Source: an uncultured Collinsella sp. (GTDB lineage: Bacteria; Actinomycetota; Coriobacteriia; Coriobacteriales; Coriobacteriaceae). From it: 64,000 nt of DNA. Positions 1 through 64,000 of the stretch are shown here, in pieces; positions within the stretch are counted from its first letter, which is position 1, and the number at the start of each line of letters is the position of its first letter. A program made the position numbers and the translations under genes. Location: positions 37,717 to 101,716 of the forward strand of contig UQLB01000005.1 of NCBI GenBank assembly GCA_900541725.1, in the 5' to 3' direction. The notes under the pieces are model-generated. The model was not told the DNA's origin, did no database searches, and was given only the letters and a program-made list of their open reading frames with translations.

Positions 1-2
1 CC

Positions 3-1190
3 TTAGTCAAGCAAAAGCAATCGTTTGTAGACATCGAGACCTTTGAGTAGGATTTCCTCGTCGAAGAGCATGCTATCGGTATGCAGAGCGCTTGTGGCAT
101 AGGCGGGGCAGCCATCCGAATCACTCGGGTTGTCTTGGTCCTCTGGCATACCCGTGCCCAGCAGGAAAAACACGCCCGGCAGATGGCGCTGATAGAACGC
201 GAAATCCTCGGCGATCAGCAGCGGCTCGTCCACAAGTTGCAGCTCGGGCAAGGCAGGCGCAATGTGGGCAAACAACTCGGGGTCGTTATCGACTGGCGGA
301 TAGCCCTCGGCAAAGTCGAGATCGTACGTACAGCCCGTTGCGGTGCACGCCTCGTCGAGCGCACGGCGTACGCCCTCGCGCGCACGGTCGAACATGGCGT
401 CCGTAAACACACGCAAGCTACCGGCAACATGGGCCTCCCCCGCCACCGCATTGCAGACGGTGCCTGCCTGCAGCAGGCCGAACTTGCCAATGCAGGGCTC
501 ATCGGCACCCAACTCGTCCATGAGCTCGCGCTCGGAAACTAAGAACTTGGCCGCTGCCAGCGCGGCATCGTGCGATTCCTCGACTGGAACGCCGTAGGTC
601 TTGGCGATATGGATACTCGTTCCATGGATATGAATGTGCGTCTCGCTTGAGCGCGCCAGCAGCGGACCGGGGCAGCTCGCCAACGTGCCGGCGGGCAGAT
701 CGGGCCACACATGAAAGCCAAAAATGCGGTCGGCCCCATAGCGCTCGAACACACCACTCTCGCATACCGTCTTGGCACCACCGGTCGTTTCCTCGGCCGG
801 CTGGAACACAAAGAGAACGTTGCGCCTAATGGCGCCCGGCTGTTCGCGAATCGTACGGTCAACATACGTCGCGGCGGCAAGCGCCATGGCCATGTGTCCG
901 TCATGTCCGCAAGCGTGCATCTTGCCGGGATGGGTTGAGGCAAAGGCCGCTCCCGTCGCCTCCGCGATGGGCAGCGCATCCATATCGGCGCGAATCGCCG
1001 TGGCATGCGCGGCATCAACACCGGCGTCGAAGAAAGCACAGACGCAGCTGGGGCACGGATGGGTCACCTCGCAAGCGAGCGGTGCCAGCACGCCCTCGAT
1101 ATAGGCAATGGTTTGCGGAAGATCGAAATCGAGCTCCGGAATGCGATGGAGATCGCGGCGATAGCGACGGAGTTCTTGGAGCTCGGTCAT
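3..1190 (-). CDS. M20 family amidohydrolase/peptidase. Probable N-acetyl-LL-diaminopimelate deacetylase (DapL/YkuR-like) given its position next to the dap operon.
   Basis: ORF 3..1274. Start trimmed to the internal ATG at 1190 (MTELQELRRYRRDLHRIPELDF, typical M20D N-terminus), preceded by AAGGGA. Metal-binding HxD/GHDGH-like motifs are present. Divergent from the lysA-dapA-dapB-dapH operon. Confidence 0.75.
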   Translation of the reverse strand: MTELQELRRYRRDLHRIPELDFDLPQTIAYIEGVLAPLACEVTHPCPSCVCAFFDAGVDAAHATAIRADMDALPIAEATGAAFASTHPGKMHACGHDGHMAMALAAATYVDRTIREQPGAIRRNVLFVFQPAEETTGGAKTVCESGVFERYGADRIFGFHVWPDLPAGTLASCPGPLLARSSETHIHIHGTSIHIAKTYGVPVEESHDAALAAAKFLVSERELMDELGADEPCIGKFGLLQAGTVCNAVAGEAHVAGSLRVFTDAMFDRAREGVRRALDEACTATGCTYDLDFAEGYPPVDNDPELFAHIAPALPELQLVDEPLLIAEDFAFYQRHLPGVFFLLGTGMPEDQDNPSDSDGCPAYATSALHTDSMLFDEEILLKGLDVYKRLLLLD

Positions 1191-1337
1191 AGAGGATCCC
1201 TTCGTGAGGCACATCTGTTGCAACTTATTGTGATACAGGATTGTGGCGCACATGTTTCCAGCATATCCCTGCATTTTTTAAACGTTATATACGAATACTC
1301 TTGTTTGGTAAAGTGCAACGTGATAGGGTCTTTACCA

Positions 1338-1500
1338 CTTGATAGAGGCGCGGGCACGAAGAGCCGCGGGCGAGCCGGCAGGCTTTGACCCCGTGGGGAG
1401 GCGAAACCCGCCGAACTGGGTTTTTCGGGCACGAAGAACCTGGTGGGCCTGTGGGAAACACCCACAGGACTGTCTGCAGCAATGCGGGAGCGCTATCCGG
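1338..1500 (+). ncRNA. Lysine riboswitch (L-box)-like leader upstream of the lysA/dapA operon
   Basis: GATAGAGGCGC at 1341 pairs with GCGCTATC at 1491-1498 (P1). Internal GGGGAGGCG...GCCGAA and GGACTGTCTGCAG segments resemble conserved L-box cores. It sits in the 295-nt 5' leader of lysine biosynthesis genes. Confidence 0.5.
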
Positions 1501-1568
1501 ACATTGGGTCCACGCTATGCGGATTCGATGCGCAGATGGCGCCGTCTGGATAGCGAGGTTTACGGGAC

Positions 1569-3878
1569 ATGGTATTGACCCCCAACGAGGCATATGCGGC
1601 CAAGCAGCCGTTTGTGGACAAGGAGACACTCGAGCATATCGTCGAGCAGTTCCCCACGCCGTTTCATCTATACGACGAGGCGGGCATCCGCCGCAACATG
1701 CAAGAAGTGCGCGACGCCTTTGCATGGAACCCGGGCTTTAAGGAATACTTTGCCGTCAAGGCCAACCCCAACCCGGCGCTCATCTCCATTCTCAACGAAT
1801 ACGGCTGCGGCTGCGACTGCTCGAGCTATACCGAGCTCATGATCGCCCGCTCGCTGGGTATCACGGGACACGACATCATGTTCTCGTCCAACGATACGCC
1901 GGCTGCCGACTTTGAGCTCGCCGACAAGCTGGGTGCCATCGTCAACTTTGACGACATCAGCCACATCGAGTTCTTTGAGCGTGTTGCGGGACCCATCCCC
2001 AAAACGGTCAGCTGCCGCTTTAATCCAGGCGGCCTGTTCCAGCTCTCCAACGGCATCATGGACAACCCAGGCGACTCCAAATATGGCATGACCACCGAGC
2101 AGCTCTTCGAGGCCTTCCGCATGCTCAAAGCCAAGGGCGCCGAGGACTTTGGCATCCACGCATTCCTTGCCAGCAACACCGTCACCAACGACTACTACCC
2201 CGAGCTCGCGCGTATCCTCTTTGAGCTTGCCGTACGCCTGGAGCGCGAGACCGGCGCACACGTCGCCTTCATCAATCTGTCCGGCGGCGTCGGCATCCCC
2301 TACCTGCCCGAGCAGCAGGCCAACGACATTCGCGCCATCGGCGAGGGAGTACACGCGGCATACGACGAGATCCTGGTTCCCGCCGGCATGGGCGATGTGG
2401 CCATCTGCACTGAGATGGGCCGCTTTATGATGGGCCCCTACGGCTGTCTGGTCACCAAGGCTATCCACGAGAAGCAGATCTACAAGGACTATATCGGTGT
2501 CGATGCAAGCGCCGTCGATTTGATTCGCCCTGCCATGTATGGCGCCTACCACCACATTACGGTGATGGGTCAGCCGGGCGGCGCCGACAAGGCCACGGCG
2601 CCCGTCACGAACACCTATGACATCACTGGCAATCTGTGCGAGAACAACGATAAGTTCGCCATCGACCGCGAGCTGCCGCATATCGACATGGGTGACCTGC
2701 TTGTAATCCACGATACCGGTGCGCATGGCTACTCCATGGGCTACAACTACAACGGACGTCTGCGCTCCGCCGAGGTCCTGCTGCGCCCCGATGGCGCGGC
2801 CGACCTCATCCGCCGCGCCGAGCGCCCGGGCGATTACTTTTCCACGCTCGACGTGCTGCCGTGCGGCCGAGAGCTGCTGGCCAAGTCGCGCGCCGAAAGC
2901 GCCCGCCGTCGCGCCCAAGACGAGCGCCTGGCAGTCGCAGCTCAATGGAACAAACGCATCCAGATCGCGGAGGCGAAGGAGAAGAACATGGACATCCGCA
3001 ATCTCGAGGGCTCAATCGTCGCCCTGGTTACGCCGTTTAAAAAGGACGGCAGTGTCGACTTTGACGCGCTCGAGCGCCTTATCGATTTCCACTTGCAAAA
3101 TGGCACCGACGCCATTCTCACCCTGGGCACCACCGGCGAGAGCGCCACGATGACCGATGACGAGGACAACTCCGTCGTCGCCGCCGTGGTCAAGCATGTT
3201 GCAGGACGCGTCCCCGTCATCGCCGGCTCAGGCTCCAACTCCACGCAGACCATGCTCACCAAGTCGCTTACTTACCAGGGCTTGGGAGCCGACGGCCTGC
3301 TGCTCATTACCCCCTACTACAACAAGTCCAACGAAGAGGGTATCTATCAGCACTTTAAGACCGTCGCCGATGCCGTTGACATCCCTTGCATCCTGTACAA
3401 CATCCCCGGCCGCTGCGGCTGCGGTATCAGCGAGCGCAACGTAGAGCGCCTAGCCGCGCACCCCAACATCATGGGCATCAAGGAGGCCTCGGGCAACGTC
3501 GCCTACGCGGCCAAGATCGCCCACCTGCTGTCCGACGATTTCCGCATGTACTCGGGCGAGGATGCACTCACAGTGCCGCTCATGAGCCTGGGCGCTTCGG
3601 GCACCATCAGCGTGTGGGCCGACGTGCAGCCGCAGCTTGTACACGACATGTGCCGCGCTTATCTGGACGGCGACGTAGCGCGCGCCCGCGATATCCAGAT
3701 TGCCGGCCAGCCGCTCATCAACGCCCTCTTTAGCGAGGTCAACCCCATCCCCGTTAAGGAAGCGCTCGCCCAGATGGGCATGATCGAGGCAAACTACCGT
3801 ATGCCGCTGTGCCCCATGGCAGACGACACGCGAGCCGCACTTACCGATGCTCTGAAGGGAGCTGGTCTGCTTGATTAA
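1569..3878 (+). CDS. Apparent fusion protein: diaminopimelate decarboxylase (LysA, PLP fold-III decarboxylase) N-terminal about 440 aa, plus 4-hydroxy-tetrahydrodipicolinate synthase (DapA) C-terminal about 297 aa
   Basis: Single 769-aa ORF. N-terminal part has FAVKANPNPALISILNEYGCGCD and C-terminal EVLL motifs of Orn/DAP decarboxylases. From the in-frame ATG at 2988 (MDIRNLEGSIVALVTPF...) it is typical DapA, ending KGAGLLD. A strong internal SD (GAAGGAGAAGAAC-ATG) lies before the DapA ATG, with no stop codon between the two parts. Confidence 0.8.
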   Translation: MVLTPNEAYAAKQPFVDKETLEHIVEQFPTPFHLYDEAGIRRNMQEVRDAFAWNPGFKEYFAVKANPNPALISILNEYGCGCDCSSYTELMIARSLGITGHDIMFSSNDTPAADFELADKLGAIVNFDDISHIEFFERVAGPIPKTVSCRFNPGGLFQLSNGIMDNPGDSKYGMTTEQLFEAFRMLKAKGAEDFGIHAFLASNTVTNDYYPELARILFELAVRLERETGAHVAFINLSGGVGIPYLPEQQANDIRAIGEGVHAAYDEILVPAGMGDVAICTEMGRFMMGPYGCLVTKAIHEKQIYKDYIGVDASAVDLIRPAMYGAYHHITVMGQPGGADKATAPVTNTYDITGNLCENNDKFAIDRELPHIDMGDLLVIHDTGAHGYSMGYNYNGRLRSAEVLLRPDGAADLIRRAERPGDYFSTLDVLPCGRELLAKSRAESARRRAQDERLAVAAQWNKRIQIAEAKEKNMDIRNLEGSIVALVTPFKKDGSVDFDALERLIDFHLQNGTDAILTLGTTGESATMTDDEDNSVVAAVVKHVAGRVPVIAGSGSNSTQTMLTKSLTYQGLGADGLLLITPYYNKSNEEGIYQHFKTVADAVDIPCILYNIPGRCGCGISERNVERLAAHPNIMGIKEASGNVAYAAKIAHLLSDDFRMYSGEDALTVPLMSLGASGTISVWADVQPQLVHDMCRAYLDGDVARARDIQIAGQPLINALFSEVNPIPVKEALAQMGMIEANYRMPLCPMADDTRAALTDALKGAGLLD

Positions 3879-4611
3879 GACCGTCATTATGGGAACGGGC
3901 CGCATGGGCTCGCTCATCCGCACTACCGCCGAGGGCATTGTCGACGCCGCCGGTCAGCCCGTTTTTGATATCGTGGCCCAGATTGGCTTCGATTTGAGCG
4001 AGCTCGAGAACGCACCGGCTGCCGATGTGATTATCGACTTCTCGAACGTCGTGACCTTCGATGCCGTCGTCGCCTATGTCGAGCGCACGGGCGCCGCACT
4101 CGTTTCCGGCACCACGGGCTATTCACCTGAGCAGATGGACCGCCTGCGTGAGCTGGGCCAGAACACCCGCGTTATGCACTCGGGCAATTACTCCATCGGC
4201 ATCGCAGCCCTGCGTCATCTAGTGGCCCAGGCCACACGCGAGCTGCCCGGCTTTGACTGCGAGATCGTCGAGACGCACCACAACCAAAAGGTCGACGCCC
4301 CGAGCGGCACCGCCAAGCTACTGCTCGACGCCGTCGTCGAAGCTGAACCCGAGGCAGGCTACCACCCCGTCTATGGCCGCGAGGGCATGTGCGGCGCGCG
4401 TGGCCCCAAGGAGATCGGAATGCACTCGCTGCGCGGCGGCACCGTCGCCGGCGTGCACGAGGTTAGTTTCTTTGGCCAGGACGAGGAGGTCACGCTCACC
4501 CACCGCGCCACGAGCCGTCAGATCTTTGTCAACGGCGCCTTGGCAGCCGCGCAGAAGCTCGTCACCCGCGAACCCGGCTTCTATACGTTCGACAAGGTCA
4601 TGTTTGCCTAA
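3871..4611 (+). CDS. dapB: 4-hydroxy-tetrahydrodipicolinate reductase
   Basis: 246 aa. MIKTVIMGTGRMG N-terminus and the E-I-V-E-T-H-H-N-Q-K-V-D-A-P-S-G-T-A signature. TTG start overlapping the stop of the upstream ORF. Confidence 0.9.
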   Translation: MIKTVIMGTGRMGSLIRTTAEGIVDAAGQPVFDIVAQIGFDLSELENAPAADVIIDFSNVVTFDAVVAYVERTGAALVSGTTGYSPEQMDRLRELGQNTRVMHSGNYSIGIAALRHLVAQATRELPGFDCEIVETHHNQKVDAPSGTAKLLLDAVVEAEPEAGYHPVYGREGMCGARGPKEIGMHSLRGGTVAGVHEVSFFGQDEEVTLTHRATSRQIFVNGALAAAQKLVTREPGFYTFDKVMFA

Positions 4612-4650
4612 CCGGGTATCAACCGAATCCACCCAAAGGAGAGATAGCAA

Positions 4651-5370
4651 ATGAGCAACGCAGCCGAGATGGATGCACAGGAGATTATCAACTACATCGC
4701 CACCGCGCCCAAAAAGACGCCCGTCAAGCTGTACGTGCGCGAGAAGCCGGGCATGAAGGTTGCCTGGGGCAACGCACATGTCTACGGCGGTCGTCGTGGC
4801 AAGACCGTCTTTGGCGACTGGGATGAGCTTAAGGCCATCCTCGATGCCAATGCCGATTCCATCGATTACTACGACGTTGAAAACGATTGCCGCAACTCCG
4901 CCGTGCCCATGCTCGACCTTAAGGGCATCAACGCCCGCGTCGAGCCGGGCGCGATCATCCGCGACCGCGTCGAGATCGGCGACCGTGCCGTCATCATGAT
5001 GGGCGCCATCATCAACATCGGCTCCGTTATCGGCGAGGGTTCCATGATCGATATGGGCGCCGTGCTGGGCGGTCGCGCCACCGTGGGCAAGAACTGCCAC
5101 ATCGGCGCCGGCACCGTGCTGGCAGGCGTTGTGGAGCCCGCCAGCGCCACGCCCGTCATCATCGAGGACGATGTCATGATCGGCGCCAACGCCGTGGTTC
5201 TGGAGGGCGTGCACGTAGGCAAGGGCGCTGTCGTTGCCGCCGGCGCCGTGTGCGTCGAGGACGTCCCCGCCGGTGCCGTCGTGGCCGGTGTCCCCGCCCG
5301 CGTTATCAAGATGCGCGACGAGAAGACCGACAGCAAGACCGGCCTGGAAGAGGGCCTGCGCCAGCTGTAG
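4651..5370 (+). CDS. dapH: 2,3,4,5-tetrahydropyridine-2,6-dicarboxylate N-acetyltransferase (DapH-type hexapeptide-repeat acyltransferase; could alternatively be a succinyltransferase)
   Basis: 239 aa with left-handed beta-helix hexapeptide repeats (IGxxxxIxxGAVI...). Size and N-terminal domain match DapH. AAAGGAGAG SD. Confidence 0.75.
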
Positions 5371-5560
5371 AAGTTACGCGGTTTTGCCAAACCGCGTAAC
5401 GGCTCGACGCTGCAAACGCCCCTAAGCGGCAATCTGACGTTCAATCGTCGGTCGCGTACCGAAGTACGCTTCCCTCCTCTTTCACGTCACCTTGCTCGCT
5501 TAGGGGCGTTTTCGCTGACGTGAGCTCAACCTGCGGCGCAATGTCAGCAACCAAGCCGAA

Positions 5561-5606
5561 AACAAAAAAGGCCGAAGTCCCAAAAGGCTTCGGCCTTTGT
5601 TTTTTG
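5561..5606. terminator. Bidirectional rho-independent terminator between the dap operon (+) and ndpA-like gene (-)
   Basis: AAGGCCGAAG-tcccaaaag-CTTCGGCCTT followed by TTTGTTTTTTG on the + strand, and an A-run upstream serving the minus strand. Confidence 0.7.
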
Positions 5607-5623
5607 CAACGTCCAAGAGCAGT

Positions 5624-6637
5624 TTATCGATTCTCAATACTTCCGATGTTCTTGAGCTCGATGGAGATGAGGCCGTTGGGCTCGTTGACGAACTCGATAT
5701 ACTCGGAGTTCGAACCCATCTCGGCCGGGAAGCTGATCTCGATGCCCGTGTCGGTACGAATCTTGTGATTGCGCACGGCCGCACGCTCAACTTGCTTGCG
5801 CTCCACGGGCACGCGCTCAGGCACGTTCTCCTCGGTCAGCGCCGCACGCACGCTCTCCTTGATGACCGGCTCGTCCTCAAAGACCTCATCGACGATATCC
5901 CAAGGCGGCAGCTCCTCGTCATCCTCAACCTTCTCGGCCACAGCAGCCTTAACCTTAGCGAGCGCTACGGCCGTATTGGCACCGTGCTCCTCGGCGACTT
6001 CCTCGACCACGCGCGTCACCGTGTCGATGACCTCCTTACCCGATACGCCCGTGTCGCATTGCAGCAGGCCGTCGGGAATGAGCATGCGATCCTCGCCGGC
6101 AATCTTGCGCTTCTTATCCACGTAGCCGATCTCCATGGTGCTTGCGCGTACGATGGCATAGCTCGGAACCTTTTGCGAAGGGTTCGGCAGAATGGCATAG
6201 TGGCGCGCGATGTCGTTACGAACCTCGCCCTCTTCGCGACCCACCTCGTGCATGAATGCCTGTTTGGAGCCCAGCAGCATCACGGCAAACCAGCGGGCAT
6301 CCTCATCATCGTCAAAGTCCGCCACAAGCACGTCAGTGGACTCGGCTTTCTCGGCCTTGGTAAGTTCGGAAGAGATGAACTCCGCAATCTGCTGCGACAG
6401 GTCCACGAACTCACGCTCACCAAAGAAATAGCCCTTGAGCTCGCCGCCGAATGCGGAGTTCTCGGCAAACGTGGCACGCTTGTTGTCGGCCGAAGTACGA
6501 GCGCGGCGCAGATGCGTGGTCACGAAGTTGCGCACGGTACGGCTCTCGATATCGAGCTCGCGCTGGCTCATGACGTTGACGGCAGAGTCAAAGTCCAGGA
6601 TATGCAGGATCGCGTGATTGATTTTCATATACGGCAT
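5624..6637 (-). CDS. Nucleoid-associated protein, NdpA/YejK (NA37) family
   Basis: 337 aa. N-terminus MKINHAILHILDFDS is characteristic of the NdpA family. The opposite-strand ORF 5597..6673 is a GC-shadow. Confidence 0.7.
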   Translation of the reverse strand: MPYMKINHAILHILDFDSAVNVMSQRELDIESRTVRNFVTTHLRRARTSADNKRATFAENSAFGGELKGYFFGEREFVDLSQQIAEFISSELTKAEKAESTDVLVADFDDDEDARWFAVMLLGSKQAFMHEVGREEGEVRNDIARHYAILPNPSQKVPSYAIVRASTMEIGYVDKKRKIAGEDRMLIPDGLLQCDTGVSGKEVIDTVTRVVEEVAEEHGANTAVALAKVKAAVAEKVEDDEELPPWDIVDEVFEDEPVIKESVRAALTEENVPERVPVERKQVERAAVRNHKIRTDTGIEISFPAEMGSNSEYIEFVNEPNGLISIELKNIGSIENR

Positions 6638-6739
6638 TCCGTTCTAGATCGATTTCGGCACGAACCAGTATAGCGGTCGAGCCTGCCCCAGGCGCATCGA
6701 AGATTGGTGCATCGGGGACAGGTTGCTTTGCGCCAATGG

Positions 6740-7900
6740 TTAGCGCAGGAGCTCGGACTGCCAAGCCTCGAGCTGTTCTGCCAAACTCTTGCCGGCAGCG
6801 GGCACGTCGATCTGGGGTCGTTTGGGCAGCAGCGCACACTTAAGAATCGCAACGATGGTCTGCGAGACAAAGCGCCGCGTATCCTTGTCAAAGCCTTGCG
6901 CAGCCTGGAGCATCACGGGCAGGCTCTCGCGCAGATTCCCAGCGATATCCGCAAACCGTTCGGCGCCCGTAGCCTCAAACACGGAGAACAACGCATCTAC
7001 AAAACGCTCGCGCTCGCTAGGTGACACTGCAAGCAGCATCTCGCGAATGGAGCCATCAACGTATCGAGCACCGGCGGACAGGCGCTCACAGTACACGAAG
7101 TCGCAACCATCAACCACCCAGCTAAAGGGATTGTGCTGCAGCAGGCTGAACTCGGTGCTCTCAACGATGGCATAGTCCTCTTGTGTCTCGAACATCATGC
7201 CGAAGATCGACGACCGAGGTAGCGTCTTGTCGATTCGACCGGAAAAATCGGCAAAGGCGTTGCCGTTCAGGAACTCCTCGACGAAGCCCGGACCATCATG
7301 GGAATATGCCCGTTCGATTCGCTCACGGGCGACATCGGAGCACATCGCCGCACCGTACACCGCAAGGTTTCCACCCTTGGAATGACCTCCGCACAAAAGC
7401 GGCCCGTCGATCGCATCCGCCGCTTCGTCCACATAACGTGCCGCGGATTCCTGGGCCGGCACAGGGCACCGGAACGCCATGTTAAAGTCCTCTTTCCAGC
7501 CCACAATCGTGCTGTCGGTCCCCCGGAAGGAAAGATAACTAAACCCCGCCGGAAACCGGAACGCCATGGCTGCAAACTGCTCTGTCGCCACCACATCGCT
7601 CACGGCACGATAGCCGCAAACGTGCACGCCACGGTAGCGAGGGCTTGCCGCCACGGCCTCCAGCAAGGCCCTGCTCCCCTCTGGGTCCCATAGGTCGCCA
7701 ATCATGTCCCGGTAGCATTCGGCACGCAGCAGCTCTCGTACGTCTAGGCCCTGCCAGTTCGTCAGCTCCGCCATATCACCCGGCAAACGCAAATAGGACA
7801 ACCACGCAAAGACCAGGCTATCCACCGCGCAGAACGGCCGCTCCTCAAACGGATCAAACGCCGTCTGGGCATAGGTCAAAAAATTAGGCGAATCCGACAT
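6740..7900 (-). CDS. DUF2974/Mbeg1-like alpha/beta hydrolase (lipase-like)
   Basis: 386 aa. GGHSKGGNLAVYGA nucleophile-elbow motif (GHSxG). Confidence 0.6.
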   Translation of the reverse strand: MSDSPNFLTYAQTAFDPFEERPFCAVDSLVFAWLSYLRLPGDMAELTNWQGLDVRELLRAECYRDMIGDLWDPEGSRALLEAVAASPRYRGVHVCGYRAVSDVVATEQFAAMAFRFPAGFSYLSFRGTDSTIVGWKEDFNMAFRCPVPAQESAARYVDEAADAIDGPLLCGGHSKGGNLAVYGAAMCSDVARERIERAYSHDGPGFVEEFLNGNAFADFSGRIDKTLPRSSIFGMMFETQEDYAIVESTEFSLLQHNPFSWVVDGCDFVYCERLSAGARYVDGSIREMLLAVSPSERERFVDALFSVFEATGAERFADIAGNLRESLPVMLQAAQGFDKDTRRFVSQTIVAILKCALLPKRPQIDVPAAGKSLAEQLEAWQSELLR

Positions 7901-8014
7901 GGCCCTCCCATCAACTATAGTGCATTGGGGTCAGGTGACTTTGCACCAAAAAGGCGCCCGGGCCGCGTGGTCCCGAACGCCTTCATTGTAGCTTTTCGCT
8001 CTAGCGAGCTTGAT

Positions 8015-8965
8015 TTAGCAGGAGAAGTCGACGCTATCGATGATGTCCTTGAGGGCCTTGGCGGAGGCGGTGAGCTCATGCTGCTCGTCATCGTCCAGCG
8101 GCACGGGGACGCGGCAGACAACGCCGTCGCGGCCAACGACGGTCGGCATGGAGATGGCCAGATCGGACAGGCCATACTCGCCCACCATGAGCGAGGAGAC
8201 GGGCAGAACGGTCTGCTCATCGCGCATGACGGCGGTGCAGATGCGCTTGACGGCCATGGCGACGCCATAGTAGGTGGCGTGCTTCTTCTCGATGATGGTG
8301 TAGGCGGAGTTCTTGACGTCCTCGGCGATGCGCTTCTCGGCTGCCTCATGCTCCAGGTGGCCGTGAAGCTCACAGAAGGTGTTCAGCGGCACGCCGGCAA
8401 CCTGGGCGCTGGACCAAGCGACAAACTCGGAGTCGCCGTGCTCGCCCATGACGTAAGCCTGAACGTCGCGCGGGTCGACCTCGACGTGGGCGCCGAGCAT
8501 CTGCTGCAGACGGCCAGTGTCGAGCACGGTGCCGGAGCCGATGACGTGGCCCTCGGGCAGGCCGGACATCTTGATGGCGGCGTAGGTCAGAACGTCGACC
8601 GGGTTGGAGACGATGAGCAGAATGCCGTCGAAGCCAGACTTCTTAATCTCGGGAATAATGGACTTAAAGATGTTGACGTTCTTGTTGACCAGGTCCAGGC
8701 GGGTCTCACCGGGCTTCTGGGCAGCGCCAGCGGTGACGACGATCATGGCGGCGTCGGCGACATCGGAATAATCGCCGGCGTAGATCTTCATCGGCTCGGC
8801 AAACGTCATGCCGTGCGCGATATCCAAGGCCTCACCCTCGGCGCGGTTCTTGTCCACGTCGATGAGGACCATCTCGGAGAACAGGCCACTCTGCATCAGC
8901 GCGAACGCCGAAGACGAACCAACGAAACCGCAGCCGACAATAGCGACCTTCTTCTCGTTAACCAT
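8015..8965 (-). CDS. ldh: L-lactate dehydrogenase
   Basis: 316 aa. KVAIVGCGFVGSS Rossmann motif, and GEHGDS and catalytic-His regions typical of LDH. GGGAG SD. Confidence 0.95.
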   Translation of the reverse strand: MVNEKKVAIVGCGFVGSSSAFALMQSGLFSEMVLIDVDKNRAEGEALDIAHGMTFAEPMKIYAGDYSDVADAAMIVVTAGAAQKPGETRLDLVNKNVNIFKSIIPEIKKSGFDGILLIVSNPVDVLTYAAIKMSGLPEGHVIGSGTVLDTGRLQQMLGAHVEVDPRDVQAYVMGEHGDSEFVAWSSAQVAGVPLNTFCELHGHLEHEAAEKRIAEDVKNSAYTIIEKKHATYYGVAMAVKRICTAVMRDEQTVLPVSSLMVGEYGLSDLAISMPTVVGRDGVVCRVPVPLDDDEQHELTASAKALKDIIDSVDFSC

Positions 8966-9167
8966 TAGAAACTCCCATCTCTCTCCACAAACAAACCGCC
9001 CGAGAACGACCCCGAGCGGTTTGCCGTAACCCCAATATATCCAATCGGGACTTTGATTATGCTCCTATTCGCAGCCAAATATCGACCGTTTACCGAAATT
9101 GTTTGCAGGATTCGTAAAATAACTGCACGAAATCGGTTTCGAGCTATTGACGAGTCGAAATAGGTTT

Positions 9168-10331
9168 CTAATACAGGCCCGCCTCGCGAATGGCCTCGAC
9201 AGCCAAAGCGATCTGATCGGGCGGCAGGACCAGCGCCATGCGCACGTGCCCCTCGCCCGAAGGGCCAAAGCTCGCGCCCGGCGTCACCACAACGCCGGCC
9301 TTCTCCATAAGCTCCTCGCAAAACGCCATGGAATCGGTGCGATCACCGGGAAGCTTGGCCCACACAAACATGGAGCCATGCGCGTTGGGTCGCTCCCAGC
9401 CCAGGCCCTCAAGTCCGTCGCACAGGGCATCGCGGCGCTCCTGGTACTTCAGACGCTGTGCCTCGACCTCATCGCGTGGACCGTTCAGGCAGGCGATGGC
9501 GGCCTTCTGGATCGGGAAGAACATGCCAAAGTCGATCTGGCTGCGCAGCTTGGCAAAGGCAGAGACCACGTCCTCTCGGCCGACCAAAAAGCCGATGCGG
9601 GCACCGGTGACGTTAAACGACTTGGAGAGCGAGAAGAACTCAACGCCCACCTCGAGCGCGCCGGGATACTGCAAGAAGCTGCCGCCCGGCTCGCCGTCGA
9701 ACACGATGTCGGAGTATGCGTTGTCGTGAACGATCAGCAGGTCGTGCTCGCGGGCAAAAGCGATGATCTCCTCGTAGATCTCGGGCGTGCCCACCGAGCC
9801 CACCGGGTTGGCGGGCAGCGACACGATCATGTACTTGGCACGATCGGCCACCTCGGGATCGATGCCCGCCACATAGGGCAGGTAATTGTGCTCCGCCACC
9901 AGCGGATAATACTCGAGTTTGGCGTCGGCGATCTTGGCCCCCGCCTCAAAAACCGGGTAGCACGGATCGGGAACCAAAATGGTGTCACCCGGATCGAGCA
10001 GGGCCAGGCCCAAATGGCCCACGCCCTCCTGCGTGCCGTTGCACGACTGCACCATGGACGGCGTAATGCCCGAAACGCCAAAGCGACGCTCATAGTAATC
10101 GCACACAGCTTGCTTGAGTTCGGGCAGGTCGCGCAGGGCATACTTCCACATCTCGGGATCTTGGGCTGCCTGCGTGAGCGCCTCGACCACGTGGTCGTAC
10201 GGCTTAAAGTCGGGCGTGCCCACGCTCATGTTGTAAATGGTCTTGCCCTGAGCCTTCAGCGCAAGCAGTTTGTTGTTGAGCGAGGCGAAGACCTCCGCGC
10301 TAAAGCGGTCGAGACGCTGCGATGCCTGCAT
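9168..10331 (-). CDS. Class I/II PLP-dependent aminotransferase (LL-DAP/N-acyl-DAP aminotransferase-like)
   Basis: Start trimmed to the ATG at 10331 (MQASQRLDRF), which has AAAGGTGG SD 7 nt upstream. SLSKSFNVTGARIG motif with the PLP-binding Lys. Confidence 0.85.
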   Translation of the reverse strand: MQASQRLDRFSAEVFASLNNKLLALKAQGKTIYNMSVGTPDFKPYDHVVEALTQAAQDPEMWKYALRDLPELKQAVCDYYERRFGVSGITPSMVQSCNGTQEGVGHLGLALLDPGDTILVPDPCYPVFEAGAKIADAKLEYYPLVAEHNYLPYVAGIDPEVADRAKYMIVSLPANPVGSVGTPEIYEEIIAFAREHDLLIVHDNAYSDIVFDGEPGGSFLQYPGALEVGVEFFSLSKSFNVTGARIGFLVGREDVVSAFAKLRSQIDFGMFFPIQKAAIACLNGPRDEVEAQRLKYQERRDALCDGLEGLGWERPNAHGSMFVWAKLPGDRTDSMAFCEELMEKAGVVVTPGASFGPSGEGHVRMALVLPPDQIALAVEAIREAGLY

Positions 10332-10349
10332 GGTGCCACCTTTCGATAT

Positions 10350-10383
10350 GAAAAACGCGGCGCTCCGACAAGAGCGCCGCGCG
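10350..10383 (-). terminator. Rho-independent terminator downstream of nadE
   Basis: GCGCGGCGCTC-ttgtcg-GAGCGCCGCG hairpin followed by TTTTTCAT on the minus strand. Confidence 0.6.
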
Positions 10384-10449
10384 ATACGGGCCATCAGATT
10401 GCAAAAGTGTAACGCTTGCAACCCCCGTATTGGTTCAATTTAGCCAACC

Positions 10450-12450
10450 TTAGTCAATCGGATCGAGCGCATCGATCTGCGCAAGCCACAGACGTGAGCT
10501 GGCGTCACTCGGCATACGCCAATCGCCGCGCGGACTGAGCGTCACCGAGCCCACCTTGGGACCATCGGGCAGGCAGCTGCGCTTAAACTGCTGGGCAAAG
10601 AAGCGACGATAGAACGTACGCAACCACGTGTGGACGGTCTTGACGTCGTAGACGCCCTCGAAGCTCTTGAGCGCCATGCGGTAGATCTTGCCCGGCTCAA
10701 AGCCAAAACGCAGCAGGTAGTAGAGGAAGTAGTCGTGCAACTCGTACGGGCCCACCAAATCCTCGGTCTTCTGCGCAATCTCGCCGTCGCCCGTGGGCGG
10801 CAGAAGCTCGGGGGACACCGGCGTATCGAGGATATCGAGCAAGACCTCGGCAATGCGCCCGCCAAAGACATCGGCGGCATAGCGTACCAGATGGCGCACA
10901 AGCGTCTTGGGCACGCTCGCGTTGACGGCGTACATGCTCATGTGGTCGCCGTTATAGGTAGCCCAGCCGAGCGCCAGCTCCGACAGGTCGCCCGTGCCAA
11001 TGACAAAACCGCCAGCCTGGTTGGCCAGATCCATCAGAATCTGCGTACGCTCGCGCGCCTGGCTGTTCTCGTAGGTCACGTCCTGCACAGCTGGATCATG
11101 CTCAATGTCCTTGAAGTGCTGCTCCACAGCCGCGTGGATCGAAACCTCGCGGAAGCTCACACCCAGGTCGCGGGCGAGCGACTCGGCATTCGACTTGGTG
11201 CGATGCGTCGTGCCGAAGCCGGGCATGGACACGGCTGTGATACCAGTGCGCGGCAGCCCCAGTGCATCGAAGGCACGCACGGTCACAAGCAGCGCTAGCG
11301 TGGAGTCCAAGCCGCCCGAAAGGCCGATAACCGCAGCCTTGGTGCCCGTGTGGGCAAGGCGAGTCTTGAGGCCAGCAGTCTGCAGATTGAGAATAGTCTC
11401 GCAGCGCTCGGCCAGATCACCGTGGTCGGCCGGCACAAAAGGCGCGCGAGGGAAAACGCGGTCGATATCGCAGGCATCGCGCAGAACAGGCTCTTTGGCC
11501 AGCACGCCCTCAAAAGAGAACTCAACGGTCGTGGCCTCCGGCGCATCGTCCGCGCGCGTCCACGTCGTCGAGCGGCGGCGCTCGGCAACCAGGCGGTCAA
11601 GGTCAACGTCGGCGACGGCCATATCGCAGGTAAGCAGTTTGGTCGCAGCGAGTTTGGAGCCGTTTTCGTAGACGAGGTTCTCGCCCGCAAAGACCATGTC
11701 GGTTGTGGACTCGCCCTCACTCGCGTCCGCATAGGCATAGGCGCAGTACAGGCGCGCGCTCTGGTTAGAGATAAGGCTGCGGCGGTAATCTGCCTTACCG
11801 ATGATCTCATCGGAAGCGGAGGGGTTGAGAATCACCGTGGCACCGGCAAGCGCCATCTCGGTCGAAGACGGTGCCGGCACCCACAGGTCCTCGCAGACCT
11901 CAATACCGAGCACCAAATCCTCGGCGCCCTTATCGCAGCAGCGGTAGACAAGCCCCGAACCCAGCGGGACCGGACCCTGACCGGCAAATTCAAGCCAAAC
12001 AGGATCGGTAGGTGCCGGAGCAAACCAGCGGCGCTCGTAGAACTCGCCATAGTTGGGCAGATACTTCTTGGCCGTGAGGCCCAAAAGCTCGCCCGCGCAG
12101 CACACGGCGGCGCAGTTGTAGATATTCTCGGCAACTGCAACGGGAAGACCGATAGTAAAGACAATCGGCAGCTCACGAGTCTCATCGAGGATATGCACCA
12201 AAGCAGCCTCGCAGGCATGCAGTAATGTGCGGTTATGGAACAGATCGGCCGCGGTATAGCCGCACAAGTTGAGCTCGGGCAGTACCAGCGCGCGAACGCC
12301 GCGCTCAACAGCCGCGCGAACAGCCGCTAACGCAACCTCGGCATTGCCCTCGACATCGGCCACGCGAATCTGCGGCGACGCCGCCGCCACACGCAAAAAG
12401 CCATCGTTCTTATTAGCCGAAACGCAGCATTGCCTTGTTGATCTGGACAC
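10450..12450 (-). CDS. nadE: Glutamine-dependent NAD+ synthetase (nitrilase domain plus NAD synthetase domain)
   Basis: 666 aa. N-terminal CN-hydrolase domain (FLRVAAASPQIRVADVEGN...) and C-terminal SGGLDS PP-loop. GTG start at 12450 (GAAGGGG SD), so the start position is uncertain. Confidence 0.9.
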   Translation of the reverse strand: MSRSTRQCCVSANKNDGFLRVAAASPQIRVADVEGNAEVALAAVRAAVERGVRALVLPELNLCGYTAADLFHNRTLLHACEAALVHILDETRELPIVFTIGLPVAVAENIYNCAAVCCAGELLGLTAKKYLPNYGEFYERRWFAPAPTDPVWLEFAGQGPVPLGSGLVYRCCDKGAEDLVLGIEVCEDLWVPAPSSTEMALAGATVILNPSASDEIIGKADYRRSLISNQSARLYCAYAYADASEGESTTDMVFAGENLVYENGSKLAATKLLTCDMAVADVDLDRLVAERRRSTTWTRADDAPEATTVEFSFEGVLAKEPVLRDACDIDRVFPRAPFVPADHGDLAERCETILNLQTAGLKTRLAHTGTKAAVIGLSGGLDSTLALLVTVRAFDALGLPRTGITAVSMPGFGTTHRTKSNAESLARDLGVSFREVSIHAAVEQHFKDIEHDPAVQDVTYENSQARERTQILMDLANQAGGFVIGTGDLSELALGWATYNGDHMSMYAVNASVPKTLVRHLVRYAADVFGGRIAEVLLDILDTPVSPELLPPTGDGEIAQKTEDLVGPYELHDYFLYYLLRFGFEPGKIYRMALKSFEGVYDVKTVHTWLRTFYRRFFAQQFKRSCLPDGPKVGSVTLSPRGDWRMPSDASSRLWLAQIDALDPID

Positions 12451-12579
12451 TGGAGGCCCCTTCTACCCTGAGATTCAGTCTAACGGACGTTCACATATCT
12501 CTAACTAGCCAAAGCAACCTCCCAGTTTACTGAGAGGCCAACCTGTGCTAAAAGCATGTATTTCAAAAATATCTTTAAT

Positions 12580-12612
12580 TAAAAAAGGAGAAATCGATAA
12601 TCGACTTCTCCT
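12580..12612 (-). terminator. Rho-independent terminator closing the low-GC radical-SAM operon
   Basis: On the minus strand: GGAGAAGTCGAT-TA-ATCGATTTCTCC followed by TTTTTTAATT. Confidence 0.65.
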
Positions 12613-12638
12613 TTAAGCGAGGCGAGTAAATTCCGAAA

Positions 12639-12749
12639 CTAATGGCAGAATTTATCCATGTAGTCCTCAAAGTCGAACACTTCCACCACGACGCCCTCTT
12701 CCTGAAACTCTTTCAGTTGCTCCAAGAGATCTTTGTTAATAACGTCCAT
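12639..12749 (-). CDS. Unannotated 36-aa acidic peptide (MDVINKDLLEQLKEFQEEGVVVEVFDFEDYMDKFCH). Candidate precursor/substrate peptide of the adjacent radical SAM enzyme.
   Basis: Not in the ORF track (<60 aa). ATG at 12749 is preceded by AGAGGAGGTTTCTGC (strong SD). It lies 13 nt downstream of the radical SAM stop and upstream of the operon terminator, within the same low-GC block. Confidence 0.45.
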   Translation of the reverse strand: MDVINKDLLEQLKEFQEEGVVVEVFDFEDYMDKFCH

Positions 12750-12762
12750 GCAGAAACCTCCT

Positions 12763-15084
12763 CTATCTAATCAATTGTAGTATATCTGCTTTCATGCAAT
12801 TATCAACCAACTTGTTTAATTGCTCCTCGTTTGCCGATAGTCCCTCTTTTTTCAAAATGTCGCGCACCTCGTTCTTAGTAATCGGCTTTTCAAACAACGA
12901 AAGCAAAGCGAACGAAAAATCATTAACCGCACACATTCTATGGGTGGCACAACTCAGCAGTACTCTTAACCCCTCTTTTGAGCGTCCGACTTCTTTCACA
13001 AACGAACTTTTAACCAATTGAAAACCATTATCGTGCATTACATAATCGGCATCGATATTTGTATTCAGCAATCCATAATGCAACAGTTCTTCTATCGCCC
13101 TTGTCAGCTCGAGGTCGCCCTGATCAAGGATAAGAGAAATGCTACAATCGGCCTCCAATAAACGGGCCAACTTAAGGTATACCAACTGGGAAACAGCATA
13201 GACATGATGGTATTCAGAATTATAGAAGTAGGCAAATGGCTCAACGAGCACGACAGAGGTCTTGGAATCCAGCCAGATTCGATCAGCTGGATTTAGACTA
13301 GTTAGCCGTCGCTTTACTTTGGTCAAATGTCCCTTATACCTGACAGCGTGAATAGAATCTAGGATCCAGGTCACCTCTGAAATATGAAGCCGCTGGGGCA
13401 AGTCAATTGTGTCGCTACCGTTTATGACCTCTTGCATATAAAAATCAATATGATGCTCATCAGATAAGGATTTTGCTTCATTTAAAGTTAAACCAGTGCC
13501 TGAAACATAATCCACTTCGAGGCGCAAATCCTCATATTGGGACTTCGGCATTACAGAGACACCATACTTATCGGGATGATTCCAAACATCCGACCCCATA
13601 ACGAGACCAAAATTCGTAAATCCTCTCGTGGAATATGGAACACCACATACCTGTTTTGAATAATTCAAAACATTCTCTGTATAAGCTAAGGTGTTCAGAG
13701 CCTCTTCTTTAGTTTCGGTCGGAAAGCCAATCATAAAGAATAGATGAACAGGAATACCCGCATTGAGACAATCATGGATATTGCGATCAATCCAATCAAC
13801 TCTCGTGTTCTTCTTCATTAGATCAAGAACTCTTTGGTTGTATGACTCGAGGCCAAACTGAATCTGCCTACATCCACTTTGGTATATCTTGTTGAAAACG
13901 TCTGTACTTAGGGTTGGAGAGAACCTCGTTTCTCCATGCCAGAAAAACGTTTTTCCCGATGCGTTTATTTCATCCGCGAGTTGCTCCATTCTTTTGCCTT
14001 CGAATGTTTCATCCACAAAAGAGAAAACTCTCGTGCCGTATTTTTCATTTAACCGACACATTATTTCAAATACTCTCGATATAGGCATCTTTCGGTAACA
14101 ACCACCGGTAGCACCGGGAATGGTGCAGAAGGCGCAATGATTAAAACACTGCCTAGAGGAATAAACCGGCAATATTAACTCAGGCATGAAGTATTTAGAA
14201 AGGGCGAAGCCATCGAAATCGGGAACTGTATCGTTGATAAATGTTTGCTCAATCCGATGGTTTTTATATATCTTTCCACCTTTAGCATGGCAAAGGTTTG
14301 GAACACAGTCGAGATTGTCATCACCGGAGTCAAGAGCCTCAAGAAGACGTGCAAGCGGCTCTTCGCCGTCATACATCATTATCGAATCAATGTATTCAAA
14401 AAAGGGATGCCATTCTTTCATGCAGTCATCTGCTAAACGAGTAATGTAATTGCCGCCCAATGAGACGTGTTTAACAGATGGACATTCTTCTTTAATCAGT
14501 TTCGCTAACGTAACTGCAGAAATCAATTGGAAACAGCCGCTCACCGAAATCCCAATAAACTCAATTTTTTCCCTCTGAATACGCTTAAGAAAGGCAGTTT
14601 CATAGAAGGAAATAAACGGATTATGCAAGGTATCCGCAAGCGATTTCATTATTTCTGGTGTCGAATAATAATCATAGGGCAGATCTATGGAGTTGAACGT
14701 GTATTTAACTCCATATGAGACGTGATTTATGATATAGAGTGCATTTCTAAAAATGTTTTCAGCATATTGTCTTTCTTTTAGATTAAAGTATCTCTTCGAT
14801 CTGAAAATATCTTTTGCCTCGTCAACATTAAGTGCTGACTTTTGTATCAACTCGATTGTTAATTGAACATTCGAACTAAACGAATCCTTTGATTCCCGAT
14901 ACCTTTTACAGCACTCTTCGACATGTCTATAAGATAGGAGGTCATCGTAAAATTCCACGTTTAAGTCAACGATGTCAACTTTATATTGTTCAACCTCTTG
15001 AAGATATGACTTCAAAACAGGCAAGGCAAGATACGGCCCCACTGGACTCCATCCTGGGGGAAATACTAAAAGCGTTTTAGGCAT
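12763..15084 (-). CDS. B12-binding domain radical SAM protein (class B rSAM, COG1032-like) with an extended C-terminal domain
   Basis: 773 aa. N-terminal cobalamin-binding-like domain, then CFNHCAFC (CxxxCxxC) at about residue 310, and an approximately 300-aa C-terminal extension. About 38% GC. Confidence 0.85.
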   Translation of the reverse strand: MPKTLLVFPPGWSPVGPYLALPVLKSYLQEVEQYKVDIVDLNVEFYDDLLSYRHVEECCKRYRESKDSFSSNVQLTIELIQKSALNVDEAKDIFRSKRYFNLKERQYAENIFRNALYIINHVSYGVKYTFNSIDLPYDYYSTPEIMKSLADTLHNPFISFYETAFLKRIQREKIEFIGISVSGCFQLISAVTLAKLIKEECPSVKHVSLGGNYITRLADDCMKEWHPFFEYIDSIMMYDGEEPLARLLEALDSGDDNLDCVPNLCHAKGGKIYKNHRIEQTFINDTVPDFDGFALSKYFMPELILPVYSSRQCFNHCAFCTIPGATGGCYRKMPISRVFEIMCRLNEKYGTRVFSFVDETFEGKRMEQLADEINASGKTFFWHGETRFSPTLSTDVFNKIYQSGCRQIQFGLESYNQRVLDLMKKNTRVDWIDRNIHDCLNAGIPVHLFFMIGFPTETKEEALNTLAYTENVLNYSKQVCGVPYSTRGFTNFGLVMGSDVWNHPDKYGVSVMPKSQYEDLRLEVDYVSGTGLTLNEAKSLSDEHHIDFYMQEVINGSDTIDLPQRLHISEVTWILDSIHAVRYKGHLTKVKRRLTSLNPADRIWLDSKTSVVLVEPFAYFYNSEYHHVYAVSQLVYLKLARLLEADCSISLILDQGDLELTRAIEELLHYGLLNTNIDADYVMHDNGFQLVKSSFVKEVGRSKEGLRVLLSCATHRMCAVNDFSFALLSLFEKPITKNEVRDILKKEGLSANEEQLNKLVDNCMKADILQLIR

Positions 15085-15091
15085 ATCAACG

Positions 15092-16279
15092 TCACATCTT
15101 TCGCAAATAATTCAATTGAAACGCAGCTACCATCATAATTGAAAATACACCAAGTCCTGTAACGAGAATTGAGAACATCGCGGTGCTCGTGAACAGCGAA
15201 ACAAGGAGTGTTGAAATAACAACAGCAACCGATTGCAAAGACTCCCTAATTGAAAACAGGCTTATCGATTCAGATTCGTCTCTCGCCAAATCCTGCAGCG
15301 ATGTTATGAGAAGCACATCTTGAATGGCGTTTCCGGCACCGACGATAAAAAGGAAAATAAACGATATCCCAGACGCATAACGATAGCCAAACGCCAGATA
15401 CGCACCGAGCGCAAGATACGTCACAAAACAATATGATTTAACGCAATCGGAACCACTAATTAAACGACCATATATTGTATTTCCGAACAACAGTCCGATT
15501 GTAAGACTACTCTGAAGGAATCCATATTGTATCGATGACGAGTCAAATTGCAATTGCGCTATAGCTGGCAAAAGAGAATTCAGAGAGCCGAATGCCACGC
15601 CACTAGAAATATCGATTAATAGGAAACCAATTGCCAAGTGCTTCGCGCTAAGATCACTAAATGCAGTCCTGTTTTTTTCATTTTTGCTTATCCCCTCTTT
15701 ATCATTAACCTCGATAACCGACGGAACATCTCGCAGCAACCAGAACGACGCGGCAAAAGAAAGCGCGTCTAATGCAAGAACAGCCTCCGCCCCAAATTGA
15801 GCGACAACAAAACCGCCGGCAACTGGCCCCAGAACCATCATCAAATTCTGCAGAAACCCAAACGAATTATTAATTACGTCGCGATTGATACTATTCGTAT
15901 TGGCTCTTAACAACGAGTAAAAGCAGGGCATTTCAACCGTTCGGCAAAGCGATACCGCGCACGTAATAGCAAACATACTCCATTTACTATCAACAAAAAT
16001 ATAGCAAACGAATAATCCCGCGCGAATTAAGTCTGCCAATCTCATGGCCTGCAGTGTCCCGATACCCATCTTCTGAGGCAGCTGCGCGAGCGAAACTGAA
16101 AACAGAGAGGGGGCAAATCTGCAGCAGACCATCAAAGCAGTTGCAGAAACATCGTGAGTTACCTCGTAAATCAGCATTGGCAAAGCAATATTCGCACACC
16201 AATTGCCTATTTCGCTTATCCCTCTAGCAATATATAGGACCCGAACCGGATGGCTAGCTCTCAATACCGTGAACATCAC
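15092..16279 (-). CDS. MFS transporter (probable exporter)
   Basis: 395 aa with about 12 predicted hydrophobic segments. Stop lies 8 nt before the rSAM start. Low GC. Confidence 0.75.
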   Translation of the reverse strand: MMFTVLRASHPVRVLYIARGISEIGNWCANIALPMLIYEVTHDVSATALMVCCRFAPSLFSVSLAQLPQKMGIGTLQAMRLADLIRAGLFVCYIFVDSKWSMFAITCAVSLCRTVEMPCFYSLLRANTNSINRDVINNSFGFLQNLMMVLGPVAGGFVVAQFGAEAVLALDALSFAASFWLLRDVPSVIEVNDKEGISKNEKNRTAFSDLSAKHLAIGFLLIDISSGVAFGSLNSLLPAIAQLQFDSSSIQYGFLQSSLTIGLLFGNTIYGRLISGSDCVKSYCFVTYLALGAYLAFGYRYASGISFIFLFIVGAGNAIQDVLLITSLQDLARDESESISLFSIRESLQSVAVVISTLLVSLFTSTAMFSILVTGLGVFSIMMVAAFQLNYLRKM

Positions 16280-16535
16280 GATTAACCTCGTATTTCAGGC
16301 CTCGTTCATCCCTTAATAGGAATCCATAATCAACCAAGTACCGCCTCAACACGGCATAATCAGGATAGAGCTGTGACAGCACACGATTAACCTGAAGCTC
16401 CGTATAACTTGTATTTAATTCAAAGAAAGAGACGGCCCATAGCAGCATGATTCTTTTATAGCTTTCCTTTTTTGGAATTGAAACCAGCTCGCCATTCTTG
16501 AGAAATCGTTTTTTAAAGTCTATTAGCTCATCCAT
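16254..16535 (-). CDS. DUF2087-like small protein (regulator-associated domain)
   Basis: 93 aa. YTELQVNRVLSQLYPDYAVLRRYLVDYGFLLRDERG resembles DUF2087. GGAGGA SD. Overlaps the MFS start. Confidence 0.5.
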   Translation of the reverse strand: MDELIDFKKRFLKNGELVSIPKKESYKRIMLLWAVSFFELNTSYTELQVNRVLSQLYPDYAVLRRYLVDYGFLLRDERGLKYEVNRDVHGIES

Positions 16536-16614
16536 TCACATCCTCCATTTCATACGCATCTAATACTAAAAATGCATACGCTTTAGGTCATCGCATTCGG
16601 CTTCTTTATTCGAA

Positions 16615-16896
16615 CTAAACTCGAACTAATCTAAATGATTTGCTCAAACACTCTTCGAAAGCTCGTTTTTCACTCTGAGTAAAATGCCCTTCCCAGTCAG
16701 TCCACGAACAGGAAGGCAACTCACAGCGAGCGGAGTCGAAGCCCTCTGCCGTCGGTCGTTCAAAATGCACGACAACCTTTTCGATATCCTCATCTGCAAT
16801 CAGGTCAGAATGAACGACCTCGGTACCGTCTTCGAATGTCATATACGGGTACATCACGTAAACCACCTCGCAATCGTAAATCCAGTTTAGCATCAA
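16615..16896 (-). CDS. Hypothetical small protein (93 aa), first gene of the low-GC operon
   Basis: ORF with ATG-ATG start in the AT-rich block. No recognisable motif. Cys-containing CELPSCSW segment. Confidence 0.45.
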   Translation of the reverse strand: MMLNWIYDCEVVYVMYPYMTFEDGTEVVHSDLIADEDIEKVVVHFERPTAEGFDSARCELPSCSWTDWEGHFTQSEKRAFEECLSKSFRLVRV

Positions 16897-17029
16897 GCTA
16901 TTGCACCAAAGACAGCAAGCCCCCCTTGATGAGTTGATGGTATCTGCTAAATGTCACGTACGATTCACATCTGGTGGGTACCCTGATGGCTGAATGAAAC
17001 GAAGCAGATTTACGCCGGGAGGACCCCGT

Positions 17030-17974
17030 ATGACAACCAAGTACACCGACGCGCCGCGCACGCGCGTCATGACGCCGGCATCGCTCAACAACGGCGTGCA
17101 CGAGAACCATTCCATCGGACAGACCATGGCCATCGCGCCCAAAAAGGGCCTGTTCGATGACATTTCCATTCCCCAGATCATCGCCGGCGCCGCAGCTGCT
17201 GCCACGAGCGTCGCGCTTGCCTCCAAGATCGGTATCGCCGGATCGGTGATCGGCGCTGCCGTGAGCTCGGTCATCACCGTTGTGTCCTCGCAGGTCTACC
17301 GCCACTTTATCTCTGCGAGCGCCGAAGCAATCAAGGGCACGCATGCCGCTGTCGACTACCCTGCCGGCGCCTACGAGCCCGTTGAGCCCGATGTCGAGGA
17401 GCACCTAGGTGGCGCCGCGACCACGCAGGAAATGCGCCAGGTTGCGGGACGCGCGACCACAGCGCGCGTCGCCCCTAACAGCCTGCGCGCCAAGGCCGCG
17501 GCAGAGTGCAGTCAGACGCAAAAGAAGGTCATCGTCTTCTCGATCGCCATCGCCATTGTCGCGGTCATCGCCTGCGCCGGTGCCATCCTTATCACCACCG
17601 CCGGTGAGGGTCTGGGTGAGCGCCCCGAGCCAATCCTTTCGTCGCATACGACCGAGCACGACGCGGATAGCTCCGGTCAATCGCAAGGCCAGCAGGACGA
17701 CCCGCAGGGCACCTCCACATCCACCGACTCGTCCTCGAACACCCCCGATCAGTCGCAGGACACCGATTCCTCTGTGAACAACAGCGGTACGCAATCCGGC
17801 ACAACCGACTCAAGCCAAACGACTGACGGCTCTCAACCGAGCACGGGCGACCAGACGAGCGGCAATACATCGGGCACGGGATCTACCGACAACAGCAGCA
17901 CTAACAGCTCGGGCGGAACCGCGTCCGGCACGGCATCTGACAGCTCGAGCCAAGGCACGACGTCGGGCAACTAA
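17030..17974 (+). CDS. Membrane protein with one or two TM segments and a long Ser/Thr/Asp/Gly/Gln-rich low-complexity C-terminal tail
   Basis: ORF 16994..17974. Start placed at the ATG at 17030 (MTTKYTD) after GGGAGGA SD. Hydrophobic IVFSIAIAIVAVIACAGAILITTA segment. Confidence 0.6.
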   Translation: MTTKYTDAPRTRVMTPASLNNGVHENHSIGQTMAIAPKKGLFDDISIPQIIAGAAAAATSVALASKIGIAGSVIGAAVSSVITVVSSQVYRHFISASAEAIKGTHAAVDYPAGAYEPVEPDVEEHLGGAATTQEMRQVAGRATTARVAPNSLRAKAAAECSQTQKKVIVFSIAIAIVAVIACAGAILITTAGEGLGERPEPILSSHTTEHDADSSGQSQGQQDDPQGTSTSTDSSSNTPDQSQDTDSSVNNSGTQSGTTDSSQTTDGSQPSTGDQTSGNTSGTGSTDNSSTNSSGGTASGTASDSSSQGTTSGN

Positions 17975-18112
17975 GCGCGTTTGCCTCTCATAGATAACCG
18001 ACCTGCATAACGGGCGCGAACCGGCAACGGTCGCGCCCGTTTGCCTTGGGCGACGAGATGGCAAGCCCCGTGCGATGGTAAGATGCTTTGGTGTGTAAAG
18101 AGGAGATTTGCC

Positions 18113-19420
18113 ATGAGCAAGACAATAGTTAGGCCCACGCTTTCGCTGGGCAACCACATCTATCTGTATCGCCTGCTGCGCGATGCAATCGGATGCGGCA
18201 AGCAAACGTTTATGACGCAGGTCGAGGAGGCACTCGCCGCTGGTGACATGGCCGCTTATGACCTGGGCTTCGAGTCCACGCGCGAGCTGCTCGAGGAGCT
18301 CGACGACTGCATTAAGCTGACCGTCTTTAAGGGCGGTCGCCTGTATGCCACTGTCATCGCCAACGAGGCCTGGGATGCCGCCCTTGCCAAGGGCGAGGAC
18401 AAGCCCAAGGCAGCCAAGGGAGCCAAGCAGTCCTACAAAAAGAAAAAACGCGGCGAGAAGGACCTCAAGGCCGTGCGTCCCAAGCACGTTAAGCGTCCCG
18501 AGCCCGAGCCCGTGGCCGAAGTCGCTCCGGAGCCCGAGCCCGAGCCCGAGATCGAAGCCGCTATTGAGGTAACAGCAGAAGCCGAAACCGAAATCACTGC
18601 CACGACCGATCCCAAAGTCATATCCGAGCAGGAAGCCACTACGGAGCTCAACGAGGCTCCCAAGTCGACACCCGAAGAAGCCGCTAGCCAACCTGAGGCG
18701 CCTGCGCTCCAAAACAGCGATGTCTTTGGCGACGAGGCCGAGGACGATCAGCCCGAAGAGCCCGCAGAACAGGACGCTACCGAGGCGGCATCGGAGCCCG
18801 AGGCACCGCAGCCTGCCATCTCACTCACGGTCGTCTATGACCCCGAGAACGCCAACGCCGGCATCACCACCATGGCGTCCACGCCCATCGAGGCAAAGTC
18901 GAGCGTCGAGGACGAGAACGCGACGCAGGTTGAGGTTGAAACTGCAGCTGCAGACGCGCCCGCCACCGTGGAGCCCGCAGATTCCACGATCAAGCCGGAA
19001 GCGACGCCAGAGCCCGCACCCGTCATCAAATCCGTGCCCACCTCTGCTTGCGAACAAATTCCCGCACCGGCACCGGCTTCGGCACCCGCAGCGGCCCCAG
19101 CCCCCGCACCCGCAGCACCGACCATCCCCGAGGACTTCCCCGTCGATTTCGCAACCGAGGTCTTCTGCCCCGGCCCGCTTCTGCACCAGTTGTCGACCTA
19201 TCTCCCCTACGGCGCCGACACGCTCGGCATTGTCGGCGAGTACTACTGGATCGCCCGCGAGCGCGGTACCATCGAGGCCGCGCGAAACCGCGCAAGCTTC
19301 CCCCTGTGCTACACGCAGGCCGGCGAGCGCCGCGAGGTTACCGTGCGCATCCGCCGCAACACCACCGGCGGTCTCGGAGCCGCCTGGGGCATCGACAAGG
19401 TCGAAGCCCCGGTCGAGTAA
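18113..19420 (+). CDS. Hypothetical protein with a conserved N-terminal domain, a Pro/Glu-rich (PEPEPEPE) acidic linker and a conserved C-terminal domain
   Basis: ORF 18041..19420. Start at the ATG at 18113 (MSKTIVRPTLS) with AGGAGA SD. Confidence 0.6.
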   Translation: MSKTIVRPTLSLGNHIYLYRLLRDAIGCGKQTFMTQVEEALAAGDMAAYDLGFESTRELLEELDDCIKLTVFKGGRLYATVIANEAWDAALAKGEDKPKAAKGAKQSYKKKKRGEKDLKAVRPKHVKRPEPEPVAEVAPEPEPEPEIEAAIEVTAEAETEITATTDPKVISEQEATTELNEAPKSTPEEAASQPEAPALQNSDVFGDEAEDDQPEEPAEQDATEAASEPEAPQPAISLTVVYDPENANAGITTMASTPIEAKSSVEDENATQVEVETAAADAPATVEPADSTIKPEATPEPAPVIKSVPTSACEQIPAPAPASAPAAAPAPAPAAPTIPEDFPVDFATEVFCPGPLLHQLSTYLPYGADTLGIVGEYYWIARERGTIEAARNRASFPLCYTQAGERREVTVRIRRNTTGGLGAAWGIDKVEAPVE

Positions 19421-19422
19421 AA

Positions 19423-19462
19423 AAGGCCTCGGATAGCCAATTGACCATCCGAGGCCTTTTGA
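19423..19462. terminator. Bidirectional rho-independent terminator
   Basis: AGGCCTCGGAT-agccaattgacc-ATCCGAGGCCT followed by TTTTGAATT, with an A-run on the other side. Sits between convergent genes. Confidence 0.65.
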
Positions 19463-19473
19463 ATTCAGGCCTT

Positions 19474-19893
19474 TTAGTTGTCATCGGTGCATATAGACAC
19501 CAGAGAAGCAAGCTCATCCTCAAGTTGCGGAGCAAAGTATCTAAAAGAAACCTGCGCTCCAGTCGGTATCGACTCAATCATATTCGCAGCATTATCTGAG
19601 ACTCGGTACGGTGCAGTTTCACCTGTCTTTAAATCCTCTATTGAGCAGACAGCGTCTTCAGCATCAACCGACCTAAGCACGCCTTTTCCTTGTAACATCA
19701 CATCGGCATGCCCGCCAGCTATTTCTAATGAACCTGAGTCTGTCGCAGTCACTTCTCCGGAACCTCCGCGCGATATCTCTTCCTTTGTTGAACAGCCCAC
19801 CAATGAAGCCATCAGCACCAAAGACAGGGCTAGACGAATCGCCCTACTTCGAAAAAGTCGTTCCATAAGTCCACGCATAATAGCTCTGATCAT
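19474..19893 (-). CDS. Putative lipoprotein
   Basis: 139 aa. Signal peptide ending LMASLVGC-S (lipobox). Lower GC. The true start is probably a downstream Met, because the ORF overlaps the upstream gene. Confidence 0.55.
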   Translation of the reverse strand: MIRAIMRGLMERLFRSRAIRLALSLVLMASLVGCSTKEEISRGGSGEVTATDSGSLEIAGGHADVMLQGKGVLRSVDAEDAVCSIEDLKTGETAPYRVSDNAANMIESIPTGAQVSFRYFAPQLEDELASLVSICTDDN

Positions 19894-20971
19894 ACTTCAG
19901 GAAGGATAAAGATGAATTCCAGCCGTCCGCTATGCCAATCATCTGCCTTGTCTCTCCAGTTTTCTTACCAGTAAGTGTGGCGTAAGCCTCCGCTGTTACA
20001 GAATGGGCTGATCCGTTGTACAAACTCGCATGTAAAACATTCGGTCTATTAGAGTTAATCTCATTTTGAATGCTCGCGATAGCCGGAGAGGAGACAGTGC
20101 GGGCGATAAGAGTACTTCCTCTGCTTGCGCAGTAATTTGTAAACCCCGTTGCACAGGTTGATATCGGCGTTCCACCCAAAACAACGCCGGGAACAGTCTG
20201 TTCTTCATCGGAAAGAGCATGGGTATTGGTGTAACTCCATATCTGCATATATTGCGAAGGGTCGCTATATAAATTGGCAATGCCATACAGTTCCGCAACG
20301 TTCGAAAAAGCTGTCACCATACAAGCATAGTGGGCGGTAAGCCTCTTAATCTCGCTTTCATCATATGACATAAACTGAGAAATGGAACGAAATCCAGATA
20401 CTGTGTAATCCTGCATTTGAGTTGCGTAAATTACAACATCGTTCCAGCTTGAAGGTTTATTCGATAAAACGACAGGCCGTCCTTCTATGGAAACAGCCGG
20501 GATTGTTCTTCCGCAATTTGTTGTTATTGAACCGTCCAAAGATTGCACGCCGAATTCGAATGGATTGATCATTACGACTGGGTTATTGAAAGAATAAGAC
20601 TCGACACCAAGATCTCCTCCCCGATCCATAGGGCTGACTAAGCCGTCTCCAAAACGATATCCCGTAAGTATTTCATCATCTGAAGCATCTAAAACCAAAT
20701 AGCCCGCGGCTCTATTGGATGTCACAACCGGAACAATGTAACCAAGCGGGGACCCATCAACATCTACAAAAGGAATAGGGTCAGAAGGCGTATACGAATA
20801 GCCGAGGAGTCCCTTTATATATTTATCGGCAAGCTCTTGCGCAATTTCAGAAGTAAATTGTATCTGCTCACCATCAATATTGCCCGTCGAAGCAAAAACC
20901 TCTTTCGGACGTGCGGCTAAGGCGACAATTGAAGACGCGACAAGTTGCAGAAAACGACGACGCGAAAGCAT
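19844..20971 (-). CDS. Tat-secreted protein, possible papain-like (Cys...His...Asp/Asn order) cysteine peptidase
   Basis: 375 aa. MLSRRRFLQLVASSIVALAARP twin-arginine signal. Candidate catalytic Cys in HYACMVTAF, then GSAHSV, then ADGWN. Lower GC (about 47%). Confidence 0.55.
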   Translation of the reverse strand: MLSRRRFLQLVASSIVALAARPKEVFASTGNIDGEQIQFTSEIAQELADKYIKGLLGYSYTPSDPIPFVDVDGSPLGYIVPVVTSNRAAGYLVLDASDDEILTGYRFGDGLVSPMDRGGDLGVESYSFNNPVVMINPFEFGVQSLDGSITTNCGRTIPAVSIEGRPVVLSNKPSSWNDVVIYATQMQDYTVSGFRSISQFMSYDESEIKRLTAHYACMVTAFSNVAELYGIANLYSDPSQYMQIWSYTNTHALSDEEQTVPGVVLGGTPISTCATGFTNYCASRGSTLIARTVSSPAIASIQNEINSNRPNVLHASLYNGSAHSVTAEAYATLTGKKTGETRQMIGIADGWNSSLSFLKYDQSYYAWTYGTTFSK

Positions 20972-21215
20972 ATGTTCTTCTTTCTAGAGAAGCGACTTAT
21001 AAGGTACTCCTATTCTATAATCTTTTTTGTAACGTTACAGCACTGGTTATATTTCAATTCGATTTGCTTATGTCCTTGCAACCCAATGCGTCTTTACGTT
21101 TTAAACGGAATTAGAAAATCGCTCATAGCAAAAACGGGCTTTAATCCCAAAGAGATAACTTTGATTATGAATCAAACCAGCAGCCAGGGCATAGCTGCAG
21201 TGCAATTGCTACAAG

Positions 21216-21242
21216 AAAGGCCGCCCTTGGTGGCGGCCTTTC
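21216..21242 (-). terminator. Rho-independent terminator downstream of ettA
   Basis: AAAGGCCGCC-cttggt-GGCGGCCTTT with flanking T-run on the minus strand. Confidence 0.6.
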
Positions 21243-21251
21243 TACTTGCTA

Positions 21252-22931
21252 CTAGTCGCGCGTCAGCTTACGGTGAATACGATGCGGCTGGGCCGCGTCC
21301 TCGCCCAGGCGCTCGATGCGGTTGGCCTGATAGGCCTCGAAATTACCCTCGAACCAATACCAGTTGCCCGGATTCTCGTCGGTGCCCTCCCACGCCAGAA
21401 TGTGCGTGGCGACGCGGTCCAGGAACATACGGTCATGGCTAATGACCACCGAGCAGCCCGGGAACTCGAGCAGCGCCGCTTCGAGCGAGGACAGCGTCTC
21501 GACGTCGAGGTCGTTCGTAGGCTCGTCGAGGAGCAGCAGGTTGCCGCCCTGCTTGAGCGTGAGCGCCAGGTTCAGACGGTTACGCTCGCCACCGGAAAGT
21601 ACGCCAGCGCGCTTCTGCTGGTCCTGGCCCTTAAAGCCAAAGCTCGCCACATAAGCGCGGCTCGGAACCTCGGTCTCGCCGACCATCATGTGGTCCAGGC
21701 CGTCCGAGACGACCTCCCATAGGTTCTTATCGGGGTCGATGCCGGAACGGTTCTGGTCGACATAGGAGATCTTGACGGTCTCGCCCACCTCAAGCTCGCC
21801 CGAAGTCAGCGGCTCCAGACCCACAATCGTCTTGAACAGCGTGGTCTTACCGACACCGTTGGGGCCGATGACGCCCACGATGCCGTTGCGCGGCAGGGTG
21901 AACGAAAGGTCATCGATGAGCACGCGGCCATCGAACTCCTTGTGCAGATGATGGGCCTCGAGCACCTTGTTGCCCAAACGCGGGCCCACAGGGATGCGGA
22001 TGTCGGTCCAGTCGAGCTTCTGGCTTGCGCGGGCCTCGGCCTCCATCTCCTCGTAGCGAGCCAGACGGGCCTTGTTCTTTGCCTGGCGAGCCTTGGGCGA
22101 GCTGCGCACCCACTCGAGCTCGGCCTCCATGCGCTTGGCGAGCTTGGCGTCACGATTGCCCTGTGCCTCGATACGCGCGGCCTTGGTCTCCAGATACGTG
22201 GAGTAGTTGCCCTTGTAGGGATAAAGGTGACCGCGGTCGACCTCGCAGATCCACTCGGCAACGTTATCCAGGAAGTAGCGATCGTGCGTGACGGCAAGCA
22301 CCGCGCCCTGGTAGTTGTGCAGGAAGTGCTCGAGCCACAGGATCGACTCGGCGTCCAGGTGGTTCGTGGGCTCGTCGAGCAGCAGCAGGTCGGGAGCCTC
22401 GAGCAGCAGCTTGCACAGGGCCACGCGACGGCGCTCGCCGCCGGAAAGCACGTTGACCGGCATGTCGGAATCGGGCAGCTGCAGGGCGTCCATGGCCTGG
22501 CCGAGCTTGGAATCGATATCCCAGCCATCGGCGGCATCGATCTCGTCCTGGAGCTTGCCCATCTCGGCCATGAGGGCATCCATGTCGCAATCCGGGTCGC
22601 ACATCTCCTCGCCGATCTTGTTGAAGCGATCGACCTTGGCGATCATATCGCCAAACGCCATGCGCACGTTCTCGATGACGGTCTTGTCATCGTCGAGCGG
22701 CGGCTCCTGCTGCAGGATGCCCACGGTGTAGCCGGGGGTGAGCCTGGCATCGCCGTTGGAGACCTCCTCGATGCCGGCCATGATCTTGAGCAGGGTCGAC
22801 TTGCCCATGCCGTTGGGACCCACGACGCCGATCTTGGCACCGGGGTAGAAGCTCAGGGTCACGTCGTCAAGGATTACCTTGTCGCCATGGGCCTTGCGAG
22901 CCTGATACATCTGGTAGATAAACTCCGCCAT
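21252..22931 (-). CDS. ettA: Energy-dependent translational throttle protein EttA (ABC-F ATPase)
   Basis: 559 aa. Two ABC cassettes with Walker A GPNGMGKST/GPNGVGKTT, LSGGE signatures and the interdomain linker typical of EttA. Confidence 0.95.
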   Translation of the reverse strand: MAEFIYQMYQARKAHGDKVILDDVTLSFYPGAKIGVVGPNGMGKSTLLKIMAGIEEVSNGDARLTPGYTVGILQQEPPLDDDKTVIENVRMAFGDMIAKVDRFNKIGEEMCDPDCDMDALMAEMGKLQDEIDAADGWDIDSKLGQAMDALQLPDSDMPVNVLSGGERRRVALCKLLLEAPDLLLLDEPTNHLDAESILWLEHFLHNYQGAVLAVTHDRYFLDNVAEWICEVDRGHLYPYKGNYSTYLETKAARIEAQGNRDAKLAKRMEAELEWVRSSPKARQAKNKARLARYEEMEAEARASQKLDWTDIRIPVGPRLGNKVLEAHHLHKEFDGRVLIDDLSFTLPRNGIVGVIGPNGVGKTTLFKTIVGLEPLTSGELEVGETVKISYVDQNRSGIDPDKNLWEVVSDGLDHMMVGETEVPSRAYVASFGFKGQDQQKRAGVLSGGERNRLNLALTLKQGGNLLLLDEPTNDLDVETLSSLEAALLEFPGCSVVISHDRMFLDRVATHILAWEGTDENPGNWYWFEGNFEAYQANRIERLGEDAAQPHRIHRKLTRD

Positions 22932-23114
22932 ATGTCTGTTCTATCCTTTCTACCTGCTGTTTCCCTATTCTTGATTCGCTTTAGTGGAAACGAAATGAGG
23001 AAACCAGCTCTGAAACTTAACGAAAAAGGGGCATGGTTGCCCACGCCCCTAATACTACCTGGGAAAAGTCCCCCGGAACATACTATGAACTGCGTACGCT
23101 AGTTTTCCGCAACC

Positions 23115-23819
23115 TTAACGAGCGGCTCGCTGCGATTTGCGCCACAACAGATACGAGTAGACGTAGACGGCTCCAACCGAACCAAACGCCAGAACCGCAA
23201 TCACCGCGGCGACGACTTCACTCGAAAGCACGCTGCCTGCCACGCCCATCACAATCAGGCCAATACCCAGCACCATAAAGCAGGCACCGCCAAAGCGCTG
23301 CGTACGGCGCCAGTTCTCGGGATCGGCAAGCGCCCAGGGTGTCTTGATACCGAGCGTATAGTTCTGCTTCACACGCGGCAAGTAGTTGCCTACGCCGATG
23401 AACAGCAAACCGACAACACCGGAAATCAGCACGTTGACCGAACCGACCGCCGGCACCACGCCCCAGACCGTAAGCTCTCCCAGCCAGCTTATGGCGCACA
23501 TGAACAAGGTGAAGGCGATTACGAAGCCCTGGTAGAACTTGCCCGAGGTTCGATATGCCTCACCTTTGGGGTCGATGCGCGGCACCACGCAGAACATTGC
23601 GAGAAGCGCCAGAGGCAGCGCGCCGAGCGCGGAGGCCATCCAGCTAGGACCCCAACCGTCGACGGCGCCGTTCGCGCCCCAGTGCGTGGGAATCTGCGCA
23701 GGCAAGCTCGGCATCACCATGAGGTGCGCTACGACATTGACGGCGCACAGAGCGACCAGCGCAATCCACACGCGCGACGATACCCCCGTGGGGTGAATGC
23801 CCTTGTTTTCGTTATTCAT
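23115..23819 (-). CDS. SdpI/YhfL family membrane protein with N-terminal DUF1648 (immunity/signal-transduction protein)
   Basis: Start at the ATG at 23819 (MNNENKG) overlapping the arsR stop (ATGAATAA). NYTLGIKTPWALADPENWRRTQRF matches the SdpI family. Confidence 0.7.
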   Translation of the reverse strand: MNNENKGIHPTGVSSRVWIALVALCAVNVVAHLMVMPSLPAQIPTHWGANGAVDGWGPSWMASALGALPLALLAMFCVVPRIDPKGEAYRTSGKFYQGFVIAFTLFMCAISWLGELTVWGVVPAVGSVNVLISGVVGLLFIGVGNYLPRVKQNYTLGIKTPWALADPENWRRTQRFGGACFMVLGIGLIVMGVAGSVLSSEVVAAVIAVLAFGSVGAVYVYSYLLWRKSQRAAR

Positions 23820-24090
23820 CCTTATCACCTTCAGTGTTTGTAAAGCCCATAAACCAGCCAATTAAATCCTGCATGACGGTGGTGTTTAAGCTGTATACGA
23901 TGTTTTGGCCATGGCGCTCGTCGGTCACCAACCCGGCATTTTTGAGCGTCGCCAAGTGATGGCTTAGCGACGGCTTACTGATATCGAAATGCTCGGCAAG
24001 CTCCCCCGCCGTGCAATTGCCCTCGCGCAGCAACTCCAAAATGCGCCGTCGCGTTGGATCGGCAAGCGCCTTAAAACCCTCTCCCGGCAT
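23812..24090 (-). CDS. ArsR family transcriptional regulator (SdpR-like autorepressor)
   Basis: KALADPTRRRILELLREGNCTAGELAEHFDISKPSLSHHLATLKNAGLV winged-HTH. Start probably the Met at 24090. Confidence 0.8.
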   Translation of the reverse strand: MPGEGFKALADPTRRRILELLREGNCTAGELAEHFDISKPSLSHHLATLKNAGLVTDERHGQNIVYSLNTTVMQDLIGWFMGFTNTEGDKDE

Positions 24091-24388
24091 AAGACCTCCT
24101 CTTATCATCTCTCATGACGCGCACACTATACTCGATATTTAGATGTTTGTCTAACTATCTAATCTTACACTCAAAAAATAGCCGCCCCCGCGTAATGCGA
24201 AGACGGCCACTTCTCACGCTACAAACGTGTTTGGGAGTTGGCCAACCCGCGGCAACGGGTGCCATCTGCTTCATCTTATGCGAATCACTGCCTCATTTCA
24301 ACAAGCCCCTAGGGCTCAAATGGAATCGCGATAATACCTATAATGACTATAGCTAAAACACGATTCGCTTCCCCATCGGAGGATGTCT

Positions 24389-25186
24389 ATGACCGAAACC
24401 ACAGCCGCAACCCCCAACGAGACACGCGACACCAAGCTCGAGATCATCATGGGCCGCGAGGCGCTCGACAAACTCGCCGCCGCCACGGTGCTGGTGCTCG
24501 GCTGCGGAGGTGTGGGCTCCAATTGCTGCGAGGCACTTGCCCGCGGCGGCATTGGTCATTTCGTCATTCTGGATAAGGACATCATCGCGCCCAGCAATAT
24601 CAATCGCCAGGCCATCGCCTTTCAAAGCACCATCGGCAAGCGCAAGGTCGATGTTATGGAAGCCATGATCCACGACATCAATCCAGCCGCTACCGTCATC
24701 AAGCGCACCGAATACCTGTTGAGCGACAATATCGACGAATTTTTCGCGCGCGTTTTGGAGCAGACGGACGGCAAGCTCGACTACGTCGTCGACGCCATCG
24801 ACACCATCTCGGCCAAGCTCACCATTGCCAAATATGCTCAGGACCACGACATTCGTTTGGTTAGCTCCATGGGCGGGGCCAACAAGCTCCATCCCGAGTG
24901 CCTCCGCTTTGCCGACATTTTCGATACGGTACGTGACCCCATGAGCCGCATCATGCGCAAAGAATGCAAGAAGCGCGGAATCAAGAGCCTACATGTACTG
25001 TTTAGCTGCGAGGAATCGGTTAAGACGCAGCCCCGCGACCCTTCCAATATCCACGAGCGCACCGAGCTAGGAACCGCCAGCTTTATGCCGCCCATCATGG
25101 GTCAGATGATTGCCGGCGAGGTTATCCGCCAGATCAGCGGCCGCGGCACCGAACGTGTACGCTCCGATGGCCAGCGCCTGGACTAG
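24389..25186 (+). CDS. tcdA: tRNA threonylcarbamoyladenosine dehydratase (ThiF/MoeB/HesA-type E1-like)
   Basis: LVLGCGGVGSNCCEALARGGIG nucleotide-binding motif. GGAGG SD before the second ATG. Confidence 0.8.
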   Translation: MTETTAATPNETRDTKLEIIMGREALDKLAAATVLVLGCGGVGSNCCEALARGGIGHFVILDKDIIAPSNINRQAIAFQSTIGKRKVDVMEAMIHDINPAATVIKRTEYLLSDNIDEFFARVLEQTDGKLDYVVDAIDTISAKLTIAKYAQDHDIRLVSSMGGANKLHPECLRFADIFDTVRDPMSRIMRKECKKRGIKSLHVLFSCEESVKTQPRDPSNIHERTELGTASFMPPIMGQMIAGEVIRQISGRGTERVRSDGQRLD

Positions 25187-25200
25187 CGAAGCGCGCCGAG

Positions 25201-25983
25201 ATGGAGCCCCAGTTATTTGATGCACACTGCCATCTTGATTTAATGGCTCACCCGGACGCCGTTGCCGATGAGGCAACGGCGCTGGGCTTGGCTCTATTTG
25301 ATTGCGGCGTCGATCCACGCGACTTCGCTAGCGCACATGGGCGAGCCCGTCGCCTTCCCACCGTCATCAAGGGCATCGGCCTCCATCCCTGGTGGCTCGC
25401 CGACGGCCGCTGCGGTCCTGCCGAAGTCAATCTGCTTTGCGAAGTTGCTGCCCAAGAGCGCTACATCGGCGAAGTCGGACTCGACTTTTCCGCGCGCTTT
25501 GCTGGAAGTGAGCCGCTACAAATACAGGCACTTGACCGGCTCTGCGATGCGCTCGTGCGGCATCCTCTTACCGGGCGCGTGATATCAATTCACGCCGTTC
25601 GTTCAGCAGGAGCCGTACTGGACGTCCTCGAATCGCATGGACTACTCATCCCAAACTCCGACTCCCCCGTTATCATCTTCCACTGGTTTAGCGGCACTTC
25701 GGACGAACTCGTCCGCGCGCGTAATGCAGGCTGCTATTTTTCCGTCAACGAACGCATGCTCGCCACCAAGCGCGGTCGCGAATACGCACGACAGATTCCA
25801 CTCGACCGTCTACTGCTCGAGACCGATGCGCCGGCCGAGACAAACACAGAAACAAGCGCGCAATCGCTCATCAGATCGCTCACAAGGACCTCGATGCGCA
25901 TTGCCTCGCTCAAAATCTGCGATGCAAAGCGCATTGAGTCGGCAGTTTTAGCAAATGCGCGCTCTGTATTTGACCTTCGCTAA
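25201..25983 (+). CDS. tatD: TatD family metal-dependent hydrolase/DNase
   Basis: 260 aa. FDAHCHLD N-terminal motif and LETDAP C-terminal motif. Confidence 0.85.
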   Translation: MEPQLFDAHCHLDLMAHPDAVADEATALGLALFDCGVDPRDFASAHGRARRLPTVIKGIGLHPWWLADGRCGPAEVNLLCEVAAQERYIGEVGLDFSARFAGSEPLQIQALDRLCDALVRHPLTGRVISIHAVRSAGAVLDVLESHGLLIPNSDSPVIIFHWFSGTSDELVRARNAGCYFSVNERMLATKRGREYARQIPLDRLLLETDAPAETNTETSAQSLIRSLTRTSMRIASLKICDAKRIESAVLANARSVFDLR

Positions 25984-26062
25984 CCCCTGTAGGCAAAAAT
26001 GCCAAGGAACATGCGAATCGCACAACGCAGTCCCTATTGGAAGGCAGTACAGTTCGACAGCA

Positions 26063-27579
26063 TTACACCAATTCGTGCATGAGATCACGGTTGCGTGCGT
26101 ACAATTCGTCAAAGATATGGCGGCGCGACGCATATAACTCGTGGGCAGTCATATCGGGCACGATTGTTTGCGCAACGCCAAGGACTTGGGCGAGCTCATC
26201 CCACGATGCATAGGCGCCACCTGCGAGAGCTGCCATGATGGCATCACCGAAGCATGCGCCCACCGTAACCTTGGCAACCGAGACCTCGCGCCCGCATACG
26301 TCGGCGATGGCCTGCATCGAAATGGATTTTTGGTTCCACCTCCGACAAGCATAATGCGCCCAATTGGCAGTCTATGCTCTCGCTCGATAATGTCGACATG
26401 GGATGCAACGGTATACGCGACGCCTTCCAAGGCGGCGCGAACCATATGGGCTCGCGTATGCCTTCCGGTCAGGCCAAAGAAGACGCCGCGCGCCTCGGGA
26501 TCGTTGAGCGGAGTACGCTCCCCCGCAAAGTACGGCAGACACAGGAGCCCATCGGCACCCGGCGCCACATCGGCGGCATCATGCGCCATAACCGAATAGG
26601 CATCGGGACCACCGTGGCCCTCGGCCTCCACGGCGTCGCGATACAGCTCTTGGCGCAGCCACGATGTGAGTGCGCCCGCCGTATTGGTCCCCGCGCAGAT
26701 CCCGTAAGTTCCGGGAATGATAAACGTCCCCGGCCACAGGCGGGCATCATCGATCATATGATCAGCTAGGTAGATGAAATACGCCGTGCTCCCCAACTGA
26801 ACCATCATATCGCCGGGACGGAATACACCCGTCGAAATGGCCTCGGCACCAGAGTCGCCCGTTCCCACTAAGACAGGTGTCCCTGCCGCGAGCCCCGTCG
26901 CCTCAGCCGCACGCTGCGTAATCACCCCGGCAATATCAGTAGCCGACATTACCTCCGCCATCTGGTCAGGCCGGCAGAAACGAGCACATTCCCGAGCATC
27001 AACCTTCCAAGTAAAGCGGTCGTATAGGGGAAGAAAATCCTCCGCCAAATAACGGTCCACCGTAAAACGCCCCGTCAACTTTGCGCATTGAAACGACGAC
27101 GCCGTCAGGAACTTCGCGGCACGTTCGTGCACCTCGGGCATATTCTCCTTAAACCACAAGATCTTGGGAGCAATATCTGACGAACAGGGATCGTGCCCGA
27201 AAAGTTCGCGTGCGCGGTCTGGCCCATATTCGGAAAGAAGCTCGTCAATCTGCGGCTTCGAACGTGCATCGACTCCATACAAAATCGCGGGCGCCAGCGC
27301 GTTGCACTCGGTATCGACCGGCACACAGTCGCAACCCAATGCGGAAAGGCCCACGCATCCGATCTGTGCCGCGTTAACCCCCGATCGCGCCACCAGTTCG
27401 CGCGACAAGCGGCAAAAATCGCCCCACCAAACTGCCTCCGCATCATGCTGGTACCATCCATCACACGGGTTGTCCGTCTCATGTCCACAAGAGGCTTGGC
27501 AAACGATGTCGCATCGATCATCGATTAAAACGCCTTTAGAGGCGCTTGTCCCAATATCAATACCCAGATAGAACACCAT
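26063..27579 (-). pseudogene. FGGY family carbohydrate kinase (xylulokinase-like), apparently frameshifted
   Basis: The 476-aa ORF carries the N-terminal FGGY domain (YLGIDIGTSASKGVL) and runs to ...VGGGTKNP, then into nonsense. The canonical C-terminus (MQAIADVCGREVSVAKVTVGACFGDAIMAALAGG...) is in another frame as ORF 26063..26317. The shift lies near the gatttttgg homopolymer at about 26320-26340. Confidence 0.7.
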
Positions 27580-27585
27580 AGGTGC

Positions 27586-28410
27586 CTACTCCCCTCGCGC
27601 CGCACGAGCGGCAGCCATAAAACGAACTACCCGCTCAACATCAACCGGGGCATCCAGCTTTCCGTCGCGCTTTAAGCAGGTGCCGACAAACGCGCCATCG
27701 TAGTGAGCAAATACGTCAGCCACGGTATTTTCGCGACAACCGGTGCCACATACCACGGGTACTTCGCCAACACGCTCGCGGACTTCATCGGCAAGCTCGC
27801 CCGAAGCGCCACGACCGGCAGCCGAACCGCCGATGACCATCGCATCCGGAAGGCAATTAAAGAGAAGTGAATCGGCAATGTCCGCAGTCGTGCGGTCGTT
27901 GAGATAAACCTCCCCCTCGCTCGTGATGAAGTGAAAAAGCTTGAGGTCGTCCAAGCGCAGCGCCGCCTTGCGACGCATGGTGTGAGCGAAATCTCGGTTA
28001 ATCAGCCCGAGATCACCGGCCCAGGCACCGCAAAAATTGCAGCGCGTGAACTGCGCGTCGACGGCAGCGCACAGCTCGATTGTGGCATCACCATCGTAAA
28101 TAGCCTCAGCTCCCCAAGGAGTCGACAGATCATGGGACAGAGCCCCGATTACATAGCCCATCGATGCAAGGGTTGAGGGAGAAACGTGCTGCTCATAGGG
28201 CATCGAGAGCTCATTGGTAATCAAAATGCCATCGACACCGCCCTGCTGCAACGCCTCGAGATCGCGCTTGGCGGCTTCCACGACCTGCGACACGCTTCCG
28301 CCCGGGTAATACAGTGGATCGCCCGGCAGAGGACGCAGGTGCAGCATTCCGATAACCGGCTTTTCGGTCTTGAACATCGAGGTTAGAAACGACATAACAT
28401 GCTCCTTCAT
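27586..28410 (-). CDS. BtpA/SgcQ family TIM-barrel protein
   Basis: 274 aa. Similar in architecture to E. coli SgcQ / photosystem assembly BtpA (PF03437-like). Confidence 0.7.
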   Translation of the reverse strand: MKEHVMSFLTSMFKTEKPVIGMLHLRPLPGDPLYYPGGSVSQVVEAAKRDLEALQQGGVDGILITNELSMPYEQHVSPSTLASMGYVIGALSHDLSTPWGAEAIYDGDATIELCAAVDAQFTRCNFCGAWAGDLGLINRDFAHTMRRKAALRLDDLKLFHFITSEGEVYLNDRTTADIADSLLFNCLPDAMVIGGSAAGRGASGELADEVRERVGEVPVVCGTGCRENTVADVFAHYDGAFVGTCLKRDGKLDAPVDVERVVRFMAAARAARGE

Positions 28411-28428
28411 AGGGTTATTGCAGGAACG

Positions 28429-28857
28429 TTATTCCCCCAGCACCTCGACGTACACTTTTCGCTTCTGAGGACCGTCAAACTCCGCAAGATAGATGTTCTG
28501 GGCACCTCCGCACACGATGTGGCCATCTTGGACGGGAAAGAAGCAACTGTTTCCACAAATCATGCTCTTGATATGCCCACAGGAGTTGTTGCCGGTGGCT
28601 CCATAGCTCGGCAGGAAGTGTGCATGCGCATAGGGGGCGTCGAGTGGGGCGATGCGATCAAGCGTCTCCATAAGATCCGTCTCCACGCAGGGCAGCCCCT
28701 CGTTTACCACGATTCCACAGGTCGTATGCGACAAAATAATCGCTGCCAAGCCATTGGTCACCGAGCTGCGTTCGATGGCAGCGTGCACGTCTTCGGTAAT
28801 ATCGATGAACTGGTCCGGAGCAGTCGATAGATAGCTCAATGTCTCGAGCGTCACCAT
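28429..28857 (-). CDS. YjbQ family protein (UPF0047)
   Basis: 142 aa. Conserved HxHxxxxxxG-type motifs (HAHFLPSYGATGNNSCGHIKS). Confidence 0.75.
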   Translation of the reverse strand: MVTLETLSYLSTAPDQFIDITEDVHAAIERSSVTNGLAAIILSHTTCGIVVNEGLPCVETDLMETLDRIAPLDAPYAHAHFLPSYGATGNNSCGHIKSMICGNSCFFPVQDGHIVCGGAQNIYLAEFDGPQKRKVYVEVLGE

Positions 28858-28859
28858 GT

Positions 28860-29741
28860 TTACTCATCCCCTTCAAGAAAACGCAGGGCATTACCCCAGT
28901 AGAGCCTTTCTCGCGCATCATCGCGCATGGGCACGGTATCGAGCGCCCGCTTGAGTTTGAATGCACGGAAACGCGGCGTATTGCTGGCGAACATCACTTG
29001 GTGCGATAGCGCGCGCTCATACCACAGCGGCCCCATATCGACCGTGAAAAGACGCTGCATCATCTCCTCGGGCGAATCGATGTAAGTGATAGAGGTGTCC
29101 GTGTAGCAGTTGGGATACTTGAGCAGCATCGCCACGGCCTCGCGCACCCAGGGCCAGCCAAAGTGAGTCAAACTAAAGCGCACATTTGGATGCGTTGCGA
29201 TTGTGTGCTCAAATGCAAGCGGGTTACTGCGCGAGAGCTCTGCGCCAGGCTCCCAAGACATACCGGCATGGAAAACCACCGGCTTGTTATAGCGCTCGCA
29301 CAGCTCGTAAAGCGGCTCGGCCACAGCATCATCGGGGGCAAAACCCTGCTTTGCCGGATGCAGACAAAGCGCCTTTGCCCCCAACTCGGTAAAGGCGCGC
29401 TCCAATTCGCCTGCGGCACCGCTCACCTGCGGATCTACGCTCGCAAATCCCCACAGACGATCGGGGTGCGCGGCAACCAGCATGGCAATCTGGTCATTGG
29501 TGCCAAAATGCCCTCCGCATGCCGTGGTTACATCGAGCGGCATGAGCACGCTCTTCTGCACATCGCAGACGTCCATCTCGACTTGAAGCTCATCCCAATC
29601 CATGGGGCCCATATGCCCCATACCAAATTCTCGTGACCAAAAACCGAATCCATCAGGCTCATCACCCGGCGTACAGATCTCGCCGTAGAGCATAGGATGG
29701 ACCAACATGTCGATAACCATTTCGTACTCCTTTCCAGGCAT
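28860..29741 (-). CDS. Amidohydrolase-2 family metal-dependent TIM-barrel hydrolase
   Basis: 293 aa. HxH...H...D pattern (VHPML, FHAGMSW, THFGWPW). Confidence 0.7.
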   Translation of the reverse strand: MPGKEYEMVIDMLVHPMLYGEICTPGDEPDGFGFWSREFGMGHMGPMDWDELQVEMDVCDVQKSVLMPLDVTTACGGHFGTNDQIAMLVAAHPDRLWGFASVDPQVSGAAGELERAFTELGAKALCLHPAKQGFAPDDAVAEPLYELCERYNKPVVFHAGMSWEPGAELSRSNPLAFEHTIATHPNVRFSLTHFGWPWVREAVAMLLKYPNCYTDTSITYIDSPEEMMQRLFTVDMGPLWYERALSHQVMFASNTPRFRAFKLKRALDTVPMRDDARERLYWGNALRFLEGDE

Positions 29742-29747
29742 TTGACC

Positions 29748-30548
29748 CTAGTACGGCTCAAACGAACCAATCACTCGGGACGACAGCTCAGCACCCGCCT
29801 TCATACACGCCGGAATATCAAGGCCATCGATCACGCCCTTGGTAAACCCGGCAATATACGAGTCGCCGGCGCCCACGGTGTTAACGACCTTCTCCGCCGG
29901 TACGATCCCGCACTCATAGAAGCGCTCACCGTCATAGGCAATGCTTCCCTTCTCGCCAAGCGTGGCAACCGCAACGCGCGGTCCCAATTCCTGCACGTGG
30001 CGTACCCAGTCCCGCAACTCCGGAGTGTCCTCTTCAAACGACATAAATGCGTAGTCAACGTAGGGAAAATGATTCTCGCAGGCATATTCGGGATCCTGGC
30101 TGAACACCGAGAAGTCCATAACCACCGTCTTGCCCGCATCATGCCATTCGGGCAGGAGGTCCAAACAATTGCCAAACAGGTCGGTATGAATGATGTCGTG
30201 CTCTAGGATAAACGCCCGGTCGTCTTCATTCGGACGATATGTCTCCATTACGCCATCGATTGCCTCGAGATGCACGCGATCGACGCCGTCTTTCAATGCC
30301 ATGAGCATTACCGAGGTGTCGCCATCCTCCACCCGCAGATGAGAGATATCGAACCCCTCAGCGGCCAGCGCCTCCCTCATCTTGTCTCCGTACTCGTCCT
30401 TGCCGACAACCGACACGGCGGATACCGAAACGCCCATTCGTGCAACATGGATACCCCAGTCAATGCCATTACCGGTCGGATAGAACACGCCGATGTTTTG
30501 ATAGACGTCCGCACAGCAAAAACCAGCCGCGCACGCTTTAATACCCAT
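29748..30548 (-). CDS. PfkB family carbohydrate kinase (fructosamine/ketoamine kinase FrlD-like)
   Basis: Start trimmed to MGIKACAAG. C-terminal TVGAGDSYIAGF anion-hole motif of the ribokinase family. Confidence 0.8.
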   Translation of the reverse strand: MGIKACAAGFCCADVYQNIGVFYPTGNGIDWGIHVARMGVSVSAVSVVGKDEYGDKMREALAAEGFDISHLRVEDGDTSVMLMALKDGVDRVHLEAIDGVMETYRPNEDDRAFILEHDIIHTDLFGNCLDLLPEWHDAGKTVVMDFSVFSQDPEYACENHFPYVDYAFMSFEEDTPELRDWVRHVQELGPRVAVATLGEKGSIAYDGERFYECGIVPAEKVVNTVGAGDSYIAGFTKGVIDGLDIPACMKAGAELSSRVIGSFEPY

Positions 30549-30669
30549 GGTCTTCTCCAATGTACAAAAGGGGACCCACCACATGGCGAGCCCCCTTTTC
30601 GCGTTTCGCTTATTGTTTTGCATCGGCCGTCCAGAGTCTCATAGCCAGACCGCCGCACGCTTTCTTAAG

Positions 30670-31536
30670 CTATTCGACGATTGGTGCTCCGTGGCCCCAA
30701 GAACCTTCCATGCCGCACACGGTCGAGGCAAACCCGGCAGCAAAGTCGAGCGCGCGCTCGATGGCCTCGGCGCCGTCCTCGCCACGCTTGGCGGAATCGA
30801 GATAGCACATCAAAAACGAGGTAAGGAACGAGTCGCCCGCCCCCATGGTGTCCTTCATGTCCGTTACCGGTTTAGCCAGCTGGCGGTAATAACGCTCGCC
30901 GTCGTAAGCAATGCAGCCCTCGGCGCCCGCCGTAGCTGACACAAAACGCGGACCCAGGCCCTTCACCCATGCCAGACGCTCGCGAATCTCGTCCTCACTC
31001 GCGGCATCCGCCGCACTAAAGAAGGCAAAATCGACGTAGGGTGCAATCTGCTCGTAGTACTCGTCGGTGGAGTCGTCCGAAAAGTCAAAAGAGACCGTGA
31101 CGCCCGCAGCCTTCAGCTTGGGCAGCTCGCGCTCGGTAAAGCAATAGTTGCCCGAATGAACCACATCGAACTGCTTCATGTACGAAAGGTCAAAGCGATC
31201 GAGAACATAGCGCGCATCGCCACGGATACCGCCCTCGTTGGAGCCGAGGAAGACACGGTCACCGTCAACGACGGTCACGCGAGCCGCTCCGTTCTCGCCA
31301 ATCATCTGCTCGCACTTGTCAAGCTCGATACCCTCATCCTCGAGGCTTGCAATGACATGCTCGGCAGCGGCGTCATTGCCAAAAATGCCCATGTATGCAG
31401 AGCGTGCGGCACCGCATTTCTTGGCATAAACGGCGAAGTTCACCGCATTGCCGCCGGGATACATGGTGTGGATATGCTCGTAGCGATCGACGACGTTGTC
31501 GCCAAATCCGAGCGCGTTAACGTTAAATGCCATGGT
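30670..31536 (-). CDS. PfkB family carbohydrate kinase (second FrlD-like paralogue)
   Basis: Start trimmed to MAFNVNALGFG. DTMGAGDSFLTSF motif. Confidence 0.8.
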   Translation of the reverse strand, partial: TMAFNVNALGFGDNVVDRYEHIHTMYPGGNAVNFAVYAKKCGAARSAYMGIFGNDAAAEHVIASLEDEGIELDKCEQMIGENGAARVTVVDGDRVFLGSNEGGIRGDARYVLDRFDLSYMKQFDVVHSGNYCFTERELPKLKAAGVTVSFDFSDDSTDEYYEQIAPYVDFAFFSAADAASEDEIRERLAWVKGLGPRFVSATAGAEGCIAYDGERYYRQLAKPVTDMKDTMGAGDSFLTSFLMCYLDSAKRGEDGAEAIERALDFAAGFASTVCGMEGSWGHGAPIVE

Positions 31537-31546
31537 ATTTATCCTT

Positions 31547-32515
31547 CTAGTACTCGACAACACCCATATAGCGACGGAAATCGGGATCGTGATCAAACAC
31601 CTTGCCGCGTGCAGCACGCAGCTCGCAGTTCATGGCGTAGAACAGCACCGGGTCCAGATAGGCACGGACGCTCGCCGGCACGGCCTCCATACCGTATTCC
31701 TTGGCATCGAGCACCATCAGCGTATCGGTATGCGTCTTAAGGAACGCCAGGGCGCGCTCGTCCATAGCACGGCACTCGCTGGAGCCCATCTGCAGGAAGT
31801 AAAAAACGCCATCCTGAGTAGCCTCGAAGGGGCCGTGGAAGTACTCGGCAGAGTGGATGTAGCTGCAGTGCTGCCACTGCATCTCCATAAGAGAGCAGAT
31901 AGCGAAACCGTAGGTCTGGCTAAAGTTGGGACCGCTGCCCAGAATATAGAAGAACTCGTGCTCCTGGCAAAGCTTGGCAAAGCGATCACCCAGCTCGGCA
32001 TTTACCTTCTCGCGTGCCGGGGGAAGAATCTTATCCATCTCGGCGATACCGGCATACATATCGGCAAGATCGGCGTAGCCCTCCTGCTGATCGAGCAGCT
32101 CTGCCGCAAGCGACAGCGAAATACCAGCGGGGACCTCGGCCTGCGGCACACCCTCGCCCCACGGGTAGACCCACGTGGTCCACTTGCCGGAGTCGATCTT
32201 GGATCCAGCGTTGTCGGTCTGGGCGATCACCGTAGCGCCGGCGGCAAGGGCAATCTCGCAGCCCTCGACGACCTCCGGGGTGTTGCCACTGTGGCTACAA
32301 GCGATGACCAGAGACTTCTCGCCCAGACGACGCGGACGCATAATGTCAAATTCACGCGCGGTATAGATATACGAAGTGAAGGTGGTTGCCTCGCGCTGCA
32401 GAAGCTCATGAGCCGGGATCAAATCGATCATGGAGCCACCGCAAGCAATCCAGTAGACGCTGTCGAACTTGCCCTTCTCGGCAATTGCCTCTTTGATCAG
32501 ATCGTGTGCGTTCAT
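31547..32515 (-). CDS. SIS-domain protein, fructoselysine-6-phosphate deglycase (FrlB)-like
   Basis: Start trimmed to MNAHDLIKEA. Two SIS domains (CGGS..., ACSHSGNTPE). Confidence 0.7.
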   Translation of the reverse strand: MNAHDLIKEAIAEKGKFDSVYWIACGGSMIDLIPAHELLQREATTFTSYIYTAREFDIMRPRRLGEKSLVIACSHSGNTPEVVEGCEIALAAGATVIAQTDNAGSKIDSGKWTTWVYPWGEGVPQAEVPAGISLSLAAELLDQQEGYADLADMYAGIAEMDKILPPAREKVNAELGDRFAKLCQEHEFFYILGSGPNFSQTYGFAICSLMEMQWQHCSYIHSAEYFHGPFEATQDGVFYFLQMGSSECRAMDERALAFLKTHTDTLMVLDAKEYGMEAVPASVRAYLDPVLFYAMNCELRAARGKVFDHDPDFRRYMGVVEY

Positions 32516-32577
32516 ATCCAGTTCCTTTCTTGTTTGGCCCGCAATCAATGACGTTGGTTGCGTGGCCGATGGTTGTT

Positions 32578-33429
32578 TTAGTCAATCAGATATTTCTCGA
32601 ATGCGGCCATGTTCTTGGCATCTGCCGCTGCCGGGTCATCGTAGTAACGACCATCCGTGATTTCCTGGCCCAGCATGCCGTCGAAACCATGGGCGTTGAG
32701 TGTGGCGACGAAGGCGTCCATATCGTGCTTGCCATCGCCCCACACCAGATGGCCATACGGGTCGCCGTCGATAAAGTGCATCTCGTGAATTGCCCCATCA
32801 CCAAAGGCGGCAAACCAGTCCTCGAGCGTCTCGCCTGCAACGCCCATCGCGGTTGTATCAACCATGGGCTGTAAGTACGGGCTCGCGACCTCGTCAATCA
32901 TGCGCTTCGCATCGGAAACCGTCGTCACAAGGTTGCTCTCCTCGGGACGCAGGCTTTCCATCGTAAGCACCAGACCGTGCTCGCCGGCATACTCCGCCAG
33001 AATGGACAAGTGCTCGCGGCTGCGCTTCCAGGCTTCCTCGCGGTCCTCGTCCCAGTCGCCCCAGCCCGAGTTGATGGACATACGGTCGCACCCAAGTACC
33101 TCGGCAAGTTCAATGCCGTGTTTAAAGTACGCCAGGCTGCGCTGTTCATGCAGCGGCTTGCGTGCGCAGTACTGCCAAGGATAGACAACATTCTCGGGGC
33201 ACAGAGTACGATACCTAAGCCCACGGTCTGCAGCCTTTTTCGCCAGGACCTCAGCCTCAAAGTAGCCCGTATGGTCGAGCGTCACATGCGGCTCTGCACA
33301 CCACAGCTCAATGGACTCAAAGCCCAAGCGCTGCTGCACATCAAGGAAGTAATCGAGCGACCACATGATGTAGTGGATATTCATGCCCGCAATCTGCTCG
33401 CGACGCAGCGTCGGTTTGGATTCAGACAT
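32578..33429 (-). CDS. Sugar phosphate isomerase/epimerase (xylose-isomerase-like TIM barrel, FrlC-like)
   Basis: 283 aa AP-endonuclease-2/xylose-isomerase-like fold. Confidence 0.75.
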   Translation of the reverse strand: MSESKPTLRREQIAGMNIHYIMWSLDYFLDVQQRLGFESIELWCAEPHVTLDHTGYFEAEVLAKKAADRGLRYRTLCPENVVYPWQYCARKPLHEQRSLAYFKHGIELAEVLGCDRMSINSGWGDWDEDREEAWKRSREHLSILAEYAGEHGLVLTMESLRPEESNLVTTVSDAKRMIDEVASPYLQPMVDTTAMGVAGETLEDWFAAFGDGAIHEMHFIDGDPYGHLVWGDGKHDMDAFVATLNAHGFDGMLGQEITDGRYYDDPAAADAKNMAAFEKYLID

Positions 33430-33430
33430 C

Positions 33431-35023
33431 TTATGCCTCCTTATTTCGATCGAACACGATTTGTCCGTCCGACATCGTCATATCAACCGCAAGATCGCGT
33501 GCGTCGCGATAATCGAGGTCGAACACATCCCGATCGAGCACGCAGATATCAGCAAGCTTGCCAACCTCAAGCGTACCCAGCTCGTCTTCGCGAATCAGAT
33601 CGTACGCGCCCCCGGCAGTCCAAGCGCGCAAGAGCTCGACAAGCGTCAGCGTGTTGACCTCATTCACGGGCAGTCCGTCGGCGAAGAATCCGCCGCACGC
33701 GCTGTAGATTGACTCGCCCAGGCTCGGAATCAGCAGTGGCAAATCCGTTCCACAGCACACTGTGCATCCGGAATCTTCCATGCCGCGGCGATTCCAGCTG
33801 TGCAAAAGTCGCGTCTCGCCAATTTGTCGACGCATCATCGACAGGCAATCCTCGCGCCGGTCCAGCGTCAGAATCTGCGGATAGACCTCGCAAATTCCAC
33901 CTAACTTGCCAAACTCGACAAGATCGGTCGGGTCAGAGTTCTCGAGATCGGTAATCGCATGGCGGCGAAGCATCCGTCCATGCTCGTCTCGAGGCAGCGA
34001 GGCATAGAGCGCCACGGTGCGGCGAACGGCGCCATCGCCCTGGCAATGCAAGGAGTATCGGAAGCCCTCAGCATCAATTGCACGCAGCTCGTTCTCAATC
34101 AGATCCCACTCTGGCTCCTCGACGACCGTCTTGCCGGCAGCGCCCGCATCGGCCGTGTCCTCATAGGGGTCAATCATCTCGGCAAGCCCCGCCCATACGC
34201 CGCGATCGGTCATACGGTTGAAGCCAGAAAAACGAACGAACGGTCCCCGGAAGCGCTCTCGCGCCTCGCGGGCATATGCCAGATTTGCACCGGCGCCCAC
34301 CGGCTGCGACATCATAGAGACGCGAACCGTCAGCTCACCAGATTCCTCACGGCGAGCCATTTCGTCGGCAAAGCCGTAGTAGTCATCAAACGCCATTTCC
34401 TTGATGGCGGTAACGCCGCGCTCGTTAAGCATGCTCATGTAGTCCGAATACCCGGCACGCACCTCGGGCAGCGCAAGGAAATCGCTCATCATGCGCCAGA
34501 TCTTCTCGGCATAGCACGCTTGGGGTGTAAAGCCATATCGCGCACTGGCGGCAGCATTGAGAACGCAGGTCTCCGCGCCCGGCGTAAAGCAGACGACAGG
34601 GATATCGCCAAAACACTCGTCAAACACAGCTGCTGTATTTGCGTTCTCGGCATCCGATGCCAACGTTTCGGGTAGGTTGTGGCCAAAAGCCGCCGCGCAA
34701 TCCGGATGACCTTCTTTCCATGCACGCAAGAGCGACACGGCCTCTTTGGCATCAGCGATGCCGGACAGATCAGACCCCAACGTCCGCAGCGCCCAACCTG
34801 TATAGAAGGTATGCACATCGATCAGGCCAGGCATGACAGTGCGGTCGCCCAGGTCAACTACCTCGTCCGCCTGGGTCAAATACGAAGCTAGCTCACACTT
34901 GGTGTCAACAGCCTCAATTCGATTGCCACGGACCGCTACGAAACCTTCAAACGGCAGGTCCCCCGTACCGGTAAAGACGCTCTTAGACGTCAGGACCGTC
35001 AAACGATCGGACATCACAACCAC
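33431..35023 (-). CDS. Amidohydrolase-3 family metal-dependent hydrolase
   Basis: 530 aa. N-terminal MPGLIDVHTF (HxH) and C-terminal GTDLP motif. Confidence 0.75.
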   Translation of the reverse strand: MVVMSDRLTVLTSKSVFTGTGDLPFEGFVAVRGNRIEAVDTKCELASYLTQADEVVDLGDRTVMPGLIDVHTFYTGWALRTLGSDLSGIADAKEAVSLLRAWKEGHPDCAAAFGHNLPETLASDAENANTAAVFDECFGDIPVVCFTPGAETCVLNAAASARYGFTPQACYAEKIWRMMSDFLALPEVRAGYSDYMSMLNERGVTAIKEMAFDDYYGFADEMARREESGELTVRVSMMSQPVGAGANLAYAREARERFRGPFVRFSGFNRMTDRGVWAGLAEMIDPYEDTADAGAAGKTVVEEPEWDLIENELRAIDAEGFRYSLHCQGDGAVRRTVALYASLPRDEHGRMLRRHAITDLENSDPTDLVEFGKLGGICEVYPQILTLDRREDCLSMMRRQIGETRLLHSWNRRGMEDSGCTVCCGTDLPLLIPSLGESIYSACGGFFADGLPVNEVNTLTLVELLRAWTAGGAYDLIREDELGTLEVGKLADICVLDRDVFDLDYRDARDLAVDMTMSDGQIVFDRNKEA

Positions 35024-36487
35024 CTACGCCGGAAGCATGCCGGAAATGGCAGTAATGACCAAGCCAAACACGACCATGAAGATGAAGAACTTCCAAATGG
35101 TCTTCCACCATTGGCCAAACGAAATTTTAGCCACGGCAAGGCCGGCGACCGTCATGCCCGCCACGGGGCTGATGGTGTTGATGGTCTGGTTGGCAAACTG
35201 GAGCGCAGTGACGGCCGCCTCGGGATTGAGGCCCATGAGCTCGGTCAGGGGGCCCATAACGGGCATGGTGAGCGCCGCCAGGCCAGAACTCGAGGGAACC
35301 AGCAAAGAGAGCAGACCAAGGACGACATACATAAACGTGGTGTAGACGGCGGCGGGTGCACCGGCGAGCGCGGTAGCGAGCGCCTGGAGGATGGTGTCGA
35401 TGATCATGCCGCCCTCGGCGATGACCAGAATACCGCGAGCGATACCGATAACGACGGCAGCGTACGCAAAGTCGGCGAGACCCTTAACGAACTCCTCTGC
35501 GATCGTCTGCTGGTCAAGGCCGCCCAGGATACCGGCAAGCAAGCCTATGCCAAGGAACACGGCGGAAATCTGATTCATGTACCAGCCCTGGGTAACAAGA
35601 CCCCAGACGATAATGCCCATACCGCAAGCAAAATCGATAAGCACGAGCTTCTGACGGATAGTGAACTCTTCCTCGATGGAGGCATCGGTCACGGAAAATT
35701 CAATACGCTTGAGCTTATCGTCCTCGTACACAATGGACGACTCGGGGTTTTTCTTGACGCGCATGGCGTAGCGCATGGCCCATGCGATACCGACGGCAGT
35801 GAAGATGACCCAAGAAACGGCACGCAGCCACAGTTGCGGATTACCCTCGATGCCAATGATGCCTTGGGCGATCAAAACATTAAACGGGTCGATGGTCGAA
35901 GCACAATATCCCAGGTTAGGACCAAGAAAGCAGATGATGAATGCCGTCATCGAGTCATAACCGATACCCATCATGATGGGAATGAAGATGGCATAGAACG
36001 GCAGGGCTTCCTCAGACATACCAAACGTAGTGCCACAAATGGACAGCAACGTCATCGTGATGGGAATGATGAGGATGTCCTTGTTCTTGAGCTTTTTAAT
36101 CACACGGCTCATGCCGGCATTCAAAGCGTTGGTCTTGGTGATGATCGCGAACGATCCGCCAATCAATAAGACGAACGCGACGACGTCGGCAGCCTCTTGG
36201 ATACCCTTGGTGGGCGCTTGCAGAACCGCGAAGATATCCTGACCCAGATTGATGGTCTCGCCGGTCTCGGAATCGGTGTAGTTCTTATCGACCTGTTCAT
36301 AGGTTCCAGCAACGGCGACTTCACGCTCGCCCGCCGCTGTCGAAATCGTCTTGCGCTGATACTGACCAGAGGGAACGATCCAAGTCAGGACCGCAAAGAC
36401 AACGATCAGCAAGAACATGATCGTATAGACATGCGGTAATTTGAACTTAAAACGTCTGTTTGTCTTCTTCGCCTTCGTATCTGACAT
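35024..36487 (-). CDS. YfcC/DcuC-superfamily membrane transporter
   Basis: Start trimmed to the ATG at 36487 (MSDTKAKKTNRRFKF) with GGAGGT SD. Multi-TM throughout. Confidence 0.75.
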   Translation of the reverse strand: MSDTKAKKTNRRFKFKLPHVYTIMFLLIVVFAVLTWIVPSGQYQRKTISTAAGEREVAVAGTYEQVDKNYTDSETGETINLGQDIFAVLQAPTKGIQEAADVVAFVLLIGGSFAIITKTNALNAGMSRVIKKLKNKDILIIPITMTLLSICGTTFGMSEEALPFYAIFIPIMMGIGYDSMTAFIICFLGPNLGYCASTIDPFNVLIAQGIIGIEGNPQLWLRAVSWVIFTAVGIAWAMRYAMRVKKNPESSIVYEDDKLKRIEFSVTDASIEEEFTIRQKLVLIDFACGMGIIVWGLVTQGWYMNQISAVFLGIGLLAGILGGLDQQTIAEEFVKGLADFAYAAVVIGIARGILVIAEGGMIIDTILQALATALAGAPAAVYTTFMYVVLGLLSLLVPSSSGLAALTMPVMGPLTELMGLNPEAAVTALQFANQTINTISPVAGMTVAGLAVAKISFGQWWKTIWKFFIFMVVFGLVITAISGMLPA

Positions 36488-36705
36488 AGATACCTCCAAA
36501 GAACTCGAGACTGCATCGCATCTCGCTTCAACGTTTGCACAATGCAAACGTTCTATGACGTCCCATAGATTACCAGCAGCTTTTTCCTTCATCAAGATAA
36601 TTTCAAACTGATTGCCGCAACGCGGTTGAACGGTCGCGTTTGCGCCGTGAACGGTATGGAAACGCCCGGTGAGATGATCCACCGGGCGCTTCCATTCGCA
36701 ATGTC

Positions 36706-37449
36706 CTAGATGTCAAAAACGTAGCGAGACCCAACGATTCGCTGACGACCGATGATAAACGGCCGCCGCTGCTCATCGAAAAAGAAGGCTTCCATATAAA
36801 ACAAGGGTTCGCCAACGGGAACTGCCAACAGCCGAGCGACCTCGGGCGACGCGCACGCGATCTCGAGTGTGCACGGGTCGGTAAACGCGGGCGTACGGCC
36901 CGTCCGGTTACGCACGAACTCAAAAATGGATTGGTTAGATAGAGGTGCCGTTGATAGATAGGCGTTGTCCTCGTAAACGTATATGTTGTTCTCGAGCATG
37001 ACGGGGACTCCATCGGCAGTGCGCACGCGCTCAACGCAAATCAAGTCAGTTCCAACGGGAACACCAAAGAACTGTGCTTCGGTGGAATCCGCCGGCAGTA
37101 TCTTTCTCGAAATGACACACGCCCCCGGTTCCATTCCGTTAACGCGGCATGCGTCCGAAAAACTCTGAACGTCATCCTTCTGGCGAATCTTGCGCTTGAG
37201 CTTGGGAGCATTGACAAACGTGCCTTTCCCCTGTCGCTTCGTTAGATAGCCCTGCTGGACGAGCTCCTCAATAGCGCGTCGCACGGTAACGCGACCAACT
37301 TTATAGCTCTCAGCCAATTCGAATTCGTTGGGTATCCGCGCGCCTGCCTTGTAGGCGCCGGAGTTGATTTCGTTTTTAATGATATCAATGACCTGTTGGT
37401 ACAGCGGTATCGCTGCTTTACCGTCAGTTGGCCCTTCAGTCGGTGGCAT
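36706..37449 (-). CDS. GntR family transcriptional regulator (HutC/FrlR subfamily, UTRA effector domain)
   Basis: N-terminal GntR wHTH (ELAESYKVGRVTVRRAIEEL) plus C-terminal UTRA. Confidence 0.85.
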   Translation of the reverse strand: MPPTEGPTDGKAAIPLYQQVIDIIKNEINSGAYKAGARIPNEFELAESYKVGRVTVRRAIEELVQQGYLTKRQGKGTFVNAPKLKRKIRQKDDVQSFSDACRVNGMEPGACVISRKILPADSTEAQFFGVPVGTDLICVERVRTADGVPVMLENNIYVYEDNAYLSTAPLSNQSIFEFVRNRTGRTPAFTDPCTLEIACASPEVARLLAVPVGEPLFYMEAFFFDEQRRPFIIGRQRIVGSRYVFDI

Positions 37450-37599
37450 ATACCCTCTCCCAGCACAATTAATTCTAAAACGGGCTTAAGGGCATTCAAC
37501 AAGCCCTTAAGCCCGCATTAGCTTAAAGTATGCTAGGTGTCGCACCAAAATGTTGGCTATTTACTCATCAGACCCGAAAAACGCGCAACTACCGCGCTC

Positions 37600-38259
37600 C
37601 TAAGAAAGCGTGAGCAGCTCCGGCAGCTGGTCGATAATCTTGTCCGCGGCATCCTGGCTAAAGCCAAAGCGCTCCTCGCGCTTGGCAATGACCGTCAGGC
37701 CGGCTCGCTTACCCGCGGTAATGCCCGGAACGGAATCCTCAACGCAGCAGCAGCGATTCGCGGGCAGCCCCAGCAGGTCCAGCGCATGCAGGTAGATGTC
37801 GGGCTCGGGCTTGCTCTCCTTAAACTGCTCGCCGCTCACCACATACTCAAAGGCATCCGACAGCCCGCATGCGTTGAGCACTTCCTCGATGCTAACCATG
37901 GGCGACGAGCTGGCAAGCGCCACGCGAACGCCACGGCGCGGCAGCTCTCGAATCGTATCCACGGCGCCTGGGTTAATCAAAGCCTGATAGTCGCGCGGAC
38001 GCTTATGCGCCCACTCGTCCCAACGGGCCAACGCTTCCTCGCCAGTGAAATGCCCCTTACCGGCGCGCTCAAACCAATCGACCAGCAAATGCAGGAAGAA
38101 CTGATGCGAGGTACCAACCTGCCCATTCAACTCCTCTTGAGTCAGGTTAAGCCCAAGCTCCTTGGCAAACGCGGCAGTCTCGCCCAGGTAGTAATACTCG
38201 GTATCGACAATGACGCCGTCCATGTCAAAGATAACGGCGTCGAACGGAAATACGGACAC
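37600..38259 (-). CDS. HAD-IA family hydrolase (phosphatase/beta-phosphoglucomutase-like)
   Basis: GTG start at 38259 after GGGAGGG SD. AVIFDMDGVIVDT motif I. Confidence 0.8.
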   Translation of the reverse strand: MSVFPFDAVIFDMDGVIVDTEYYYLGETAAFAKELGLNLTQEELNGQVGTSHQFFLHLLVDWFERAGKGHFTGEEALARWDEWAHKRPRDYQALINPGAVDTIRELPRRGVRVALASSSPMVSIEEVLNACGLSDAFEYVVSGEQFKESKPEPDIYLHALDLLGLPANRCCCVEDSVPGITAGKRAGLTVIAKREERFGFSQDAADKIIDQLPELLTLS

Positions 38260-38322
38260 GGCACCCTCCCTAACAAAAGGGCGCCCGCAAGCGGACGCCC
38301 GAACCATGCATTATCGGCGATT

Positions 38323-39165
38323 CTAACCCAGCAGCTTATCCAGCGCCACCGCAATACCGTCTTCGTTGTTATTGGCGGTCACCATCTGGGCTACAGCCTT
38401 AACCTCATCGACGGCATTGCCCATGGCAACACCAGTGCCGGCCCACTCAATCATGGACTTGTCGTTCTGTCCGTCGCCAAACGATACGACCTCGCTGGCA
38501 TCGATGCCGAGCTTGGGCAGGGCACCCTCGAGCGCACGGGCCTTGTCGATACCGGGCGCCGTAAACTCGAAGTACCAGTCGGCCGTAAACATACCCGAAA
38601 GCGTCTGAGTAAAGGGCGCGTACATCTCCTCGTGATGCGCTTGCAGATAGGCCGGGTCGCCCGCAGTGAGTAGCTTGTCCACAGGATAAGCGTCAGCGAC
38701 CTCATGCAGGCTCTCCACCTCGCGGATCTTAAGATCGCACGCATCGCGCTCATACTTGACGATATTCTTCTGCGAGCCGTCAGGCAGCGTGATCATGCAA
38801 TGATACGAGTCCTCGACGTGTAAATCGCGACCGAGCGAAATCATAGGGATCACGTCAAAATTACGCAGGTGATCAATCAGGCGATGCAATTCGTCGGCAG
38901 GCATAGCCTGATCGAACAGCACCTCGTCGGTCTGGGCATCGACGACGTGAGCGCCGTTAAAGGCCACCAGCAGACCGTCATGGTTTTGAAGGTCGAGCTC
39001 CTGTGCCAAGGCGTGCAGCCCCCATGCGGGACGGCCCGAAGCCAAAATGAGCTTAATGCCCGACTCCTGCGCCGCGAGCAGCTTCTCGCGCGTACGCGGG
39101 CTAATCACTTTCTGGTCGTTGGTGAGCGTACCGTCGATATCCATTGCGATGGCTTTGATTGCCAT
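38323..39165 (-). CDS. Cof-type HAD-IIB sugar phosphatase
   Basis: Start at the ATG at 39165 after GGGAGG SD (MAIKAIAMDIDGTL). C-terminal GDGQNDKSM. Confidence 0.8.
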   Translation of the reverse strand: MAIKAIAMDIDGTLTNDQKVISPRTREKLLAAQESGIKLILASGRPAWGLHALAQELDLQNHDGLLVAFNGAHVVDAQTDEVLFDQAMPADELHRLIDHLRNFDVIPMISLGRDLHVEDSYHCMITLPDGSQKNIVKYERDACDLKIREVESLHEVADAYPVDKLLTAGDPAYLQAHHEEMYAPFTQTLSGMFTADWYFEFTAPGIDKARALEGALPKLGIDASEVVSFGDGQNDKSMIEWAGTGVAMGNAVDEVKAVAQMVTANNNEDGIAVALDKLLG

Positions 39166-39772
39166 ATATGCCTCCCTGTCATTGAACAACCTTGTCTGAG
39201 CCATCATACAGAACACCCACCGCGACTCCGTTTGCAACGGGCAAAAAGTCATATATTGTCTCAAACATGGACGGGACGCCATCTCGGGGCTCAGTCGTTC
39301 CAGCCCAAACGCCGAGCCACCACATGCAAAGCTAACGACGCTAAACGCGGCCGCCCCACTGACCTCATTTCATCCCGGAGAAAAAATTTCAAAATTAGTT
39401 CTTGTCAAATCAGCAAAACGAACGTAATTTAAAGATGACCGCTCCGGTGGTCATCGTTTGATCGAGCATATTCAGTTTCAGTTTTCAGCGTGTAAGAGAA
39501 AGAAGATCGGCAAAGTACAACCCCAAACGCAATGACAACTTAATGAGGTAACTGCCGCATGTGAGGCACCCAGGGCATTGCTGTCTCGATTTTGAGCACG
39601 ATGCCTTCCGCCTTGCATGGGCCGTTCCATCCCGCCCCTGCAGCAACTGCCTCACGGGCTCATTGAAAACCGCATAGCACCCCAACGTCAGCACATCACC
39701 CACGGCAAGCACATCACTCACGACAACCAACACATCAACAAACAGCACGAACATCAACCGATTGGAGAAGCT

Positions 39773-39982
39773 ATGACAAACCACCACGCTGAAGACGGCG
39801 AAAAGAAAAGCATTCTGGATGCCCGCATTGAGCGAGCATATGCAAACGAATATGACGCCGCCTTTGCCGCCGCGACCATCAAGAACTACGCGTCGCTACC
39901 GCTCGCGACGATCTTGGCCGACCGCCCTCAACTGCTGAAGCGCTGCACAAAGATCATGGGGACCCCGACATTCGCAAGTTGA
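39773..39982 (+). CDS. Small hypothetical protein (about 69 aa)
   Basis: ATG after GGAGAAGCT. First ORF of the inserted block. No recognisable domain. Confidence 0.35.
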   Translation: MTNHHAEDGEKKSILDARIERAYANEYDAAFAAATIKNYASLPLATILADRPQLLKRCTKIMGTPTFAS

Positions 39983-40662
39983 CAGACCCCTATGCCCCAA
40001 AACGCGACAACGATTCGTACGTTCTTACCGTAGGCTGCCTAGCCCATATGCTTACGGCGCTCGACACGAAACTCAAGCTCAAATGGGAACCCGACGAGCG
40101 TCATGAACTCGAAAGCAAGCGGAACACCCTGCGCACCGCACTGTTCCTTCCGTTGGACGGCCTCAAGCGCTGCAACGTCGAGCTCAATACACGGGCGCGG
40201 CAAAAGCCCGGGACCACGGGGCAGAAAACTCCAAGACCCCATGCGGCCATCGTCGACCGCAACCGATATAACCGCATGACCGCGCACTTTTCTGCCGAGG
40301 GAGCAGCCATAAGGACGCTGATCGACCTGCTGTGCCTCCTGAGCATCAACGAGCTATTTGAGGGCTATCTCGCCCTTGTTCCCGCGACGGCACCCAAGTC
40401 GGTAGCAAAGATCATCGAGACCTGCAGACGCCAGTTTGAGCGCCATCGCAATGGCAGCGAGATGAACGCCAGCATCGCGCAGTACTACGCGGCTCATTAC
40501 AAAAATGACGGATGTGCCCCTGTCGAGCATCAGCTGCGGCTCGCCTACACCACGCCCGCCGCAACGCTCTATCGCTTTGGAGCCCTTGGCGCTTGCGAGC
40601 CGCACGAACAGGCAGCCTGCCCCACAACCGAACTCGATCTCAGGCTCGGACGAACCCTGTAG
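39979..40662 (+). CDS. Hypothetical protein (227 aa)
   Basis: ORF with possible TTG start overlapping the upstream stop. No motifs recognised. Confidence 0.45.
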   Translation: MTDPYAPKRDNDSYVLTVGCLAHMLTALDTKLKLKWEPDERHELESKRNTLRTALFLPLDGLKRCNVELNTRARQKPGTTGQKTPRPHAAIVDRNRYNRMTAHFSAEGAAIRTLIDLLCLLSINELFEGYLALVPATAPKSVAKIIETCRRQFERHRNGSEMNASIAQYYAAHYKNDGCAPVEHQLRLAYTTPAATLYRFGALGACEPHEQAACPTTELDLRLGRTL

Positions 40663-40728
40663 CCCGCCAGCCCCTCCGCGGGCAACAATCCTATTCCTCC
40701 ACAACACAACCAACAGAAAGGAGTCCTC

Positions 40729-41346
40729 ATGGACACCAATCATTCCCCCATCATCAGCCCCCTCACCATGCGTGAATCCGCCCGAGGCATCACGCTCACC
40801 AGCATTTACGATGAGATGCTCGCCCGTCGCGAGCTCTCCGTCATGGGAAACATCGAAACCCCGATGGTTCACGACCTATGCCAGCAGATCCGCCTGCTCG
40901 ATGCCACCGACCCCAGCCGTCCCATCACCATATTTGTCGCCAGCGCCGGCGGAAGCGTGCGATCGGGTCTTGCGATCTATGACGCCATGCGCCTCGCATC
41001 GTGCCCCATCCGCACCGTCTGCCTGGAATTCGCCGCGTCCATGGGCGCCGTGATCTTTATGGGCGGCGACGATCGCCGTATGGCGCCCCATGCAGAGCTC
41101 ATGATTCACGACCCGCTGATCCCCCAGGGGGCAGGCGGCTCGGCACTTGCGCTGCAGGAAACCAGCCGGCGTCTCATGCAGACCCGCAAGACCCTCACGC
41201 AAATCCTCTCGGACCGCAGCGGCCTCACGCCCAAGCGCATCCAGTCCCTCACTGCAAAAGACACCTACCTTTCGGCCGAGCGCGCCGTCGAGCTCGGCTT
41301 TGCCCACGAAATCCTCTCGACCACCAAGGAGGTCGCCCATGTCTAA
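40729..41346 (+). CDS. ClpP-like (S14 family) serine protease, stand-alone
   Basis: 205 aa. EFAASMGAVIFMGGD (catalytic Ser in the AASMG motif) and MIHDPLIP (His, equivalent to ClpP IHQPL). AAGGAG SD. Confidence 0.8.
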   Translation: MDTNHSPIISPLTMRESARGITLTSIYDEMLARRELSVMGNIETPMVHDLCQQIRLLDATDPSRPITIFVASAGGSVRSGLAIYDAMRLASCPIRTVCLEFAASMGAVIFMGGDDRRMAPHAELMIHDPLIPQGAGGSALALQETSRRLMQTRKTLTQILSDRSGLTPKRIQSLTAKDTYLSAERAVELGFAHEILSTTKEVAHV

Positions 41347-42643
41347 CCTCGCCAGCCGCCTCGCCGCATCTGAGTCCGCATTGTCCACCATCCTCGCCAA
41401 GGATCGAACGCTTTCCTGCGACACCCGCCAAACGGGACTCAACAACAATGCACTTGTGATCGGCCCCTCGGGAGCCGGCAAGACCCGAAACGTCCTCAAG
41501 CCCAACCTACTGCAAATGAACGCAAGCTACATCGTGCTCGACACCAAAGGCACGCTCTGTCGCGAAGTGGGACCCGTGCTGGCAGCCCACGGTTACCGCG
41601 TGCAATGTCTCAACTTCGCCGACCTCAACACCGTCCCGGCCCTTGCGCCCGGCATCGAGCGCTGCGGCTACAACCCCCTGAGGCACATTCGCCGCAAGGC
41701 GGACGGCAGGCCCAACCAGCAGGACATCCTCTCGGTGGCAAAGGCCATCTGCCCCATCGAGGACAACAACCAGCCTTTTTGGGATCATGCGGCGGCAAAC
41801 CTGCTGTCGTGTCTTATCGCCTACGTCACCGAACAGCTACCCGCCGACGAGCAGACGATCAGCTCGGTCATCAAGCTGATCGAGCACCTGCAGGACGGTG
41901 CCACGGGTCGATTGTTTGACGACCTGATCACGACCGACCCCCAAAGCTATGCCCTCTCGCTATGGCGGCGCTACGCCATTACGCAAAATGCCGAGCGCAT
42001 GCACGCGAGCATCGTCGGCATCCTTGCCGAAAAGGTCATGTGTCTGGGATTCGACGGTGCGGCACAGCTCTATCGTGAGTGCCATCAGGTGGACTTCGCT
42101 TCCATGGGACACACCCCCTGCGCCTTGTTTGTAACCGTGAGCGATATTGACCGCAATCTCGATCCGCTGACCGGCCTCTTTATTTCGCAGGCGTTTATGG
42201 GCCTCATTCGTGAGGCCGATAGGCAGCCCGACGGCAGCCTGCCCGTGCCCGTGCGCTTTATGCTCGATGACTTCGCAAATCTGCAGATCCCCCAGATCGA
42301 CAACGTGCTCTCGATTATCCGAAGCCGCAACATCTGGGCAGCGCTGCTGCTGCAGTCCACCAACCAGCTCGATGCGCTCTATGGCGAGGCACGCGCACGC
42401 TCCATCATGGGCAACTGCGACACGCATCTGGTGCTGGCGTTCCAGGATCCCGAGAGTGCCCGGGTGTTTTCCGACCGCGCCGACGCGCTGCCCAGCACGC
42501 TCATGGCGACGCCGATTGATCGCTCGTGGCTCTTTGTACGCGGTCGCACTCCCGAACAGGTCGAGCGCTTTAGGCTCGAAGACCATCCGCTCTACGGGGA
42601 GCTGCCCGAGGCGCAGCGAGGCCATGCGGAGGCCGAGATCTAG
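41339..42643 (+). CDS. VirD4/TraG/TraD-like type IV coupling-protein-family ATPase, soluble (no N-terminal TM segments)
   Basis: Start ATG overlaps the ClpP-like stop (ATGTCTAA). Walker A GPSGAGKT. MLDDFANLQIPQIDNVLSIIRSRNIWAALLLQSTNQLDALYGEA matches the TraG-D_C/T4CP signature. 434 aa. Confidence 0.7.
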   Translation: MSNLASRLAASESALSTILAKDRTLSCDTRQTGLNNNALVIGPSGAGKTRNVLKPNLLQMNASYIVLDTKGTLCREVGPVLAAHGYRVQCLNFADLNTVPALAPGIERCGYNPLRHIRRKADGRPNQQDILSVAKAICPIEDNNQPFWDHAAANLLSCLIAYVTEQLPADEQTISSVIKLIEHLQDGATGRLFDDLITTDPQSYALSLWRRYAITQNAERMHASIVGILAEKVMCLGFDGAAQLYRECHQVDFASMGHTPCALFVTVSDIDRNLDPLTGLFISQAFMGLIREADRQPDGSLPVPVRFMLDDFANLQIPQIDNVLSIIRSRNIWAALLLQSTNQLDALYGEARARSIMGNCDTHLVLAFQDPESARVFSDRADALPSTLMATPIDRSWLFVRGRTPEQVERFRLEDHPLYGELPEAQRGHAEAEI

Positions 42644-42721
42644 GCGCAGGGTTCTCGCAGCGCGCGGCGCCCCGGCGATGTTCCACAAAGGCCGTGCGCC
42701 CCGGGACCACGGCAAAGCAAA

Positions 42722-42752
42722 GGGGCCCGCATCCGATAGGATACGGGCCCCT
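42722..42752 (-). terminator. Rho-independent terminator downstream of pgi
   Basis: GGGGCCCG(T/C)ATCC-tatc-GGAT(G/A)CGGGCCCC hairpin followed by TTTGCTTTG on the minus strand. Confidence 0.6.
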
Positions 42753-42784
42753 GACTATAAGACGCGATGCGTTAACAGCAGCGA

Positions 42785-44479
42785 CTACTTGCGATGCGCG
42801 CGGTAGAACTCGATGAGCGCCTGGGTCGAAGCGTCCTGCTCGGCCTTGGCGGCGTCGTCGTGGAAGGCAGGGGTGATCTGCTTGGCAAGCTGCTTACCCA
42901 GCTCGACGCCCCACTGGTCGTAGGAGTCGATGCCCCAGACCGTGCCCTCGACAAACGTGATGTGCTCGTACAGGGCAATGAGCTCACCGAGCGCGAACGG
43001 GGTCAGCGTGTCGCCGAAGATCGAGGTCGTCGGACGGTTGCCCTCAAAGCAGCGGGCCGGGACGATCTGCTCGGGCGTGCCCTCGGCACGAACCTCGTCG
43101 GCCGTCTTGCCAAAGGCGAGCGCCTTGGTCTGGGCCAGGAAGTTGCCCAGGAACAGCTCATGCACGTCCTGGCCGCTATCGGTCGCAGGGTTGGCAGTAT
43201 TGGCGAAGGCGATGAAGTCGGCCGGAACCACCACAGTGCCCTGGTGCAGCAGCTGGTAGAAGGCATGCTGGCCGTTGGTGCCGGGCTCGCCCCAGAAGAT
43301 CTCGCCGGTATCGGAGGTCACAGCGCTGCCGTCCCAGCGAACGTGCTTGCCGTTGGACTCCATGGTGAGCTGCTGCAGGTAGGCCGGGAAGCGGTGCAGA
43401 TACTGGCAGTACGGAAGCACGGCGTGGCTCTTGGAGCCGAAGAAGTTGACGTACCAGACGTTGAGCAGGCCCATCAGCGCGACGGCGTTGCTCTCGAGCG
43501 GCGTGTTGCAGAAGTACTCGTCGATGGCGTGGAAGCCCTCGAGGAACTGCTGGAAGCGCTCGGGGCCGAGCACGACGATCAGCGACAGGCCCACGGCGGA
43601 GTCGACGGAGTAGCGGCCGCCGACCCAGTTCCAGAAGCCGAAGGCGTTGGCGGGGTCGATACCGAAGGCCTCGACCTTCTCGAGTGCGGTGGAAACGGCG
43701 ACGAAGTGCTTTGCCACGGCCTCGGCGTTCTGCTCCTCGGAGCCGTCGATGGCGCCCTGAGCCTTGAGCTGCTCGAGCATCCAGGCCTTGACCTCGCGAG
43801 CGTTGGTGAGGGTCTCAAGCGTGGTGAAGGTCTTGGAAACGATGATCACGAGCGTGGTCTCGGGATCGAGGCCCTTGAGCTTCTCTGCCTGATCGTTGGG
43901 GTCGATGTTGGAGATATAGCGGCAGTCGATACCGGCGTCGGCGTAGGGACGCAGAGCCTCGTAGGCCATGACCGGGCCCAGGTCGGAGCCGCCGATGCCG
44001 ATGGACACCAGGTGCTCGATCTTCTTGCCGGTAACGCCCTTCCACTCACCGGAGCGAACGCGCTCGGCGAAGGCATACATGCGGTCGAGGACCTCGTGCA
44101 CGTCGGCGACGACGTCCTGGCCGTCGACGATGAGCTGGCCCTTCTCGGTTGCCGGGCGGCGCAGCGCGGTGTGCAGAACGGCGCGGTCCTCGGTGGTATT
44201 GATGTGCTCGCCGGAGAACATGGCGTCGCGGCGCTCCTCGAGTTTCACCTCGCGGGCAAGATCGCACAGCAGCTTGACGGTCTCATCGGTCACCAGGTTC
44301 TTGGACAGATCGAAGTGAAGGTCGCCAGCGTCAAAGCTCAACTTATTCACGCGGTCGACATCGGCGGCGAACCAGGCCTTGAGGTCGATGCCCTCGGCCT
44401 CGAGCTTCTCCTGATGGGCCTCGAGCGCCTTCCAAGCGGCGGTCGACGTAGCGTCGATAGGTGCGGCAACAGTTGCCAT
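42785..44479 (-). CDS. pgi: Glucose-6-phosphate isomerase
   Basis: Start at the ATG at 44479 ([19 protein letters not shown]) with GAGGAGG SD. Full-length PGI motifs ([23 protein letters not shown]). Confidence 0.95.
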
Positions 44480-44602
44480 AGAGTCCTCCTCAACATACGG
44501 GCGCATACCTCCATGCACCCGGATAATCAGACGCCCCTATTCTAGCGCAGGTCAAGACCGTAATCAGCGAGCGTTGCCAATCCGCCCCCAAACGGCGACC
44601 GA

Positions 44603-44672
44603 CCAAAAAGGGACAGGTTTATTTTGGCAGGTCAAACGCTTTACCAACCAAAATAAACCTGCCCCTTCCTGG
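44603..44672. repeat. Inverted repeat (approximately 25-nt arms, CCAAAAAGGGACAGGTTTATTTTGG / CCAAAATAAACCTGCCCCTTCCTGG) forming a long hairpin. Likely terminator of the 44679..45263 gene.
   Basis: Arms 44603-44627 and 44647-44672 with 3 mismatches. The left arm begins with an 18-nt motif that recurs at 45333-45350. Confidence 0.55.
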
Positions 44673-44678
44673 CGGGTA

Positions 44679-45263
44679 TTAGGCCGCGGCGCATACGCTG
44701 CCGAGCAGCTCGCGCAGAGGAGACCCAATACCCTCAAGCAGTTCGGGAGCGATAATGGCAAAAACGGGAACCTCGCCGGCTCCCACGACGGCAGGCACTT
44801 TGCCCTCCGAGACAATACATCCATAAGGGACAAAACCGTCTTCGCCGGCATCGAGCGCCGCCATGCGACGGGCGAGTTCGCGCGCAAAGCCGGCAGTATC
44901 GGCATCGCCAATCGCCAAGACAAAGTCCACACCTTCGTCGGTCGCCAGGGCCACGGCTTCGTCGATCAGCTCGTCTCCCCCATCGCCAACCGAGCCGCAG
45001 CGGAAAAGCACGCGCTCGAGCAGAGCTCGATCAACCGAGCCGAGTGCCGCCGAAACGAGCTCATCGCGCGTATGTTTGTCACCGCCCAGCACGACCAGCG
45101 CCTTGGTGCCACCGTAGTGAGCGACCAATCGTCCGCACCAGCGAGCCACGTCTCCATCCGCAACAAGGCGCGTCGGCATACCAAACCCATAATTGACCAT
45201 CTTTCCCACAACCCTTCCGTGCGTATAGGCGGTATCAATCGTTAGGCTCATGCTACGAAGCAA
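44679..45263 (-). CDS. Hypothetical protein (194 aa), possible nucleotide-binding alpha/beta fold
   Basis: Gly-rich segments (GGTKALVVLGGD, SVGDGGDE, AIGDADT). Divergent from the SOS-regulated polymerase gene. Confidence 0.45.
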   Translation of the reverse strand: MLRSMSLTIDTAYTHGRVVGKMVNYGFGMPTRLVADGDVARWCGRLVAHYGGTKALVVLGGDKHTRDELVSAALGSVDRALLERVLFRCGSVGDGGDELIDEAVALATDEGVDFVLAIGDADTAGFARELARRMAALDAGEDGFVPYGCIVSEGKVPAVVGAGEVPVFAIIAPELLEGIGSPLRELLGSVCAAA

Positions 45264-45349
45264 GGTTTTCCGAGCTGTTTCGCGCTCTTTAGAGCTGCGT
45301 TAAAACCCGATGCAGCCGCACGACCATACCTGCCAAAAAGGGACAGGTT

Positions 45350-45408
45350 TTGACGATGTCCGGACGAGCGCGTATTATCGAACATGTATTCGTTAAGAAC
45401 ATGTGTTT
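45350..45408 (+). promoter_or_regulatory. Sigma-70-like promoter (TTGACG-N17-TATTAT) with two LexA/Cheo-type SOS boxes immediately downstream
   Basis: -35 at 45350-45355 and -10 at 45373-45378. CGAACATGTATTCG at 45379-45392 and GAACATGTGTTT at 45397-45408 match the Gram-positive CGAAC-N4-GTTCG consensus. Confidence 0.6.
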
Positions 45409-45421
45409 GATGGGAGGACGC

Positions 45422-46927
45422 GTGGGGCACGAGCGTCACACCTATATCTGCATCGACCTCAAGACGTTTTACGCCAGCGTCGAGTGCGTCGACCGCGGGC
45501 TCGACCCGCTCACCACCAACCTGGTCGTTGCCGACGAATCGCGCGGACGCACGACCATCTGTCTCGCTATCACGCAGGCCATGAAGGACCTCGGAATCCA
45601 TAACCGCTGCCGTCTGTTCGAGATTCCCGACGGCATCGACTACATCAAAGCAGTGCCGCGCATGCAGCACTACATGGAGGTGTCGGCGCAAATCTACGGT
45701 ATCTACCTGGAATATGTCAGTCCGCAAGACGTTCACGTCTACTCAATTGACGAGTGCTTTATCGACGTGACGCCCTATCTGGACCTCTACCATACCGACG
45801 CTGAAATCTTCGCCTGTATGCTGCGTGACGAGGTCCTGGGGCGCACCGGCATCACGGCAACGGTCGGCATCGGCCCCAACCTATTCCAGGCCAAGGTGGC
45901 ACTCGACATTACCGCCAAGCACGTACCCAACCGCATCGGCATACTCGACGACGAGACGTTCCGCAAGGAAATCTGGCCCCATCGCCCCATCACCGACATC
46001 TGGGGTATTGGCCCCGGCGTGGCGGCGCGTCTCGAAAAGTACGGCGTCTACGACCTGATGGGCGTCGCAGCCCTCGACGAGAACCTGCTCTATGACGAGC
46101 TCGGCGTCAACGCCGAGTACCTGATCGACCACGCTTTTGGGCGCGAACCGACAACCATCGCCGACATCCAGGCCTATCGCCCCCAGGCAACCTCGACCAC
46201 GACCGGACAGGTGCTCTCGAAGGGCTATGCCTACGAACAGGCCTATACGGTGTTGCGCGAGATGGTCGATGCAGCCGTACTGGACCTGGTCGACAAGCAC
46301 GTGGTGTGCGACAGCATCTCGCTCTTTGTGGGCTATGCAAGCGAGCGCGCCGATATCCGCCGGCTCGATGCCAGCGGCACAGCGCAATATATCGACGGCT
46401 GCGGGCACCTACGCTCAAGCACCTCGGGAATCGAGCCGACCGCAAGCGATAGCCCCGAACTTGCACCCCGCGCGCCCAAGCCCGTCCAGCGCGACGACGA
46501 GCGCCGTCGCATGGTTCGCGAGGCGCAGGCGATTGACGGCATCTTCGTGGGCGAGCACGGCGGAAAGCCGCGTGGCGGTTATGCCGCGCTCTTTGCCCAT
46601 TCCAATGCGTCTCGAAAGCTACCCGAACGAACCAATTCGTTTAAGAAGATCATGGGCTACTTCGATGACCTGTGGGCACAGACCGTCGACCCCAAACGAC
46701 CTGTCAAACGTATTAACCTGGGCTTCGGAAACCTTATGCCCGAAGAGTTTGCCACCATCGATTTATTTAGCGATGTCGAGGCCGACGGACGCGAACGCGA
46801 CCTGGCCCGCGCCGTGCTGGCCGTAAAAGGCAAATATGGCAAGAACGCCCTGGTCAAAGGACTGAGCTTTACCGCAGGCGCCACCGCACGCGAACGCAAC
46901 GACCAGGTTGGGGGACATCGTGCCTAA
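45422..46927 (+). CDS. Y-family translesion DNA polymerase (UmuC/YqjW/UvrX-like)
   Basis: GTG start after GGGAGG SD. YICIDLKTFYASVECVDRGLDP N-terminus, palm/fingers motifs, little-finger domain. Confidence 0.85.
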   Translation: MGHERHTYICIDLKTFYASVECVDRGLDPLTTNLVVADESRGRTTICLAITQAMKDLGIHNRCRLFEIPDGIDYIKAVPRMQHYMEVSAQIYGIYLEYVSPQDVHVYSIDECFIDVTPYLDLYHTDAEIFACMLRDEVLGRTGITATVGIGPNLFQAKVALDITAKHVPNRIGILDDETFRKEIWPHRPITDIWGIGPGVAARLEKYGVYDLMGVAALDENLLYDELGVNAEYLIDHAFGREPTTIADIQAYRPQATSTTTGQVLSKGYAYEQAYTVLREMVDAAVLDLVDKHVVCDSISLFVGYASERADIRRLDASGTAQYIDGCGHLRSSTSGIEPTASDSPELAPRAPKPVQRDDERRRMVREAQAIDGIFVGEHGGKPRGGYAALFAHSNASRKLPERTNSFKKIMGYFDDLWAQTVDPKRPVKRINLGFGNLMPEEFATIDLFSDVEADGRERDLARAVLAVKGKYGKNALVKGLSFTAGATARERNDQVGGHRA

Positions 46928-47345
46928 ACCCAAGCAACAGCCCATGCGCCCGCCGACCGCCTTTGAGCGTCTGGCCGACCCCGAGGGTAGGCGGCGATCA
47001 GCCGACCCCAAACGTACCGCCAACGGCGCCGTCCGCGCCAACCGCGCCGCACAGTTTATGCCATTCGCCGCTCTCACGGGATACTACGAGCTCGTACGTA
47101 AGCAAGAGATTACCGTTGAGCCCAAATGTGAGCTGACGGAAGAAAAAGCCCTCGAGCTTTCAAATAAGCTCGAGGGCCTCAAGCGTGGCGACCTGGTGCG
47201 TGTCACCTATTACGATACGTATGGCTATCGTAGCCGCACGGGCATTCTCGACGAGGTGCTTCCCGCGTTCAAACTGCTCAAACTCCGGGACATCGCTATC
47301 AAATTCGACGACATCCAAGACATCGAGCTGCGCGGTCGCGCCTAG
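46908..47345 (+). CDS. YolD-like protein (UmuD-equivalent accessory of Gram-positive Y-family polymerases)
   Basis: Overlaps the polymerase 3' end. Conserved GDLVRVTYYDTYGYRSRTGILDEV core. Start ambiguous (TTG/GTG/ATG candidates). Confidence 0.55.
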   Translation: MGDIVPKPKQQPMRPPTAFERLADPEGRRRSADPKRTANGAVRANRAAQFMPFAALTGYYELVRKQEITVEPKCELTEEKALELSNKLEGLKRGDLVRVTYYDTYGYRSRTGILDEVLPAFKLLKLRDIAIKFDDIQDIELRGRA

Positions 47346-47365
47346 GCGCAAGCGAACGCATGACC

Positions 47366-47749
47366 CTATAGCTTCATGACGTAATAGCCTGCGCCCTTCA
47401 CGGCGCCCTCAAGCGCCTCACGATCGATTGGGTTTTTAGAGCGCACGTTCGCCGTGTGATCGGCATACGTCACCGTGGCCCAAATGCCATCCAGCGCATT
47501 CAAAGCATTCGCGACGTTTTGAGCACAGCCGTCGCAGCTCATACCGCCAATGAGCAGCTCCTCGCAATAGGGATAGTGAGACTCATCGGTATCGGTCACC
47601 ACGGCTCTCTTGACCTTCTTACCGCACGCACCATCGCTGCAGCAGCTTTTGCCGTGCGTCGACGCGACAATACGTCGCAATCCAAATAACATGCCGACGG
47701 CAATTACGGCAAGCACGATAAGATTTGCAGGGTTAAGCAGGTCTTCCAT
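47366..47749 (-). CDS. FeoB-associated Cys-rich membrane protein fused to a heavy-metal-associated (HMA, CopZ-like) domain
   Basis: Start at the ATG at 47749 after GAGGAG SD. TM helix plus CCSDGACG, then GMSCDGC metal-binding motif. The upstream part of ORF 47366..48145 is judged a spurious extension. Confidence 0.6.
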   Translation of the reverse strand: MEDLLNPANLIVLAVIAVGMLFGLRRIVASTHGKSCCSDGACGKKVKRAVVTDTDESHYPYCEELLIGGMSCDGCAQNVANALNALDGIWATVTYADHTANVRSKNPIDREALEGAVKGAGYYVMKL

Positions 47750-47926
47750 ATGCTCCTCTTCCTGTAAAGCTCTAGCCAAATACCCCCATGGGGTGTCCCC
47801 CATCTTACCCCAAACTCGTGTCAGTTCGGTCAAATAGTTTCCCTTTTCAAACTTTTTAGTTGACCAAGGCTTACTTTCGTGTATAAGTTTTCCTAGGCTA
47901 ACAGATGGGGAACCGAAAGGAGCACC

Positions 47927-48631
47927 GTGACTCGAACCATCGACATTCCAACGTTTCAAGCGACCGTCGTACGCAACTGCTCCCCCACGCTCGCGAGCAT
48001 CAAACCCGCTTCGCTCTTTACCTATCCCGGTCTCTACGCAAACCAAAACGGAAAGCCCGGCAACCCTCATATCAAAACGCGTCGCACGCGCCTGCTTGCC
48101 GTCATAGCCCAGTGCAACCGCGAGCTTGAGCCACTCGGCATCCACATGAGCGTCCTCGTCTGGCGTCCTTGCGGAGCGCTGATCTACGTGTACCGCCCCG
48201 CCGCCCTCATGCGCTACTTATCCGACCCTCGAGCCGCAGCAGTTCTTGCCACCGAAGGCTACGACGTTTGCAACCTGAGCGCATCCCTTGTGCATCTAGC
48301 CGCACGCATTACGCTGGCGAGCAGCAATGTTGCGGAAAGCGCCTGCGACAGTGGACTTTGTGTTATCGCGCAGAGCGATACGTGCGATAAGAGCTGTGCT
48401 TGCGAGTTTCCTCACGAAATTGGCTATTTTTTGGGCTACCCCTACGAAGACGTGCATCAGTTTATTGCCCAGCACGGCGAAAACTACAAGGTTTTTGGTG
48501 CTTGGAAGGTGTACTCAAACGTCGAGGCGGCGCTTGCGACCTTTGACTCTTATCGCGCATGCACGCAATACCTTACCTACATCTATCAGCAGGGCTGTAC
48601 CCTTGAACAGCTTGTTCAGGCAGCCCGATAG
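47927..48631 (+). CDS. DUF3793 family protein
   Basis: 234 aa. FPHEIGYFLGYPYEDVHQFI motif typical of DUF3793, which is often adjacent to flavodoxin. Confidence 0.6.
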   Translation: MTRTIDIPTFQATVVRNCSPTLASIKPASLFTYPGLYANQNGKPGNPHIKTRRTRLLAVIAQCNRELEPLGIHMSVLVWRPCGALIYVYRPAALMRYLSDPRAAAVLATEGYDVCNLSASLVHLAARITLASSNVAESACDSGLCVIAQSDTCDKSCACEFPHEIGYFLGYPYEDVHQFIAQHGENYKVFGAWKVYSNVEAALATFDSYRACTQYLTYIYQQGCTLEQLVQAAR

Positions 48632-48677
48632 AACATACAAAACGCGGCTGCATGCCGCACAACCGAAAGGACCCAAC

Positions 48678-49097
48678 ATGAGCAAGATCGCCGTCGTCTA
48701 CTGGAGCGGAACGGGCAACACCGAGGCCATGGCAAACTTCGTCGCGGAGGGCGCGGTGTCCGCCGGCGCCGAGGCCGAGGTCATCCCTTGTGCCGACTTC
48801 TCTGCCGACAAGACCGCCAGCTACGACGCCATCGCCTTCGGCTGTCCCGCCATGGGCTCCGAGGAACTCGAGTACGACGAGTTCCAGCCGATGTGGGATG
48901 AGGTCAAGGAGAACCTGGGCGACAAGAAGGTCGTCCTGTTTGGCTCCTATTCGTGGGCCGAGGGCGAGTGGATGGACAATTGGAAGGCCGATGCCGATGA
49001 GGCCGGCGTCAATGTCATCGATTCCGTCATCTGCTTCGATGCGCCTGATGACGAGGCCGAAGCCGCCTGCAAGGCCTTGGGCGCCGAGCTGGCCTAA
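48678..49097 (+). CDS. Short-chain flavodoxin
   Basis: Start at MSKIAVVYWSGTGNTE (FMN phosphate-binding loop) with AAAGGA SD. 139 aa. Confidence 0.85.
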   Translation: MSKIAVVYWSGTGNTEAMANFVAEGAVSAGAEAEVIPCADFSADKTASYDAIAFGCPAMGSEELEYDEFQPMWDEVKENLGDKKVVLFGSYSWAEGEWMDNWKADADEAGVNVIDSVICFDAPDDEAEAACKALGAELA

Positions 49098-49236
49098 ACT
49101 GCCCATCGCCACGCCAACCGCAACGTAAACGGGCCCCAGGTCGCCAAGACCCGGGGCCCGTTCATCTATTAAGCCGCGCACAGGCGGCATAGTCGCGCCC
49201 GCGCGTCAAACGGCGGGCGCAATGCGCATTGAATTG

Positions 49237-52200
49237 CTACGCGTTCTTACGAGAACGCACGAACCACGCGCCAATGACCGCAAGGCACACGATGCCAGCG
49301 ACGACACCGGCAACGGCAACAGGATTCACGCCGCTCTGCCCAGCCGAGGCATCCTTGCGCGATGCGGCGGCAGTAGCGGTCTTCGCCTTCGAACCAGAAG
49401 ATTTGTCAGAGCTAGACTCCTTGCCGGATTCGCTCTTGGCGGAATCCGCGTGCTCCGCCGTCTCCGGCTTCGCGCCATCCTGCGAAGTGGTAGCGCCCTG
49501 CTTTCCACCGGTGCCGTTGCCATCCTGCGAGGCGGGCGGCACAACCGCAGGTGTCGGGCTCTTCGTCGGAACCGTAGGTACGGGAACCTCGGGCGTCACA
49601 GGCTCTTTAGGATCACTCGGCTTGACGGTGCCGGCCTTCACATTGCCGATCTTGGTCCAACTCACGCCGGCACCCGCGAACTTATAGGCCGAAAGGGCCC
49701 GCAAGACCTGCACGGTGGCAAGCGCGTTGGCATTGCCGGGTTTGCCGTCTGATCCCATGGTGTGAGCGTATCCCTTGCCGTCAGCAACTTCATAGGCGGC
49801 AATCGCGGTAATCAGACTATTTGCGCCCGTCGCAAAACCGTTCTTGGAATTTGCGGGGTCCTTGCCGAGCGCCACAAGAGCAAGCAGCACCTGGGCATTC
49901 GACTCAACAGACCCAAAATCGCAAAGACCGTTCATCCGCCCCTTAAGGAAGCCGAGCGCTTTGTCGACAGCGGACGCAACAGAGAGCTGACCATTCGAAG
50001 CCAGGGCAGCGGCACATGCGTCGCCGTCAACATAGGGCGCAAGCGCCTGCAGCGCCATGGCGGTCATATCGACGTTGCTTGCACCAGCCGTATCAATGGT
50101 AAAGCCGCCATCCGAGTTTTGGAACGTGAGCAGCGTGCAAACAAGCTGAGCACGTGTCCAGGACGAGCCGAATGCAGACAGCGCTTCATCCGAAACGCGC
50201 GCCTCGTCAAGGGCGATCAACGCATAGACCAAGTTATTCGCCGAAGCCGCAAGGTCGCCGTGCGAGCATATGACGGCAGCAAGGTTAACGCCATCAAAAG
50301 ACGTAATGTTCTCGCCAAGTGCAGCCAACGTAAGCGCAACGCGCTCGCAATCCGTTACCTTGGCGGTGCTACCGGCCCACTCGGCCTTATGGTCGGCAAG
50401 AGACTTCTTGTAATTCTTGATAAGCGCGTCGTCGATCTTGCGCCCCGATTTTGCGAAGGCGTAGATTTCCCATTCCTGGCCATAGGTGTACGCATCGGTC
50501 GTGCGGTTGGCGTCAAAGTACTTGGCGGCAGAGAGGGCACCCTTATCGGCCTGCGCCTCGTTATCCGGCGAGGCGGCGATACCGTCAACCGTAATCTCAA
50601 AGGAGACGGCCTTGGCGCCGGCAGTCTGGTCGACCGGAGTACCCGTCACCGTATAGGTACCGGCCTTGTTGGCCGTTAGAACATAGGTTCCGCTCGCTAC
50701 AAACAGCCCGTCGTCGGGAGCACCGTCAACGTGCTTCCAGTCACCCAGAGCACGACGGTCGATGCTCACAGCATCCGACGCATCCTGGCCATCTGCGCCC
50801 GTCACGGTCCATATCATGCCGGGCTCGGAGACACTCCAGCCCTCGGCATCGTTCTCGCCCACATAGCTCAGGTCGAGCCCGACCGTCTTGCCGGCCTTAA
50901 TGGACGCGGGAGCATTTGCGATGGTCACCGATTTCAGCGGGTTTCGGTAAGCGTAGGTAACCTCTCGCTTGCCCGAGGAGATAACGCTGCCGTCCTGGTT
51001 TTCGACCGTCGCCTCGAATGTCGTCTTGCCGGCCTTATACGGCGTAAATCCAATATCGCCGCTTGTAGTGTACTCGGCGACTGCACTATCGCTCGAGGTG
51101 ACCGTGTAGTTTGCACGGTCACTCGCATACTCCGGGCCCACAACCGGTGCAGCCTTGTCGGTCAGGAAAGCACCCTTGGCAAGCGGATTACGGCCATGCA
51201 GATAAACAGTCTTGCCGTCCTCGTTGTAGCCAAGCGAAATGCTCGTCGCCGGCACATAGGTCGAGGTAACCTTTACGCTCTTATCGGCAAGGTCGACGTT
51301 CGTTCGCGAGGAGACCGAAATCGTGGCCTCGCCCGCCTGCTTAAAGTAGAAGCATGCCGATCCGGGATTGGAATAGAGCACGTTCGAAGGCGTACCCGCA
51401 AAGCGAAAACGCGTATAGGAAACAGGGGTGTACTCGCCCTCAGCGGCGTCGGCGTAATGAACACGGATCTCGAGGTTCTTGACCTCGGAGCCCGTAACCG
51501 CAATAGTGCCGCCCGTCACGTTTTCGCCGTTGTACCAAATCTGGAAATCATCAATAGGCTTGGAGATCGCCTTCACCACGACGGTCGCAACGTTCTCGGT
51601 GGTGCCGTCATCCTTATGAAGCGTAGCGGTCACCGTACCCACGGCATCGTTGTATACGTGCAGCAGGCCCGTTTCCTCGTTAACGGCGATATCTCCTCTG
51701 TTAGCGTCCGGAGTGCCCCAAGTCACCTTAGCACCCTTAGACAAACCCTTGAGCGCAAGCGTGCCCGAGACGCAGGCGGCACCGTTCTCGCCCACCACGA
51801 CATCGTCGGGAGACGGGTAGAGCATGCCATCGGCGGCAGTCACGGTCCTGCCGGTGCGCGCAGATGTAAACGTCACCTCGTATTTATTGTTTGCGGCAGG
51901 GCTCTCGGGCGATTCGTAGTCCTGGTCCTCACCAAAATACGGCAAGCCATCGGCTCCCATGCCCCATGCGCTACCGTTTTCGCCACGGTTGACGTTAAGG
52001 TTTTCGACAAAGGTCGCCGTCTTCATGTCGTCGGCATCGACAGCATAGGAGTTGACGAGCGCCCTCGCGGGGAACTGAGCCTTGTTGGTAAGGCCTTCCT
52101 GCCAGTACGTATTGACGAGCTGACCGGAGCCATAACTCGCAAAGAGCACGCCGCCGGTCGCTGCAGCGGTAGACACGCAGTTAGAAATTACGCCGCCTTC

Positions 52201-53784
52201 GAGCGTACGGCCAAAGCCCACAACGCCCTTGCCCGTAACAGACGTGGAGCAGTTGAGAACGGCGCCCCTAATCTGGTTGCCGAGCGGACCGAACGATTTG
52301 CCGTCGACCGCTTTCTTAAGCTCGCCGGCAAAAGAGACGTTTTGGACAACGCCGATGGAGCCGACGCTCGCGAAGAGCGACTTGACGCCACCGCCATTGT
52401 TGAAGGTAATGGTGTGGCCCTGGCCGTCAAACGTGCAGTTGAGCTCACCCGAAGGACCAAAGAAATACTCATCATCAATCACGATATCGTTGTCGAGCAC
52501 ATAGTAGTTGTTCGCGTCCTTGACGTTCATAGAAATGAAGTCGTCCTGCGATTTAATGTGCTTGACGCTCTCGGGCTGGGCGACGGGGGCCGTCGGCTTC
52601 TTCTTCTCGAGGGCATCCTTAGCCGCATTGAGTGCCTTGACCGCCGCATTTACATCGGACTGGGAGGCATCGGCATTGTCGTTTACGGCCTTTGCGTCCG
52701 CAAGGGCAGAGGCTAGGGCAGACCACGAATCGGATGTATAGTCGGACTCCTTGAGCGCCTCGACAGACTTGATGGCAGCGGCGAGCGCATCCTTGTTAAC
52801 GACAACGGGAGCAGATCCACTCGTCAAGATCGGCAGGCCGCCGTTGGACGTCCAGGTAAACCCGGTCGCCGGCGCATTGGCATTGAGCACGGTAAGAGAT
52901 TCGGCAGACGAAAGGTAAAGGTCAGAGGCTTTCGCAGCATTACCCTTATCAAAGCCCCTATAGTTCATCTCGGCAGGCGAAAAACCTACGGTATAGAGGC
53001 AATTCGAAAGCGAGCCAGCCCGGGCCTCGCCCACCAGCCCGCCATTCATCTCGACGCCCGAACCGGCAAAATAGGAATTGACGATCTTGCCGGACGCCAT
53101 GCCGCCGACCAGGCCGCCGGCATAGCCCATCCAACCGCTCAGGTTCACGCTCGCCGTGGACCAGCACATCTGAACGGTACCGGAAAGCGTCATGGCGATG
53201 GAGCCCACATTATCGCTACTCGAGACGGAGCCCGTCACGCCTAGGTTCTGGATAGTTCCCGTTACGTTGTTCGCGACGGCCTTGCCGCTAATGGTGACGG
53301 TATGACCCTGACCGTCCAACACGCCGGCAACGGTCTCAATCTGCTGGTCGGCACCCATCGAAATGTTCGCACCGAGTTTTACGGTAGCGCCGGCTTCGAT
53401 GGTCGAAGGCATATCGGCCGCGTCGTCGACGACAACCGTCTCGCCCGAGCGCGCTACCCCAGCAGAAGCTCCGACCACTTCGGTCTGCGCGGCCGAAGTC
53501 TCCCCGTTGGACACAACGGACTGCACGGCAGTATCGGAGCCTTCTTGCTCCTGTGCGCTGTCGCCGTCATCGGACACGCCGATTTCAGCATCGGCAGAAG
53601 GTTCATCTTCGCTCGATGCACCCTGCTCAGCATCGGTCGCCGCGGCAACCTGATCAGCCATCACGGCTACGCCCGCACCCACCTCCTCGGCAAATGCAGT
53701 CATTCCGGTGCTCGAGCTGGCAAAGATAAACGCCATGAACACCACGAGGAATTTCCTCGCAACAGTTCGGATGTTTTTGAGCAT
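49237..53784 (-). CDS. Large cell-surface protein (1515 aa): signal peptide, GLUG-motif repeats, Ig-like/beta-rich region, alpha/alpha-toroid (prenyltransferase/terpene-cyclase-like) domain, Pro/Thr-rich linker, and C-terminal TM anchor with basic tail
   Basis: N-terminal signal MLKNIRTVARKFLVVFMAFIFASSSTGMTAFA. Repeated GSVS...N..GG.VG.. segments (GLUG-like). Toroid-like repeats at about aa 1020-1330. C-terminal VAVAGVVAGIVCLAVIGAWFVRSRKNA with no LPXTG seen. Confidence 0.75.
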   Translation of the reverse strand: MLKNIRTVARKFLVVFMAFIFASSSTGMTAFAEEVGAGVAVMADQVAAATDAEQGASSEDEPSADAEIGVSDDGDSAQEQEGSDTAVQSVVSNGETSAAQTEVVGASAGVARSGETVVVDDAADMPSTIEAGATVKLGANISMGADQQIETVAGVLDGQGHTVTISGKAVANNVTGTIQNLGVTGSVSSSDNVGSIAMTLSGTVQMCWSTASVNLSGWMGYAGGLVGGMASGKIVNSYFAGSGVEMNGGLVGEARAGSLSNCLYTVGFSPAEMNYRGFDKGNAAKASDLYLSSAESLTVLNANAPATGFTWTSNGGLPILTSGSAPVVVNKDALAAAIKSVEALKESDYTSDSWSALASALADAKAVNDNADASQSDVNAAVKALNAAKDALEKKKPTAPVAQPESVKHIKSQDDFISMNVKDANNYYVLDNDIVIDDEYFFGPSGELNCTFDGQGHTITFNNGGGVKSLFASVGSIGVVQNVSFAGELKKAVDGKSFGPLGNQIRGAVLNCSTSVTGKGVVGFGRTLEGGVISNCVSTAAATGGVLFASYGSGQLVNTYWQEGLTNKAQFPARALVNSYAVDADDMKTATFVENLNVNRGENGSAWGMGADGLPYFGEDQDYESPESPAANNKYEVTFTSARTGRTVTAADGMLYPSPDDVVVGENGAACVSGTLALKGLSKGAKVTWGTPDANRGDIAVNEETGLLHVYNDAVGTVTATLHKDDGTTENVATVVVKAISKPIDDFQIWYNGENVTGGTIAVTGSEVKNLEIRVHYADAAEGEYTPVSYTRFRFAGTPSNVLYSNPGSACFYFKQAGEATISVSSRTNVDLADKSVKVTSTYVPATSISLGYNEDGKTVYLHGRNPLAKGAFLTDKAAPVVGPEYASDRANYTVTSSDSAVAEYTTSGDIGFTPYKAGKTTFEATVENQDGSVISSGKREVTYAYRNPLKSVTIANAPASIKAGKTVGLDLSYVGENDAEGWSVSEPGMIWTVTGADGQDASDAVSIDRRALGDWKHVDGAPDDGLFVASGTYVLTANKAGTYTVTGTPVDQTAGAKAVSFEITVDGIAASPDNEAQADKGALSAAKYFDANRTTDAYTYGQEWEIYAFAKSGRKIDDALIKNYKKSLADHKAEWAGSTAKVTDCERVALTLAALGENITSFDGVNLAAVICSHGDLAASANNLVYALIALDEARVSDEALSAFGSSWTRAQLVCTLLTFQNSDGGFTIDTAGASNVDMTAMALQALAPYVDGDACAAALASNGQLSVASAVDKALGFLKGRMNGLCDFGSVESNAQVLLALVALGKDPANSKNGFATGANSLITAIAAYEVADGKGYAHTMGSDGKPGNANALATVQVLRALSAYKFAGAGVSWTKIGNVKAGTVKPSDPKEPVTPEVPVPTVPTKSPTPAVVPPASQDGNGTGGKQGATTSQDGAKPETAEHADSAKSESGKESSSDKSSGSKAKTATAAASRKDASAGQSGVNPVAVAGVVAGIVCLAVIGAWFVRSRKNA

Positions 53785-54228
53785 CCCACTCCCCCTTGAT
53801 TTGGAAGATCATTACCTCAACAAGAATCGAGGCCGATCATGTAAAGGGAAACGAGACACAGCGGGGCGCCCGCACCTGACAGCACACAACAATGGCCCGC
53901 ACAACAGGCGGGACGCATAGGAGCAATATATGATGTCATCTCTTGTTCACCGGAATCCAGCGGCTTCCAAAAGACCCTCGACACGAGAAGACCGTGGGCA
54001 AGTAATCTGACTCGCAAAGACAACGTCCCCGCACACAGTAACCGCCTTGTCTGGGATTCCCACCCAGTTCCCTTTTATGCGCCAAGCGCACCCGCGGTCC
54101 GGCTTCTTTTCAAACAACATGTCATTGTATGAAAGGCCGCATGGTTGACACGCGCCCCATACCGCGTCCACAGAATTCACCAAACATGTGTCCGAAGAGT
54201 CCACGGGAGGGGTAACGGCTGTCTTTTA

Positions 54229-54270
54229 GCCAAAATACAAAACGGGCCGCGGCAGCATCGCCACAGCCCG
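54229..54270 (-). terminator. Rho-independent terminator downstream of the ABC transporter operon
   Basis: GGGCTGTGGC-gatgct-GCCGCGGCCC (with GU pairs) followed by GTTTTGTATTTTGG on the minus strand. Confidence 0.5.
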
Positions 54271-54303
54271 TCAACTCAAACTATGCTCAAATATCAATGC
54301 AAT

Positions 54304-55056
54304 CTAGGAAATGTTGCCCAAGAACACCTTGGTGCGTTCGCTCTTGGGGTGGTCGAAGACCTCGCTCGGCGTGCCCTCCTCCACGATAACGCCGCCGTCC
54401 ATAAAGACCACGCGGTCGGCAACGTCGCGGGCAAAGCCCATCTCGTGCGTCACGACGATCATGGTCATGCCGTCGCGCGCCAAATCACGCATAACACCCA
54501 AAACGTCGCGAACGAGCTCGGGATCAAGCGCCGACGTGGCCTCGTCAAAAAGCATAACGTGCGGGTTCATCGACAAAGCGCGGGCAATGGCGACGCGCTG
54601 CTGCTGGCCACCCGAAAGCTGGCTCGGCATAAAGTCGATGCGCTCGGCCAGGCCAACCTTGGTCAGCTCCTCGATGGCGATCTTCTCGGCCTCTTCTTTG
54701 CTGCGCTTGAGTACCTTTTGCTGCGCAAGCATGACGTTCTTTTTGACTGACAGGTGCGGGAACAAATTGAACTGTTGGAACACCATGCCCAGATGCGTAC
54801 GTACCTTGTTGAGGTCGACGCCCTTGGCGCACACGTCCACGCCCTCAACGACAATCGAGCCGCTCGTGGGATGCTCCAGACGATTGATGCAGCGAAGCAT
54901 CGTCGACTTGCCCGAGCCCGAAGGACCCAGGACTACGACGACCTCGCCCTTGTGCACATCCAGATCGATATCGCGCAGGACCACGTTATCGCCAAAGGCC
55001 TTCTGGAGATTCTTGATGCTGACGACGACCTCGTTCGAGTTATTGGTTTCGCTCAT
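54304..55056 (-). CDS. Polar amino acid ABC transporter ATP-binding protein (GlnQ/HisP-like)
   Basis: 250 aa. GPSGSGKST Walker [16 protein letters not shown] signature. AGGAGG SD. Confidence 0.9.
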
Positions 55057-55068
55057 AATAGAACCTCC

Positions 55069-56355
55069 TTACAGACCAGCGATATGGTCGGCGGGCGTCG
55101 CGACAACCTGTCCGGCGCTCTTGGTGGGACGCTTCTTTTTGGTTTCGGCCGTGCCCAAAAGCCTCGCCTCAAGACCGCTCACCAAGCGCGCAAGCGGCAG
55201 GGTGATGACCAGGTAGAACAGGGCGGCAACCACATACGGCGTGATGGAGCCCGTCGTGGCCACGATGGTGCGGGCGTTCATGACGATCTCGACCACGCCC
55301 ACGGCCGCGAGCAGCGACGTATCCTTGTAAAGCAGGATAAACTCGCTGGTCAGCGTAGGCAGGACATTGCGGAACGTCTGCGGAATCATAACGTAGAGCA
55401 GCGTCTGGAAGGCATTCATGCCCAGCGAGCGAGCGGCCTCGTTTTGGCCCTTGGGGATCGACTGAATACCGGCGCGGAAGATCTCGCACAGGTAGGCGGA
55501 CGAGTTCATGGCCATGACGATGACGCCCAACACATAGTCGTCCACCTTGACGCCGGCAAGCGGCAGGCCAAAGAACGCGATGTAGATCTGCAGGAACGCC
55601 GGCGTACCACGGATGATATTCACATAGATGCCGGCAAGGCAACGAAGGATGCGCGACTTGGAGATGCGCATGAGCGACAAGGCAAAGCCAAAGGGAATTG
55701 CCAGCGGAAACGCCACGAGCACGATCGAGAGCGACATGAGGAAGCCTTTGAAGACGATCGGCAGGCTCTGGACCAAAATGACCGGGTTCAGGAACAGGCG
55801 AAGGAACATGTTGGAATTCCATGCCTCGACCCACGGCTGCTCCTTAAGGTCGGCCAGGAAGTTATCGAATGCCGTCACGCCCTTGATCTCGACGGAAGGA
55901 ATCTTGGAGATCTTCTTGGTCGAACCATCGGCCAAAGTGTAGGTGCCGCTAAAGGCCTCATCGCCGCCCTCGACGGGGAAGGTCACGCCGTAGACCTCGA
56001 CACGGAAAAAGCCGCCGGCAGGCGCCGTCTCGCCAAAGTCGATCTTGAGCGTCTGGCCGTCAGCCTTGCACGTGGGCTTCATGGGCGTACGATCCATGAG
56101 GTCCTCGCCCGAGAGCATCGTCAATCGCGTGTCATCGGTACCAAACGTCGTGCCGTCGACAAACGTCAGCGAAAGACCGCTCAGTTCCTCGTCGGCATCG
56201 GCCTGAACTTCCCAGGTGATGCGCGTCTCGGTACCGCCGACCACAGCGCTACCCGAACCGGTATTGGGTCGGGCGGTAATCTTTGCGGTCTCAAGCGCCT
56301 GGGCGGTCGTGGGCGCATATGCCCCCGCACACACCAGCGCGAGCGCCACGGCCAT
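55069..56355 (-). CDS. Polar amino acid ABC transporter permease with an N-terminal extracytoplasmic domain
   Basis: ORF 55069..56535. Start tentatively the Met at 56355 (MAVALALVCAGAYAPTTAQA signal), because the upstream part overlaps a terminator. C-terminal half has the His/Gln permease EAA-like region. Confidence 0.7.
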   Translation of the reverse strand: MAVALALVCAGAYAPTTAQALETAKITARPNTGSGSAVVGGTETRITWEVQADADEELSGLSLTFVDGTTFGTDDTRLTMLSGEDLMDRTPMKPTCKADGQTLKIDFGETAPAGGFFRVEVYGVTFPVEGGDEAFSGTYTLADGSTKKISKIPSVEIKGVTAFDNFLADLKEQPWVEAWNSNMFLRLFLNPVILVQSLPIVFKGFLMSLSIVLVAFPLAIPFGFALSLMRISKSRILRCLAGIYVNIIRGTPAFLQIYIAFFGLPLAGVKVDDYVLGVIVMAMNSSAYLCEIFRAGIQSIPKGQNEAARSLGMNAFQTLLYVMIPQTFRNVLPTLTSEFILLYKDTSLLAAVGVVEIVMNARTIVATTGSITPYVVAALFYLVITLPLARLVSGLEARLLGTAETKKKRPTKSAGQVVATPADHIAGL

Positions 56356-56484
56356 GACGCAGGCTAGCTTTTGGAGCAAGGCGGGCAGTGGAAAACGCTG
56401 CTCCGCGGCCCCTTTGTTCAGTCGAGACAAGGTGGCTCCTATCGTAGAAGTTGCCGGCAAAACGAGACGGAAATGCTCTCCGTC

Positions 56485-56531
56485 AAGAGAAGCGCAAAGG
56501 CCCTCTCCGCCAAAACGGAAAGGGCCTGCGC
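56485..56531 (-). terminator. Putative terminator downstream of the substrate-binding protein gene
   Basis: GCGCAGGCCCTTTCC/GGAGAGGGCCTTTGCGC imperfect hairpin followed by TTCTCTTG on the minus strand. Confidence 0.45.
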
Positions 56532-56548
56532 ACAATCAAGTAGCTATT

Positions 56549-57409
56549 TTACTTGATGTTGTACTTAGCCATGAGGGCGTCGACGGTACCGTCGTCGGTC
56601 AGGTCCTTGATGGCCTGGTTGATGTCGTCCTTGAGCTTGGTGTTGCCCTGGTTGATGGCGATGGCGTACTCCTCGCCGGTGCTGATCTGCTTGATGGTCT
56701 GGCAGGTGTTGAACTGCTCGGCGGTCAGCTGGCTGGCAACGGAGCGGTTGGTGACTACGGCGTCGCCCTTATCGGACTGCAGGGCGCTGAAGCACTCGGT
56801 GGCGTCCTTGTAGGGGACGATCTTGGCCTTGGGGAAGTTCTCCTGGGCAAAGGACTCGGCGGTCGAGCCAGACTGAACGATGATGGTAGCGTCGGCATTG
56901 TTGAGCTTCTCGCTGAAGTTGTCGGCCGTGATGTCGGTGTTATCGACCTTGGTCACGATAGCCTGATCGTCCATGTAGTAGGAATCGGAGAAAGTGACTT
57001 CCTTCTCACGCTCGGGCGTGTCGGTGATAGCCGCGATGGCGACGTCGTACTTAGCGCCCGAAGCGACACCGGGGACGAGCGTGTCGAAGTCATTGTTGAC
57101 GTACTCGACATCCAGGCCCAGCTTGTCGCCGATAGCCTTAATGAGCTCAAGGTCAAAGCCCTGATAATCGCCGTTGTCATCCTTGTACTCAAACGGAGCG
57201 TACTCGGCAGAGGTGCCGACGGTCAGCGTACCGTCCTTGACGAGCGCGTACTCCTTGGAGCCGTCGACCTTCTCGACCTTAGCGTCGTCAGAGCTGCTGG
57301 AACCGGCATCGGAACCAGAGGTGGCGTTGGACGAGCCGCAGCCCGTCAGTGCGAGGGCGAGCGCCATGGCGCCCGTGGCGGCAAATGCGCCAAGCTTCTT
57401 GAGCTTCAT
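56549..57409 (-). CDS. Amino acid ABC transporter substrate-binding lipoprotein
   Basis: 286 aa. Lipobox LALTGC. SBP_bac_3-like fold with Ser/Gly-rich linker after the lipid anchor. Confidence 0.85.
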   Translation of the reverse strand: MKLKKLGAFAATGAMALALALTGCGSSNATSGSDAGSSSSDDAKVEKVDGSKEYALVKDGTLTVGTSAEYAPFEYKDDNGDYQGFDLELIKAIGDKLGLDVEYVNNDFDTLVPGVASGAKYDVAIAAITDTPEREKEVTFSDSYYMDDQAIVTKVDNTDITADNFSEKLNNADATIIVQSGSTAESFAQENFPKAKIVPYKDATECFSALQSDKGDAVVTNRSVASQLTAEQFNTCQTIKQISTGEEYAIAINQGNTKLKDDINQAIKDLTDDGTVDALMAKYNIK

Positions 57410-57555
57410 AATCAGTCTCCTTCCGGTGACCCCGTTTGATTCAGAGGTCTGAAAAACTGATGGCTATTATGCACCCGCTTGGGAGAATCTGCAATTAGAA
57501 AACTGATTGAAACAAACCCATAACGTGAATGGAACACTCCACTTTGTGACAGTTA

Positions 57556-58422
57556 TTACTGCTGCAACGACCTTAACAGTTTGATTTCAGCCGCATAACC
57601 TGCAAGTTCGTTCGGTGTCTCCAAAATGAATGGCAATGCGCGCAAGCGGCTATTCGATACAATATTCTGCATAACCTGCATACCGCCGCCAAACTCTTCA
57701 CTACCCAGATAGCCCTTACCGATGCATTCGTGGCGGTCCTTATGGGCGCCGCAGGGGTTCTTCGAATCGTTGATGTGTACGGCATGCAAGCGGTCGATAC
57801 CCACCACGCGGTCGAACTCGTCGAGTACGCCGTCCAGATCATGGATGATGTCGTAGCCGGCATCGCTCACATGGCAGGTATCCAGACACACGCCCAGCTT
57901 GGCCGACAGCTCTGGACGTCTGGCAGCAACACCCCCGATAATGCGCGCCAGCTCTTCAAAGCTACGGCCCACCTCGGTACCCTTTCCTGCCATGGTCTCG
58001 AGCAGCACCGTCGTCTGCTGCCCCTCAAACATCACCTGGCACAAGGTGTCGACGATCATCTGAATGCCGGCATCAGTCCCCTGCCCCACATGCGCGCCGG
58101 GGTGGAAGTTGTAATAGTTGCCGGGCAGTGCTTCCAGACGCTGCAAGTCCTCGGCCATTGCCTCCAGGGCAAACTCGCGCGCCCGCTCTTTGGCAGAACA
58201 GGGGTTGTAGGTATAGGGGGCATGCGCCACGAGCGGGCCAAAATCGTTTTGCTCCATAAGCTCGCGCAGGGCCGCCACGTCATCCATGTCAAGATCTTTC
58301 GCCTTGCCGCCGCGCGGGTTGCGCGTAAAGAATGCAAAGGTATTGGCGCCAATGGATAGCGCCGTCTCCCCCATCGCCCGATAGCCCTTCGTCGTCGAAA
58401 GATGGCACCCAATCGTCAGCAT
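57556..58422 (-). CDS. nfo: Deoxyribonuclease IV (endonuclease IV, AP endonuclease family 2)
   Basis: 288 aa. [10 protein letters not shown]-terminus and HAPY, NFHPG, ETMAGKG, HINDSK zinc-binding motifs. Confidence 0.9.
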
Positions 58423-58430
58423 CTCCAGCT

Positions 58431-58515
58431 CCCCCTCATCAGTTGCGGTGAAATAGTTCCTGTTTGGCCCCTATTCTGCCGCAAACAGGAACTATTCCAC
58501 CGCAACTTATAAAAG
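58431..58515. repeat. About 85-bp palindromic repeat element, copy 1 (hairpin with ~27-bp arms: GTTGCGGTGAAATAGTTCCTGTTTGGC / GCCGCAAACAGGAACTATTCCACCGCAAC)
   Basis: Near-identical to 59621-59704. Internal near-perfect inverted repeat, followed by TTATAAAAGGG. Confidence 0.7.
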
Positions 58516-58594
58516 GGGCATCAGAGATGCGGGCCGCCAAGCACTACGGCTACGGGTGCCAGCGTCATAATCCCCTATGCGTCAGCGCCAAGTC

Positions 58595-59614
58595 CTAGAG
58601 GGCTAGACGGATTGCATCGATAATGCGCGCGCAGCGCTGTGTGGCGGCAAGGGGCATGACGGGACTCTCGAGTTTCCCCGCCCGGATGAGCTGGGTCGCA
58701 TGCTGGATTTCGCCGTAGAAATCATCAACCTCAAACGGGGCATTTATTTCGAGCATTCGCCCGTCGGAATACTTCACATGGGCGAGCTCGGGGCGATGGA
58801 GACGGTCGATTTCCAACGAGCCCCGCTCGCAGGCAATCGTTAAGCGGCTTTCATATGCTGCTTTGCCGTCGCACACCATATGAATGGGTATACCGCCGAC
58901 ACTCATATGGATCTCGTCGGCCCAATCGACGCGACCGCCCGATACGTCACGCCAGCGAACTTCACGGGACGAAACCTCGCACGCGCCCGCGAGCAAATCC
59001 TCAAACCAACCGACCGCATAGCAGCCCATGTCATATAGACAGCCGCCCTGCAACGGATCAAGCAGATAGCCCGAAGGAGACTCGCCGTAATCGAGCTTTT
59101 GCACGCTTTCAATCGAGACAATACGGCCAAGCTCACCCGACGCAAGCAAGTCCTTCACGCGAGTGCGCATCGGGCAAAACCGATTCTTCATCGCCTCCAT
59201 AAACAGCACGCCGCGCTCGCGAGAGATGGAGGCAATCGAGAGAGCCTCTTCCTCACTCAAAACGGCCGGCTTTTCGCACAGCACGGCCTTTCCGGCGCGC
59301 AGCGCGCGACAGGCCCAACGCGTATGCATGCCATGCGGAAGAGCCAAGTAGATTGCGTCGACATCGGGGTCGGCAATCAGCGCGCCATAAGCCGCGTCGC
59401 CGTTATTGTCGACCGAGGCATGGCCATGCGCAGCATCGATCGAAAACGCTCGGCAAAATTCCTCGACATGTGCAGGAGTGCGGCCGGCCGCAGCCACAAG
59501 CCGTGCCCCGTCCACCTCCTTGAGCGACGATGCAAATCGATGCGAAATGTGCCCGGCGCCCAAAACGCCCCAACGAACCTCACGCAAATCATCACATGAA
59601 TCTCGATGACCCAC
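58595..59614 (-). CDS. Gfo/Idh/MocA family NAD(P)-dependent oxidoreductase
   Basis: GTG start at 59614 after GAAGGGGG SD. VRWGVLGAGHISHRF Rossmann N-terminus and EKP motif. Confidence 0.8.
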   Translation of the reverse strand: MGHRDSCDDLREVRWGVLGAGHISHRFASSLKEVDGARLVAAAGRTPAHVEEFCRAFSIDAAHGHASVDNNGDAAYGALIADPDVDAIYLALPHGMHTRWACRALRAGKAVLCEKPAVLSEEEALSIASISRERGVLFMEAMKNRFCPMRTRVKDLLASGELGRIVSIESVQKLDYGESPSGYLLDPLQGGCLYDMGCYAVGWFEDLLAGACEVSSREVRWRDVSGGRVDWADEIHMSVGGIPIHMVCDGKAAYESRLTIACERGSLEIDRLHRPELAHVKYSDGRMLEINAPFEVDDFYGEIQHATQLIRAGKLESPVMPLAATQRCARIIDAIRLAL

Positions 59615-59620
59615 GACAGC

Positions 59621-59704
59621 CCCCTTCAGTTGCGGTGAAATAGTTCCTGTTTGGCCCCTATTCTGCCGCAAACAGGAACTATTCCACCGCAAGTTATAAA
59701 AGGG
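59621..59704. repeat. About 85-bp palindromic repeat element, copy 2
   Basis: Differs from copy 1 at only a few positions (e.g. CAAC/CAAG before TTATAAAAGGG). Lies between the AKR and oxidoreductase genes. Confidence 0.7.
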
Positions 59705-60895
59705 TCATGAGGAGCGCGTTTTGCCGAAGGCCTTAAGCACTGCCGTCACGGGGCCAGGCTGGAAACGTCGGCGCACATCGTCGAGACGCTCGGGAATATC
59801 GATGTGCTGCGGACAGTGCCGCGCGCATTTACCGCACTTGACGCAATTGCTCACGAGCTTGGGCTCGCTCGTGCGCACCGCACTCGCCGTAAAGTATTGC
59901 GACAGCCCCGTAAACCAGCTGTGCGCATAGCTCGCGTTGTAGGCGGCAAAACATCCAGGGATATTGATGCCTTTAGGGCACGGCATGCAATAGCCGCATC
60001 CCGTGCAGGGCACGCGATTCGATTTTTCAAACTCATCCAGCACGTGCGCGATCGTGTCGAGCTGGTTGGCAGTCATCGAATCCGGCAGGGCCCGATCGGC
60101 CAACACCGCGTTCTCATCCACCTGCGCGATATCGGTCATACCCGAAAGCAGCATCGTCACCTGAGGATGATTCCAGACCCACGAAAGACCCCAGGCGGCA
60201 GGAGTGCGCAAATGCGGGTCACGGGCACTATCGAGCACAGCGCGGGCCCGTGGCGGCAGCTTGCCCGCTAAACGCCCGCCCAGCAGTGGCTCCATCACAA
60301 ACACCGCGAGGCCTCGCTCGGCGGCGGCCATGAGCCCCGCTGTTCCCGCCTGATATCGCTCTCCAGCGTAATTGTACTGGATCTGGCAAAAGTCCCACTC
60401 ATATGCATCGAGCATCGTCAGGAAATCCGCCGCGCTGCCGTGGTACGAAAAACCAATCTGGCGAATGCGCCCCGCCGCCTTTTGACGCGCGATCCAGTCC
60501 TCGATGCCCAACGCCACCACACGTTCCCACTGGGCGGGCGAGGTAATGTTGTGCATGAGGTAATAGTCGATATGGTCGGTCCGCAGGCGGCGCAGTTGCT
60601 CGTCGAAGAACCGGTCGAAATCCTCCGCGCATTTGCACGAAGCATGCGGCAGCTTGGTTGCGAGCAAAACCTGGTCGCGCAAGCCCAGGCGCTCAAGCGA
60701 CGCACCCACACAGGCCTCGTTGCCGGGATAGAGATAGGCCGTGTCCAGGTAGTTAATCCCCTGCTCCACCGCACGGGAGATGATGGCGTCGGCTGTCTTC
60801 GCATCCGGGCGTCCCGGCGCACCGGGAAACCTCATGCAGCCCAGCCCCAACGCCGAGATACGGTTGCCGCTTTTGGGGTCAACGCGATATTGCAC
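59705..60895 (-). CDS. Aldo/keto reductase fused to a C-terminal 4Fe-4S ferredoxin-like domain
   Basis: 396 aa. AKR TIM-barrel motifs (LGLGCMRF, DTAYLY), then CTGCGYCMPCP and CVKCGKCARHCP cysteine clusters. Confidence 0.85.
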   Translation of the reverse strand: MQYRVDPKSGNRISALGLGCMRFPGAPGRPDAKTADAIISRAVEQGINYLDTAYLYPGNEACVGASLERLGLRDQVLLATKLPHASCKCAEDFDRFFDEQLRRLRTDHIDYYLMHNITSPAQWERVVALGIEDWIARQKAAGRIRQIGFSYHGSAADFLTMLDAYEWDFCQIQYNYAGERYQAGTAGLMAAAERGLAVFVMEPLLGGRLAGKLPPRARAVLDSARDPHLRTPAAWGLSWVWNHPQVTMLLSGMTDIAQVDENAVLADRALPDSMTANQLDTIAHVLDEFEKSNRVPCTGCGYCMPCPKGINIPGCFAAYNASYAHSWFTGLSQYFTASAVRTSEPKLVSNCVKCGKCARHCPQHIDIPERLDDVRRRFQPGPVTAVLKAFGKTRSS

Positions 60896-61057
60896 GGCCC
60901 CTCCCCTCTCATCGAAGCCCTGACAAGGCGAAACAAACCCGTCACGTCATCGAAACACATCGGAATCGCAATTGAGAACGTATCGTAACGCAGCAGAAAT
61001 CAGGCCGTCACGGCACCGCTTTAACATCAGCAAAAAGCCCGATGAAAGGAGACGAGC

Positions 61058-61252
61058 GTGGCCACACGCGAGGACGCCTACCCCTACCCCGGCGAACAAT
61101 ACATCCTCTCGGTCGACCGCTATCAGATCGAGGTCATGGACCATCTAGACGAGCTTCCCGCCACGGGCGCCGTCATCTTCTGCACCTTCCCTAAGGTCCG
61201 TGATGGTGTCGGATACCCCGCGCGCGTTTTTGCGGTCTGCCCCGCGGCATAA
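61058..61252 (+). CDS. Small hypothetical protein (64 aa)
   Basis: GTG start after AAAGGAG SD. No recognisable domain. Could be spurious. Confidence 0.3.
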   Translation: MATREDAYPYPGEQYILSVDRYQIEVMDHLDELPATGAVIFCTFPKVRDGVGYPARVFAVCPAA

Positions 61253-61375
61253 GCGCACTGCGCAATAGTTTCTTTTTCACAACAGCAGCCCCGCGCGCCC
61301 ACCAAACGCCCCGACGACATACAATCCATCAGGCGCCCCATATGCGGGCGCCTTTTATATGGGGAGATGATTCAT

Positions 61376-62290
61376 ATGCAGATCAACAAGGTCGCCTTTA
61401 TCGGCAAGGGCGGCGTCGGCCTGCTCTACGGCAGCATGATTGCCAAGGCCCTCGGCAACGACGCCGTCGAATACGTCATGGACGACGCTCGCTTTGAGCG
61501 CCATGCGAACGACGCGCTCACCGTCAACGGCAAGCCCTGCGATCTCACGTCCGTCCGCGCCAGCGAGGCGACACCCGCCGATCTGGTCATCCTGACGGTC
61601 AAGACCACCGGTCTCGACCAAGCACTCAAGACTATGGAGCGTGTCGTGGGACCCAACACGCTCATCGCCTCGCTGTGCAACGGCATTACGAGCGAGCAAA
61701 AGATTGCCGAACGCTTTGGCTGGGAGCATACCGTTCTTGGTATCTGCCAGGGCATGGACGCCGTGTTCCTCAACGGCGCGCTCACCTTTACCAATGCGGG
61801 CGAGATTCGCTTTGGCGCGGCAGCGGGCACCGACCCCGCGACTGTCGCCGCTATCGACGAGCTCTATACGCGCTGCGGCATCGCCCATACCGTCGAGGAC
61901 GACATCGCCCACCGCATGTGGGCCAAACTCATGCTCAACGACGGCATCAACCAGACCTGCATGGCCTACGGCGGGACCTACGGAAGCGCCACGGAGCCGG
62001 GCTCCGAGCAGCGTCGCTGCTTTGTTTCCGCCATGCGCGAAACGCTTGCGGTCGCCAACGCCGAGGGCGTTGAACTGACCGAGGCAGACCTGACGCAAAT
62101 GGTGCACCTCATCGAGGGAATCGACCCCGCCGGTATGCCCTCGATGGCTCAAGACCGCATCGCAAGGCGCAAAACCGAGGTTGATGAGTTCGCGGGCACC
62201 ATCTGCCGCCTCGCAGCCAAACACGATATCCAGGCACCGCAAAACGAGTGGCTCTATCGGCGCATCCGCGATATCGAGAAAAGCTGGTAG
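61376..62290 (+). CDS. 2-dehydropantoate 2-reductase (ketopantoate reductase, ApbA/PanE family)
   Basis: Start at the second ATG (MQINKVAFIGKGGVG Rossmann). Conserved Lys/Asn/Glu region in the C-terminal domain. Confidence 0.75.
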   Translation: MQINKVAFIGKGGVGLLYGSMIAKALGNDAVEYVMDDARFERHANDALTVNGKPCDLTSVRASEATPADLVILTVKTTGLDQALKTMERVVGPNTLIASLCNGITSEQKIAERFGWEHTVLGICQGMDAVFLNGALTFTNAGEIRFGAAAGTDPATVAAIDELYTRCGIAHTVEDDIAHRMWAKLMLNDGINQTCMAYGGTYGSATEPGSEQRRCFVSAMRETLAVANAEGVELTEADLTQMVHLIEGIDPAGMPSMAQDRIARRKTEVDEFAGTICRLAAKHDIQAPQNEWLYRRIRDIEKSW

Positions 62291-62792
62291 CGCCGACGCG
62301 CCGCATTCAACAGCCTTAACAGCAAAACCGCCGCAAGGGAACCTTTCCCCTGCGGCGGCCTTCATCTTCGTCTATGACCGGCGGCCGATCTCACAACAGT
62401 TAGCGTTGCGACCCCGGCACCTCGTCCTCATCGTCGCGGCAAAGAACCACGCCTGCGCTTCCCAGCAGCGTGGCCGCGATCAGCGCGCCGACCACGATAG
62501 GAGCAGCCCCGCATGTCCCCTGCATGCCCGCGACGAGCGCGGCCGTGGGACCAAGGCAGCCAAGCATCAACGCGACGGCGGCAACGGCAATATCTCGAGC
62601 ATTCACAAGACCACTTCCTCCAAGAGAAAGACCTTATTTCTCAAGAACCAGTGTGCCCCGCATCCATACGCCCAGCGTACCGCCACGGTAAGGGCTCTGT
62701 TAACTCAAACGCATACATAGAACGGACGTCCTTACGTTGCCCTAAAGCTCGGTAAAGACGCCCGTCCGCCAAATATCCGTGATGCAGAAAAA

Positions 62793-63566
62793 TTACCAAC
62801 CGGTGTAGTAATCGGTGGTTCCGGCAGCGCAGCCGGAGTCATAGACCTTGCAATCACCCTTGGAGCCCGTAAAGGTCGAGCCCTGGGCCATATCGCCCGC
62901 GGCAACAACGTAATAGCCGTCGGAATCGCGCCAGAAGCCCTCAGAATCCTGAGTCCATTCGCCCGTGCGATAGTGATAAAGCACATTGCTGCTGTAATAG
63001 GTCTCGCGGCGCCCGTTGTAGTTATTGACACCCGCAGAGCGCGTCAGGCCCGATCCGTTCGCGTAGGACGCGGCAGACGCGTAAGACGGAGTGTAACCGG
63101 CGTTGTAGTACGAAGCCTGGGCGGCCTCGGCAGCCTCCGCCTCGGCGGCAGCCTCGAGCGCTTCGCGCTTGGCATCCTCAAGCGCAGCGCGCAGCTCATC
63201 GAGCTCGGTCGACTTGGCGTCGACCTCCCCCATCGTCAACAGGCTACCCGCACCGTCGATGCAACCCTGCAGCACAGCACGCTCGTCATCGGTAGCATAG
63301 TCGCCATACATATTCATAATGATCTGAGCGCGCATCTCAAGGGAATCGCGCTTGGCCTCCATCGAGGCGTTCCACTCCTGCATGGAACCATAACCATCGC
63401 CGCGATAGTCAACGGGCTGCACCAGCGTCGCCTCGGACGGCGTAGGTCCAACCGTATCGGATAGTGTTGCCGCGTGGGCATCGGTTGCACCGGCGCCCGC
63501 CAAAAGTGCCACGGTCAGAGCGGCGGAAAGGGCGGCGGCTTTCGGTTTTCGTGAATCGATCCTCAT
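62793..63566 (-). CDS. Secreted hypothetical protein with an Ala/Glu coiled-coil segment and a Tyr/Gly/Ser-rich C-terminal domain
   Basis: ORF 62793..63872. Start placed at the ATG at 63566 (MRIDSRKPKAAALSAALTVALLAGAGATDAHA signal peptide) after GGAGG SD. Confidence 0.55.
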   Translation of the reverse strand: MRIDSRKPKAAALSAALTVALLAGAGATDAHAATLSDTVGPTPSEATLVQPVDYRGDGYGSMQEWNASMEAKRDSLEMRAQIIMNMYGDYATDDERAVLQGCIDGAGSLLTMGEVDAKSTELDELRAALEDAKREALEAAAEAEAAEAAQASYYNAGYTPSYASAASYANGSGLTRSAGVNNYNGRRETYYSSNVLYHYRTGEWTQDSEGFWRDSDGYYVVAAGDMAQGSTFTGSKGDCKVYDSGCAAGTTDYYTGW

Positions 63567-63888
63567 GTAGCTAGAAACCTCCGTAGTGCGTTTTTGCTGC
63601 GTTTGAGCTGCGTGTGATTCGATCGCGCTGCATAGTACCCCGAGCAAATCGCGACCTGCGGTTTTACTCAAAAGGCGCACGTCAATTGCGTAAAACTCAC
63701 ATCCTCTTAACAGGAGTTTTCCACATCTCGATTGCATAAAGCATGCCAAAAACCCTGTTTTTGCACCCGCTCTATGCAAAAAAGGCGCCTGTGCAACCAT
63801 TGTTCGCACAGGCGCCTTGAGCAGGCATTTTATGCAGTTATACCTATCGAGTCGCAAGGGGTCCTTGCACAAGTCGCCTTACTCGTCC

Positions 63889-64000
63889 AGCGCGGCGAAG
63901 GCCTGCTTCAGATCCCAAATGATATCCTCGGCGTTCTCGGTACCGATGGAAAGACGGATCGTGGAGGGCGTGATGTTCTGCTCGGCGAGCTCCTCGGCAG
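63889..64000 (-). CDS. Partial (C-terminal end only): Cys/Met-metabolism PLP-dependent enzyme (O-acetylhomoserine sulfhydrylase / cystathionine synthase family)
   Basis: The reverse-strand translation ends ...EELAEQNITPSTIRLSIGTENAEDIIWDLKQAFAALDE-stop, the characteristic C-terminus of this family. The gene continues beyond the window. Confidence 0.5.

What the first reader, a model, noticed from the sequence alone, without database searches (positions are those of the whole stretch)
12639..12749. Unannotated 36-aa peptide gene with strong SD immediately downstream of the radical SAM gene
ATG at 12749 sits 6 nt after AGAGGAGG. The ORF (MDVINKDLLEQLKEFQEEGVVVEVFDFEDYMDKFCH) ends 27 nt before a textbook rho-independent terminator, so it is inside the transcription unit. 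It is highly acidic with a C-terminal Cys-His. It falls below the 60-aa ORF cutoff and would be missed by routine annotation. It is a plausible substrate or precursor for the rSAM enzyme, or a small regulatory or carrier peptide.
Basis: seen in the sequence. Interest (0 to 1): 0.7.

Follow-up and report, generated by a model that had tools for sequence, protein, structure and literature searches.

The report
Precursor peptide of uncharacterised B12-radical-SAM RiPP
The 36-residue ORF is a real, conserved gene and is almost certainly the substrate (precursor) peptide of the adjacent cobalamin-type radical SAM enzyme, which carries its own peptide-recognition domains; together with an exporter and a regulator they form a small, horizontally acquired natural-product cluster in the gut bacterium Collinsella, of a family with no characterised member that I could find.

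Summary
A 36-codon ORF (12639-12749, minus strand) follows the 773-aa radical SAM (rSAM) gene, with AGGAGG 7 nt upstream and a 14-bp hairpin plus T-run 24 nt after its stop codon. It is not truly unannotated: the exact peptide is in NCBI as a hypothetical protein of Collinsella aerofaciens and was called on more than 1000 contigs.

In all 11 distinct contexts where a full-length rSAM homologue could be read (60% down to 34-37% identity), a homologous small ORF lies within a few hundred bases after the gene. These include Hungatella, Desulfosporosinus, Dorea, Fusobacterium, Lactococcus and Paraclostridium. Two more distant relatives, in Streptomyces and Chondromyces, have a small gene with the same motif nearby.

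The peptides share an acidic leader and a [K/Q]-[Y/F] dipeptide 1-4 residues from the C-terminus. The enzyme has a B12-type Rossmann domain, a CxxxCxxC rSAM barrel and a C-terminal tandem RiPP-recognition element (RRE). An MFS exporter is present in almost all contexts, and a DUF2087 or Rgg regulator in most.

Best reading: a minimal RiPP cluster. The chemistry is not shown; it is most likely C-methylation or a cross-link at the K/Q-Y/F motif. No literature on this family was found.

The cluster sits on a low-GC island that is about 99.4% identical across Collinsella species, whereas the flanks are 89-92% identical.

The parts
12639..12749 (-). Precursor peptide gene (36 aa plus stop). Proposed layout: residues 1-18 acidic helical leader (LLEQLKE), residues 19-27 beta-prone segment GVVVEVFDF (putative RRE-binding strand), residues 28-36 core EDYMDKFCH with the family motif K33-F34.
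   Evidence: The exact peptide is in databases. It is intact in 80/80 Collinsella loci. Homologues lie next to rSAM homologues. The synonymous/non-synonymous pattern is and the motif table. The leader/strand/core subdivision is inference.
12757..12762 (-). Shine-Dalgarno AGGAGG, 7 nt upstream of the ATG and directly after the rSAM stop codon (12763-12765).
   Evidence: Only 5 AGGAGG-N5-9-ATG sites occur in the whole window. L081 has GGAGGAG at the same place.
12578..12614 (-). Intrinsic terminator closing the operon: 14-bp stem with 3-nt loop (12584-12614), then a T6 run.
   Evidence: (I6).
12763..15084 (-). 773-aa maturase. N-terminal Rossmann/B12-type domain (about residues 1-290), rSAM barrel (about 300-520, C313-x3-C317-x2-C320 at 14125-14148), linker, and tandem RRE (about residues 586-773, 12766-13329).
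   Evidence: Pfam PF04055 at 7.9e-18; PF02310 weak. NCBIfam best hits are B12-rSAM families, all below cut-off. AF2 model has pLDDT 89. Foldseek top hits are OxsB, TsrM, MgmA, CysS and TokK. The C-terminal model has pLDDT 90 and matches RRE domains.
15092..16279 (-). MFS transporter (MFS_1/MFS_3, EntS-like), the presumed exporter. It is present in 11 of the 13 contexts read; none was called within the flanks held for Chondromyces L171, and the L122 context was not annotated.
16254..16535 (-). DUF2087 protein, the presumed cluster regulator. The same domain is encoded in the Hungatella, Desulfosporosinus, L081 and Streptomyces clusters. The Lactococcus and Bacilli clusters have an Rgg regulator instead.
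   Evidence: The DUF2087 protein BtmL modulates the precursor gene of the bottromycin cluster (PMC7113386).
16615..16896 (-). 93-aa ORF of unknown function at the upstream edge of the low-GC island. Whether it belongs to the cluster is uncertain.
   Evidence: No Pfam or NCBIfam hit. Not similar to the ORF in the same position in L081.
12450..16950 (.). Low-GC island (41-46% GC against about 59-62% around it) carrying the whole cluster. It lies between nadE and a Ser/Thr-rich membrane protein gene.
   Evidence: The island is about 99% identical across Collinsella species while the flanks are 89-92% identical.

Best explanation
The ORF encodes the precursor peptide of a minimal RiPP cluster: DUF2087 regulator, MFS exporter, B12-type radical SAM maturase with fused tandem RRE, and precursor.

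Inferred mechanism:
1. The four genes are co-transcribed on the minus strand and terminated at 12584-12614.
2. The peptide's N-terminal two thirds act as leader. This comprises the acidic LLExLKE helix and the alternating hydrophobic segment (GVVVEVFDF here). The hydrophobic segment docks as an extra strand on the enzyme's C-terminal RRE.
3. This places the C-terminal core (EDYMDKFCH) in the rSAM active site. There the 5'-deoxyadenosyl radical, probably with cobalamin, modifies the conserved K/Q-Y/F dipeptide. The most likely reaction is C-methylation of an unactivated carbon (+14 Da). Less likely is a C-C cross-link (-2 Da).
4. The product is exported by the MFS pump, with or without leader removal by a protease encoded outside the cluster. 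It then acts as an antimicrobial or a signal.

Shown here: gene reality, conserved synteny, enzyme architecture including the RRE, and the conserved motif. Inferred: binding mode, site and type of modification, export, and biological role.
For: (1) Synteny. A homologous small ORF lies within a few hundred bases downstream of every full-length rSAM homologue whose context was read:
- L081, 60% identity
- Hungatella L082
- Desulfosporosinus L083
- Lactococcus L085
- Fusobacterium L086
- Dorea L087
- L122
- Paraclostridium plasmid L167, Bacilli L168 and L169; the L167 and L169 peptides were assigned by position and motif, since their profile scores were weak (E 0.94 and 0.011)
More distant relatives: Streptomyces L170 has a 49-aa gene directly upstream containing NSKYA. 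Chondromyces L171 has a 74-aa gene about 1 kb upstream on the opposite strand containing MKKYTA. Loci without the peptide were all cut off by contig ends or carried distant N-terminal-only homologues.

(2) A [K/Q][Y/F] dipeptide lies 1-4 residues from the C-terminus in all 14 peptides next to full-length homologues, and 9-12 residues from it in the Streptomyces and Chondromyces peptides.

(3) Purifying selection on the reading frame, strongest on the last 14 codons: 5 synonymous and 0 non-synonymous changes against L081, compared with 6 and 11 in codons 2-22. The C-terminal 15 residues are unchanged in relatives whose rSAM is only 60-68% identical (P0150, P0168).

(4) The enzyme's C-terminal 198 residues fold as two winged-helix RRE modules (pLDDT 90). 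The best PDB matches are ThcOx (double RRE), TigE, TbiB1 and lasso-peptide B1 proteins with bound leader, TglI, MibB, PbtF-RRE and CteB. One homologue hits Pfam PqqD at 7.5e-5.

(5) The N-terminal 520 residues match cobalamin-dependent rSAM structures: OxsB, TsrM, MgmA, CysS and TokK. The best NCBIfam hit is TIGR03975, 'RiPP maturation radical SAM C-methyltransferase', at 4e-35, below cut-off. The Streptomyces homologue passes the Pfam B12-binding threshold.

(6) Strong SD, a 13-nt gap after the rSAM stop codon, and a terminator right after the peptide gene.
Against: No experiment or expression data exists: translation, binding and modification are all unobserved.

This protein's own B12-domain Pfam score is below threshold (20 bits against 32.1). 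AprD4, a structural neighbour, has the same domain without using cobalamin in that way.

No protease is encoded in the cluster.

Where F replaces Y, and Q replaces K, chemistry that needs the phenol OH or the amine is unlikely, but this does not identify the reaction.

A peptide-profile search of 1.84 billion representatives found no additional members beyond the input sequences and close variants of them. The family is therefore defined by synteny, not by peptide homology alone.

In 8 of 80 Collinsella genomes the enzyme carries a nonsense mutation while the peptide stays intact. So in some strains the peptide is not processed.
Confidence: 0.8

Rival explanations
1. The peptide is a scaffold for a small molecule, in the manner of PQQ, mycofactocin or the pearlins. 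The rSAM enzyme modifies the K/Q-Y/F residues close to the C-terminus. Housekeeping peptidases then release a modified amino acid or di-/tripeptide, which the EntS-like MFS pump exports.
For: The conserved motif always sits 1-4 residues from the C-terminus in the full-length family, as in MftA and PqqA (my own knowledge). The transporter is an MFS_3/EntS-type small-molecule exporter rather than a peptidase-ABC exporter. No leader peptidase is encoded in the cluster. The residues after the motif vary freely: SP, AN, AT, ST, CH, C, V, A.
Against: There is no SPASM domain as in PqqE and MftC. The eight or so residues before the motif are also conserved within clades, which suggests a larger product. 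MFS pumps also occur in true peptide RiPP clusters such as bottromycin, clavusporin and biphenomycin (PMC7113386, PMC10849626, PMC12257519).
Confidence: 0.12
2. The peptide is not a substrate. It is a small acidic regulatory, chaperone or immunity protein that acts on the rSAM enzyme, the MFS pump or the DUF2087 regulator.
For: It is highly acidic and helical-looking. It stays intact in strains whose rSAM gene carries a nonsense mutation.
Against: The enzyme carries tandem RREs, whose known role is to bind precursor leaders. The strongest constraint is on a short C-terminal motif next to a variable tail, which is typical of a core peptide rather than a folded protein. The island is so young (about 99.4% identity) that an intact 111-nt gene beside a mutated 2.3-kb gene is expected by target size alone.
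Confidence: 0.05
3. The ORF is a chance ORF in the 3' untranslated region of the rSAM gene and is not translated.
For: It is short, and a 36-codon ORF in 42% GC DNA is not rare by itself.
Against: Homologous ORFs with the same motif are conserved across five phyla (Actinomycetota, Bacillota, Fusobacteriota and Myxococcota for Chondromyces, plus the Collinsella host itself). Synonymous substitutions are in excess in the last 14 codons. A strong SD is present in both Collinsella and L081.
Confidence: 0.02

Closest known systems
Class B (cobalamin-dependent) radical SAM C-methyltransferases of RiPP pathways: the TIGR03975 family, which I recall includes PoyC-type enzymes; the bottromycin methyltransferases; clavusporin MpcB
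   Same: N-terminal B12-type Rossmann domain plus rSAM barrel, acting on a short ribosomal precursor. The best NCBIfam hit is TIGR03975. The fold matches TsrM, TokK and CysS. An MFS exporter sits in the cluster, as in the bottromycin and clavusporin clusters (PMC7113386, PMC10849626).
   Different: The score is far below the TIGR03975 cut-off (121 against 282 bits). The enzyme has a fused tandem RRE at its C-terminus, rather than an NHLP/Nif11 leader system or a DUF5825 partner. It has the canonical CxxxCxxC motif, whereas MpcB has CX7CX2C. It is a single-enzyme cluster. The precursor has a C-terminal K/Q-Y/F motif. Methylation is not shown.
Bottromycin cluster regulation (BtmL, a DUF2087 protein)
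   Same: A DUF2087 protein is encoded in a RiPP cluster with B12-rSAM enzymes and an MFS transporter. BtmL specifically modulates expression of the precursor gene (PMC7113386).
   Different: There are no YcaO, P450, amidohydrolase or other bottromycin genes. The window's DUF2087 protein (93 aa) lacks the N-terminal ArsR-like wHTH that BtmL and the Desulfosporosinus homologue have.
PbsB, the B12-rSAM of biphenomycin-type RiPPs (PMC12257519)
   Same: A B12-rSAM acting on aromatic residues of a short conserved motif (F/Y-x-F/Y), with an MFS pump in the cluster. It shows that class B rSAM enzymes in RiPPs can form C-C cross-links rather than methylate.
   Different: PbsB needs prior ortho-hydroxylation by an MNIO enzyme with an RRE partner, and there the RRE is on a separate protein. 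In the present family only one aromatic residue is conserved throughout.
Rgg/SHP-controlled RaS-RiPPs of streptococci (streptide, tryglysin, TQQ, RRR, NxxC; PMC9389541)
   Same: The architecture is precursor, one rSAM enzyme and a transporter. The Lactococcus and Bacilli members of this family sit directly downstream of an Rgg regulator. The motif-named logic (here 'K/Q-Y/F') is the same.
   Different: Those enzymes are SPASM/twitch rSAMs with auxiliary Fe-S clusters. This one has no SPASM domain and instead has a B12-type N-terminal domain. The Collinsella cluster has DUF2087 rather than Rgg.
PQQ (PqqA/PqqE/PqqD) and mycofactocin (MftA/MftC/MftB)
   Same: A very short acidic peptide with a conserved Tyr-containing motif at or near the C-terminus, recognised through a PqqD-type RRE and modified by an rSAM enzyme (my own knowledge; the RRE fold match is).
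   Different: PqqE and MftC are SPASM enzymes. None of the other pqq or mft genes is present. An exporter is present, which suggests a secreted product rather than a cofactor.

Membership tests
RiPP biosynthetic cluster (generic definition) | A short precursor gene adjacent to the modifying enzyme, conserved across homologous clusters | tested here: met
   11 of 11 distinct contexts of full-length homologues, plus 2 distant ones.
RiPP biosynthetic cluster (generic definition) | A RiPP recognition element (PqqD-like winged helix) in the enzyme or a partner protein | tested here: met
   The C-terminal 198-aa model (pLDDT 90) matches ThcOx, TigE, TbiB1, TglI, MibB, PbtF-RRE and CteB. At sequence level only 1 of 16 homologues hits PF05402.
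RiPP biosynthetic cluster (generic definition) | Bipartite precursor (leader and core) with a conserved modification motif | tested here: met
   Alignments, the motif table, and the substitution pattern.
RiPP biosynthetic cluster (generic definition) | Post-translational modification of the peptide actually occurs | not testable with these tools
   Needs co-expression followed by mass spectrometry.
Class B (cobalamin-dependent) radical SAM enzymes | CxxxCxxC motif and rSAM core | tested here: met
   C313, C317 and C320 are present. C313 and C320 are invariant and C317 is conserved in at least 90% of 16 homologues. PF04055 scores 7.9e-18.
Class B (cobalamin-dependent) radical SAM enzymes | N-terminal cobalamin-binding Rossmann domain | tested here: inconclusive
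   PF02310 scores 20 bits, below the 32.1 cut-off, for this protein. It hits 8 of 16 homologues at E < 1 and passes the cut-off in the Streptomyces homologue (41.5 bits). The fold's best matches are cobalamin-bound OxsB, TsrM and TokK. Actual cobalamin binding cannot be tested here.
TIGR03975 rSAM_ocin_1 (RiPP maturation radical SAM C-methyltransferase) | Score above the curated cut-off (281.85 bits) | tested here: not met
   121.3 bits, E 4.2e-35, covering residues 6-519. A related family, not a member.
SPASM/twitch RaS-RiPP maturases (streptide-like, sactisynthases, PqqE, MftC) | C-terminal SPASM/twitch domain with auxiliary Fe-S cysteines | tested here: not met
   No SPASM Pfam hit in any of 16 homologues. 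No Cys column appears among the invariant or nearly invariant columns after residue 405 in the 16-sequence alignment, nor in the alignment of residues 576-773. That last region folds as two RREs.
Clavusporin-type MpcB/MpcC system | CX7CX2C motif and a DUF5825 partner, with an S9 peptidase in the cluster (PMC10849626) | tested here: not met
   The motif here is the canonical CxxxCxxC. No DUF5825 or S9 peptidase gene is in the island.
Rgg/SHP quorum-sensing-controlled RaS-RiPP operons | Adjacent rgg (and shp) regulator genes | tested here: not met
   The Collinsella island has DUF2087 and no Rgg. Rgg is present next to the Lactococcus and Bacilli members. shp was not searched for.

The most novel reading that the evidence does not exclude
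The family performs a reaction not yet known for class B radical SAM enzymes on the K/Q-Y/F dipeptide. One possibility is an intramolecular side-chain-to-aryl C-C bond between adjacent residues. Another is a rearrangement that yields a small exported metabolite from the peptide's C-terminus. The product would confer a fitness advantage in the gut strong enough to have driven the near-clonal spread of the island across many Collinsella species.
Probability: 0.2. Interest if true: 0.8.

Novelty: new variant of a known kind. Interest (0 to 1): 0.62.

Why it matters
Collinsella aerofaciens is one of the most abundant Actinomycetota of the human gut, and this cluster is common in it. The peptide was seen on more than 1000 contigs, and the enzyme's 90% cluster has about 12,800 member sequences.

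The same family occurs in Lactococcus lactis, Fusobacterium nucleatum, Dorea, Hungatella and Streptomyces. Yet neither the enzyme nor the precursor falls in any curated family, and I found no paper on it.

The cluster is minimal: one enzyme, one 36-aa substrate and one pump. That makes it an easy target for heterologous reconstitution, and it could reveal what a B12-rSAM with a fused tandem RRE does to a K/Q-Y/F motif.

The contrast between about 99.4% island identity and 89-92% flank identity suggests a recent sweep across species. That would be a natural case for studying selection on a secreted peptide in the gut.

Tried and rejected
1. The genome-contig scan with the rSAM alignment returned only Collinsella loci. 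It was useful for population data but not for diversity.
2. The metagenome scan, re-ranked on the Dorea homologue, still returned mostly Collinsella and added only L122.
3. The word-indexed peptide-profile search found only close variants of the input peptides.
4. The full HMMER scan of 1.84 billion representatives found no new members at E <= 0.001. Its two extra hits are long repetitive proteins.
5. Pfam and NCBIfam give nothing meaningful for the peptide; the only hit is a chance 13.7-bit match to an ArsD-related model.
6. The Rfam scan of 11.5-18.5 kb found nothing, so there is no cobalamin riboswitch.
7. No flanking direct repeats or tRNA-type attachment site were evident.
8. tblastn against plasmids gave only distant rSAM enzymes at 22-28% identity.
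9. Nine literature searches found no description of this family. They included a search for the literal core sequences. Bushin et al. 2018 (JACS) was not held in the library, so prior bioinformatic listing of the family in subscription-journal rSAM surveys cannot be excluded.
10. The promoter-like site 12806-12779 just upstream of the peptide gene was considered as an internal promoter. Such sites are no more frequent here than in shuffled sequence, so it was not claimed.

Full report
**1. Observation**

On the minus strand, the 773-aa radical SAM (rSAM) gene (15084-12763) ends with TAG at 12765-12763. It is followed at once by AGGAGG (12762-12757), a 7-nt spacer, and the ATG at 12749.

The ORF encodes MDVINKDLLEQLKEFQEEGVVVEVFDFEDYMDKFCH, with 11 acidic residues, 3 Lys, and a Cys-His end. 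It stops at 12641-12639. Twenty-four nucleotides later come a 14-bp hairpin (12614-12584) and a T6 run. The hairpin folds at -18.3 kcal/mol.

The word 'unannotated' is too strong. The exact peptide exists in NCBI as CUN48868.1, 'Uncharacterised protein [Collinsella aerofaciens]'. Gene callers found it on more than 1000 contigs, and its 90% cluster has 222 members.

**2. Setting**

The window is Collinsella (aerofaciens group) DNA. The peptide gene is the last gene of a minus-strand operon:
- DUF2087 protein (16535-16254)
- MFS transporter (16279-15092)
- rSAM enzyme
- peptide

The gaps or overlaps between these genes are only -26, 7 and 13 nt. The operon lies on a 4.5-kb island of 41-46% GC in a genome of about 60% GC. 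No Rfam family, riboswitch or flanking repeat was found.

**3. Is the ORF a gene?**

The ORF is intact in all 80 Collinsella species-representative genomes retrieved. It is also intact in every metagenomic Collinsella contig that reaches that far.

The most informative comparison is with L081, a relative whose rSAM is 60% identical. There the ORF has the same length and an SD. It differs at 22 codons: 11 synonymous and 11 non-synonymous. All non-synonymous changes lie in codons 2-22. Codons 23-36 carry 5 synonymous and 0 non-synonymous changes.

Variants associated with rSAM enzymes of 60-68% identity keep IEVFDFEDYMDKFCH unchanged (P0150, P0168). AGGAGG-N5-9-ATG occurs only five times in the 64-kb window. 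This is a translated, selected reading frame.

**4.

The rSAM enzyme has about 270 detectable homologues. I read the neighbourhoods of full-length homologues from 60% down to 34-37% identity. In every case a small ORF lies within a few hundred bases after the rSAM gene, and most were recovered by a profile of the family. The Paraclostridium (L167) and L169 peptides scored weakly against that profile (E 0.94 and 0.011). I assigned them by position and by the shared motif.

| Source | Peptide |
|---|---|
| L081 | MLPIDLEIIEKLKETCEEGVKIEVFDFEDYMDKFCH |
| Hungatella | MDKQLLEKLNELEEKEIVAESLENQDYVMKYSP |
| L122 | ...ENEDYVVKYST |
| Desulfosporosinus | ...LSKEILKQLQEEALTKEVTAEVFDTCSNSTQYV |
| Dorea | ...NDAMNTTQYSP |
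| Fusobacterium nucleatum | ...GSSLTTKYA |
| Lactococcus lactis | ...DSEMNTKYC |
| a Bacilli genome | ...ESEVNTKFV |
| L169 | ...EPNSTKYTSPE |
| Paraclostridium plasmid | ...SQSTTQYCLK |

Two distant homologues share only the N-terminal 70% of the enzyme. In Streptomyces a 49-aa gene directly upstream carries ...NRVNSKYALLQEPGNS. In Chondromyces a 74-aa gene about 1 kb upstream on the opposite strand carries ...NQVMKKYTAAP....

Loci that lacked the peptide were all cut by a contig end or carried a distant, N-terminal-only homologue.

The family signature is a [K/Q]-[Y/F] dipeptide 1-4 residues from the C-terminus. It is preceded by an acidic leader with an LLExLKE-like helix and an alternating hydrophobic stretch: GVVVEVFDF, EIVAESLEN, EVTAEVFDT, EIKFDVMAN.

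The accompanying genes are also conserved. An MFS pump is present in 11 of the 13 contexts read. None was called within the flanks held for Chondromyces, and the L122 context was not annotated. A DUF2087 protein occurs in Collinsella, L081, Hungatella, Desulfosporosinus and Streptomyces. An Rgg regulator occurs in Lactococcus and the Bacilli genome.

**5. The enzyme**

Pfam finds the rSAM core (7.9e-18) and a sub-threshold B12-binding domain. NCBIfam's best hits are all cobalamin-type rSAM families, led by TIGR03975, 'RiPP maturation radical SAM C-methyltransferase' (121 bits against a cut-off of 282). None reaches its cut-off.

An AlphaFold model built on 16 homologues is confident (pLDDT 89, pTM 0.90). 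Its best PDB matches are the cobalamin-dependent enzymes OxsB, TsrM, MgmA, CysS and TokK. C313 and C320 are invariant, and C317 is nearly so. There is no SPASM domain.

The last roughly 190 residues show two beta-beta-beta-alpha-alpha-alpha modules. Modelled alone (pLDDT 90), this region matches almost only RiPP recognition elements:
- ThcOx, which itself has a double RRE, aligned over about 200 columns
- TigE
- TbiB1 and other lasso-peptide B1 proteins crystallised with their leader peptides
- TglI
- MibB
- the PbtF RRE
- CteB
- MccB

One homologue hits Pfam PqqD at 7.5e-5. The enzyme thus carries its own leader-binding module. This is independent evidence that its substrate is a ribosomal peptide.

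**6. Mechanism proposed**

Shown by the data:
- a co-transcribed regulator-pump-enzyme-peptide unit
- an enzyme with B12-type, rSAM and tandem RRE domains
- a precursor with a conserved leader and a conserved K/Q-Y/F motif near the C-terminus

Inferred:
1. The alternating hydrophobic segment of the leader pairs with an RRE beta-sheet.
2. The C-terminal core reaches the active site.
3. The enzyme modifies the K/Q-Y/F dipeptide.

F can replace Y, and Q can replace K. Chemistry that needs the phenol OH or the epsilon-amine is therefore unlikely.

The precedents for class B rSAM enzymes in RiPPs are C-methylation of unactivated carbons and, more recently, aryl-aryl C-C coupling. Examples of the first are the polytheonamides, bottromycins and clavusporins (PMC10849626). 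The second is PbsB (PMC12257519).

I rate methylation as most likely (about 0.45), a cross-link or other transformation next (about 0.25), and the rest unknown. Export is by the MFS pump.

There is no protease in the cluster. Either a housekeeping protease trims the leader, or the product is a small C-terminal fragment in the PQQ/mycofactocin style. The latter is the rival explanation rated at 0.12.

Regulation is probably by the DUF2087 protein. Its bottromycin counterpart BtmL specifically modulates the precursor gene (PMC7113386). In lactococci the regulator is an Rgg-type protein instead.

**7. Comparison and novelty**

The system works like a RiPP cluster with a class B rSAM maturase. It is not a member of any curated family:
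- TIGR03975 membership is not met.
- The SPASM-type RaS-RiPP criteria are not met.
- The clavusporin criteria are not met: the Cys motif differs and there is no DUF5825.
- The precursor matches no Pfam or NCBIfam model.

Nine full-text searches, including the literal core sequences, found nothing on this family. The caveat is that subscription-journal surveys of rSAM RiPPs, such as Bushin 2018, could not be read. They may list it bioinformatically. I classify it as a new variant of a known kind.

**8. Population observations**

Across the 80 Collinsella genomes, identity to the window differs sharply between island and flanks:

| Region | Identity |
|---|---|
| rSAM | 99.4% |
| MFS | 98.9% |
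| DUF2087 | 99.6% |
| nadE (left flank) | about 92% |
| right flank | about 89% |

The insertion site is the same in all of them. This indicates a recent acquisition from a low-GC donor, followed by spread through homologous recombination. One caution applies: these 80 are the best-scoring of 301 hits, which biases island identity upward. It does not bias the contrast with the flanks.

Eight of the 80 genomes carry a nonsense mutation in the rSAM gene, at seven different codons. One of these is the cluster ligand C320 (TGC to TGA). A ninth genome has a frameshift, and three of the nonsense mutants are cultured isolates. The peptide gene stays intact in all of them. The enzyme is thus being lost repeatedly in some lineages.

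**9. Verdict**

The chemistry and the biological role remain open.

Noticed in passing
window 12450-16950 compared with flanks 10800-12400 and 17000-19000; loci L001-L080: The low-GC island is 98.9-99.6% identical across 80 Collinsella species-representative genomes, always at the same site. The flanking core genes are only about 92% and about 89% identical. This looks like a recent horizontal acquisition that swept through the genus by recombination.
   Followed up: partly
rSAM gene, window 12763-15084; loci L039, L047, L052, L057, L061, L068, L069, L078 (nonsense) and L074 (frameshift): Independent nonsense mutations occur at seven different codons (K348, G384, W225, Q186, C320, C59, and Q280 twice), plus one frameshift. 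That makes 9 of 80 genomes, including three isolates. The 36-aa gene is intact in all of them. The database also holds many truncated products (628, 537, 394 and 272 aa) and 1053-aa products that also hit MFS Pfam domains, apparently MFS-rSAM fusions.
   Followed up: partly
window 16615-16896 (-): A 93-aa ORF lies at the upstream edge of the island. It probably starts at the internal MYPYMTFEDG..., has no Pfam or NCBIfam hit, and is unrelated to the 82-aa ORF in the same position in L081. Its function is unknown.
   Followed up: partly
window 12779-12806 (-): A sigma-70-like site (TTGATA-16-TATACT, 10/12 matches) lies inside the 3' end of the rSAM gene, 30 nt upstream of the peptide ATG. It could boost precursor transcription, as the internal start site does in the bottromycin cluster. 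However, such sites are no more frequent here than in shuffled sequence.
   Followed up: no
locus L169, 6648-10448: One family member has a full-length LanB-type dehydratase and an MNIO (MbnB/TglH-like) gene directly after the K-Y peptide gene. This hybrid cluster suggests the K/Q-Y/F modification can be combined with Ser/Thr dehydration.
   Followed up: no
locus L170 (Streptomyces), 3745-10349: The Streptomyces version places the precursor upstream. It adds a weak JmjC/cupin-like 418-aa protein, a 234-aa protein of unknown function, and a methyltransferase-DUF2087 fusion. L172 has two further B12-rSAM genes and a 70-aa precursor-like gene without the K-Y motif.
   Followed up: no
window 16994-17974 (+): Immediately outside the island there is a 326-aa protein with a very Ser/Thr/Gly/Asp-rich low-complexity C-terminal half and no Pfam hit.
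   Followed up: no

What the first reader, a model, noticed from the sequence alone, without database searches (positions are those of the whole stretch)
39283..42780. Inserted 3.5-kb block: stand-alone ClpP-like protease translationally coupled to a soluble VirD4/TraG-like ATPase, plus two unknown proteins
Between conserved HAD phosphatases and pgi lies a block whose upstream end (39.3-39.8 kb) is AT-richer. It contains:
- a candidate promoter (TTGTCA-N17-TAATTT);
- a 69-aa protein;
- a 227-aa protein;
- a catalytically intact S14 ClpP-like protease (AASMG Ser and IHDPL His motifs);
- a 434-aa T4CP-family ATPase (Walker A GPSGAGKT, TraG-D_C signature) whose ATG overlaps the protease stop (ATGTCTAA).
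The ATPase lacks the N-terminal transmembrane anchor that defines conjugative coupling proteins. No relaxase, T4SS channel genes or integrase are present, so it is not a functional conjugation module. A cytoplasmic DNA/NTP-binding T4CP-like ATPase hard-wired to a ClpP-like protease resembles the ATPase-plus-protease logic of several anti-phage or abortive systems, and of phage/ICE maturation modules. I cannot match this gene combination to a described system.
Basis: partly seen in the sequence, partly recalled or inferred. Interest (0 to 1): 0.7.

Follow-up and report, generated by a model that had tools for sequence, protein, structure and literature searches.

The report
ClpP paralogue paired with anchorless coupling ATPase
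A gut Collinsella chromosome carries a conserved, fully cytoplasmic three-gene operon: a fast-evolving helical protein (broken here by a 1-base deletion), a ClpP-type protease, and a conjugation-type "coupling" ATPase with no membrane anchor; the protease-ATPase pair recurs widely in gut bacteria without any conjugation machinery and matches no described system.

Summary
The ClpP-like gene (40729-41346) and the T4CP-like ATPase gene (41339-42643) are real. Their motifs are intact and they overlap by 8 nt (ATGTCTAA).

The "69-aa" and "227-aa" proteins are two halves of one 296-aa gene. The window lacks one C after 39960. All 77 comparable Collinsella loci have that base, and 75 of them keep an intact ORF.

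The ATPase has no TM segment. Its model matches TrwBdeltaN70 and Cagbeta. Firmicute plasmid relatives (about 30% identical) can carry two N-terminal TM helices and sit in full T4SS clusters.

The block is not a recent insertion. The same HAD-[cassette]-pgi slot is occupied in a lineage whose ATPase is only 57% identical.

The cassette does behave unusually:
- Its first gene has alleles only 41% identical in otherwise 86-99% identical backgrounds.
- Cassette dS (~0.03) is far below that of flanking genes (0.10-0.63).

The ClpP/anchorless-T4CP pair is adjacent in 48 of 50 informative metagenome loci (GC 0.37-0.65). No T4SS genes were detected, accessory genes are clade-specific, and some loci lie beside DarTG, McrBC or PDC-M16-like genes or on a small integrative element.

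PADLOC and the literature searches found no matching system. I read it as an undescribed ATPase-protease conflict module; the function is inferred, not shown.

The parts
39166..39772 (+). Long AT-richer intergenic / leader region upstream of the cassette. The real HAD start is probably near 39165, not 39282.
   Evidence: GC 0.506. No sigma-70-like site passes the scan. No Rfam match. The stretch is poorly conserved: only 8 of 77 Collinsella loci align over at least 80% of 39283-39772. The HAD homologue is 280 aa in L089, against a 319-aa ORF here.
39773..40662 (+). Gene B': one 296-aa all-alpha, fast-evolving protein of unknown fold. In this window a 1-nt deletion (missing C after 39960, ATGGG[C]GACCCC) splits it into a 69-aa ORF (39773-39982) and a 227-aa TTG ORF (39979-40662).
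40729..41346 (+). Gene C: ClpP paralogue (S14), 205 aa, with Ser104-His127-Asp178 intact. It is full-length cellular-ClpP-like, including the N-terminal region.
   Evidence: Pfam CLP_protease 6.6e-44. It aligns end to end with solved ClpPs (6cfd 2.9e-32). It scores far below every NCBIfam ClpP cut-off (147 against 249 bits). The triad is kept in all 10 lineages aligned. Pooled pN/pS is 0.12.
41339..42643 (+). Gene D: TM-less T4CP-like P-loop ATPase, 434 aa. It has a nucleotide-binding domain plus an all-alpha domain, equivalent to TrwBdeltaN70. Its start overlaps the clpP-like stop by 8 nt.
   Evidence: Pfam T4SS-DNA_transf, TraG-D_C and TrwB_AAD_bind. NCBIfam NF045973 (CD1115 family) scores 254.8 bits against a 250-bit cut-off. 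AF2 pLDDT is 88. Foldseek top hits are Cagbeta 8dol and TrwBdeltaN70 (TMq 0.63-0.73). No TM segment. The ORF is intact in 80 of 80 loci, with pN/pS 0.13.
42721..42752 (.). 14-bp GC-rich hairpin between the convergent D and pgi genes. It is probably a shared terminator; the T-run lies on the pgi side.
   Evidence: inverted repeat I8, 93% complementary.

Best explanation
The locus is a resident, wholly cytoplasmic three-gene operon of Coriobacteriia: B' (variable helical protein), C (ClpP paralogue) and D (anchorless T4CP-like ATPase).

The C+D pair is the conserved core of a broader, undescribed module. It also occurs in contigs of GC 0.37-0.65, some probably from Firmicutes, and each clade adds its own accessory genes.

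Most likely mechanism (inferred): D forms a TrwB-like hexameric ring that works with the ClpP-like barrel as an NTP-driven proteolytic machine. D either selects and threads a target into the barrel or gates it. B' supplies target recognition or regulation.

Most likely role (inferred): genetic conflict, meaning defence against or competition between invading DNA elements, rather than DNA export.

Shown: gene content, intact catalytic motifs, lack of a membrane anchor, absence of T4SS genes, conserved adjacency across clades, purifying selection on C and D, allelic diversification of B', and low synonymous divergence of the cassette relative to its flanks.

Inferred: physical C-D-B' interaction, the substrate, and the conflict role.

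In this particular window B' is frameshifted, so the system may be impaired here, or the assembly has a 1-base error.
For: Pair conservation:
- The ClpP-like and T4CP-like genes are adjacent in every Coriobacteriia context sampled except L091, where five ORFs, one of them a T4CP fragment, separate them. Gene order is shuffled: B'-C-D in the window, L089, L093, L003, L096 and L098; B'-D-C in L006; a duplicated form in L001.
- They are adjacent in 48 of 50 informative metagenome loci.
- All T4CP-like partners are TM-less. A bona fide plasmid CD1115 T4CP has two TM helices and lies near VirB4, PrgI and relaxase genes.

Self-contained unit:
- In L098 the three genes sit alone between yacP and tuf.
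- The upstream proteins of Coriobacteriia are one very divergent family (hhalign probability 96.4%, E 1.3e-9).

Selection and exchange:
- pN/pS is 0.12-0.13 for C and D and 0.47 for B'.
- B' is 41% identical between the window and L089, while D is 99.3% and flanking proteins are 86-99% identical.
- There is a mosaic breakpoint inside clpP.
- Cassette dS is about 0.026, against 0.10-0.63 for flanking genes. In L089, which was not chosen through D, D has dS 0.032, against 0.64 for HAD2 and 0.61 for dinB.

Neighbours:
- DarT-NADAR (L006).
- PDC-M16B-like protein plus a Mokosh-like helicase (L096).
- McrBC (L130).
- PRTase_2/TRSP (L112).
- SLFN/AlbA (L003).
- One clade rides an element with a serine recombinase and a D5-like primase (L107).

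Structural precedent: the D model also resembles the HerA ATPases of SIR2-HerA defence complexes, at lower TM-score.
Against: - No experiment or complex prediction was possible, so the C-D interaction is inferred only from adjacency and start/stop overlap.
- No PADLOC model hits B' or C, and D gives only a weak mad8 match (3e-7).
- The cassette sits at the same chromosomal slot in at least 70 of the 80 Collinsella species genomes retrieved, and at least 531 relatives were found among GTDB species genomes, taxa beyond the best 80 not shown. That is more core-like than typical defence systems.
- Defence neighbours were seen in only about 5 of roughly 12 distinct contexts, with no background statistics.
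- The 80 loci used for dS were selected for high similarity to D, which biases cassette dS downward. Only L089 is an unbiased comparison.
- ClpP normally pairs with AAA+ unfoldases through IGF-type loops. Nothing here shows that a T4CP ring can dock on ClpP.
- ClpP could instead use the host ClpX or ClpC.
Confidence: 0.45

Rival explanations
1. Mobilisation module of an integrative mobilisable element. The T4CP-like protein recruits the element's DNA to a helper element's T4SS, and the ClpP-like protein processes a transfer protein. The Collinsella copy is a domesticated or stranded version.
For: D reaches the NCBIfam 'VirD4-like conjugal transfer protein, CD1115 family' cut-off. Relatives about 30% identical are plasmid T4CPs. 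One clade of the pair lies with a large serine recombinase, a D5-like primase-helicase and RadC (L107), and L105 also has a D5-like primase. L095 has a DUF3991/Toprim protein. From general knowledge, some IMEs encode their own T4CP.
Against: - Every pair-linked T4CP lacks the TM anchor, which in canonical T4CPs is the membrane anchor (general knowledge).
- No relaxase or VirB4 was found in any of about 70 loci (Pfam tables; marker tblastn).
- There is no integrase and no att-like repeat at the window locus.
- The chromosomal slot is fixed across genera.
- A protease partner has no known role in mobilisation.
Confidence: 0.15
2. A lineage-specific housekeeping or stress protease. This would be an alternative Clp machine whose specialised ATPase and adaptor degrade particular cellular proteins, unrelated to genetic conflict.
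For: - Present at the same slot in at least 70 of 80 Collinsella species genomes and in related genera.
- Strong purifying selection on C and D.
- Host-like composition.
- In L098 it lies among translation genes.
Against: - B' alleles are 41% identical in near-identical backgrounds.
- Cassette dS is far below the flanks, which implies allele exchange.
- Accessory genes are clade-specific, and one clade is carried on an integrative element.
- The same cassette occupies different slots in different lineages (HAD-pgi versus yacP-tuf).
- B' is frameshifted here and in L018 without loss of the rest of the cassette.
Confidence: 0.17
3. A non-functional relic of a decayed conjugative element or prophage (prohead protease plus a packaging-like ATPase).
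For: The ClpP-like protein hits PHROG head-maturation protease families (phrog_94, 2.4e-36). The T4CP family is of conjugative origin. B' is a pseudogene in this window.
Against: - C and D are intact in 78 of 79 and 80 of 80 loci, with pN/pS about 0.12.
- The cassette is conserved between lineages whose ATPases are 57-59% identical.
- C is a full-length cellular-type ClpP.
- D has no PHROG hit.
- No capsid, portal, terminase, relaxase or T4SS genes lie nearby.
- Only one relative was found in IMG/VR.
Confidence: 0.04

Closest known systems
Conjugative type IV coupling proteins (TrwB/VirD4/TraG; NCBIfam NF045973 CD1115 family of Firmicute ICEs and plasmids)
   Same: Same nucleotide-binding domain plus all-alpha domain architecture. 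Walker A and B motifs are present. The predicted fold superposes on TrwBdeltaN70 and Cagbeta (TMq 0.63-0.73). D reaches the CD1115 model cut-off (254.8 against 250 bits).
   Different: No N-terminal TM anchor, whereas the Paenibacillus plasmid member has two TM helices. Never next to relaxase, VirB4 or PrgI. Only about 30% identical to plasmid members. Always paired with a ClpP paralogue. Sits in a fixed chromosomal slot.
ClpP of ClpXP / ClpCP / ClpAP proteases
   Same: Full-length S14 fold with a Ser-His-Asp triad. Aligns over residues 11-199 with solved ClpPs.
   Different: Scores far below all NCBIfam ClpP equivalog or subfamily cut-offs. Has its own signature (DEML..RE, MIHDPLI). Its genomic partner is a RecA-fold FtsK/HerA-superfamily ATPase, not an AAA+ unfoldase. 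Whether it forms tetradecamers or docks to D is unknown.
HerA-effector anti-phage complexes (SIR2-HerA, DUF4297-HerA)
   Same: These pair a hexameric FtsK/HerA-superfamily ATPase with an oligomeric effector enzyme encoded next to it. The D model gives lower-scoring matches to the HerA chains of these complexes (8sub, 8wod, 8xaw). This is a resemblance in logic (works like), not a claim of membership.
   Different: The ATPase belongs to the T4CP clade, not HerA. The effector would be a protease rather than an NADase or nuclease. No PADLOC HerA/SIR2 model matches. Function is untested.
Phage ClpP-like prohead (head-maturation) proteases
   Same: Shares the ClpP/S14-type domain; PHROG and NCBIfam head-maturation models match at 1e-27 to 1e-36.
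   Different: C matches cellular ClpP better and over its whole length. It has no scaffold or capsid fusion, and no portal, capsid or terminase neighbours. The pair is nearly absent from viral contigs.
ATPase-plus-protease defence pairs (for example Gao Iet, BrxL Lon-like protease of BREX; from memory, not tested)
   Same: The general logic is a P-loop NTPase coupled to a protease in a small operon.
   Different: The families are unrelated (KAP/AAA+ ATPases; subtilisin or Lon proteases). None of their PADLOC models matches the cassette.

Membership tests
Conjugative T4CP (VirD4/TraG/TrwB) | P-loop nucleotide-binding domain with Walker A/B plus an inserted all-alpha domain | tested here: met
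   Pfam PF02534, PF10412 and PF12696. GPSGAGKT and LDDF are invariant in the 13-sequence alignment. The AF2 model matches TrwBdeltaN70 and Cagbeta over its full length.
Conjugative T4CP (VirD4/TraG/TrwB) | N-terminal transmembrane anchor that tethers the hexamer at the T4SS channel | tested here: not met
   Max KD19 is 1.30, and Walker A starts at residue 42. All 13 aligned homologues and 10 metagenome representatives also lack an N-terminal hydrophobic segment. The positive control L087 shows TM segments at 9-38 and 71-94.
Conjugative T4CP (VirD4/TraG/TrwB) | Genomic linkage to a relaxase and T4SS genes (VirB4 and others) | tested here: not met
   None lies within about 10 kb (8 kb for L096-L099) in 9 Coriobacteriia contexts. 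None of 61 metagenome loci is hit by relaxase, VirB4, PrgI or FtsK markers. Flanks beyond 10 kb were not examined.
NCBIfam NF045973 (VirD4-like, CD1115 family, equivalog) | Score at or above the curated cut-off (250 bits) | tested here: met
   254.8 bits, covering profile positions 3-372 of 442. This is a marginal pass. A name-level match does not establish conjugative function.
ClpP (ATP-dependent Clp protease proteolytic subunit) | S14 fold with a Ser-His-Asp catalytic triad | tested here: met
   CLP_protease 6.6e-44. Ser104, His127 and Asp178 align with the ClpP triad positions.
ClpP (ATP-dependent Clp protease proteolytic subunit) | Meets curated equivalog/subfamily thresholds (orthology with housekeeping ClpP) | tested here: not met
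   The best score is 147.4 bits against a 249-bit cut-off, and every ClpP model is below its cut-off. It is a paralogue.
ClpP (ATP-dependent Clp protease proteolytic subunit) | Works with an AAA+ unfoldase (ClpX/ClpA/ClpC) docking through IGF-type loops | not testable with these tools
   No AAA+ gene lies in the cassette. Docking of D or of host ClpX could not be modelled because no multimer prediction was available.
Described anti-phage defence systems (PADLOC-DB v2.0.0, including PDC candidates) | Component proteins match the system's HMMs | tested here: not met
   B' and C have no hit at E<=0.1. D matches only mad8 at 3e-7 (28 bits) and PtuA at 0.034. The result is the same for full-length B' (P0124) and the low-GC clade (at E<=0.01).
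Integrative conjugative/mobilisable element or prophage | Integrase or recombinase, att-type flanking repeats, tRNA target, and structural or transfer genes | tested here: not met
   For the window locus: no tRNA in 64 kb, no flanking repeats, and housekeeping flanks are conserved across genera. A different clade of the pair (L107) does lie with a serine recombinase and a D5-like primase.

The most novel reading that the evidence does not exclude
The anchorless T4CP-like hexamer is a non-AAA+ partner of a ClpP barrel. It keeps the ancestral T4CP ability to recognise DNA-linked pilot proteins (relaxases, terminal proteins) or other invader proteins, using the hypervariable B' as the specificity adaptor. 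It then hands them to the protease. This would be an immune system against conjugative, plasmid or phage DNA, built by turning a conjugation part against incoming elements. It would also be the first ClpP protease driven by an FtsK/HerA-superfamily ATPase.
Probability: 0.15. Interest if true: 0.9.

Novelty: new variant of a known kind. Interest (0 to 1): 0.66.

Why it matters
- T4CPs are regarded as membrane-anchored substrate receptors of conjugation and secretion machines. ClpP is regarded as a partner of AAA+ unfoldases.
- An anchorless T4CP that is almost always encoded next to its own ClpP paralogue, with no T4SS, points to a use of both parts that is not described in PADLOC-DB v2.0.0 or in the papers I could search.
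- The pair occurs across contigs of widely differing GC content (0.37-0.65). The 90%-identity cluster of the Collinsella ATPase alone holds 19,061 member sequences.
- If it is a barrier to plasmids or phages, it bears on gene flow and phage susceptibility in a prevalent human gut commensal.
- If the ATPase really drives the protease, it widens the known repertoire of compartmental proteases.
- The locus also shows allele replacement of one gene beside nearly frozen neighbours.

Tried and rejected
- **Fusion proteins as evidence of coupling.** The 637-aa ClpP-T4CP 'fusion' P0001 looked like proof. It is a frameshifted clpP that reads into the out-of-frame ORF upstream of D, so I rejected it. 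P0003 has the same length and domain set but was not read.
- **Literature.** Searches for CD1115, ClpP+VirD4+anti-phage, Clp+TraG+defence neighbourhoods, DUF5688, soluble T4CP+ClpP and CTn4+Clp found nothing on this pair. The MADS preprint does not describe mad8's domain in its text.
- **Family reach of B'.** A full-library HMMER search found only 26 representatives and no annotated relatives.
- **RNA and repeats.** Rfam found nothing on 38800-43200. The repeat search found no att-like or IR boundaries. The promoter scan found nothing.
- **Accessory proteins of other clades.** hhalign between B' and these proteins (clade II upstream and downstream, DUF5688, TOTE-like, L091, L095 and others) gave nothing at 50% probability or above, except among the Coriobacteriia proteins themselves.
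- **L095.** NCBIfam on its neighbours gave no hits.
- **S1CSD-TOTE-2 gene as a fourth cassette gene.** The gene downstream of D in L096 and L003 more likely belongs to a neighbouring PDC-M16-like candidate system. Its stop/start overlap with D in L003 leaves this open.

Full report
**What is in the sequence**

On the + strand between two HAD-family hydrolase genes (37600-38307 and 38323-~39165, − strand) and pgi (42785-44518, − strand) lie these ORFs:
- 39773-39982 (69 aa)
- 39979-40662 (227 aa, TTG start)
- 40729-41346 (205 aa)
- 41339-42643 (434 aa)

The 205-aa protein is a ClpP-family protease (Pfam CLP_protease 6.6e-44). Ser104 (AASMG), His127 (MIHDP) and Asp178 are in place.

The 434-aa protein is a T4CP-family ATPase. 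It matches T4SS-DNA_transf at 5.1e-32, TraG-D_C at 9.7e-20 and TrwB_AAD_bind at 1.1e-16. Walker A is GPSGAGKT and Walker B is LDDF. Its ATG overlaps the clpP-like stop in ATGTCTAA. Both genes have SD-like sites. These parts of the observation hold.

**Correction 1: three genes, not four**

Homologues of the 227-aa ORF are 296 or 348 aa long and also cover the 69-aa ORF. Alignment of 39900-40060 to 77 Collinsella loci shows that all 77 have one extra base. It is a C after 39960 in 75 of them and an A after 39962 in 2. Restoring it gives one 296-aa ORF, and that ORF is intact in 75 of 77 loci. The window therefore carries a frameshifted copy, either a real mutation or an assembly error. I call this gene B'.

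**Correction 2: not a recent insertion**

- The 80 best of at least 531 relatives found in GTDB species genomes are, with one exception labelled Bulleidia sp. (L065), Collinsella or unnamed MAGs. Their ATPase is 99-100% identical to the window's.
- HAD-B'-C-D-pgi synteny holds in about 70 of these 80 loci.
- The same slot is occupied in a lineage whose ATPase is only 57% identical (L093). A HAD-flanked slot holds it in Thermophilibacter (L003).
- Other Coriobacteriia carry the cassette between yacP (NYN) and tuf (L098, L006, L001).
- No tRNA, flanking repeats or integrase are present.
- GC and GC3 match the flanks. The AT-richer part is simply a long, poorly conserved intergenic leader.
- The proposed promoter matches only 8 of 12 consensus positions, and the scan reports no sigma-70-like site.

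**The ATPase is an anchorless T4CP**

- It has no hydrophobic segment (max KD19 1.30).
- The longer in-frame ORF upstream is Pro/Ser/Arg-rich and overlaps clpP.
- The AF2 model (pLDDT 88) superposes over its full length on Cagbeta and TrwBdeltaN70, which are soluble domains of T4CPs.
- NCBIfam places it, marginally, in the CD1115 family of VirD4-like proteins (254.8 against 250 bits).
- PLSDB relatives are about 30% identical. One on a Paenibacillus plasmid is 620 aa with two N-terminal TM helices, and it lies in a cluster with VirB4, PrgI and relaxase genes.
- The Collinsella protein therefore keeps the T4CP motor but lacks two defining features of a conjugative T4CP: the anchor and the T4SS context.

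**The protease is a cellular-type ClpP paralogue**

It aligns end to end with solved ClpPs. It falls far below every NCBIfam ClpP cut-off. PHROG prohead-protease hits are weaker and partial.

**B' is an orphan**

- It has no Pfam, NCBIfam, PADLOC or PHROG family.
- Only 26 representatives were found among 1.84 billion proteins.
- The model is all-helical with medium confidence and has no meaningful PDB neighbour.
- The ~256-343-aa proteins encoded next to the pair in other Coriobacteriia are very distant homologues (hhalign probability 96.4%).

**Conservation of the association**

- Within Coriobacteriia the three genes stay together while their order changes: B'-C-D, B'-D-C, and duplicated forms.
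- In L098 the three genes stand alone between housekeeping genes, so they form a self-contained unit.
- A metagenome scan seeded with a 42%-identical relative returned 61 loci with GC 0.37-0.65.
- A ClpP-like gene is adjacent to the T4CP-like gene in 48 of 50 informative loci.
- All these T4CPs are TM-less.
- None of the loci matches relaxase, VirB4, PrgI or FtsK markers.
- Accessory genes are clade-specific.
- Many of the 61 loci are near-duplicates; about six or seven distinct clades are represented.

**Contexts**

| Locus | Neighbouring genes |
|---|---|
| L006 | DarT-NADAR |
| L096 | PDC-M16B-like CSD protein plus Mokosh-like SF1 helicase |
| L130 | McrBC and a DnaB_C-like ATPase |
| L112 | PRTase_2/TRSP |
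| L003 | SLFN/AlbA |

The TOTE conflict-system naming for the L096 CSD protein comes from PMC12458937.

- One low-GC clade lies with a D5-like primase-helicase, RadC, DUF5688 and a large serine recombinase, which indicates an integrative element (L107).
- Only one relative was found in IMG/VR.

**Population pattern in Collinsella**

- Against L089, a genome picked through B' and not through D, flanking proteins are 86-99% identical and D is 99.3% identical.
- In the same comparison C is 85.9% and B' only 40.9% identical.
- Nucleotide identity runs at about 50-59% across B', rises through clpP, and is 100% across 41300-42099 and 99-100% to 42299, within D.
- 25 of the 29 ClpP differences lie in residues 1-115.
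- Synonymous divergence of B', C and D among 80 loci is about 0.026, against 0.10-0.63 for the flanking genes.
- In L089, D has dS 0.032, against 0.64 for HAD2, 0.61 for dinB and 0.14 for pgi.
- pN/pS is 0.12-0.13 for C and D and 0.47 for B'.
- Caveat: the 80 loci were selected for similarity to D, which biases cassette dS downward. L089 is the only unbiased comparison.
- With that caveat, the data indicate purifying selection on C and D, a much faster-evolving B' with replaceable alleles, and recombinational exchange of the cassette between lineages.

**Interpretation**

- The relic explanation is contradicted by the selection and conservation data.
- A mobilisation role is hard to reconcile with the missing anchor, relaxase and integrase at a fixed chromosomal slot.
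- A purely housekeeping protease does not explain the B' allele replacement, the clade-specific accessories or the carriage on an integrative element.
- The best-supported reading is an undescribed ATPase-protease module involved in genetic conflict. In it, a TrwB-like ring works with a ClpP-like barrel, and B' provides recognition or regulation.
- In logic it resembles HerA-effector defence complexes, whose ATPases are weaker structural matches of D.
- The physical coupling, the substrate and the role are inferences. I could not run multimer prediction or any experiment.
- No matching system was found in PADLOC or in the searched literature.

**Verdict**

- The core observation is confirmed, with two corrections: one frameshifted gene instead of two, and a resident cassette rather than an inserted block.
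- I rate it a new variant built from known parts.
- Interest is moderately high. The pairing is widespread, abundant in the human gut and undescribed in the sources searched, but its function rests on genomic inference only.

Noticed in passing
window 39955-39965: A single-base deletion (missing C after 39960) is found only in this window among 78 Collinsella sequences (this window plus 77 loci). It splits the 296-aa gene B'. L018 has a different frameshift and L029 a late stop in the same gene.
   Followed up: yes
P0001 / P0003 (637 aa): P0001, an apparent ClpP-T4CP fusion in the protein database, is a frameshifted clpP-like gene reading through the out-of-frame ORF (window 41147-41338) into the ATPase. 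It is not a true domain fusion. P0003 (47 member sequences) has the same length and domain set, but its sequence was not read.
   Followed up: partly
window 38323-39282 (- strand): The HAD (Hydrolase_3) ORF is 319 aa here, but its homologue is called at 280 aa in L089/L090. The real start is probably near 39165, which makes the intergenic leader about 600 nt long.
   Followed up: partly
window 44679-45263 (- strand): A short ORF (194 aa here; 167 aa in L089, with a Pfam Fe-ADH hit) lies between pgi and the dinB-like gene. It is far shorter than typical iron alcohol dehydrogenases, so it may be a conserved truncated remnant.
   Followed up: no
L091 5960-6268 and 4501-12044: One Coriobacteriia lineage has ClpP, a 269-aa protein and a 102-aa T4CP fragment. 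Three unknown genes follow (115, 369 and 638 aa), then a full T4CP and a 262-aa paralogue of the 269-aa protein. It looks like a cassette disrupted or duplicated by an insertion.
   Followed up: partly
L001 7310-14967: A tandem arrangement carries two B'-like genes (321 and 316 aa) and two T4CP-like genes (491 and 466 aa, 62% identical), but only one ClpP-like gene. IS elements lie upstream, and SSB and DprA genes lie downstream.
   Followed up: no
L003 8538-9752 and L096 9336-10640: In Thermophilibacter and Ca. Olsenella a 404/434-aa protein follows the ATPase. The L096 copy carries the Pfam S1CSD-TOTE-2 domain and matches PADLOC PDC-M16B. In L003 its start overlaps the ATPase stop. It is unclear whether it is a fourth cassette gene or part of a neighbouring candidate defence system.
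   Followed up: partly
L088 (Lactobacillus ultunensis NZ_CP059830.1, 7914-9464): An orphan 516-aa CD1115-family T4CP has no TM segment, no T4SS genes and no annotated Clp protease gene nearby. It sits among metabolic genes. This may be a second, independent kind of anchorless T4CP.
   Followed up: no
L107 7024-16778: A low-GC clade of the ClpP/T4CP pair lies in what looks like a small integrative element. The element has a D5-like primase-helicase, two small ORFs, ClpP, T4CP, DUF5688, a RadC-like JAB protein and a large serine recombinase.
   Followed up: partly
window 41300-42300 vs L089: About 1 kb of the ATPase gene is 99-100% identical in nucleotides (100% over 41300-42099) between two genomes whose adjacent HAD gene differs by about 10% (dS 0.64). 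This is a sharp local trough in divergence.
   Followed up: yes
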